A stretch of 31,009 bases of DNA from a virus (taxonomy: Duplodnaviria; Heunggongvirae; Uroviricota; Caudoviricetes), in IMG/VR virus record IMGVR_UViG_3300032117_000012; one strand, 5' to 3'. Of this stretch, positions 1 to 31,009 are shown piece after piece. Under the pieces are notes generated by a model. That model had not been told where the DNA came from and ran no database searches. It saw only the letters and a list, made by a program, of their open reading frames with translations. Both the position numbers and the translations under genes were made by a program. How positions within the stretch are numbered: position 1 is the stretch's first letter; each line of letters starts with the position of its first letter.

Positions 1-107
1 AAAAATTTACGAAATGCATCCCGCCCTTTTTTGTCATATGTATTATGTTCGACACGATCAAACTTTTTAAGAGTGCCACGCATTCCCCGAGAAGTTGCTA
101 CTGTCAT
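1..107 (-). CDS. hypothetical protein, partial (runs off window start)
   Basis: Manual translation MTVATSRGMRGTLKKFDRVEHNTYDKKGRDAFRKF..., preceded by a GAGG Shine-Dalgarno. Confidence 0.6.
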   Translation of the reverse strand, partial: MTVATSRGMRGTLKKFDRVEHNTYDKKGRDAFRKF

Positions 108-127
108 ATCATATACCTCATAATAAA

Positions 128-213
128 TGGAGAACCGGCGGGGTAACGCTCCCACTTACGCCTTTCGAAACAGTTTTGCAGACTGTTGCAAGGACTTCCT
201 CACGCACCGGCTC
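128..213 (-). tRNA. tRNA-Cys(GCA), atypical (long variable region, possible 9/3 or 8/4 fold)
   Basis: Anticodon arm ACAGT-CTGCAAA-ACTGT; acceptor GAGCCGG/CCGGTTC; U73; encoded CCA. Confidence 0.8.
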
Positions 214-258
214 TGATTATATGTATATATTATACAAAACCCTATGTCAAGAAATATT

Positions 259-684
259 TCAGATAAAAACTTTCAAAGCTTTTAAGTCCTCTCCAACGTT
301 TTCTTCTTCGATTGGACCTATACCAAGACAAACCGTAGTAGGTTGACTAAATACCGTTACTCCGGCGTCAGTGACAAGCGAAGTTCCACATATATCTTTA
401 TATGCTGTTTGTAGTGTAACTAATTCCTCAATGGTTTCAACAGCTAAAGTTATTTTATATGCCTTCTCAGTATTTTGGTAAGCTAAAGCTTGCATAGCTG
501 CACCCCAATTAGCTGGGGTATGAGCATTAGCGCCACCGCAGTCTAATATAACAGAATGAATTGCATCCCAATATGAATGAAGATATGCATGGCCAGCCAT
601 CGAAGCTAATTTACCACGATTACCATTCATTTTCTTTACAGATTCTTTTGCAAAGATACAATACATCACAATTTTAGACATCAT
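259..684 (-). CDS. pth2: peptidyl-tRNA hydrolase, Pth2 family
   Basis: Motifs GKLASMAGHA, KITLAV, DAGVTVF..TTVCLGIGP match Pth2 (catalytic K, D, T present). Confidence 0.85.
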   Translation of the reverse strand: MMSKIVMYCIFAKESVKKMNGNRGKLASMAGHAYLHSYWDAIHSVILDCGGANAHTPANWGAAMQALAYQNTEKAYKITLAVETIEELVTLQTAYKDICGTSLVTDAGVTVFSQPTTVCLGIGPIEEENVGEDLKALKVFI

Positions 685-856
685 ATTTCCCTAATACCAA
701 CCGTTCAAATCCTCGTTTAGCTGCGGCCAAATCTTTCATGCCACATTCAAAACAAACTTCTTCACTATTAGGTCCATACGGACGAGTTTCTGCAATTTTA
801 TGACAAAGATCGCATACTCCATCATCCTCTGGTTGGATAATTCCAAATCTACTCAT
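674..856 (-). CDS. small Cys-rich (CxxC...CxxC) hypothetical protein
   Basis: CDLC..RPYGP..EVCFECG; overlaps the pth2 start. Confidence 0.7.
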   Translation of the reverse strand: MSRFGIIQPEDDGVCDLCHKIAETRPYGPNSEEVCFECGMKDLAAAKRGFERLVLGKYDV

Positions 857-872
857 AATAAATTCCTTAAAA

Positions 873-963
873 TGGTGCGCCCGTCGAGACTTGAACTCGA
901 ACCAACCCCTAATCTGGGCATCCGGGATATAAATCCGGTCGTGCTACCTTACACTACAAGCGC
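873..963 (-). tRNA. tRNA-Ile(TAT) with long variable arm
   Basis: Acceptor GCGCTTG/CGGGCGC, A73, CCA; anticodon loop TT-TAT-AT in stem CCGGA/CCCGG; T arm TCGAG-TTCAAGT-CTCGA. Confidence 0.75.
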
Positions 964-970
964 ATTAATT

Positions 971-1045
971 TGGTGCATCTTGAAGGTTACGCTCCTTCTA
1001 TTCCTGCGTGTCGGGCAGGTATGATAACTACTTCATCAAAGATGC
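971..1045 (-). tRNA. tRNA-Val(GAC)
   Basis: GCATCTT/AAGATGC acceptor, A73, CCA; CCTGC-CC-GAC-AC-GCAGG anticodon arm (C33 rather than U33); T loop AGCGTAA. Confidence 0.8.
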
Positions 1046-1060
1046 ATTCATTATATAAAC

Positions 1061-1122
1061 TGTGGGCTGATATGCGACTTTATATCAGTTTCCCTTGACT
1101 ACCTCTAGGCGCTGTCAAGACC
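1061..1122 (-). ncRNA. candidate small two-hairpin RNA between tRNA-His and tRNA-Val
   Basis: Two perfect stems, CTTGAC/GTCAAG (1094-1119) and CTGATAT/ATATCAG (1067-1088), joined by GGAAA on the minus strand; no ORF. Confidence 0.3.
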
Positions 1123-1128
1123 ATTTTC

Positions 1129-1204
1129 TGGGGTGGTTAACGGGTAACGATCCCGTCACTTCGGCTTCACAGGCCGACATGTATCCATCAACACCTTAAC
1201 CACC
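1129..1204 (-). tRNA. tRNA-His(GTG)
   Basis: G-1, GTGGTTA/TAACCAC, C73, CCA; TCGGC-CT-GTG-AA-GCCGA; T loop ATCGTTA. Confidence 0.9.
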
Positions 1205-1214
1205 ATAAAATATT

Positions 1215-1302
1215 TGGAGGACATTGTGGGTTCGAATCCCACTATGCTCTTTCGAGAACGGATTAAGAGTCCGTTGCTTTCAACCTATTCCGCCATATGT
1301 CC
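1215..1302 (-). tRNA. tRNA-Lys(CTT) with long variable arm
   Basis: GGACATA/AATGTCC acceptor, CCA; ACGGA-CT-CTT-AA-TCCGT; variable hairpin CTC-GAAA-GAG; T arm GTGGG-ATTCGAA-CCCAC. Confidence 0.75.
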
Positions 1303-1455
1303 ATTTAAATCTCTAATATTTGGTGACGTTCTGCGTATATGATCACTAAACTTTTCACCATAAATACTTTCTGTTCTTACCCCGTTGATTTTCCACGGCT
1401 TACACGCCGTACATCCAGATCGTTGATTTTTACTTTTACCTCTTTTATGATGCAT
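1285..1455 (-). CDS. small basic hypothetical protein (MHHKRGK..GCTACKPWK)
   Basis: ATG at 1455 after GAGGG; the longer ORF-track start lies inside tRNA-Arg; 3' end overlaps the 5' end of tRNA-Lys. Confidence 0.6.
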   Translation of the reverse strand: MHHKRGKSKNQRSGCTACKPWKINGVRTESIYGEKFSDHIRRTSPNIRDLNGHMAE

Positions 1456-1473
1456 ATTTCCCTCATAAAATAA

Positions 1474-1555
1474 TGGTGCCCTAGGAGGGACTCGAACCCC
1501 CATACTCCAATTACGGCGTTGATGACCGCTTAGAAGGCGGGACCGATACTAGGGC
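1474..1555 (-). tRNA. tRNA-Arg(TCT)-like, D-arm absent
   Basis: Perfect GCCCTAG/CTAGGGC acceptor, A73, CCA; CCGC-CT-TCT-AA-GCGG; canonical T loop TTCGAGT; only 7 nt between acceptor and anticodon stems. Confidence 0.7.
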
Positions 1556-1562
1556 ATTAAAA

Positions 1563-1754
1563 TTAAATCTTATCAAAAATATCGTCAATAATAACCATAT
1601 CAATCCCATGATCACGATCATTTTTAACCACACCTCTTCGAATATTAATTTTATATTCGATCAATGCTTCACGTATAACTTCTATTTCAATATTTGTAAA
1701 TTCTTTAATAATTTGTTTACTTTGATTGGTGATGTCAACAATATTCGACATCAC
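1563..1754 (-). CDS. hypothetical protein
   Basis: 63-aa ORF, ATGA-coupled to upstream ORF. Confidence 0.6.
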   Translation of the reverse strand: MMSNIVDITNQSKQIIKEFTNIEIEVIREALIEYKINIRRGVVKNDRDHGIDMVIIDDIFDKI

Positions 1755-1918
1755 AAGCTCTCCAAAAAATTATTAGCACTATCCATCCAATCCATAACTT
1801 CTGGTTGAAGTTCTTCTCCTTGGCGTTTAGCATTAATCAATTCACAAAAACGAGTTTCGATTATTGTGCGATTTTCATGCTTAAGATCTGGAAACTTGAA
1901 AACAAGAACTTCAGTCAT
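1751..1918 (-). CDS. hypothetical protein
   Basis: Start MTEV.. follows AGGAG; 55 aa. Confidence 0.6.
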   Translation of the reverse strand: MTEVLVFKFPDLKHENRTIIETRFCELINAKRQGEELQPEVMDWMDSANNFLESL

Positions 1919-1992
1919 AACTAGAACTCCTACACTCAAAATATAACGGAGGGTTCCTCAATCATTAAATGATCCCCACCCACAATGAAAAC

Positions 1993-2069
1993 TGGCTCCC
2001 TAAACAGGATTCGAACCTGTAACAATCTGATTAACAGTCAGACGCCAGTACCAATCCGGCCCCTAGGGA
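1993..2069 (-). tRNA. tRNA-Asn(GTT)
   Basis: Near-canonical cloverleaf, TCTGA-CT-GTT-AA-TCAGA, TTCGAAT T loop, G73, CCA. Confidence 0.92.
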
Positions 2070-2086
2070 ATAAAACTTTCTAACTC

Positions 2087-2115
2087 TATATATAGTAGAA
2101 TTTACTATATGTCAA
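2087..2115 (-). promoter_or_regulatory. sigma70-type promoter for the tRNA cluster
   Basis: TTGACA-N17-TATATA directly upstream of tRNA-Asn. Confidence 0.65.
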
Positions 2116-2129
2116 CATATTTTTTTCTA

Positions 2130-2360
2130 TTATCCCATCAAAAGAGATGTGCCAAGAGCAAGAGCATCGTGAAAAGATAAATCAATATTACTTTTATATG
2201 TGGTAATATCGTTTTCTATTAGTTCATTTTGATATAAGCCATTCCCCAAATAATTTGTTCTTACTACTACATGGGCAAACAAATTATTGGTAACAATCAA
2301 CTTCAGTACAATTTCCCGGTCCAGTTCATTCATCCCTCGAACATATTCGATGTTAATCAT
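2130..2360 (-). CDS. hypothetical protein
   Basis: 76-aa ORF with GAGGAG SD, downstream of a consensus promoter. Confidence 0.75.
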   Translation of the reverse strand: MINIEYVRGMNELDREIVLKLIVTNNLFAHVVVRTNYLGNGLYQNELIENDITTYKSNIDLSFHDALALGTSLLMG

Positions 2361-2384
2361 AAACTATCTCCTCTTGATGTGGCT

Positions 2385-2413
2385 ATTATACAAGAAGGGA
2401 GTATATGTGTCAA
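2385..2413 (-). promoter_or_regulatory. perfect sigma70 consensus (early) promoter
   Basis: TTGACA-N17-TATAAT. Confidence 0.85.
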
Positions 2414-2425
2414 CCATTAAAAACA

Positions 2426-2433
2426 CATAAATA
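2426..2433 (+). promoter_or_regulatory. T4-type late promoter (CATAAATA)
   Basis: One-base variant of the T4 gp55 consensus TATAAATA, 23 nt upstream of the ART1 start; the same octamer recurs before other late-looking genes. Confidence 0.65.
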
Positions 2434-2456
2434 TCAAAAATCGGAGATATATTTTA

Positions 2457-3275
2457 ATGAAATCGTTCAAATCATTTATCAAATCATTTATCAAAAAAGC
2501 TATCTTAATAACTGCTGTGCCTACCCATGGCAAGCATGCCCAAGAAAAGCCACCAATTATAACGGCAGAACCTGTTCATGGTAAACATGCTATAAAAGAA
2601 GACAATGACGCTTATTATGATTGGAATTACCATAACGATAATAGTCATCTTGGCAAAGATACACAAGACGTTCATAATAAAATAAATCTATCTACGAATC
2701 AATTTAAAAAGAAACATGGATCAGCTAGTGTCGAACATCTCCATAATTATTCAGCATTTAGTCAAGATACTAATAGACACCTCATTCATAAAGCTGTAGG
2801 AGGAAAATCCCCCTTTGAAAATAATCTTGGACTGGATCCTGTCAAAAGAGAATCCAATGCTAAAGATATGGTTCATGGAGTTGATCATGCATTAAAAAAT
2901 TCCAAACTTGACCATGATTTACATGTGTATCATGGAACTAATACATGGCACCCCGGAGAAGAATCGGCTAAACATTCAGAAGGTATAGTGCATTTACCTA
3001 CATATTTATCAACTTCGATTAGTAAATCTGTAGGTGTTGATTATACTCATCCACATACTAAATTAGAAAATAAAGGTCATCATATTCTCCATATTCACCT
3101 CAAAAAAGGTCAACATGGGGCATATCTTGGTAACAATTCTTGTTTTGATGGAGAACATGAATTTCTGATGCCAAGAGATACAAAATTAAAGATTCATCCA
3201 GAACCAACTAAACTTAAATATGATGGTAATGATTTACATGTATGGCATGCACACGTAGTAGACAACGAGGAATAA
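2457..3275 (+). CDS. ADP-ribosyltransferase (VIP2/Alt-like exoenzyme fold), His-rich, probable virion-internal protein
   Basis: LHVYHG..YLSTS..EHEFLMPR resembles the R-STS-ExE signature with His in place of Arg. Confidence 0.8.
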   Translation: MKSFKSFIKSFIKKAILITAVPTHGKHAQEKPPIITAEPVHGKHAIKEDNDAYYDWNYHNDNSHLGKDTQDVHNKINLSTNQFKKKHGSASVEHLHNYSAFSQDTNRHLIHKAVGGKSPFENNLGLDPVKRESNAKDMVHGVDHALKNSKLDHDLHVYHGTNTWHPGEESAKHSEGIVHLPTYLSTSISKSVGVDYTHPHTKLENKGHHILHIHLKKGQHGAYLGNNSCFDGEHEFLMPRDTKLKIHPEPTKLKYDGNDLHVWHAHVVDNEE

Positions 3276-3277
3276 AT

Positions 3278-4150
3278 ATGAAGAATTTTAAAGATTACAT
3301 GGTAGCTAATGAATTTGATGGTATTCCATTAATGCCAATTCCTACTCACGGAAAACATTCCATCCCATCTGATTCGGAAGAAGATGATAAAATACCGATG
3401 ATACCTGATATGGTACACGGTAAGCATTCATTTAAAGAAGAAAATGAGCATAATTTTCCTCCTGTCACAAAATCGGCAGCATGGTCTAGCCATAGCAATA
3501 ATGAAAATTCTCATTTAGGAAACAATGTAGAAGAGGTGCATCAAAAATTAGACATGCCTCGTGAAAAATTCGAATCGACTCCCTCATATGACCACGTACA
3601 TAATTATACTTGTAGCTCTAATAGATTAAATAAAAATCTTATTAAAAAAGCTAAAGGAATGGATCCATTTAAAAGTGAAAAATGGGAAGACTCTGGTGTT
3701 AGACGAGATAAAAGACATCTAAAACAAGTTCATAACGAAAAAGTAAAGGACATAGACGAAGCATTAAAACATCATACTCTTGACCATGATTTACATGTAT
3801 ACCATGGAACAGACGCTTTTAATCCAGATGAATTAGCCAAACAACATCCACAAAGAAAAATTAAATCAGCTGCATATATGTCAACATCTATCGACAAAGA
3901 GAAAGCTATGGGGTTTGCTGGTAAAGAGCCGGGAAATGCGGAACCATATCAGAGTGCCCATAGTGATTCCCATATTCTGCACGTTCATCTCAAAAAAGGA
4001 CAACATGGAATGTATTTGGGTAGTCATAGTAATTTTGAAAAAGAAAAAGAATTTCTACTTCCTAGAAATACCACAATGAAAGTTCATCCAGAGCCAACTG
4101 TTATGGATAACGGAGTGAAGGTATGGCATGCACATGTGGTAGGGCGTTAA
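3278..4150 (+). CDS. ADP-ribosyltransferase paralog 2, His-rich
   Basis: LHVYHG..YMSTS..EKEFLLPR; start MKNFKDYM at 3278 after GAGG; shares DHDLHVYHGT, HLKKGQHG, HPEPT and VWHAHVV with the upstream paralog. Confidence 0.8.
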   Translation: MKNFKDYMVANEFDGIPLMPIPTHGKHSIPSDSEEDDKIPMIPDMVHGKHSFKEENEHNFPPVTKSAAWSSHSNNENSHLGNNVEEVHQKLDMPREKFESTPSYDHVHNYTCSSNRLNKNLIKKAKGMDPFKSEKWEDSGVRRDKRHLKQVHNEKVKDIDEALKHHTLDHDLHVYHGTDAFNPDELAKQHPQRKIKSAAYMSTSIDKEKAMGFAGKEPGNAEPYQSAHSDSHILHVHLKKGQHGMYLGSHSNFEKEKEFLLPRNTTMKVHPEPTVMDNGVKVWHAHVVGR

Positions 4151-4470
4151 GCGGTTTCATCCTGCATTTCGAGGCCGTTCCACCATACTAGTCCATAAAA
4201 TCTTTTCAAAATCTTGTCTTTTACACTATTCTTAAAATTCGGATAACTTATTTTATTGATGATCGATTCTGATATAATATGGGCGAACAATTTTTTGCTC
4301 ACACTAATACGATATGCATAATCGGAATTAGGAACCGTGTAAATTTCATTAATTCTTTCAGGGAAAACCGCTTCTAGGTGTTCCTTTCGTCGTGCCCTTA
4401 CCATAAGAAAATCATGGTCATTACGATCTTCGACCGCAGATAAAAATCCATTATTCAAACAAATCCACAT
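4147..4470 (-). CDS. conserved-looking hypothetical protein (MWICLNNGFLS..LMVRARR..DYAYR)
   Basis: 107-aa ORF 12 nt downstream of the kinase-like gene; SD overlaps that gene's stop codon. Confidence 0.75.
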   Translation of the reverse strand: MWICLNNGFLSAVEDRNDHDFLMVRARRKEHLEAVFPERINEIYTVPNSDYAYRISVSKKLFAHIISESIINKISYPNFKNSVKDKILKRFYGLVWWNGLEMQDETA

Positions 4471-4482
4471 TATAAAAATTCC

Positions 4483-5181
4483 TCATTTATAAGAAGCTAT
4501 CAATGCCTCTTTACGTTTATTAAAGTTATGGTGTAATTCTTTCCAATTGTCAAGCCCTGATGTAGAAAAAAGGTGATGTATGTGTTTATCGTCAATATTT
4601 TTAACAGCTTCTAACCCATGTTTTTCAGCTTCAGGATGATGCTTAAACACTGTGCTAAACACATGACCAGACGCTTCATTATTGTTTCGTAAAGAATTCT
4701 TTTCAGCTATATCCGGACCATATTCTTTACCACCACCTCTAGCCCGAAAATGGAAAGATCCCCCATGATCTATTGCATGGAGGTTTCCAGTTTTATCATT
4801 ATGAACAATATTATCATGCTCTAGCCCAACGATATCCCAATTTTTAGTCAATGTTGCGGCATGATACATTTTTCCAATTTGATTAGCTTGGTGGTGATTA
4901 AGATTTTCAAATTCTTTTGGTTTCATTTGTCTAACATCTGAGTTCCATTTTGTCTTAATTCCAGATTTTTCGTGCATCTCTGGATTAACTGTATGAATTC
5001 CCATATGGTTATAAATTTTACCAGTAAGAGCCTCAGTCTTAGCTTGATCTGGATTAGCATAATGCTTTACATAAAACTTATCACCTGTTTTACTATCCTG
5101 ATGTACACCACCGGGATTCGATCCATATTGTGTACCTGAGACAGGTTTAAGTTCTTCTAAAAACATACGAAAAGATTTCAT
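4483..5181 (-). CDS. protein-kinase-like (HipA/PI3-PI4K-like) protein, His-rich
   Basis: Gly loop GSNPGG, FYVK, helix-C E (KTE), catalytic-loop-like NWDIVGLEHDNI, DFG-equivalent IDHG; start MKSF at 5181 after AAGGAG. Confidence 0.65.
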   Translation of the reverse strand: MKSFRMFLEELKPVSGTQYGSNPGGVHQDSKTGDKFYVKHYANPDQAKTEALTGKIYNHMGIHTVNPEMHEKSGIKTKWNSDVRQMKPKEFENLNHHQANQIGKMYHAATLTKNWDIVGLEHDNIVHNDKTGNLHAIDHGGSFHFRARGGGKEYGPDIAEKNSLRNNNEASGHVFSTVFKHHPEAEKHGLEAVKNIDDKHIHHLFSTSGLDNWKELHHNFNKRKEALIASYK

Positions 5182-5198
5182 GAAATTCTCCTTTCTCA

Positions 5199-5206
5199 TA
5201 TTTATG
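5199..5206 (-). promoter_or_regulatory. T4-type late promoter (CATAAATA)
   Basis: 17 nt upstream of the kinase-like gene start. Confidence 0.65.
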
Positions 5207-5357
5207 AGAATTGAACTTCCTTGGCTTTTCCTTCTTTAACCTCTTTTCTTCGTTTAGATTGTTCTTTTCCTACGGCGGGATCCCTAATACTAATCCCGCC
5301 ACTCCATTCATGGATATCCAACAATACACCTTTATAATTAGTATATTCATTCAACAC
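5202..5357 (-). CDS. possible 51-aa hypothetical protein (GTG start)
   Basis: Manual translation; fills the gap and overlaps the upstream stop; contains an 8-bp GC-rich hairpin at 5274-5300. Confidence 0.4.
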   Translation of the reverse strand: MLNEYTNYKGVLLDIHEWSGGISIRDPAVGKEQSKRRKEVKEGKAKEVQFS

Positions 5358-5547
5358 TTAGAAAATCCCGGTATGGAAAAGGAATAGGCTCTGGGTAAGA
5401 CGGAAATTTAATATAAACTGGTGCCCACAATATCACATGGGATTTGGTAATACTATCTACAACCCCAATTTCGTCTCCAATAAACGGCATAGGATACCGA
5501 CCATCGCTTCTTTTATTTTGGATAACTTTGTCACCAACTTTAACCAT
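5347..5547 (-). CDS. hypothetical protein (SH3/KOW-like, KVGDKV)
   Basis: 66-aa ORF with GAGGAG SD. Confidence 0.75.
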   Translation of the reverse strand: MVKVGDKVIQNKRSDGRYPMPFIGDEIGVVDSITKSHVILWAPVYIKFPSYPEPIPFPYRDFLSVE

Positions 5548-5571
5548 GATCTATCTCCTCTTGATGTATTT

Positions 5572-5599
5572 CTTATACCATATTTTAAAAATATGTCAA
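5572..5599 (-). promoter_or_regulatory. sigma70-type promoter with palindromic spacer
   Basis: TTGACA-N16-TATAAG with TG extension; near-duplicate of the element at 6123-6145. Confidence 0.6.
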
Positions 5600-5604
5600 T
5601 ATAA

Positions 5605-6090
5605 TTATCGAGGCAATTGTGTATTTTTTGTTTCTCTATAATCTCCAAATGAATGATCGAATTTAAATTCATATAGAAAATAAACGTTGCGAGCATAATC
5701 AGGTACAATACCGGGAGTAAATTCATATCCTAGCTGTTTAACTAACGCTTTCATAATTTGTTTGTCGTCTGTAGACATCTTACGTTCTTCTGGTAGGATT
5801 TGTCCCTCTTCGCCTACAGCAGGATGCGTATGTATAAAATACAACATACGACTATCATCTTCCCATGGAAGAGTCACACTTACACTAGAATCATTAAAAG
5901 AGGTGAAAATATTTGTAACTTTACAAATACCTTTGGATTCGTAAATAATAAATCCATGCTCAAACCCATCTTCATGTGCCAACCTAGACGCTTCAATTGA
6001 CTTTTCCATAAGAAGAGGTTGTGCATCACAAGCATATGCAGTGCTGGAACTAACAATAAGCAAAGTCATCCCTAAAATCATTTTAAACAT
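5605..6090 (-). CDS. signal-peptide protein with JAB/MPN-like motif
   Basis: N-terminal MFKMILGMTLLIVSSSTAYA; EHGFII..IHTHP..MSTDD resembles E..HxH..SxxD. Confidence 0.55.
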   Translation of the reverse strand: MFKMILGMTLLIVSSSTAYACDAQPLLMEKSIEASRLAHEDGFEHGFIIYESKGICKVTNIFTSFNDSSVSVTLPWEDDSRMLYFIHTHPAVGEEGQILPEERKMSTDDKQIMKALVKQLGYEFTPGIVPDYARNVYFLYEFKFDHSFGDYRETKNTQLPR

Positions 6091-6116
6091 AATATACTCT
6101 CCTAATCAATGATTAT

Positions 6117-6144
6117 ACGTTACCATATTTTTAAAATATGTCAA
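6117..6144 (-). promoter_or_regulatory. sigma70-type promoter with palindromic spacer
   Basis: TTGACA-N16-TAACGT; 22 of 23 nt (6123-6145) match 5578-5600. Confidence 0.5.
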
Positions 6145-6158
6145 TAGATATTTTCAAA

Positions 6159-6884
6159 TTAGTTTGTAATACACAACATTTCAGAAGTGGTACGGGTCAC
6201 CGCACGAGAAAGATTAACATTATTTGCCGTCTCTTGTCCCTTACGGTACGCTGAATAATCTTTCACAGTTGTAGACGTATTGGATTTGCGAAGCTTAATT
6301 CCATGTTCTGCAAAAGCATCTTCTACAATTTGATTCTTCAAAACCATCAAACTGGTTCCACCACATGCCCGCATTTCATTAACATTTTCTGCCTTCATTT
6401 CGTTAATGCGACTTGCCAGCCTATAGCCCATACCTGTAATAAAAGAAGATGAGGTAGCACGACGATTAGAACTATTAATCCAAGCCGGAGTTTTCTTAAA
6501 CTTTTCTGTCTCATTTTTAATAGCATTATCAATGACATCATATAGATACTTGGCAACCAGAATATCATTCTCTTGGCCAAAGAAAGTATATCGTATACCG
6601 TCAAAACCACGATTGCTCCAAACTTTACAATTAGTAAAGCCTGCGATTGCAGAAAGGGCAAAATAAACTCCATGGCGATGCTTAGAACCGGTATAAATTA
6701 TTTCTGATACACAAGGTTCATCCCGAACTTCGACTTCATCCATGGAAAGGTTATATTGATTCAACAACTTACCGACCATAAAAATTGCGGCCTCGGCTTC
6801 GGCCTCTGTACAACCGTTATCGATAGTCTTAGCAGCCAATGCACGGATACGGGCTTTGATATTTTCAATCTTGGTGTTGGTCAT
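6159..6884 (-). CDS. DUF2786-like domain protein
   Basis: N-terminal RIRALAAKT..NGCTEAEAEAA..KLLNQYNL pattern; C-terminal YRKGQETANNVNL. Confidence 0.7.
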   Translation of the reverse strand: MTNTKIENIKARIRALAAKTIDNGCTEAEAEAAIFMVGKLLNQYNLSMDEVEVRDEPCVSEIIYTGSKHRHGVYFALSAIAGFTNCKVWSNRGFDGIRYTFFGQENDILVAKYLYDVIDNAIKNETEKFKKTPAWINSSNRRATSSSFITGMGYRLASRINEMKAENVNEMRACGGTSLMVLKNQIVEDAFAEHGIKLRKSNTSTTVKDYSAYRKGQETANNVNLSRAVTRTTSEMLCITN

Positions 6885-6911
6885 GATGAAATCTCCGTCT
6901 TGTTGAAAATT

Positions 6912-6939
6912 GGTATATCAGATTTAAAATCTATGTCAA
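6912..6939 (-). promoter_or_regulatory. sigma70-type promoter with palindromic spacer
   Basis: TTGACA-N16-TATACC; spacer contains AGATTT-N-AAATCT. Confidence 0.55.
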
Positions 6940-7301
6940 ATCATTTTTTCAATTTTTTCACAAATTTTCAACATTTCCAGTCGAATTGTTTTTAGATTTC
7001 CATTATCCAAAATATTTGAAATTTCCTTCTTAATAAGATTACGATTTCTTTCATCCTGTTGGTTTTTAATCATTTCGGAATAGGTGTCTTCGGTCACAAT
7101 ATTCCAACTCCTAAAACTACTAAAAAGATTGATTTCGGAACAACGATTATTAAATTTAATTTCTTCTGGTCCTGATATAACAGTAATCCTTCCAGTAGGA
7201 GTCTTGTTTGTGACCTTACCTGTACGATACAGATCGTAAGGAGACCTCAGAAAAACAGTGTCGCCAACATTGATGGATTCGGTTGTGAACAATATGGTCA
7301 T
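6936..7301 (-). CDS. hypothetical protein
   Basis: 121-aa ORF, GAGG SD. Confidence 0.75.
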   Translation of the reverse strand: MTILFTTESINVGDTVFLRSPYDLYRTGKVTNKTPTGRITVISGPEEIKFNNRCSEINLFSSFRSWNIVTEDTYSEMIKNQQDERNRNLIKKEISNILDNGNLKTIRLEMLKICEKIEKMI

Positions 7302-7327
7302 AGTTAATTCCTCTATCTATGAAGGTT

Positions 7328-7355
7328 CTTATATATTAAATAAAATCTTTGTCAA
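7328..7355 (-). promoter_or_regulatory. sigma70-type promoter
   Basis: TTGACA-N16-TATAAG upstream of the 7301 start. Confidence 0.6.
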
Positions 7356-7366
7356 CACTTATTTTA

Positions 7367-7374
7367 TATAAATA
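7367..7374 (+). promoter_or_regulatory. T4 late promoter consensus TATAAATA
   Basis: Exact consensus at the head of the endonuclease remnant. Confidence 0.5.
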
Positions 7375-7726
7375 AGGATGATATGGTAGGAAAAATAATC
7401 AAACCGGAATTCTATTAAATTTAACTGATGGTGGAGATGGCAATCATGGTCAGGTCCACACCTTAGAACGTAGGGAAAAACAATCAAAATTTATAAAGAA
7501 TAATAATCCATCTTTTGATCCAAAGGTTAAACAAAAATTAACCAATAAAGACTATATGAAAACTATAGAATATAAGCAAAAAATGAGTATACGCAAAAAA
7601 GGAACTATTTCCAAAACGAAAAGAAAAATAATATATAAAGATAAAGTATATTATGGATGGTCCGAATTTACAAAATTAACTGGAATTTCCAGATATTCTT
7701 TCAATAAATTTCTTCAAATGTCTTGA
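7372..7726 (+). pseudogene. 5'-truncated GIY-YIG (Seg-like) homing endonuclease remnant
   Basis: Startless frame 7382-7726 reads YGRKNNQTGILLNLTDGGDG..HTLERREKQS.. (NUMOD3-like); preceded by in-frame TGA and a frameshift. Confidence 0.7.
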
Positions 7727-8107
7727 ACTTATTCTAACAGTACACCAATCATTGAAATATTCGTTAGAGATTATAGCATCTCTAACGAATATTTCTTTTG
7801 TTTCTAGATAATTACACTCAGAAACAGAATAACACAGATGTAGTATTCGTCTATTAAATTCTTCCTTACCATAATTATCGACTGCCGCCAATAAAGCTGG
7901 TGAAGAGCCGTAATAATCTTTCCAATCAGATTCTTTTCTTATCTTCTTTTTTACACCTTTTACCTGTTTGATTCCAGCAGCTGTAAAAAATTTTCTACCG
8001 ATATACATTTTTCCTGTAGTAGGGTGAGTAATCAAATAAACAAACCCATACGGTTGAGGTGAATAATCTTCCAAATTAAATTCATGACCTTTATAATACC
8101 AAGTCAT
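7676..8107 (-). CDS. GIY-YIG family endonuclease
   Basis: GFVYLIT..GKMYIG..ESDWKDYYGSS..E..YFN. Confidence 0.8.
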   Translation of the reverse strand: MTWYYKGHEFNLEDYSPQPYGFVYLITHPTTGKMYIGRKFFTAAGIKQVKGVKKKIRKESDWKDYYGSSPALLAAVDNYGKEEFNRRILHLCYSVSECNYLETKEIFVRDAIISNEYFNDWCTVRISSRHLKKFIERISGNSS

Positions 8108-8256
8108 TCTTCATCCTCTTTTTCTTCATCATCATCTTCTTCTTCGATGATAGAAGAACAAAAAGGACAATATTCTATGGGATAAAAACTTTCCGATACA
8201 ACTCTAAATTCTGTGTCACAACTTGAACACGTTACCCAATTTCCAACTTTTGCCAT
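8104..8256 (-). CDS. 50-aa zinc-ribbon protein with acidic tail (not in ORF track)
   Basis: MAKVGNWVTCSSCDTEF..YCPFCSSIIEEEDDDEEKEDEE; ATGA overlap with the GIY-YIG start. Confidence 0.75.
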   Translation of the reverse strand: MAKVGNWVTCSSCDTEFRVVSESFYPIEYCPFCSSIIEEEDDDEEKEDEE

Positions 8257-8726
8257 TTTGTTACTAAAACTCCGCATTTCAATAAAAATTCTATACCATC
8301 TGTGGCATAGTCATCTTTATATATGACTTCAGAAATTTTAGCATTCTTTAGCAACTTAGCACAATGAATGCAGGGGGCTAATGTAACAAAAGCAATAGCT
8401 CCCTCTGACGACTGATTAGAGGATGCTAACTTGGCGATGGCATTTTCTTCTGCATGGCTAACAGATGGATCCGTGACGAGTTTATAGCAACGTTCAAAAG
8501 TATCTGAATATGGAAAATCACAAAGATGATGGGATTTGTCTAATCGATTATAATAGACTCTATATTCGCAACAATTATCCCATCCGTTAGGAGTTCCATT
8601 GTATCCAAATGATAGTATATTACCGTCTTTTACAATAACACATCCAACTTTTCTACGCTCAGCGTATGATAGGGTGGCAGCATTTTCAGCTACCCCCATG
8701 AAAAAATCTACAAATTTCTTCTTCAT
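8232..8726 (-). CDS. cd: dCMP deaminase
   Basis: GYNGTP, HAEENAI, TLAPCIHC zinc-deaminase motifs. Confidence 0.92.
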   Translation of the reverse strand: MKKKFVDFFMGVAENAATLSYAERRKVGCVIVKDGNILSFGYNGTPNGWDNCCEYRVYYNRLDKSHHLCDFPYSDTFERCYKLVTDPSVSHAEENAIAKLASSNQSSEGAIAFVTLAPCIHCAKLLKNAKISEVIYKDDYATDGIEFLLKCGVLVTKWQKLEIG

Positions 8727-8878
8727 TTAAAATTCTTATACAAAAAATTAGAAGATATAAAATTATCTTTCCAATTCCAATCATCAAGAACCAATTGATT
8801 AAATGTGGTGTCGTCTATTTCAATAACATCTTCCACAGATAGCTCTAGCATGCGTATAGCCTTATCATAACATTCCTT
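8723..8878 (-). pseudogene. possible gene fragment (or 42-aa ORF from ATG 8851)
   Basis: Frame reads KECYDKAIRMLELSVEDVIEIDD..LDDWNWK, preceded by in-frame TGA; stop overlaps the cd start. Confidence 0.35.
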
Positions 8879-8938
8879 TCAATATTTCGCATAATTAGTT
8901 ATCCCCAAATATACCCTCTAAATCTACCCCCAACATAT

Positions 8939-9115
8939 TTATTCTCCTATCCATTTAATCTGATTTAAAGGAAGGATTTTAATTTCTTCTTCCCCCTTAT
9001 CATTCATTAATACAAATCTAACTCGGGATGAATTGGTAAAATTCTGATATTCAACGACATTCCAAATTTTACCCGAATCCTCCCAATTATCATTATCTAT
9101 CCTTATTTGCTTCAT
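8939..9115 (-). CDS. 58-aa hypothetical protein (not in ORF track)
   Basis: MKQIRIDNDNWEDSGKIWNVV..; ATGA overlap with the nrdJ stop. Confidence 0.65.
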   Translation of the reverse strand: MKQIRIDNDNWEDSGKIWNVVEYQNFTNSSRVRFVLMNDKGEEEIKILPLNQIKWIGE

Positions 9116-10962
9116 ATTTCACATCCTCCTCCTGCACAAGCTGCCTGTTCAGATAATTTGGTGTCATCATAATCCTCAACAACCTGCGTAAGATCTATAT
9201 TATGAATATGTTTCACCATATCATTAAACTGGTCCTCTGTTATATCTTCAAATGGAGCCTGAATATAAGATCCTCCATCATAAGGAAGAACAGAAATGCC
9301 ATTATATACTGTTCTATTATTCCACATCCAAACACCACATCTACCCCATTCACTCGGCTTTAATGAAATAGTGCAAGATACATTATTATAATTAGGTCCG
9401 CTACGGTGGCCTGTCTGCACCCATTCTAAATTGAACTTGGCAACTCTCTTAAGTAGCGACATAAAGCTTTCAGTACGAATTATAGCACCAGATGGAGCCT
9501 TTTGAGGAAACATCATCATGGCCTCTAAATGAGGTTTAAAATGGCAATCTTCGATAAGATCAGGAAGATTATTTACCATATATTCATATAAGGCTTCATT
9601 TTTACCAACCCGCATTCTACGGATATAGAAATCATTATGCCACCCATGAATACCAGAAGATGATCCCAACACACAGCTAGTTGATCCAGCTGGTTTTTCT
9701 GTAGTAGATCTAGCAGCAGGATTAATGCCTATTCTCTTTGCGAGAGATTCATTTTCTGCCATGACAATAGCAGCCGCTTCTTGCAAATTCAATTTTGTTA
9801 TTTTATTTGATGCAATACCAGTAAAAGATACTCCAATTAATGCATCTCGTTCAGTAACTTCTTTCCAAATAGGACGAAGATAATGAAGATCAGTATATGA
9901 AGCTTGTAATGTACCGATAAACGCCGCAGCTTTTACTCTAGAATTTAATTCTTCTTGAGTATCGCAATCACTTGCATTCACCTCTACGAGGTTACAAAAT
10001 TGATATGATGCCAGAGAAATTTCTCCACATGGATTCGTGCCATATTCTAGATCATTTGTCCATATAATTCCGGGCTCGCCTGCACCAGATTCTTCAACTT
10101 TTTTCCAAATATCAAAGAACATTTCTTCAGTTGTAGACTCTCGTAACAAGATAACACTATTGTTAGCACGACCTCTTTGAGGATTGGTTTCCCACCATAA
10201 TCCCGATTTACTAGACATCATATCAAGGTCATCTGGTGAAAAAAGTGCAATCATTGCAGCTCTACGAATACCACCAGCTAAAACTGCATCTGCAATAAAA
10301 CAAAGAATATCATGAGCTTCTAAAGTTGTAAGTTTTCTACCAATGGCAGCATTCATAATTGCTCTAATTTGTTCAATACAAATTCGTAATGGATCTGGTC
10401 CGGGAGCTTTGCCACCAGAGGTTACTAATCTAGCACCTTTTTGCCTAATGTCTCTGTAATCAAAGATTGGATCAGACTTTCCCTCATAATAAGATCGTAC
10501 CAAGACTTTGATCGCATCTGCCCAGCCTTCGATAGAGTCACCTACAAGAAATCTTCTAGTTTTTTCTTTTGGACCTTTAATTATAGGTAATTTACCTATA
10601 TGGTGCTTTTGAACAGAATATCCTACACCCGTTCCAGATAGCAAAAGAAACATTGTTTCTGGAAACGCATCTAATGAGTCGATAGGAAGAAATGAGCAAT
10701 TAAAAATACGGGTATTAGAAAGTTCGATAGGACGACCTGCAAATTGCATAGAACGCATTGAAGGCAAGACTTTTTTAGTAAGAACGAAATTTTTATATAC
10801 TTTCTTAATTTCTGGTGTCAACATGGGGAATTTTTTAATATGCATTTGCATATTACGATCACATAATTCTGCCCATGTTTCTCTTCGTTTTAATTCTGGT
10901 ATATATTTGGCATACTTAGAAAAAATTGTGACTTGACTTAAAACTTCTTGTGTAGTGTCCAT
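9112..10962 (-). CDS. nrdJ: class II (adenosylcobalamin-dependent) ribonucleotide reductase, monomeric RTPR-like
   Basis: FNCS, GTGVGYSV, GGIRRAAMI, TNPCGEI, KPAGSTS, C-terminal CAGGGC; 616 aa, with no NrdB in the window. Confidence 0.88.
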   Translation of the reverse strand: MDTTQEVLSQVTIFSKYAKYIPELKRRETWAELCDRNMQMHIKKFPMLTPEIKKVYKNFVLTKKVLPSMRSMQFAGRPIELSNTRIFNCSFLPIDSLDAFPETMFLLLSGTGVGYSVQKHHIGKLPIIKGPKEKTRRFLVGDSIEGWADAIKVLVRSYYEGKSDPIFDYRDIRQKGARLVTSGGKAPGPDPLRICIEQIRAIMNAAIGRKLTTLEAHDILCFIADAVLAGGIRRAAMIALFSPDDLDMMSSKSGLWWETNPQRGRANNSVILLRESTTEEMFFDIWKKVEESGAGEPGIIWTNDLEYGTNPCGEISLASYQFCNLVEVNASDCDTQEELNSRVKAAAFIGTLQASYTDLHYLRPIWKEVTERDALIGVSFTGIASNKITKLNLQEAAAIVMAENESLAKRIGINPAARSTTEKPAGSTSCVLGSSSGIHGWHNDFYIRRMRVGKNEALYEYMVNNLPDLIEDCHFKPHLEAMMMFPQKAPSGAIIRTESFMSLLKRVAKFNLEWVQTGHRSGPNYNNVSCTISLKPSEWGRCGVWMWNNRTVYNGISVLPYDGGSYIQAPFEDITEDQFNDMVKHIHNIDLTQVVEDYDDTKLSEQAACAGGGCEI

Positions 10963-10978
10963 GTAAGAGATTCCAATA

Positions 10979-11185
10979 TTATAATGTTGGTATAAGAAAT
11001 TGTTTGATGCCTAACCAAATTTCCCTACTAGCTTCACTTAATTCCATACCTTCTGGGATAGTTACTTCCCCTGTATCAGTATCGATACTAATTCCACTTT
11101 TATGAAATTTGATATTATGAAAATGGGTATCATTGAAAGTTTTAGCATACTCATTTAAATAAGGCTGTACTATTATATCTTTCAC
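10979..11185 (-). CDS. hypothetical protein
   Basis: GTG start overlapping the thyA stop (GTGA); 68 aa. Confidence 0.6.
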
Positions 11186-12174
11186 TTGGATACCTTGGCT
11201 TTTATGGCAGGATGAGGATCGTAATCTTCTACTTGGATATCGCTCCAAATAAGATCGTAGATTCCTTTATCACTAGGTATATAGATGTTAGGAAAGGGTG
11301 TAGGATGTCTTAAAAGCTGTTTTTTTGCCTGTTCAAGATGATTTGCGTAAAGATGTAAATCACCAAATGTATGAACAAATTCTCCTACCTCTAACCCTAC
11401 CTCATTAGCGATTAAATGGACTAGGAGGGCGTATGAAGCTATATTGAATGGTACACCTAGGAATATGTCAGCCGACCTTTGATATAGTTGACAGGAGAGC
11501 TTTCCGTCTTGTACGAAAAATTGAAAAAGACAATGACACGGCGGTAATGCCATTTCATCAATTTGAGCTGGGTTCCATGCTGTCACAACATGTCGTCTGG
11601 AATAAGGATCTTTTTTAAGGTTCGCAATCAAATCTTTAATCTGATCAAATTTCAGTAAAACTTTAACAGGACCACCCGGACCTAATCCTAGTCCACGCAT
11701 TCCCCACCCTTCCCATTTTCGCCATTGGGCACCATATACCGGTCCTAACTCACCATTTTCATCTGCCCATTCATCCCAAATACGGATACCTTGATCCTGT
11801 AAAGGTTTAATATTAGTGGATCCAGATAAAAACCATAAAAGTTCACCGAACACAGATTTAATATGAATTTTCTTGGTTGTTAATAATGGAAATCCAGCAG
11901 ATAGATCAAACCTAATTTGTCGGCCAAATACACCATATGTTCCACCATTTCTACCTTCTCGATATACTCCATTATCAACCACATCTTTCAAAATATCCAA
12001 ATATTGATATTCTCCGTGATCTAATACTAACTGAGAATCGCTAAAAATATGTTCCCATTTATCTTTGTGTTTTACAATACACTTATCTTCAGCTTCATAT
12101 ACTGCACACACAGTTCCTACAAACGGATATCCGGTTATTTTGCGAACTTTATCACCAATTTTAAATTTACTCAC
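11182..12174 (-). CDS. thyA: thymidylate synthase with N-terminal SH3/R67-DHFR(DfrB)-like domain
   Basis: [50 protein letters not shown] (Asn, dUMP type); about 52-aa extra N-terminal domain; probable GTG start at 12174. Confidence 0.92.
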
Positions 12175-12499
12175 CAGTAGAAATCCTATCAAACATTACA
12201 GAGTTATGAGATCCTTTTATTTCTCTAAAGGAATATGACGAAGAAGAATCACCGATATTACATTTCGTAACAGTAAGTTTATCTCCGATATTAATACCGT
12301 TACTCTCCACATTAAGTTTTTGGTACGGATAGCCATGAAATCCATTATATTGGACAACTTCTCCCTGTTGTGCCCAATTAGCCTTGGCGTCTTCTACTGA
12401 GAGAATAGGCGTACATACGCCATTTTTAATCCTACCATAATCAGAAATATATCCTAATTTCTCTAGTTCATCAAATCCTTCATAACTCAATTCTGCCAT
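12167..12499 (-). CDS. hypothetical protein
   Basis: Start MAELS after AAGG; stop overlaps the thyA start. Confidence 0.7.
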
Positions 12500-12501
12500 A
12501 A

Positions 12502-13533
12502 TTACACCTTTTTCCAATTAACAAATTTTAATTTTGCATTTAACCCTGAATAAGAGTTCTGATCAATAATTTCTTTTATAGTATCTGGACTCAATCCTGC
12601 CAGAATCATATCATTTATATCTTTACCAACTATTGTATCTGGCCATAGGCATACAGTCCAACCATTTTCGATTAACTTATGTATTTTTTTAACAATTTCT
12701 TTATTTCGAGGTTCGTTGTCAAATACAACAGTTGTCAATTCTTTATCGAAAATGTTGATATCGATATCTGAACCTGCCATAGCAGCAGAATTAGGTATAA
12801 ACATAGAATCAATTGGACCTTCAAATAGATATACCCTCTTAGAGATATCTATTTGATCTAAACCAAATATCTTGGTAAAATTACCTCTTACCATGATGGT
12901 GATATATCGGGTTTTTGCGTTAGCGTTTAATGCTCTACCTTGATATCCGAACATGTTACCAGATTTATCAAAAAAAGGCAATACAATTCTTGGCTCATCA
13001 TTAAGCTTTCCAGTATCGGAATTAACCTTAAATTTATCTGGAATTATGGAATTAGTCCATTTACAAAATGTAGGAGTATAATATATCCTAAAATGTTGTG
13101 AATATGGAATTTTCCGAGATTCTATATATTTTTTAGCTTGATGCCCAGACGATAATTGAGAGATTTTTTTAATCTCTTTCAACGGTGCATTTGGTGTAGC
13201 AGTCATATAAACATGCGATACCTCTGGCTCTTTCGAAGGAGGCGCATTTTTATATTTTTCTGTAAAAATTTCTAAATCATATTCACGCATCATATCGATA
13301 TTCAAATCTTTTAATAGAGATTTCACAGACCTGACAGAACCACAATTATGACATTTATAAAGAATCTTATCTTTTTGTGTAAAAAGATAAGCCCTTGCTT
13401 TATTCAGATCCTTCTTAGAGTCTCCGCATATGTAACAACGGCAATTGGCCAAAAACGGATTAAAGCTTTTGACCTTATACAATTGTAATTGCGGTGAAAT
13501 TAGGGAAATAAATTTAGAATCAATCCAGAACAT
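12502..13533 (-). CDS. gp61: T4 gp61-like DNA primase
   Basis: Zinc finger CRCYICGDS..YKCHNCG; PRIVLPF, YQGRAL; TOPRIM FEGPIDS, FDNEPRN, KDINDM. Confidence 0.95.
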   Translation of the reverse strand: MFWIDSKFISLISPQLQLYKVKSFNPFLANCRCYICGDSKKDLNKARAYLFTQKDKILYKCHNCGSVRSVKSLLKDLNIDMMREYDLEIFTEKYKNAPPSKEPEVSHVYMTATPNAPLKEIKKISQLSSGHQAKKYIESRKIPYSQHFRIYYTPTFCKWTNSIIPDKFKVNSDTGKLNDEPRIVLPFFDKSGNMFGYQGRALNANAKTRYITIMVRGNFTKIFGLDQIDISKRVYLFEGPIDSMFIPNSAAMAGSDIDINIFDKELTTVVFDNEPRNKEIVKKIHKLIENGWTVCLWPDTIVGKDINDMILAGLSPDTIKEIIDQNSYSGLNAKLKFVNWKKV

Positions 13534-13560
13534 AATAAATCCAATATAACAATTTTACTG

Positions 13561-13589
13561 ATAATGCCATATTGGATTGTGTTTGTCAA
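13561..13589 (-). promoter_or_regulatory. sigma70-type promoter upstream of primase
   Basis: TTGACA-N17-CATTAT. Confidence 0.5.
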
Positions 13590-13948
13590 TGTATAATTGA
13601 ATATCCGAAAAAATTTGTCAATTTGGACAATATGAACCCTAAAATTCCAGCAGCTCCAACTACTATCCAGCGCCATTTATCTAAATCAAGTATTTTTGAA
13701 TGAATATCAGCCAAAATTTCATTTTGCTTATTAATAGATAAATCGAAATCAAGTTTCAATTTATTAATATCGCTTTTGACTTCTTCTCTTAGGTCGTCCA
13801 TTCTATTATATATCTTCTCGGTTACTTGATTATGAGCTTCTCTATGTTTTTCTGCTGAACTTTTTATTTCTATAAGAGAGCTATTTATAGTAGAAATTTC
13901 TCTTTCTAATAAAGAAATTCTGGTTTCTGTTGGTTTTTCGACAGGCAT
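13586..13948 (-). CDS. coiled-coil protein with C-terminal transmembrane helix (XhlA-like)
   Basis: Heptad-rich body, WRWIVVGAAGILGFIL; start MPVEK after AAAGGA. Confidence 0.7.
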   Translation of the reverse strand: MPVEKPTETRISLLEREISTINSSLIEIKSSAEKHREAHNQVTEKIYNRMDDLREEVKSDINKLKLDFDLSINKQNEILADIHSKILDLDKWRWIVVGAAGILGFILSKLTNFFGYSIIH

Positions 13949-13949
13949 A

Positions 13950-14411
13950 TCAATCATCCTTTGTGAACTTGTTAACGTGGCCATGATATTCTTTAGGACG
14001 CCATTTACCACTTTCACCGGAGCGAATTGTCACCATATCCTTTTCAATTTTTGAAACTACGCCCCTAAACCCAACACCACCTTTTACGGCAAATCCAAGA
14101 TGGCCTTTATCTCCAATTTTGACAAATCCGGTAGGATCTTTGGATGTTTTGGAATTAGAAGCTGTAATGGAAGCTTGTTTATATTTCATTTCTTCCATTT
14201 GAGGTCTTACCATGCCAACTCTTGCTTGTCTGTGTCGTAGAGTTGGTTGGGCATTTTTTACAATTTTTTGTTGATTCTTTTTAGATACAGGTACAGTTTT
14301 ATCTGGATTATCTCCTGCGCCAGAGATCCCACTTGTGTTAGTAGCAGGCGCAGCTGTACTAATGCCACCAACTACCCCATCTTCTTGCATGAAATCTCTA
14401 AAACTTTTCAT
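13950..14411 (-). CDS. probable head-internal protein
   Basis: N-terminus MKSFRDFMQE resembles the T4 capsid-targeting sequence; low-complexity linker. Confidence 0.65.
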   Translation of the reverse strand: MKSFRDFMQEDGVVGGISTAAPATNTSGISGAGDNPDKTVPVSKKNQQKIVKNAQPTLRHRQARVGMVRPQMEEMKYKQASITASNSKTSKDPTGFVKIGDKGHLGFAVKGGVGFRGVVSKIEKDMVTIRSGESGKWRPKEYHGHVNKFTKDD

Positions 14412-14800
14412 ATTTGGTCTAATGCCTTCTTTATATTTTCATCTGCTTCGATATCAGAACACACAATAATTCGACTTTTATATCCTATATTGTCAACTCT
14501 TTTTGGTAAATATCCCAAATATTCAATAAACGGTTTAAGATATTTATGTAATCCATCAAGTCTAAAAAATAACATACGAGTTGCAGGGATCACACCAAAA
14601 ATATTATATATGACTATTATATGATTGAGAATCAATGTTTCTTTTAAAACCCCTGTTTCACAATACTTATTAAGTAATCTTTTAATATACTTGAATCTAT
14701 TCAGATCAATTAAAAATTCCTCAGTATCGAAACACTCAGGATTATCATAATTTTTAGCAGCATAAAGTAAAAAATTTGTCTCGTCTAATTTTTCTATCAT
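14408..14800 (-). CDS. conserved T4-like phage hypothetical protein
   Basis: NFLLYAAKNYDNPEC..EEF..DLNRFKYIKRLL..LILNHII pattern; ATGA coupling on both sides. Confidence 0.75.
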   Translation of the reverse strand: MIEKLDETNFLLYAAKNYDNPECFDTEEFLIDLNRFKYIKRLLNKYCETGVLKETLILNHIIVIYNIFGVIPATRMLFFRLDGLHKYLKPFIEYLGYLPKRVDNIGYKSRIIVCSDIEADENIKKALDQI

Positions 14801-15294
14801 GATGTTCCATATGAGTGAGGCAAATTCCAATGACCGTCTGTGAAAATTAAAGTTATTACACAACTTCCAGAAGTTAAATTATATATTGCGTTAGTGAAGG
14901 GAAGCCATGTTGCAACCGTACCTTCTTGAATTTGAAGACCTTTACTCCATCTTGCATTTTGGATTGATAGTGAAGTAGCTTCATTAGAAAAAATATTGGT
15001 TGGTAATTTAGCAGGAACAAGATATATTATTTGATTTTCAGTTCCATTAGGTAAAACATATGAATTAGATCCACTAATTGTTGGTGCCAATTTATGAATA
15101 TTTTTTGTAATATCTAATGTTACAGAGCCGCCAGAGCTATTAATGCTTTCGCTAGTTGGTGCTGTAAATGACTGCAAAGAAGTAGCAGCAAATGCATATG
15201 TGTTGCCATCACTTCTTTGCAGGATCATCAAATCAGAGGTTTGTATTGTGGCCGTGTTTGATGTATTGTAGATATCGCTGAAGGTTTTACCCAT
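14797..15294 (-). CDS. probable virion structural protein
   Basis: Ser/Thr/Asn-rich, beta-type composition, in the late block. Confidence 0.6.
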   Translation of the reverse strand: MGKTFSDIYNTSNTATIQTSDLMILQRSDGNTYAFAATSLQSFTAPTSESINSSGGSVTLDITKNIHKLAPTISGSNSYVLPNGTENQIIYLVPAKLPTNIFSNEATSLSIQNARWSKGLQIQEGTVATWLPFTNAIYNLTSGSCVITLIFTDGHWNLPHSYGTS

Positions 15295-15306
15295 AAAAAT
15301 ATCCTA

Positions 15307-15888
15307 TTAAGGAGTGGTAGAACCACCACCGGATACAGAGTTGTTAGCCATGCCTTTAACTACAGCAAGAATTTCACGATTAATTCTTCCTGCACGTCCA
15401 CCAGCGGTTGCAACAAATCCAGTTGCAGTGGCATTGCCAGTTGCAGTACCACCAGTTGCATTGGTCACAGTTATGGTATTATTGACTGTTAAGAATCCAG
15501 ATCCGGGAGTAGTGATGGTTGTGGTTAAAATTCCGCCAGTTGCATTGGTGCTGAAATTGACGACAGCGTTACCGCCAGCTTGCGTAGAAGTGACTCTGAT
15601 TACATCTGTGTTGTTGTATGAAAGAGTTTCAGCCGGTACTGTTACGCCAACTATAGAACCTGTTCCTTGTTTGGTTAGAACCCACCCCGGCCCAATACTT
15701 TTAGGGCTTAAGGTATGTGCTTCTGCAACGTCAACCCCAAATACACCTTCGGCTACATTAGGCTGAAATGCACCAACTGTTGTATTAGCATATACGACAT
15801 TACCAGTGGTATGTGTAGACGATCCAACTGTGATATTTTTCCATTTAGGCGCATTATTTGCAGCGTCTATATTTCCCCATAATGGCAT
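15307..15888 (-). CDS. probable virion structural protein (MPLWG.. type)
   Basis: Thr/Gly/Ala-rich; MPLWG..PK start and GRAGR..EILA end recalled from T4-like virion proteins. Confidence 0.65.
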   Translation of the reverse strand: MPLWGNIDAANNAPKWKNITVGSSTHTTGNVVYANTTVGAFQPNVAEGVFGVDVAEAHTLSPKSIGPGWVLTKQGTGSIVGVTVPAETLSYNNTDVIRVTSTQAGGNAVVNFSTNATGGILTTTITTPGSGFLTVNNTITVTNATGGTATGNATATGFVATAGGRAGRINREILAVVKGMANNSVSGGGSTTP

Positions 15889-15902
15889 TGATTATCTCCT
15901 TA

Positions 15903-16913
15903 TTAATTCTTATATTTAGTAACATAATCCATGAATGGCATTTTACCCTGTTCAACTTGGATCCAATCATTTCTTTGCACATCGGAAACATTCCCACTAA
16001 GAACATCTTCCATAGATTCTGCATACATTTTACGAATATCTCTTGTCCCGGTTGATATTTTCGAAATAACATCCTCTAATCCCATATTACGCTTGGTAAC
16101 AACGAAATCAGTCATAACAGACTCTTGAATATTTTTCTTATTCACTGATGCTGCTGTGTTATATGAATCTCCATCTTTTCCGGCAACAATATGAGTAGAA
16201 GTTCCGGTAGGAATTCCACTTACAACTGGTTGTTTTTTATTTTTATTATATATTTCGCCAGTTTGCCCAGATGCAATATTAGATAAAGTTGTATCAATTT
16301 GTTTTGCCAATGTTCCGGCTTCTTCTTTAACGCCAAGAATATCCTGTACAGCTTTCACATGAGGACGGCTATTACCACCGTGTAGAACACAATCACATAT
16401 TTTAGAATTTAATTCTCTTAATTCAGCAGATCTTGGATGATTATTTTTTATAGCCGATTTAGCCATATCTGATGCCTTAGTTTCTGGCCATTGTGAATCA
16501 GCTGATACACCTTCTTTTAATGGTGATTCTTCTGGAAAAATAGCTTTATAACCAGAAGTAGGTTTTAGCTTTTTATATAAGCTAGTACGTCTATCACTAA
16601 GAGGACCAGATAGATATCCCAATTTTTTATGTTGGGCTAATATATCTTTGGCTTCCTTATGGTCTTCTTCTGACCCACAATGTTTAGCAATCAATACTGC
16701 ATTCTCCGAATGAGCATTACGATCTTCGTTACGGTCGAATTGCTTTCTAATTTTCTTAAAATCAGTAGCTGTGCCCACATCTTCTTGTAATCCAAGTTTA
16801 TGGCGAACACTGGACAGTACATCACTAGAAATATGTTTATCTGGCTGATTACCTAATCTAGGTTCAATTTGCTCATTTAAAGATGAAATATTATATTTGT
16901 TGACGATAGCCAT
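15903..16913 (-). CDS. probable prohead-core/internal head protein
   Basis: Own CATAAATA promoter; several (L/I/V)xE sites (LNE, LQE, LKE, VKE, IQE). Confidence 0.6.
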   Translation of the reverse strand: MAIVNKYNISSLNEQIEPRLGNQPDKHISSDVLSSVRHKLGLQEDVGTATDFKKIRKQFDRNEDRNAHSENAVLIAKHCGSEEDHKEAKDILAQHKKLGYLSGPLSDRRTSLYKKLKPTSGYKAIFPEESPLKEGVSADSQWPETKASDMAKSAIKNNHPRSAELRELNSKICDCVLHGGNSRPHVKAVQDILGVKEEAGTLAKQIDTTLSNIASGQTGEIYNKNKKQPVVSGIPTGTSTHIVAGKDGDSYNTAASVNKKNIQESVMTDFVVTKRNMGLEDVISKISTGTRDIRKMYAESMEDVLSGNVSDVQRNDWIQVEQGKMPFMDYVTKYKN

Positions 16914-16938
16914 TATTATCTCCTAAAATCTGTTATTA

Positions 16939-16946
16939 TATTTATG
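16939..16946 (-). promoter_or_regulatory. T4-type late promoter (CATAAATA)
   Basis: 25 nt upstream of the 16913 start. Confidence 0.65.
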
Positions 16947-16950
16947 ATTT

Positions 16951-17298
16951 TCATGATTCTAGTTTTTTCATACAATTTTTTAAAATTATATTTTCTGTAG
17001 ATTCGCCCATGTTCGTAATGGTTTCGATATGCTTACCCTTATGCTCTGGATATGCTGCCAAAAATTTTTTTCTAGCCTCTTTTTTAGATTTAGCATGAAT
17101 TGAAACCATCAAATGGCCGTCTACATAAACATCTCGTTTAGATTCATGATCATCTTCGCTTAACTTTTTAGGATTATTTGCTCTCCACCCCTTAAGAAGG
17201 CTATGGATCATTTTAGATTCTTTTCCAGTAATTTTATTTCCAGATCTATTTGAAGCCGAGATAGATTTATCTACCGCATCTTTATTATAGTCAACCAT
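16951..17298 (-). CDS. hypothetical late protein
   Basis: 115 aa, Lys-rich, coupled to upstream ORF. Confidence 0.65.
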   Translation of the reverse strand: MVDYNKDAVDKSISASNRSGNKITGKESKMIHSLLKGWRANNPKKLSEDDHESKRDVYVDGHLMVSIHAKSKKEARKKFLAAYPEHKGKHIETITNMGESTENIILKNCMKKLES

Positions 17299-17881
17299 TT
17301 TTCTTGCCCTTTATTGGTTCAATCTCTGTAGCATTGAGATTGATATTATGGCCGCCATCAGCAGAAACAACGTACATGCCGGAACTTTTGTCGAAGAAAT
17401 CAATATTTCCTGTTCCCTCGTATCCAACTTTGTTAATTTTAACTTTGGTCCCTCTAGTGAATCCGCCATCATTAGGAAGCTCTGTCGTACCAGTTTTCTC
17501 AGTAGTAGGGATAGAATTAAGCGTACCTGAAAGGTTTTGTTTAATTGCATCGGTTGTGCCTCCACTTTCTAAATCTGGCCATTCACTTATAACGTCATCT
17601 ATGAAATTATCTCTTTTGTTTTCTCTACGTCTCCAAGACTGAAAATTCACAGGTAAATTACTATCTAATCCAATATTTCCAGCTTTTTTTGGACGAGATA
17701 ATTTATTTAATGAAGATTTTTTACCATTATTATCTCTAGCCGCAAATGTAGGATCTGGACCTTCACTGATTGATCTGTTTATGATAACTTCATTTGGTAT
17801 TTTACCAGTTAAAGTTACTTCACGCTTAGGCTCTAGTCCTAATCGCCCTCGTATAAAATTGACAAACTCGCCCATATACAC
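17291..17881 (-). CDS. hypothetical late protein (probable internal head protein)
   Basis: First gene after the late promoter at 17902. Confidence 0.65.
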   Translation of the reverse strand: MYMGEFVNFIRGRLGLEPKREVTLTGKIPNEVIINRSISEGPDPTFAARDNNGKKSSLNKLSRPKKAGNIGLDSNLPVNFQSWRRRENKRDNFIDDVISEWPDLESGGTTDAIKQNLSGTLNSIPTTEKTGTTELPNDGGFTRGTKVKINKVGYEGTGNIDFFDKSSGMYVVSADGGHNINLNATEIEPIKGKKNG

Positions 17882-17901
17882 CTCTAAAATATAGTTCTTT
17901 A

Positions 17902-17909
17902 TATTTATG
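17902..17909 (-). promoter_or_regulatory. T4-type late promoter (CATAAATA)
   Basis: Immediately after a terminator and 20 nt upstream of the 17881 start. Confidence 0.7.
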
Positions 17910-17914
17910 TAAAT

Positions 17915-17948
17915 AAAAAAGCCGACAGAGTTTTATACTGTCGGCTTT
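17915..17948 (-). terminator. Rho-independent terminator
   Basis: Stem AAAGCCGACAG/CTGTCGGCTTT with 9-nt loop, followed by T6 on the minus strand. Confidence 0.85.
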
Positions 17949-17952
17949 AAAG

Positions 17953-19458
17953 TTAAGAAGATTTTCTCCATCTTCCTTTAATTACATTAATTAATTGTCG
18001 TTTTCCATTAGGATAAATTATACAATGGGTATTCATCCAACTAGACGGTCCATTTGTATATTCTAACGTTTTAGGAGTGCTACACCCAACTGAGTATGCC
18101 CCTTTATTTATTCCCGGTGTGTGAGAATGTCCTATGACAACCTTATCTGAGAACCTAGCATATTGGTTAAGAGATCCTCTAGATCCGTTGGCCCCTATAT
18201 CACCATGATTGGATAACTCAATACCTTTAATTTTGTAATTATCATTTCGACCTACAAATTTAATTTTATTGCCATTTTGCATTTCTACATACAACCTAAA
18301 AGGATCTGGACTCGAAATTGTAGAATATGAATCCACATAATCTAACATTGCCCATGATATAAGATGATAAATTTTCGCATTCCAAGGTTGTCTATCTGGA
18401 TCGCATTCATTCAACCAACGTTTTAGATGGTCATGATGATTAGACGAAATGATAATGGAGTATGAATCTTTAGGTGTAGTGGTGTTGACAAAATCTACGG
18501 TTTGGTTTAACTCATCTTCTATTTTATTTTTACCTGTGATAAATTTCGAATACTCTAAAAATTTATCTTTCCTGTGATGATGTGAAATTGTAAAACAATC
18601 CAAAACATCGTGTCTGACAATAACCTTTGGTTTAAGTACAGACACCATAGAATTTTTATTATAATACGTGGCGTTCGCTACATCTGGACATTTAACAAAT
18701 ACATGCTCATCTCCTGTGACTATAGCTTCGGCTCTATCTAGATTAGAAACACTATTTTTGGTGTAATACTTATCTATATCATAAAAACCATTATTATCGT
18801 CGGCATTTAATACTCTGATATGGTAAATTTCTTCATCAATTTCTACAACTACAGCCGAATATGAATGATTAAATTCGGCTTTTTCTCCAGCTTTAGATTT
18901 GGTGTAAGATGGCTCAGATATAGTCCCGGTTGTATGCATAATCAACGGATGGTCATTTCTTTGTACAGGCAAAGAACGCATCTGAAGCTGATTATGCGGA
19001 ACGATTAAGGATTTACCTTTAGATAAAACATCTAATCCAGCTAACGGGTTTTCTGTTGTGGGAGATATATTGGTATTGGGAGAAAGAATGTCAACCATTC
19101 CTCTAATACTAGCCTTACTGGTGAACAGTTTAGATTCGTCTATCGCCCATTCAAGTTCATCATATAAATTTTTCTGATAAATCGTTGGAATAATGATTAA
19201 TCCAGCATTATTGACTTGACAATATGTTAGTAACGCTGCATAAAATTCTTCATTTATATTAACATTATTTTGAATTGTGGTGATTACATATTTATCACCA
19301 TAAAGTATCGTAGATGGTCCAAATTTATGCTTAAAGCTAGTATCAACAAATCGTCTACCGCAGCTATTGCATAAGTAGGATTGTCTACGCTCTCCATTTC
19401 TATTTGAAACGCATCCTCTCTTTTGCAGCTTTAAGCTGCCACAAGAAGGACAAATCAT
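17953..19458 (-). CDS. calcineurin-like metallophosphoesterase/nuclease (T5 A1-like) with N-terminal zinc ribbon
   Basis: GDEH, HDVLD, SNHHDH, HGDIGANGSRG, GHSHTP metal motifs; N-terminal CPSC..CNSC. Confidence 0.65.
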   Translation of the reverse strand: MICPSCGSLKLQKRGCVSNRNGERRQSYLCNSCGRRFVDTSFKHKFGPSTILYGDKYVITTIQNNVNINEEFYAALLTYCQVNNAGLIIIPTIYQKNLYDELEWAIDESKLFTSKASIRGMVDILSPNTNISPTTENPLAGLDVLSKGKSLIVPHNQLQMRSLPVQRNDHPLIMHTTGTISEPSYTKSKAGEKAEFNHSYSAVVVEIDEEIYHIRVLNADDNNGFYDIDKYYTKNSVSNLDRAEAIVTGDEHVFVKCPDVANATYYNKNSMVSVLKPKVIVRHDVLDCFTISHHHRKDKFLEYSKFITGKNKIEDELNQTVDFVNTTTPKDSYSIIISSNHHDHLKRWLNECDPDRQPWNAKIYHLISWAMLDYVDSYSTISSPDPFRLYVEMQNGNKIKFVGRNDNYKIKGIELSNHGDIGANGSRGSLNQYARFSDKVVIGHSHTPGINKGAYSVGCSTPKTLEYTNGPSSWMNTHCIIYPNGKRQLINVIKGRWRKSS

Positions 19459-19472
19459 ATTAATTCCTTATA

Positions 19473-19685
19473 TTATTGATTCGCTTTTCTATCAGCTAAT
19501 ACTTGTTCTAAAGCTTCTTCACCATAATCTTTCGCATATGAAGTGAATATTCTTTTAGCAGATTCCCATAAAATAGAAGCCAAAACTATCAAATCATTGT
19601 AGCTATCACACATACCGATTTCACGTTCTATAGACTTCGTGATTCTTTCTCTCATTTCTTTCTGAGAAGAACTTAATGGCATCAT
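19473..19685 (-). CDS. hypothetical protein
   Basis: 70-aa helical ORF with AGGAG SD. Confidence 0.7.
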   Translation of the reverse strand: MMPLSSSQKEMRERITKSIEREIGMCDSYNDLIVLASILWESAKRIFTSYAKDYGEEALEQVLADRKANQ

Positions 19686-19710
19686 GGGGGTTTCTCCTAA
19701 CCTGTTACAG

Positions 19711-19869
19711 TTATTTAGGAGAAGCCGCCTCTTTCCTGATATATCTATTTGGATTAATTACCCATCCTTTAGTAGGATCGAAATATGATACATTCCTTTT
19801 AAATCGAGGCTCATTCGAAATTGTTTCGAATTCCGAATATTCAAGAAAGCTCATTAAGTTCTTCTTCAT
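19711..19869 (-). CDS. 52-aa hypothetical protein (not in ORF track)
   Basis: MKKNLMSFLEYSEF..YFDPTKGW..; AAGGA SD. Confidence 0.55.
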   Translation of the reverse strand: MKKNLMSFLEYSEFETISNEPRFKRNVSYFDPTKGWVINPNRYIRKEAASPK

Positions 19870-19878
19870 AAATTTTCC

Positions 19879-20121
19879 TTAAACGTCCATCCCAATAGCT
19901 GCCTTATAGGTTTCTAGGATTGTTTCGTCTTGAAGTCTCTCGTCTCGTGTCTTCTTACGAAGTTTTACAATTTCTTTCAAAATCTTAACTTCAAATCCGT
20001 TTGACTTGGCTTCAATGTAAATATCCTTTCTGTCATCTTGTGATCCCTTGATTTCTTCATTGATATTCTCAATTCTTTCAATATAACGCTTAAGTTGTTC
20101 TTCTGTGGATGTAATGCTCAT
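19879..20121 (-). CDS. GapR/UPF0335 (DUF2312)-like DNA-binding protein
   Basis: EQLKRYIERIE..EEIK..DDRKDIYIEAKSNGFEVKILKEIVKLRKK..ERL..ETILETYKAAIGM. Confidence 0.85.
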   Translation of the reverse strand: MSITSTEEQLKRYIERIENINEEIKGSQDDRKDIYIEAKSNGFEVKILKEIVKLRKKTRDERLQDETILETYKAAIGMDV

Positions 20122-20133
20122 AATATATTCTCC

Positions 20134-21492
20134 TTAAAATCTAATTCCTTGACCATTAAATTTTGATTTTTGGTCATCTTCTATTAACGGTTTAGTTTGG
20201 GTAACATTATTATCATCTATGTCATATAATTTCATCCTTGATCTATCAATTCCAACAACAAATCTTGTATAATAATCTAAAGGGCCGTATCTATTTTTTA
20301 ATTGTTTCATCATTAGTTGATGAGCAGCTTCTAACTCTTCAGTTGATATGAGAGCTAAAACCAGATCAGCTGTATGAACAATACCCATAGATTCAGATGT
20401 GGCGGTTAAATCTACATCTGAAACATTGTAGCCATCTCTATTAAATTGAGTGGCAGTGACAATTGGAACATCAAATTCGACTGCTAATGCTCTCACCTCT
20501 TCTGCTACAGATTTTACATAACCATAGCTACCGCCGGGACCACCCATTTTAACTCTGGATGAGATACAAATATTTAAGTAATCGATGTAAATAATATCTG
20601 GAATAAAATTCTTCTTGACCTTCAACTCATTAAGAAGATGTCTAAAATGTGAAGCCCCGGCAGAAGAGGTTGGATATTCTTTAACTATCAATTTACCAGT
20701 AGTTTTATCTTGAATTGATTTTATCTTCTTTAAAAAGGTTTCCTTGGGAAGCAATTCAATATCATCCATCGGCATATTCATAAGATTAGCATCGATACGC
20801 TGAGAAATTGCTTCTTCTGACATCTCTAGAGTAATATAGAGAACATTTTTTCCTTGCTTAAGGTTATTGGCCGCAAAATGGCACATCAGAGCAGTTTTAC
20901 CAACACCTGATGCTGCTATTAGAAAATTAAGCGTCTTGCGTTTTAGACCACCTTTGGTAATTTTATTTAAAAGATCTATATCAAATGGAATTTTATACTC
21001 AGATTGATGATAAAATTCATATCTGGATTCTGCATCCTCTGTATAATCGTGCCCAATATTATTGTCAAATGACACACTGAGAGCTTTAGTGAGTAGATCT
21101 GGAATTAATCCTCTACTAGTTTCGGCATTCTTTTCTCCAAGAATTTCAATAGAGCCTTGAATCGCATTACAAAGCGCCCTATATTGACAATATTTTTCAG
21201 TCTCATCAATAAGCCATTCAGTGTCATCCATTGTAAGATTCTGAAGGCCATCTATTCTGGCCTTCAGATCGTTATATTGTACTTCGGTTAAGCCAGTTAT
21301 TTTCTCGTAAGAAATTTCTAGCACTTCTTTTGTAGGAATTTTATTGTAACGTTGAACAAATACATTTATCAATTTAAATAATATTTGTTCGGTTGTAGAA
21401 GTAAAATATTCTTTGTCTAGATAAGGAATAGCTCGTCTAGAAAAATCTTCATTACAAATAAGATTATTAATAATCGTTTCTTCAAGTTTCAT
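20134..21492 (-). CDS. gp41: T4 gp41-like replicative helicase
   Basis: Walker A ASGVGKT, YITLEMSE, IYIDYL, TATQFNR, ATSESMG, KQLKNRY. Confidence 0.95.
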   Translation of the reverse strand: MKLEETIINNLICNEDFSRRAIPYLDKEYFTSTTEQILFKLINVFVQRYNKIPTKEVLEISYEKITGLTEVQYNDLKARIDGLQNLTMDDTEWLIDETEKYCQYRALCNAIQGSIEILGEKNAETSRGLIPDLLTKALSVSFDNNIGHDYTEDAESRYEFYHQSEYKIPFDIDLLNKITKGGLKRKTLNFLIAASGVGKTALMCHFAANNLKQGKNVLYITLEMSEEAISQRIDANLMNMPMDDIELLPKETFLKKIKSIQDKTTGKLIVKEYPTSSAGASHFRHLLNELKVKKNFIPDIIYIDYLNICISSRVKMGGPGGSYGYVKSVAEEVRALAVEFDVPIVTATQFNRDGYNVSDVDLTATSESMGIVHTADLVLALISTEELEAAHQLMMKQLKNRYGPLDYYTRFVVGIDRSRMKLYDIDDNNVTQTKPLIEDDQKSKFNGQGIRF

Positions 21493-21503
21493 TTAAAGTC
21501 CTA

Positions 21504-22595
21504 TTATTCCGAGTCGTCTATATCATCCAACTCTTCATCTAATTCTATACCAATATCGTCTACAATTATAGATCCGTTGGCAACTCTATAATTATCCTCC
21601 ACCCATTTAGCAAACGAAGGTGAATTTAAAATAGGATCCCAGAACTCTTTATTATTGGTTCCAGCTTCTCTATAATTCTTATCTTCAATTTCACCAGTTT
21701 CCATATTGACACGTTGATACCACCCTTGCTTTGGTTTGATAACATGCCCAGAAATAAGTGCCATATCTAGCAATCCCGACCAGCGCATAATACCGCCATC
21801 GTATCTAACTGAAATTGCGATTTTAGATTTCTCTCTCACATATCTTGATTTTTCAACATTGACGATAAAATCGTAACCTAAAATTTCACCAGTTTTAATT
21901 GATTTTTCTTGTTGACGACCAATAATAAAAATATTATCGGCAGAATAATATGAGCCTGTTCCTCCACCAACTTTTTTAATCTTACCACCACTTGCTATGT
22001 CATCATATGTGTGATTGACTGTTATAAGCGGAATATCCTTGATTGTCAAGTGCGGAGTTATCATTCGAAATAACCCTTTGAGCTGTTTAGCTCTAGTCAT
22101 ATCTTCAGCGCCATTTTCCTTCAGGGCATTATCTACCTCTCTCTTAGAGGCAGAGTTTCCGATGGAATCGACTAAAATAATGACATGTTCGCCACGCTTG
22201 ATGTCATCTAACTGGTGCATAATATCGAATTTAAGTTCTTCAATGTTCATAATCGGAACATGCCAAACTTTTGATGTATCAATACCAAAAGCCTCGAAAT
22301 ATCCTTGAGGGCTACCAAATTCGGTATCATAGAATATCATGACGGCATCAGGATACTTATCCATGTAGGATTTGGCCAGTAGTAAGCTGAAAGCAGTTTT
22401 AAAATGTTTAGATGGACCAGCCCACATAGTGTGGCCGGGAGTCAAACCTCCTGCCAAAACCCCAGATAATGCAATATTTATTGCAGGAACTGGGGTTTGA
22501 ATTACATCTTTTTCGTTGAAGAATTTTGATTTTTCTAAAATAGATGCATCTGCAATAGTAGAATTTTTCTTAAATCGTTTTAAAAGTTCAGACAT
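21504..22595 (-). CDS. uvsX: UvsX RecA-like recombinase
   Basis: GPSKHFKT, YDTEFG, DSIGN, DMTRAK, GGTGSYYSAD, EKSRYV. Confidence 0.95.
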   Translation of the reverse strand: MSELLKRFKKNSTIADASILEKSKFFNEKDVIQTPVPAINIALSGVLAGGLTPGHTMWAGPSKHFKTAFSLLLAKSYMDKYPDAVMIFYDTEFGSPQGYFEAFGIDTSKVWHVPIMNIEELKFDIMHQLDDIKRGEHVIILVDSIGNSASKREVDNALKENGAEDMTRAKQLKGLFRMITPHLTIKDIPLITVNHTYDDIASGGKIKKVGGGTGSYYSADNIFIIGRQQEKSIKTGEILGYDFIVNVEKSRYVREKSKIAISVRYDGGIMRWSGLLDMALISGHVIKPKQGWYQRVNMETGEIEDKNYREAGTNNKEFWDPILNSPSFAKWVEDNYRVANGSIIVDDIGIELDEELDDIDDSE

Positions 22596-22604
22596 TTAAA
22601 TTCC

Positions 22605-25115
22605 TTAAAATAAACTAGCACTGTCTTCGGACTTCCATCCTATGACATCACATATAGTTTTAATTGGGCTATGGAAAGTTGCGTTAAATTGTTTGTCATA
22701 ATCAACAAACTGATCTAATCCTAATTGTTTAGGTAACACATCGACAATGGATATCACATTTTCATGTGCTGGGTTTGGCATCTTCATATAACAGTATTTT
22801 ATCTTGGACCCATCCGATATCCTTTCATACTTCATTTCTAGGCCATTGTCAAGCAATAATTTATTATAGACAAGCGCACCTCTTGAATGAATAGGAGTCC
22901 CCCCCGAATAAAGGTGGACCTCATCATAGTATTTATCCACGTTTGAACATGTTTTGGCAGAGGAAATGTCTTCTATAGGATAAGTTTTAAACTCATCTCT
23001 AAAAGATTCCACTAGATCAACTAATTGATCTTCCGTGCCAGACAAAAATATTTTTAAGGCTTCTTTCATCCTAGTGCGACATATTTCTGGGGTAGAAGAT
23101 TTCACAACTTCCAATCCAACTGCCTTTATATAAGGTTCGCTTAATCGGTTACCTTCATTATCCCAGACAAGTAACGCATAATTCTTTTTCTTTCTCCAAA
23201 TTCCACGTTCAGCAATAACTTCTCGTTTCATTTTCAAAAATTGTTTATACGCATTCGATGAATCAGCTATTTCTTGAAAATTATTATTAATAACAACTTC
23301 AAGACGTTGCTTACATACTTTATCAATAAATGTAATGATTTCATCTTTAGATTTATCATTACAATATTTTTTTATCATTGGAGTTAATTGGAGATAAACA
23401 GAGTCGGTATCTGTTGCAATCCAATATTTACCCGGCCCAACCATTTTAATCATGTAATCTTCTAACGATTGTCCGACATATTGAATATAGTATTGGCCGC
23501 TGATTGTGATAGCCTCGGCAAAATCAACTTGATACCACCTAAAACTACTGTTGCCGATAGCCCCGTATAAGGAGTTTAGGATGACTTTAAATGCCAACTG
23601 CATAATGTTGGCTCTATTTGCCTCTGCCGCCTGTATGGCTTGTTCTGACGAATCTCCGGCTATCTTAGCAGCTTCTACCTTTCTTTCGGCACTCTGCATT
23701 ATTTTTTTCCAGTAATCTCTCTTTTCTGTAATAAGTAAGATCAATTCTGGAAAAATTCCAATCTTATCACGACGCCAGCAGGTTCCATTCATGGCCACCG
23801 CATAATCCCCTACTTCACTGATATCTGGTAATCCACTATCTAATAAATTTAAAACATATGGATAGTTAGATAACTTTTTCACAAAAGTATCAGGACTCAT
23901 ATTGTATTGGACCATTAAGCTTGGATACAAACTTTTAACGTCGAAAGATGTTACCCAACCATGGGCACCAATTACAGGATCCTTAACGAATGCCCCTTTA
24001 TATTTTGCATCTTTTCTTCCACTAGCATACTTATTCACAATCATACCATTATCCATCATATGATTGTGAATGATTATATCCCATAGAAGAACCGAAGTAA
24101 AACAATCTTCAATATTAATTTTAGCAGTATATGCAATGGCCAATGCCAAGTCTATAAGAGTTAATTTTTCTTCTAGTCTAGTAACTAGCTCAACGTCTTG
24201 AATATTATATTCTATGAATAGTTGTGGATTTTTAGAATACAAATCATCCAAAGACTCATAATCAGAGTAATCTAATTTCTTTTCTTTTAATTCAACGTAT
24301 GAAATATGATTTAACTTATAGCTTTCTTGGGTTTTACCAGAAAATTCTATGTAAAGCCGACGATAATCTAAAATGGCAACTCCATATAATCGATAAACTG
24401 TTTTAAATTTATCTTTATATACCTCTACCTCTCGTTCGCCTATAATCCCAAATGGTGAAAGTCTTTTAGCAATTTCCTCGCCTAACAGGTGTTTGATCCT
24501 ATTATAGATGTACGGAATATCGAACAATTCAATATACCAACCAGTTACGATATCAAATGCCATATTTTTCCAAAATCTTAAAAATTTTGAAATCAAATCT
24601 ATTTCATCTGAACATTTTATCTGAATAATATCATCTCTATGCTTCTTATAATCGCAGAAATGAAATACATAAAATGTGCGGCGGAATTCAACTGTTATGG
24701 CAGTTATCTCGAATTCAGCTTTATATGGATCTGGTACGACAGATTTACTACCAGACTTGGTTTCAATATCGATATTAGCAATACGTAGCTGGTTTCTATC
24801 GAATTTCACCTCATTTGGAAAGGTTTCATTTAAGAAATTATATACCCACTTTTCACTTCCCCAATATTCACGATCTTTTAAATTATCAATATTGTCATTA
24901 GCCTTTATCCAATCCCGAGCCTCACTCATAGAATTAAAAGTGATATCTTTAAGATTAATATTATCAATCGAATTGAATGGTGACTCAACATCTCCATCAT
25001 TTCTGACATATAAAGTAGGCTCATACTTAACTTTATGGTGGAGTTTCTTACCGTCCTCATACATGGAATAATAAATTAAGTTGCCACGTCTAAAACATTC
25101 TGTATAAAATTTCAT
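22605..25115 (-). CDS. gp43: family B DNA polymerase (gp43), uninterrupted
   Basis: Exo DIET, YNIQD; pol SFDVKSLYPS, KVILNSLYG, TDTDS, KKNY. Confidence 0.97.
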   Translation of the reverse strand: MKFYTECFRRGNLIYYSMYEDGKKLHHKVKYEPTLYVRNDGDVESPFNSIDNINLKDITFNSMSEARDWIKANDNIDNLKDREYWGSEKWVYNFLNETFPNEVKFDRNQLRIANIDIETKSGSKSVVPDPYKAEFEITAITVEFRRTFYVFHFCDYKKHRDDIIQIKCSDEIDLISKFLRFWKNMAFDIVTGWYIELFDIPYIYNRIKHLLGEEIAKRLSPFGIIGEREVEVYKDKFKTVYRLYGVAILDYRRLYIEFSGKTQESYKLNHISYVELKEKKLDYSDYESLDDLYSKNPQLFIEYNIQDVELVTRLEEKLTLIDLALAIAYTAKINIEDCFTSVLLWDIIIHNHMMDNGMIVNKYASGRKDAKYKGAFVKDPVIGAHGWVTSFDVKSLYPSLMVQYNMSPDTFVKKLSNYPYVLNLLDSGLPDISEVGDYAVAMNGTCWRRDKIGIFPELILLITEKRDYWKKIMQSAERKVEAAKIAGDSSEQAIQAAEANRANIMQLAFKVILNSLYGAIGNSSFRWYQVDFAEAITISGQYYIQYVGQSLEDYMIKMVGPGKYWIATDTDSVYLQLTPMIKKYCNDKSKDEIITFIDKVCKQRLEVVINNNFQEIADSSNAYKQFLKMKREVIAERGIWRKKKNYALLVWDNEGNRLSEPYIKAVGLEVVKSSTPEICRTRMKEALKIFLSGTEDQLVDLVESFRDEFKTYPIEDISSAKTCSNVDKYYDEVHLYSGGTPIHSRGALVYNKLLLDNGLEMKYERISDGSKIKYCYMKMPNPAHENVISIVDVLPKQLGLDQFVDYDKQFNATFHSPIKTICDVIGWKSEDSASLF

Positions 25116-25130
25116 TTTAACTCCAAATCA

Positions 25131-25889
25131 TTAATCTAATGAATATTCCTTATCCTCTGCATGAGCCAAGAAATCATTCAGTTTATCTATTTTACCAAGA
25201 TTTCGCAAAGACTTAAACACTAGATTTTCTAATGCAAATTCTCCAGATTTTTGAATACCAGAGGATCGCATTTTATAAAATCTACGTTTAAGAGACTTAA
25301 TCTGTTCAATTTTTTTCTTGGTTGAAAATGAAATATCGCTGGTTAACCCATCGATCTGTTTCATATAATATTTAATTTTTCTGATCATATGGGGGTCATC
25401 GTATGATGATTGCACATCTCGTTTAGAAGGTTTAGAAATCCATTTCTCGTGTATCAGAGAATATACTCCTTGGTCAGATTTAGGAATCTCGGATTTATGA
25501 TCTTCTGCATACAACTCTACCGGATATCCCTTTACCCTTATATGAGGATGATGCACAGCCCATAGAACTTTCTTATCATACAACCAATCTTCGACAATAT
25601 CAAGATCTTTTATCACCTTTCCTAGATCGACAATTAAATGTATGTCTATGTCACTGGCATTTGTATAATTATAATTACAATTTCCCCCTGTGATGACAAT
25701 ATCTTTAATGGCAGAAAATGGGATCCTAGAAAAGTCTGCCCAATCATGGGCAATCCGTATCAATGCCTGATGTACATCAGATCTTAACGTATCATGATCA
25801 TCCCAAATTTTTGAATTTAATGTATCATGATATGCAAGAGTAGTATCAAATTTTTCTTTTGCTTCTATAAAATGTGAAAATGAAACCAT
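25131..25889 (-). CDS. Pol-beta-superfamily nucleotidyltransferase
   Basis: TGGNCNYNY..SDIDIH (G[GS]..DxD) plus third acidic residue in VELYAE; N-terminus MVSFSHFIE. Confidence 0.75.
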   Translation of the reverse strand: MVSFSHFIEAKEKFDTTLAYHDTLNSKIWDDHDTLRSDVHQALIRIAHDWADFSRIPFSAIKDIVITGGNCNYNYTNASDIDIHLIVDLGKVIKDLDIVEDWLYDKKVLWAVHHPHIRVKGYPVELYAEDHKSEIPKSDQGVYSLIHEKWISKPSKRDVQSSYDDPHMIRKIKYYMKQIDGLTSDISFSTKKKIEQIKSLKRRFYKMRSSGIQKSGEFALENLVFKSLRNLGKIDKLNDFLAHAEDKEYSLD

Positions 25890-25904
25890 CGAAACCTTCT
25901 ATTG

Positions 25905-25912
25905 TATAAATA
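25905..25912 (+). promoter_or_regulatory. T4 late promoter TATAAATA for the lysis genes
   Basis: Exact consensus 32 nt upstream of ATG 25945. Confidence 0.75.
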
Positions 25913-25924
25913 TGATAGATACAG

Positions 25925-25932
25925 TATTTATG
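25925..25932 (-). promoter_or_regulatory. T4-type late promoter (CATAAATA) for the NTase
   Basis: 35 nt upstream of ATG 25889; faces the plus-strand late promoter. Confidence 0.6.
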
Positions 25933-25944
25933 TTTCGGAGAATA

Positions 25945-26472
25945 ATGATGTTTTTGATACCAACACCTTATAAATTTCTAATTGCGATTTTAGGAGCTTT
26001 CTCTTTATTATTAGGAGGATTTTTCTATGGAAGACATGTTGGGAATTTGGATTCTAAAGTAGCCATAGCGAATTTTAATCAAAAGGCGCAAGCTACCCAA
26101 GTAGTTTATCAAAAAGTAGCTGGTCCAGCTACTACAAAAATAGTGACACAGTATGTTGATAGATGGCATACTATCAAGGAGAATGAAGATGTTAATAAAC
26201 AAATCGCTGAAAATGTTGTGCCTGACCATGGCATTCTTAGCAACGGCTGGGTGCGGACATACAATAATTCAGCCGCAGCTACAGCCATTGATCCTGCCAG
26301 CGCAGCTGACGCAACGCCCTCAGGAGTTGCAGCCAATCAAGCTCTTGGCACCATCACAGACAATAACGCAACCTGTAATAGTTGGAAAGCCCAATTAAAT
26401 GCACTTCTAGACGCTATCGAGGCACATAACAATGCAATTGATCAAGCAAATTCAGGAAAGCCTTTAAAATGA
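25945..26472 (+). CDS. inner-membrane spanin (Rz-like)
   Basis: Single N-terminal TM (FLIAILGAFSLLLGGFFYG), Ala/Gln/Asn-rich periplasmic part, directly upstream of the endolysin; GGAG SD. Confidence 0.75.
   Translation: MMFLIPTPYKFLIAILGAFSLLLGGFFYGRHVGNLDSKVAIANFNQKAQATQVVYQKVAGPATTKIVTQYVDRWHTIKENEDVNKQIAENVVPDHGILSNGWVRTYNNSAAATAIDPASAADATPSGVAANQALGTITDNNATCNSWKAQLNALLDAIEAHNNAIDQANSGKPLK
26189..26398 (+). CDS. outer-membrane spanin lipoprotein (Rz1-like), embedded out of frame in the i-spanin
   Basis: MLINKSLKMLCLTMAFLATAG-C signal peptide II, Pro/Gln-rich mature part, AAGGAG 7 nt upstream. Confidence 0.75.
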   Translation: MLINKSLKMLCLTMAFLATAGCGHTIIQPQLQPLILPAQLTQRPQELQPIKLLAPSQTITQPVIVGKPN

Positions 26473-27089
26473 ATCAGACAATATTAGAACTACAACAAAA
26501 AATTGGTATCAAAAATCCAGATGGGGTATGGGGAAAAGAAACTTATTCCGCCGCAAAAAACTACTTTAATTTGACCAAAGATAGAGCTGCACATTTTTTC
26601 GGTCAGTGCGCTCATGAATCTTGGAATTTTACAGAATTTTCAGAAAATTTACATTATTCTGCTGAAAGATTAAAAGAAGTATTTCCAAAGTATTTCCCAA
26701 CAGATGAAATTGCCAACAATTATGCCAATAACCCAGAAAAAATAGCGTCTAGAGTGTATGCTAATCGAATGGGTAATGGTGATGAAGCCAGCCAAGATGG
26801 GTGGAATTTCAGAGGTAGAGGTGCAATCCAGACAACAGGAAAATACCAATATACTTTACTTTCACATCATCTGAACAATCCAGACATAATTAAAACCCCA
26901 GATATCGTATCTACAAACGAAGCATTCGAATCTGCATTATTCTTTTTCGACCAAAACGGGTTATGGAAAATATGTGATGGAGGGGTAAATCTAGCTAATG
27001 TGAAAAAAATTACTAAAATAATTAATGGTGGATATGATAGATTAGATGACAGAATGAATAAAGTTAAATTATTTTCTACTTGGAATTAA
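26469..27089 (+). CDS. GH19 (chitinase-like) endolysin
   Basis: FFGQCAHES, ENLHYS, ANRMGNG, FRGRGAIQTTG, TKIINGG; short N-terminal PG-binding-like LQQKIG..DGVWG. Confidence 0.92.
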   Translation: MNQTILELQQKIGIKNPDGVWGKETYSAAKNYFNLTKDRAAHFFGQCAHESWNFTEFSENLHYSAERLKEVFPKYFPTDEIANNYANNPEKIASRVYANRMGNGDEASQDGWNFRGRGAIQTTGKYQYTLLSHHLNNPDIIKTPDIVSTNEAFESALFFFDQNGLWKICDGGVNLANVKKITKIINGGYDRLDDRMNKVKLFSTWN

Positions 27090-27090
27090 G

Positions 27091-27120
27091 AAAAGAGGGG
27101 AATTATTCCCCTCTTTTTAT
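27091..27120. terminator. bidirectional Rho-independent terminator
   Basis: AAAAGAGGGGAA-TTA-TTCCCCTCTTTT between the convergent endolysin and regA. Confidence 0.85.
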
Positions 27121-27509
27121 TTTTTAACACCAATACTATATTTTGGTTGTAATATCCATTTACTCTTATCTTTATGAGATATAATTTTAAGATGAGATAT
27201 CGGCACAACCGGAGTAGATGTCTTAGATGGATCTACAATGGTAATTAGTTCCCATTCATCTAAAAGATTTATGATGCTATTTCGTCTGGCTGCGTCATTT
27301 TCTGAAAAATCAGTATGACGTTTACCATCCAATAAAAATAGTTCCTTAAAGTGAACGATGTAATATTTACCTTGTTTATGTAAAATATGACAAGATTGAA
27401 ATAATGTATTCGTTCTCTTTGATGCCACACCAATTCGTGTGAGGGTTTCTTTGACTAATAGGAACCCGTCATCGTCGTTTAATTTTACTTCGATTAAATT
27501 TTCAATCAT
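27117..27509 (-). CDS. regA: RegA translational repressor
   Basis: FLLVKETLTRIGVAS..LFQSCHILHKQGKYYIVHFKELFLLDG..RRNSI..LL.EW. Confidence 0.95.
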   Translation of the reverse strand: MIENLIEVKLNDDDGFLLVKETLTRIGVASKRTNTLFQSCHILHKQGKYYIVHFKELFLLDGKRHTDFSENDAARRNSIINLLDEWELITIVDPSKTSTPVVPISHLKIISHKDKSKWILQPKYSIGVKK

Positions 27510-27510
27510 T

Positions 27511-27900
27511 TTATCCACCAATTTCTGTTTTTTTTATTATTTCACTTAACTGTTCCGTAGTCAAAACAAGAAGATATTCTTCTGCCTTCGTATAATTACA
27601 GTTAAAATATATAGAAATTTTCTCTACTTCATCTGAAATAATACGTTTTGAATGCTTCGCAGATATACGCTTTCTCTTATTTAGAGAATGAAAATAATAG
27701 TCATATTGCATGATTGCTGGTAAATTTGGATATTTATTTATCTCATTGGCATATAAACAGCTATCACTAAAATATGATAGAGTTTTATTTGTCAACCATT
27801 TATTATATCCTGATAACGCTAGATCAGGATCAATTGCGTCCCTAACAAAATTATTTTTTGTATGTGAGACTGCGTTTATATAATCAAACGGACCACTCAT
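27511..27900 (-). CDS. gp62: clamp loader small subunit gp62
   Basis: PFDYINAV, YANEIN, QYDYY..L..RKR; position between gp44 and regA. Confidence 0.88.
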   Translation of the reverse strand: MSGPFDYINAVSHTKNNFVRDAIDPDLALSGYNKWLTNKTLSYFSDSCLYANEINKYPNLPAIMQYDYYFHSLNKRKRISAKHSKRIISDEVEKISIYFNCNYTKAEEYLLVLTTEQLSEIIKKTEIGG

Positions 27901-28835
27901 TTAAACGTACAAGTCCCCATTATTTCCAAAATTGCAGCTGCTAGATTAATTTCGGGATTAGCAACAAAAGCATTTTGATATTGATACTTAGCTAAAATCA
28001 AAATTAGATCAGGAATGCTATGACCTTCTACCAAATCATAAGCCCCATCATATATTTTTTTAAACATATGATCCATATCAATGTCAGAATGTTCACCTAT
28101 CCACTTTCTGGCTGTACCAAAATCTTTTACTTTTAATGCTTTTATTAGATCATTAAAATGAGTATCAGAGAAGTTAACAAGGATATCCTCAGTAATTTTA
28201 CCATAAGTAGCCGCCCACTTTTGTAATTCGTTAAGTGTTCGTCTCCAATCAGGACAATTTTTAGCAATGACTGTAGCTAAAACCTTACGATCATACTCGA
28301 CATTTTCTTTATCAAGAATTACCATGGATCGCTTTAAAAACTGAGAAGCTAGGTTTGGTAGTTCTTTCTTTTTAAAATTAAAATCTATTACAGAACATCT
28401 ACTGTCTACAATGGCATCAATAATTTTATTTTTATGATTACATGTCAATATAAAGCCGCAATTGGCAGAACATTCCTCTATAAAGCCTCTCAGAGCATTT
28501 TGAATGGCTGGGGTAAGTCCATCTGCCTCATCCAATATAACATACTTCCTACCACCTTTAAAACTGACTGTAGAAGCAAACCCTTGGATCAATGTACGAA
28601 GATTATCAATGTTACCATCCTTTGATCCATTGATAAGAATATAATCCGCATCCATCTCGTTAAGCATAGCTTTAGCTATGGTGGTTTTACCACATCCGGG
28701 AGGGCCAGCTAAAAGCAAAGTTATCACTTCACCTTGTTTAACAAATTCTTTGAACATATTTTTTAGTGAGTCAGGAAGAATACAATCTTCCACTGTAGAT
28801 GGGCGATATTTTTCTACCCAAATAAATTCAGTCAT
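27897..28835 (-). CDS. gp44: clamp loader AAA+ subunit gp44
   Basis: WVEKYRP, GPPGCGKT, ILDEAD, LRGFIEE, SRC. Confidence 0.96.
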   Translation of the reverse strand: MTEFIWVEKYRPSTVEDCILPDSLKNMFKEFVKQGEVITLLLAGPPGCGKTTIAKAMLNEMDADYILINGSKDGNIDNLRTLIQGFASTVSFKGGRKYVILDEADGLTPAIQNALRGFIEECSANCGFILTCNHKNKIIDAIVDSRCSVIDFNFKKKELPNLASQFLKRSMVILDKENVEYDRKVLATVIAKNCPDWRRTLNELQKWAATYGKITEDILVNFSDTHFNDLIKALKVKDFGTARKWIGEHSDIDMDHMFKKIYDGAYDLVEGHSIPDLILILAKYQYQNAFVANPEINLAAAILEIMGTCTFK

Positions 28836-28850
28836 AATAAAACTTTCAAA

Positions 28851-29537
28851 TTAAGATTTAATTGATTCTGTCGCAATCCAATTGGTTTGATTAGCACTAG
28901 TAAATTTTGCCAGCACTCTATTACCTTTGCCATCTGTTCTACCAAGAATCGACACTCTGTAGTCATCAGGTGTCAAAAGAACAAGATAATTCTTGTCTAT
29001 TACACTCAAAAATGTTTTATCAGTTTTACCAATATGGATATTAAAATTATTTGATCCCGGATCTTTGACACCAGTAGATCTAACAAAAACATCTCCAAAT
29101 TCCCCAGCAAATACGACATTTGGTAAGGATAGAACATGAGCGGCTTTGATAATAGTAGAAATATCTTCTTGGGTTAGATCAAATTCGACTATGACATCAT
29201 CATAAGAATCTAAAATAGTAAATTGTTCCTCTGAAGGAAAAACTATCATACTTTCACTGGCAAATCGATAAACAACATTTTTGTTACCATCGATAATATG
29301 CATTGCATCATCCATAATTTCAATGTCTGGGTCATTAAATAATGACAAAACACCTAAAAATCCATGGAGATTGTAGATACAGAACCCCTTTTCGAATTCT
29401 GTATCTACTTTTGATTTAGAAACCACAGTTTTAGCCGCTGTCATACTAGAGATTATATTACCCGGCTCAACTTTAAGTCCTTGGTTCATCCTCGAATAAT
29501 TCTTCAGCACTGCAATTGTATTTTCACCTAATTTCAT
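28851..29537 (-). CDS. gp45: sliding clamp gp45
   Basis: MKL..TIAVLKNY..N, FCIYNL..FL, YRFA..S.I; synteny upstream of gp44. Confidence 0.85.
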   Translation of the reverse strand: MKLGENTIAVLKNYSRMNQGLKVEPGNIISSMTAAKTVVSKSKVDTEFEKGFCIYNLHGFLGVLSLFNDPDIEIMDDAMHIIDGNKNVVYRFASESMIVFPSEEQFTILDSYDDVIVEFDLTQEDISTIIKAAHVLSLPNVVFAGEFGDVFVRSTGVKDPGSNNFNIHIGKTDKTFLSVIDKNYLVLLTPDDYRVSILGRTDGKGNRVLAKFTSANQTNWIATESIKS

Positions 29538-29567
29538 ATTAACACTCCAAAATCATAATTTCAATAT

Positions 29568-29596
29568 ATTGTATAGAATTAAACGGCTATTGTCAA
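29568..29596 (-). promoter_or_regulatory. sigma70-type promoter for gp45-gp44-gp62-regA
   Basis: TTGACA-N17-TACAAT. Confidence 0.7.
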
Positions 29597-30555
29597 GCCT
29601 TCTTTCCTAGTTTAGACGGATCTGCTGTAGCAGAAACTCCAATTGAAGCAATGTCAGCAAGAGAACCACCAAAAGTATAACTTCCTGTATGGGTAAGTTT
29701 AATCCATGGGCACAGCCAAACTTTCAATCCAGCTCTACGTGCCCATTGACAAAACATGTAATCTTCTGATAGATACCGATTAGAATATTCAAATCCAAAA
29801 GCAGATTTCTTTGTATCATCTATAAAAGATACAACCTCTTCAGGCGTGGCAGAAGGATTATCTTCGAAAAACTTACGAATTTCCCGAGTGATATTTGAAT
29901 GCTTGTTATCTATAACAGCATCAAATGCCATAGAAATTTCTCTTGTCCCATCGAATGCTGCTGTTCTAACATGGTCAGGCTTATAATTAAGCTCTGGATA
30001 TGCTGTGACATATTTTTCCAATGATGAACGACGAATCATCATAAACCCTGTACCAGATTCCAAAACTTCTTCTGGTTGGTCTAATCTGATCTGACTTTTA
30101 CCGCCAGCTGGATTGAAGACATAATCTCCGACAAATTTTTCTAGCACATTTGGATCTTGGTCTGCAACTCCTAAATCACATGCAGCTTTAATTTTTTCCC
30201 AACTAATGCATTTCTTCGGATATGGGGCGCATAAAACATCATATTCACTCTCATCACTCATTAATGCAAGCATACCAATGACATCGTTAGCGTCAAATCC
30301 AATATCAGAATCGATAAACATCATATGAGTACAATCTGAGCGTAGAAACTCATCTGCACAATATGCTCTGGCTCTAGTGATCAAGGATTCATTAAACAAA
30401 TAATAATACCTAATATTCACTCCATAATGTGCCGCTAATGCAACCAAATCATTAGAAGATTTGGTATAAGATCCATGGGCCATACCACCATACATGGGGA
30501 CAGCAATTAGGAGAGAACGTTTTCTTAAATCATTAATATCGATGGATATTTCCAT
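29593..30555 (-). CDS. GT-A-fold glycosyltransferase-like protein
   Basis: LLIAVPMYGG, NESLITRAR, MFIDSDIGF (DxD), GTGFMMIRR, SEDY.FC, L.H.G. Confidence 0.7.
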   Translation of the reverse strand: MEISIDINDLRKRSLLIAVPMYGGMAHGSYTKSSNDLVALAAHYGVNIRYYYLFNESLITRARAYCADEFLRSDCTHMMFIDSDIGFDANDVIGMLALMSDESEYDVLCAPYPKKCISWEKIKAACDLGVADQDPNVLEKFVGDYVFNPAGGKSQIRLDQPEEVLESGTGFMMIRRSSLEKYVTAYPELNYKPDHVRTAAFDGTREISMAFDAVIDNKHSNITREIRKFFEDNPSATPEEVVSFIDDTKKSAFGFEYSNRYLSEDYMFCQWARRAGLKVWLCPWIKLTHTGSYTFGGSLADIASIGVSATADPSKLGKKA

Positions 30556-30558
30556 AAA

Positions 30559-30966
30559 TTATTTTTCCTTATTATATTCTAAATCGTGTACATGTAATTG
30601 AATTATTGCATAATGAATAACTTTCATCATGTCTTTTCTCCATTCGGCAGGAGTACCTTTATGCCCATATCTTTGGGCATATTTTAAAATATTACCGACA
30701 CAAAATCCAGTTCCGTGACCTCCATCGATAATAAATTCTGTAGCTTGATAATTATTATGGGAATAATGCTCGCCATATGTTCCATCAATATAATCAGATA
30801 TCTCTTTTAGAGTTTGACCTTCATTATATTTATATGGAATAGTGGGTATTTTCTCTTCCACATTTTCTGGTAGCTGAACCATAAATCCGCCAGTTCTAAT
30901 AGTATGTATAATATCAAATTGATTTGGATCTATATGATTGAATTGTGGATTAATTTCTTTTTTCAT
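30559..30966 (-). CDS. conserved T4-like protein (DUF3310-like)
   Basis: YKYNE..YID.TY..HY, GFCVGNILKYAQRYG.K..KDMMKVIHYA. Confidence 0.7.
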   Translation of the reverse strand: MKKEINPQFNHIDPNQFDIIHTIRTGGFMVQLPENVEEKIPTIPYKYNEGQTLKEISDYIDGTYGEHYSHNNYQATEFIIDGGHGTGFCVGNILKYAQRYGHKGTPAEWRKDMMKVIHYAIIQLHVHDLEYNKEK

Positions 30967-31009
30967 TTTTCACCTTTTTCATTTTCTTCAATGCAATATC
31001 ACGTTTCAA

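Follow-up and report, generated by a model that had tools for sequence, protein, structure and literature searches.

A DfrB-like SH3 domain fused in frame to a phage thymidylate synthase, probably a diverged DfrB-TS

A thymidylate synthase gene (thyA) in a stretch of viral DNA (31,009 nucleotides, hereafter the window) encodes a protein with more N-terminal residues than ThyA itself accounts for, which raises the question of what these residues are and what they do for the enzyme. A sequence-only reading had counted about 52 of them, likened them to the R67 dihydrofolate reductase (DHFR), and proposed a bifunctional DHFR-thymidylate synthase (TS) built on that type II fold. The extension itself was borne out by the open reading frame (ORF), the onset of Pfam PF00303, the homologue starts, and the JGI gene calls. 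The product begins with approximately 51 additional residues, which a 4-residue linker connects to a complete ThyA; the encoding parts are as follows.

11182..12174, minus strand: fused thyA gene, 330 codons plus stop (ORF list, translation)
12184..12187, minus strand: Shine-Dalgarno-like AGGA, 9 nt ahead of the thyA GTG (read from the sequence)
12172..12174, minus strand: GTG start codon of the fused thyA (sequence reading, homologue starts, JGI gene calls)
12022..12174, minus strand: DfrB-like SH3 domain, residues 1-51 (AF2, hhalign, PDB profile search, BFVD)
12010..12021, minus strand: linker D52-H53-G54-E55 between the barrel and ThyA helix 1 (alignment, full-length model)
11185..12009, minus strand: ThyA catalytic domain, residues 56-330 (Pfam PF00303, 368.7 bits)

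The longest thyA frame in the ORF list (11182..12192, minus strand) is TTG initiated. In this form the Thymidylat_synt family of Pfam sets in at residue 63 (E 1.8e-110), which is residue 57 counted from the GTG, so that about 55 residues lie ahead of ThyA; by GTG numbering, coordinates 12019-12174 correspond to residues 1-52. The GTG start is supported by the AGGA motif, by an 8-nt overlap with the end of the upstream Y07B-like gene (stop 12167-12169), by the JGI gene calls, which give an identical 330-aa product on three other contigs, and by the homologues, 11 of 16 of which have an MSK/MSS-F start at the GTG position of the alignment. The DfrB-like and ThyA domains share one reading frame, with residues 1-51 followed by PF00303 at residues 57-329.

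It is barely credible that the extension is untranslated, with ThyA beginning downstream and the upstream frame open by chance. Such a start was chosen by the annotators of the Rhizobium phages RHEph10 and RHph_N1_10, who picked a downstream ATG for thyA, but in both phages a TTG stands behind an AAGGA, and the stretch left unannotated differs between them by 14 synonymous versus 8 nonsynonymous codon changes (7/5/20 differences by codon position). In the present gene, no ATG occurs from the GTG to the ThyA core, and later TTG/GTG codons are found only within the conserved helix 1. Across the 16 homologues, 26 columns of the 56 residues are invariant. A downstream start, which the sequence-only reading had raised against itself, is thus contradicted by the missing ATG, the invariant columns, and the synonymous bias in the Rhizobium phages.

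These 16 metagenomic homologues, referred to as the EHIF type after the motif described below, were fetched by words from the N-terminal domain. Pairwise identity among them averaged 78% for the N-terminal domain and 65% for the ThyA body, with the domain scoring higher in 109 of 120 pairs, a difference inflated by the retrieval through N-terminal words. In the ThyA body, the family does not vary at R75, R193/R194, C213-H214, R233-S234, D236, N244, H274, and Y276, which presumably map to R21, R126/R127, C146, R166, N177, H207, and Y209 of E. coli ThyA; judged from the alignment, the catalytic residues of the fused protein are intact. A full-length AF2 model of the fused protein (mean pLDDT 90.0, pTM 0.86) placed the onset of the ThyA helix at residue 56, and linker residues D52 and E55 were invariant in the family alignment.

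Is the N-terminal domain a relative of R67/DfrB? Single-sequence searches gave little: phmmer against the PDB returned nothing beyond a chance PvuII match, and tblastn of the 56 N-terminal residues against cultured phages had no match at E up to 0.1. A match to PF06442/R67, the check proposed by the sequence-only reading, was significant through intermediate sequences with hhalign and the PDB profile search, whereas the single sequence reached only 11.9 bits (E 0.21) against Pfam PF06442 (DHFR_2), below the cut-off of 25. Among the homologues, 6 of 16 matched DHFR_2 (best E 0.014), and EF-Ts_N, matched by 2 of 16, was the only other Pfam family; the Pfam KOW or Tudor models had no match at E up to 10 in any of the 16 members.

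Profile-profile comparison by hhalign was made with two further groups, phage proteins with an LHIY motif (LHIY type) and established DHFR_2 proteins (Pfam scores of 71-84 bits). The EHIF family aligned with the LHIY type at a probability of 98.5 (P 2.7e-15, 52 columns, HIF on HIY) and with the DHFR_2 proteins at 98.0, and the LHIY type aligned with the DHFR_2 proteins at 97.9 (57 columns), although the N-terminal similarity of the comparison groups was partly selected because the DfrB and LHIY sequences had been gathered with the pattern GD[KR]VRK[IV][TK]. Unselected by this pattern were the C-terminal HI-aromatic/QL match, the PDB matches, and the BFVD matches. When a joint EHIF and LHIY profile, which contained zero cluster-I DfrB sequences, was run against the PDB, R67 DHFR was found at E 3.6e-6 (Q67H mutant, 2P4T, the best PDB sequence match) and 1.7e-4 (wild type), followed by KOW/Spt5 at E 0.085.

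These searches also bear on whether the DfrB likeness is merely generic to small SH3 barrels, the domain being a KOW- or Tudor-like binder of nucleic acid or protein that might, for example, autoregulate on the thyA mRNA. A narrow profile of the EHIF type only scored KOW domains about level with R67, with Spt5/NusG/L24 KOW at E 0.006-1 and R67 at 0.085 and no separation between them; the separation appeared only once LHIY-type relatives were added, and R67 then exceeded every KOW protein in significance by a factor of approximately 500 to 20,000. Furthermore, DHFR_2 recurs among the members while the KOW and Tudor models are absent, and HIF is aligned on HIY and VQIY in the C-terminal half. 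We therefore consider a generic barrel highly improbable.

The N-terminal domain was modeled as a five-stranded SH3-like barrel (AF2 domain model, pLDDT 83.7; about 84-92 within the full-length model), with strands B1 at residues 9-12, B2 at 19-26, B3 at 31-36, B4 at 41-45, and B5 at 49-51. R67 (1vie_A) superimposed on the domain model with Z 8.4 and an rmsd of 1.8 Å over 53 residues. In PDB fold searches, Tudor (PHF19, Z 9.2) and KOW structures were level with R67, as a generic barrel would predict, and because of these tied scores the monomer fold cannot discriminate DfrB from Tudor/KOW. DfrB-family proteins, however, topped both the BFVD and the AFDB fold searches, and the best viral match in BFVD was A0A6J5PTB3 (E 1.6e-4, TM 0.86, 31% identity). 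A complex prediction with four copies of residues 1-56 scored 0.09 against a mark of 0.42 and speaks neither way on a tetramer.

At the residue level, two sites of the domain are of particular concern.

12139..12141, minus strand: Lys12, equivalent of R67 Lys32 (alignment to R67)
12043..12054, minus strand: B4 motif E41-H42-I43-F44, corresponding to the pore-lining V66-Q67-I68-Y69 of R67 (alignment)

The line-up proposed by the sequence-only reading, in which G, Y, and the K32 equivalent are kept and VQIY becomes EHIF, holds against the R67 sequence printed by the tools: F24, G27, D28, V30, R31, K32, G35, G40, and Y46 of R67 correspond to F4, G7, D8, V10, R11, K12, G15, G20, and Y26 here, that is, 9 identities in 23 columns as counted from the tool alignments. 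Thus, the domain resembles R67 DHFR/DfrB1 (PDB 1VIE, 2RK1) in its SH3-like barrel, the GD-VRK-G segment with K32, G40, Y46, and the B4 register. It differs from R67 in aligning structurally at only about 23% identity, in the replacement of W38 by F18, W45 by V25, and VQIY by EHIF, in the missing TPEGY hairpin, and in being fused to ThyA, whereas R67 is a 78-residue plasmid or integron protein. The EHIF type is 7 residues shorter in the B2-B3 hairpin than both R67 and the LHIY type. Conservation along the domain is uneven, B4 being invariant, B1 and L1 at 95%, and the L2 hairpin variable. All 16 family members have EHIF (entropy 0), and K12, H42, and I43 did not vary among the 26 EHIF- and LHIY-type sequences compared. 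Taken together, the profile-profile comparisons, the PDB search made without cluster-I sequences, the top viral fold match, and the invariant K32 equivalent support the reading that the N-terminal domain is homologous to the R67/DfrB SH3 family.

The phage sequence was also searched for another DHFR. The absence of a FolA-type gene from the window, reported by the sequence-only reading, was confirmed, as none of the 41 window ORFs of at least 90 aa matched DHFR_1 (FolA, PF00186). The proposed search for frd past the window likewise gave no DHFR_1 in the approximately 21 kb that overlapping metagenome contigs add past the window start, which still make up a partial phage genome, and the surroundings of thyA on a related 164-kb contig contained none either. 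PF00303 was the sole Pfam family listed for the full-length fused ORF at E up to 10, with no DHFR_1 N terminal to TS. RHph_I46 served as the positive control for the PF00186 search (E 2e-28).

Fused genes were present in 16 clusters of the EHIF type and in at least 20 of the LHIY type. An LHIY-type domain is fused in frame to thyA in the Rhizobium phages RHEph10, RHph_N1_10, RHph_N1_15, and RHph_N2_6, and in 18 more metagenomic clusters besides RHEph10 and RHph_N1_10; in the Rhizobium phage records it escaped annotation, the start having been set at a downstream ATG. In Pelagibacter phage Kolga, the LHIY-type gp36 and the thyA gene gp35 are adjacent, gp36 lying 4 nt upstream. These Kolga and Rhizobium phage proteins resemble the present one in having a DfrB-like domain adjacent to or fused with thyA, and differ in the LHIY motif, the long hairpin, and the phage lineages. 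RHEph10, RHph_N1_10, Kolga, and Tedan carry the DfrB-like domain without PF00186, the search having covered the whole genomes of Kolga, RHEph10, and RHph_N1_10. Conversely, a FolA-type DHFR adjoins an unfused thyA in RHph_I46 and Phosso, which lack the DfrB-like domain. The genome of Rhizobium phage X2_30 contains thyA but neither kind of DHFR, which indicates that a phage does not strictly need one; an 85-aa ORF after its thyA was considered as a DfrB and rejected, its sequence not being DfrB-like. An apparent full-length profile match, P0080 (442 aa), was discarded as a FolA-type DHFR-TS on reading its sequence. A ThyA-body tree of 55 sequences, asked about a shared origin of the EHIF and LHIY fusions, left 28 of 52 forks open and contained several very long branches.

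We consider it probable that the thyA product is a phage DfrB-TS, with a cluster II-like SH3 domain, the short linker, and a complete ThyA, that recycles DHF. In such an enzyme, ThyA dimers would make dTMP and dihydrofolate from dUMP and methylene-THF, and four SH3 domains, contributed by two ThyA dimers, would form a DfrB-type tetramer. The central pore, anchored by Lys12 and lined by the EHIF of B4, would take up NADPH and DHF and return DHF to THF by proximity catalysis, insensitive to trimethoprim. The fusion, located where T4 keeps separate frd and td (presumably neighboring genes for the same consecutive reactions), would stand in for both in this T4-like phage.

The concept of such a fusion is already known. 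A DfrB-TS with LHIY was described and assayed by Lemay-St-Denis et al., Mol Biol Evol 2025 (PMC12486381), of which the present protein is probably a diverged phage example. The published protein, bit-GEM BBD027md-00173_03685, had both activities measured and runs as a tetramer and an octamer in size exclusion (PMC12486381), which answers the worry of the sequence-only reading that DfrB is tetrameric and ThyA dimeric. It is the sole published DfrB-TS and was presented as bacterial, from a single-cell genome (PMC12486381). Both proteins combine an N-terminal DfrB SH3 domain with a ThyA-type TS in one chain and are cluster II-like, with His/Ile at the Q67/I68 positions and a K32 equivalent. They differ, as compared by description, in LHIY there versus EHIF and the B2-B3 hairpin shorter by 7 residues here, and in the bacterial source there versus a T4-like phage replication and nucleotide module here. 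The earlier proposal of a bifunctional DHFR-TS on the type II fold thus gains support from the DfrB homology and from the assayed LHIY precedent (PMC12486381).

The domain might instead be a true DfrB homologue without catalysis, an oligomerization or ligand-binding module that binds NADPH or a nucleotide, holds ThyA in a tetramer or octamer, or docks it into a phage dNTP-synthesis complex; we regard this as rather unlikely. DfrB clusters III-V multimerize without reducing DHF, and binding has been proposed by the authors as the ancestral DfrB function (PMC12486381). The closest assayed xHIF relative, A0A6J5PTB3 of an uncultured Caudovirales phage (cluster II, LHIF), is tetrameric, trimethoprim resistant, and DHF reducing, yet it was the poorest catalyst, with a Km for DHF of 160 µM and NADPH substrate inhibition, and was called "more of a binder than a catalyst" (PMC12486381). 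Its motif likewise ends in HIF, but it has 174 residues, no ThyA fusion, and L at the first motif position, where E stands here. Lys32 of R67 holds NADPH and DHF by their anionic tails. K32 is the most conserved residue of active DfrBs, whose B4 motifs are mostly nonpolar/polar/nonpolar/aromatic and whose tunnel is positively charged (PMC12486381). EHIF agrees with this pattern at three of four positions, the first being acidic, so that E41 brings a negative charge into the pore motif, and only the EHIF type has the hairpin deletion; both features would suit a noncatalytic module. Against it, neither K12 nor the H-I-aromatic of B4 varies, in agreement with active cluster II proteins, the fusion partner is the one enzyme that produces DHF, LHIY relatives are fused or adjacent to thyA in phages lacking FolA, and the published LHIY fusion is active (PMC12486381). 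A catalytic DfrB-TS therefore remains our preferred reading, in which tetramer formation and DHF reduction by the EHIF type would follow the pattern of its relatives.

R67 works without a general acid, and FolA enzymes use Asp27 or Glu30. The L3 loop directly ahead of EHIF is Lys rich (KHKDKW) and, together with E41, invariant or nearly so. It is a speculative and very doubtful thought that the EHIF type is a mechanistically distinct DfrB in which E41, beside His42 and the Lys-rich L3, acts as a general acid. The 4-residue linker, if rigid, could set the pore near the ThyA active sites for direct hand-over of DHF. If the distinct mechanism were true, T4-like phages would have evolved an improved, channeled type II DHFR-TS, and phage dTMP synthesis would be the native niche of the type II fold.

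FolA-type DHFR-TS enzymes, known from protozoa, plants, and some eukaryotic viruses, have a monomeric DHFR part that is sensitive to trimethoprim or antifolates. They also join the same two consecutive reactions in one chain with the DHFR part N terminal to TS, but this part has the FolA (DHFR_1) fold, whereas the present protein contains no DHFR_1 domain. Before 2025, DfrB was chiefly known as a set of odd plasmid-borne trimethoprim-resistance proteins of obscure origin. New in the present data are a phage clade with the fusion, the acidic pore-motif residue, and the shortened hairpin; the EHIF motif has no occurrence in the main text of PMC12486381. These results show that the fusion, in two sequence types (LHIY and EHIF), is a recurrent and strongly conserved part of phage nucleotide metabolism, carried by uncultured T4-like phages and, unannotated, by cultured Rhizobium phages. 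They support the views that the DfrB fold has a native role in recycling folate during dTMP synthesis by phages and that trimethoprim-insensitive DHFR domains have an environmental reservoir in phages. The cultured phages are available for genetic tests of the fusion, and EHIF offers a natural acidic-pore variant for probing how permissive the DfrB pore is. A systematic annotation error was also observed, in that preference for a downstream ATG over a TTG/GTG start hides the domain.

The fused thyA of the window is read from the minus strand, and its longest open frame (ORF list) extends slightly beyond the likely start codon.

11182..12192, minus: longest thyA ORF, opening with TTG
12172-12174, minus: likely thyA start codon, GTG
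11650-11720, minus: Gly-rich insertion in ThyA, residues about 153-175

The GTG lies 9 nt downstream of an AGGA motif and overlaps the end of the upstream gene (final codons and TAA stop). JGI gene calls gave an identical 330-residue product on three independent contigs, and in the alignment MSK/MSS-F begins 11 of the 16 homologues exactly at the GTG position. No ATG occurs in the window sequence between the GTG and the ThyA core, and the later TTG and GTG codons all fall within the conserved first ThyA helix. Counted from the GTG, the Pfam Thymidylat_synt match (E 1.8e-110) sets in near residue 57, indicating that residues 1-55 are additional to ThyA; the extra N-terminal segment that the sequence-only reading had recognized at 12019-12174 thus holds, as residues 1-52. 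The Gly-rich insertion lies in a loop whose length varies among all homologues.

A word-seeded search with residues 1-56 returned 15 clusters in addition to that of the window protein itself, 16 in total, all of them ThyA proteins of 311-333 aa except one of 507 aa. In this family, named EHIF after its B4 motif, 26 of the 56 columns of the extra domain are invariant, and pairs of sequences share on average 78% identity over the domain versus 65% over the ThyA body, a figure biased upward by retrieval with N-terminal words. The B4 strand EHIFS is invariant and B1 (KVRK) with loop L1 is conserved at 95%; the B2-B3 hairpin is the most variable stretch. AlphaFold2 predicted a five-strand SH3-like barrel for the domain modelled alone (pLDDT 83.7) and, in the full-length model (mean pLDDT 90.0, pTM 0.86), a barrel of pLDDT about 84-92 behind which a 4-residue linker leads to the ThyA helix from residue 56. 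The N-terminal extension is thus a conserved domain with a predicted fold of its own.

Direct tests of kinship with R67/DfrB were weak. Pfam DHFR_2 scored 11.9 bits against the single window sequence (cut-off 25) and matched 6 of the 16 homologues, at best with E 0.014. A narrow EHIF-family profile reached R67 in the PDB at E 0.085, not better than KOW domains, and in the monomer fold search Tudor, KOW and R67 matched equally (1vie, Z 8.4, rmsd 1.8 Å). The question was settled through intermediates. An IMG/VR scan supplied two kinds of standalone phage protein for comparison: bona fide DfrB with SVQIYP (71-84 bits on DHFR_2) and an intermediate LHIY type, whose top Pfam match was DHFR_2 at 16-22 bits. 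By hhalign, the EHIF family matched the LHIY group with probability 98.5 (P 2.7e-15, 52 columns, HIF on HIY) and the DfrB group with probability 98.0 over 28 columns of the N-terminal half, and the LHIY group matched the DfrB group with probability 97.9 (57 columns, LHIY on VQIY). A profile built from EHIF- and LHIY-type sequences only found R67 DHFR as its best PDB match (Q67H mutant, E 3.6e-6 over full length; wild type, E 1.7e-4), the next family being KOW/Spt5 at E 0.085. The top fold match in a viral predicted-structure library was A0A6J5PTB3 (E 1.6e-4, TM 0.86, 31% identity); in AFDB clusters it was the C-terminal domain of a DnaA-domain protein (36% identity), and DfrB fused to DnaA domains is on record (PMC12486381). 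The profiles with intermediates and the matches in predicted-structure libraries agree with the suspected R67/DfrB likeness, and homology of the window domain to DfrB is well supported and very probable.

Residues of R67 and their equivalents in the window domain
K32: K12, invariant in the 16 EHIF-family sequences and in all 26 EHIF and LHIY sequences
W38: F18, invariant in the 16
W45: V25, variable in the 16
Y46: Y26, nearly invariant in the 16
V66-Q67-I68-Y69: E41-H42-I43-F44, invariant in the 16; H42 and I43 also in all 26

In the EHIF family the B2-B3 hairpin is 7 residues shorter than in R67 and the LHIY type. This deletion, the acidic E41 and the poor catalysis by the closest xHIF protein assayed count against reduction of DHF, and would suit a non-catalytic domain with an oligomerisation or binding role. 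We regard this main alternative as possible but rather doubtful, since the K32 equivalent is invariant, the H-I-aromatic motif is present, the domain is fused to a DHF-producing enzyme, and LHIY and LHIF relatives are active. Judged from these sequence features, the EHIF type probably does reduce DHF, a reading we favor with some reserve.

The idea of a DHFR-TS fusion on the type II fold was correct, yet already in print as DfrB-TS, with the same architecture as the window thyA. The main text of Lemay-St-Denis et al. (Mol Biol Evol 2025; PMC12486381) reports 386 DfrB homologues surveyed and 148 assayed, 18 different active B4 motifs, K32 (Lys or Arg) as the most conserved residue, and a positively charged tunnel as predictor of activity. 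Its one DfrB-TS, from a single-cell genome (cluster II, motif LHIY), had a Km for DHF of 28 µM, a kcat of 2.3 per second and measured TS activity, and ran as tetramer and octamer in size exclusion. A0A6J5PTB3 (motif LHIF) was active but poor, and viral cluster II homologues lay near thyA, one just 5 bp off, in genomes without FolA. "EHIF" does not occur in that main text; within the literature searched, the term DfrB-TS is used by this paper alone, and the earlier PMC9835603 does not mention thymidylate synthase. The window protein is thus a new, diverged phage representative of DfrB-TS, its reductase activity being presumed.

As the sequence-only reading had held, the window contains no FolA-type gene: none of its 41 ORFs of at least 90 aa matched DHFR_1. 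A search for frd past the window likewise found no DHFR_1 in about 21 kb beyond its start; the genome being incomplete, this does not prove absence from the whole phage. On a related T4-like 164-kb contig (L021), no FolA-type DHFR was present up to 10 kb from the fused thyA.

DfrB-like domain and FolA-type DHFR (PF00186) in phages
RHEph10, N1_10, Kolga, Tedan: domain present (in N1_10 and Tedan by tblastn matches); PF00186 none found
RHph_I46: domain none found; PF00186 adjoining unfused thyA (E 2e-28)
Phosso: domain none found; FolA-type DHFR annotated, adjoining unfused thyA
X2_30: domain none found; PF00186 none found

Gene content marks the window as a T4-like module for replication and nucleotide metabolism, with sliding clamp, clamp loader, RegA, family B DNA polymerase, UvsX, DnaB-like helicase, primase, a Y07B-like protein, the fused thyA, a B12-type ribonucleotide reductase and dCMP deaminase. 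By comparison with the T4 gene order (frd, td), the fused thyA would fill the functional place of frd plus td. Other features of the module and of related contigs were as follows.

9112-10962, minus: 616-aa B12-type (class II-like) ribonucleotide reductase, directly downstream of thyA
L021:11008-14826: class Ia NrdA and NrdB at the corresponding place
7676-8107, minus: SegE-like GIY-YIG homing endonuclease (E 1.7e-33), adjoining the gene for dCMP deaminase, within the block of nucleotide-metabolism genes
L019:13542-14180: second, fainter SegE-like gene, some 3 kb outside the window, past its start
2457-4150, plus: tandem pair of ADP-ribosyltransferase (ADPrib_exo_Tox) paralogues, encoded on the strand opposite to most window genes
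L021:1-821: genes for GTP cyclohydrolase I and a PTPS-family protein (6-pyruvoyl-tetrahydropterin synthase), some 10 kb away from the fused thyA

The two reductase types at one locus look like a class swap between related T4-like phages. PTPS and GTP cyclohydrolase I belong to pterin or 7-deazaguanine pathways and might bear on the supply of folate or pterin.

Among 50,697 phage records, the best ThyA matches were Rhizobium phages RHEph10, RHph_N1_10, N1_15 and N2_6, with alignments beginning at residue 3-8. In RHEph10 and RHph_N1_10 the annotated thyA begins at a downstream ATG, and the frame upstream stays open, encoding an LHIY-type domain opened in both by a TTG behind AAGGA.

L001:3983-4153 (JX483881.1 61483-61653): RHEph10, unannotated LHIY-type DfrB-like domain, about 57 residues, in frame with thyA
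L002:3998-4168: RHph_N1_10, the same, about 57 residues, in frame with thyA

A profile search of the RHEph10 genome placed the domain in a 386-codon open frame. Between the two phages, the unannotated stretch differs by 14 synonymous and 8 non-synonymous codon changes, and by 7/5/20 nucleotides at the three codon positions. Sequence comparison thus indicates that thyA is annotated too far downstream in both and, by tblastn, in N1_15 and N2_6. In Pelagibacter phage Kolga (L016:2701-3943), an LHIY-type domain forms the C-terminus of hypothetical gp36 (150 aa), which ends 4 nt upstream of thyA (gp35); this pair is a split counterpart of the fusion, and probably the published case 5 bp apart.

The LHIY-type fusion was found in 18 more metagenomic clusters (314-340 aa), and three other LHIY fusions (P0020, P0022, P0089) occurred among 1.84 billion representatives. 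No free-standing EHIF-type protein was found among these, bar P0034, an odd 88-aa ORF that joins an EHIF-like domain (WDHIF) straight to the last ~40 ThyA residues, having arisen either by deletion or through chimeric assembly. In T4, the td gene is well known to contain a group I intron. The 507-aa EHIF-type ThyA, P0008, from a 58-kb Logan contig, has about 190 additional residues inserted in frame into ThyA's variable surface loop (homologue alignment A1, columns about 170-355), with motifs recalling a homing-endonuclease DNA-binding domain, and may represent an intein-like or endonuclease insertion.
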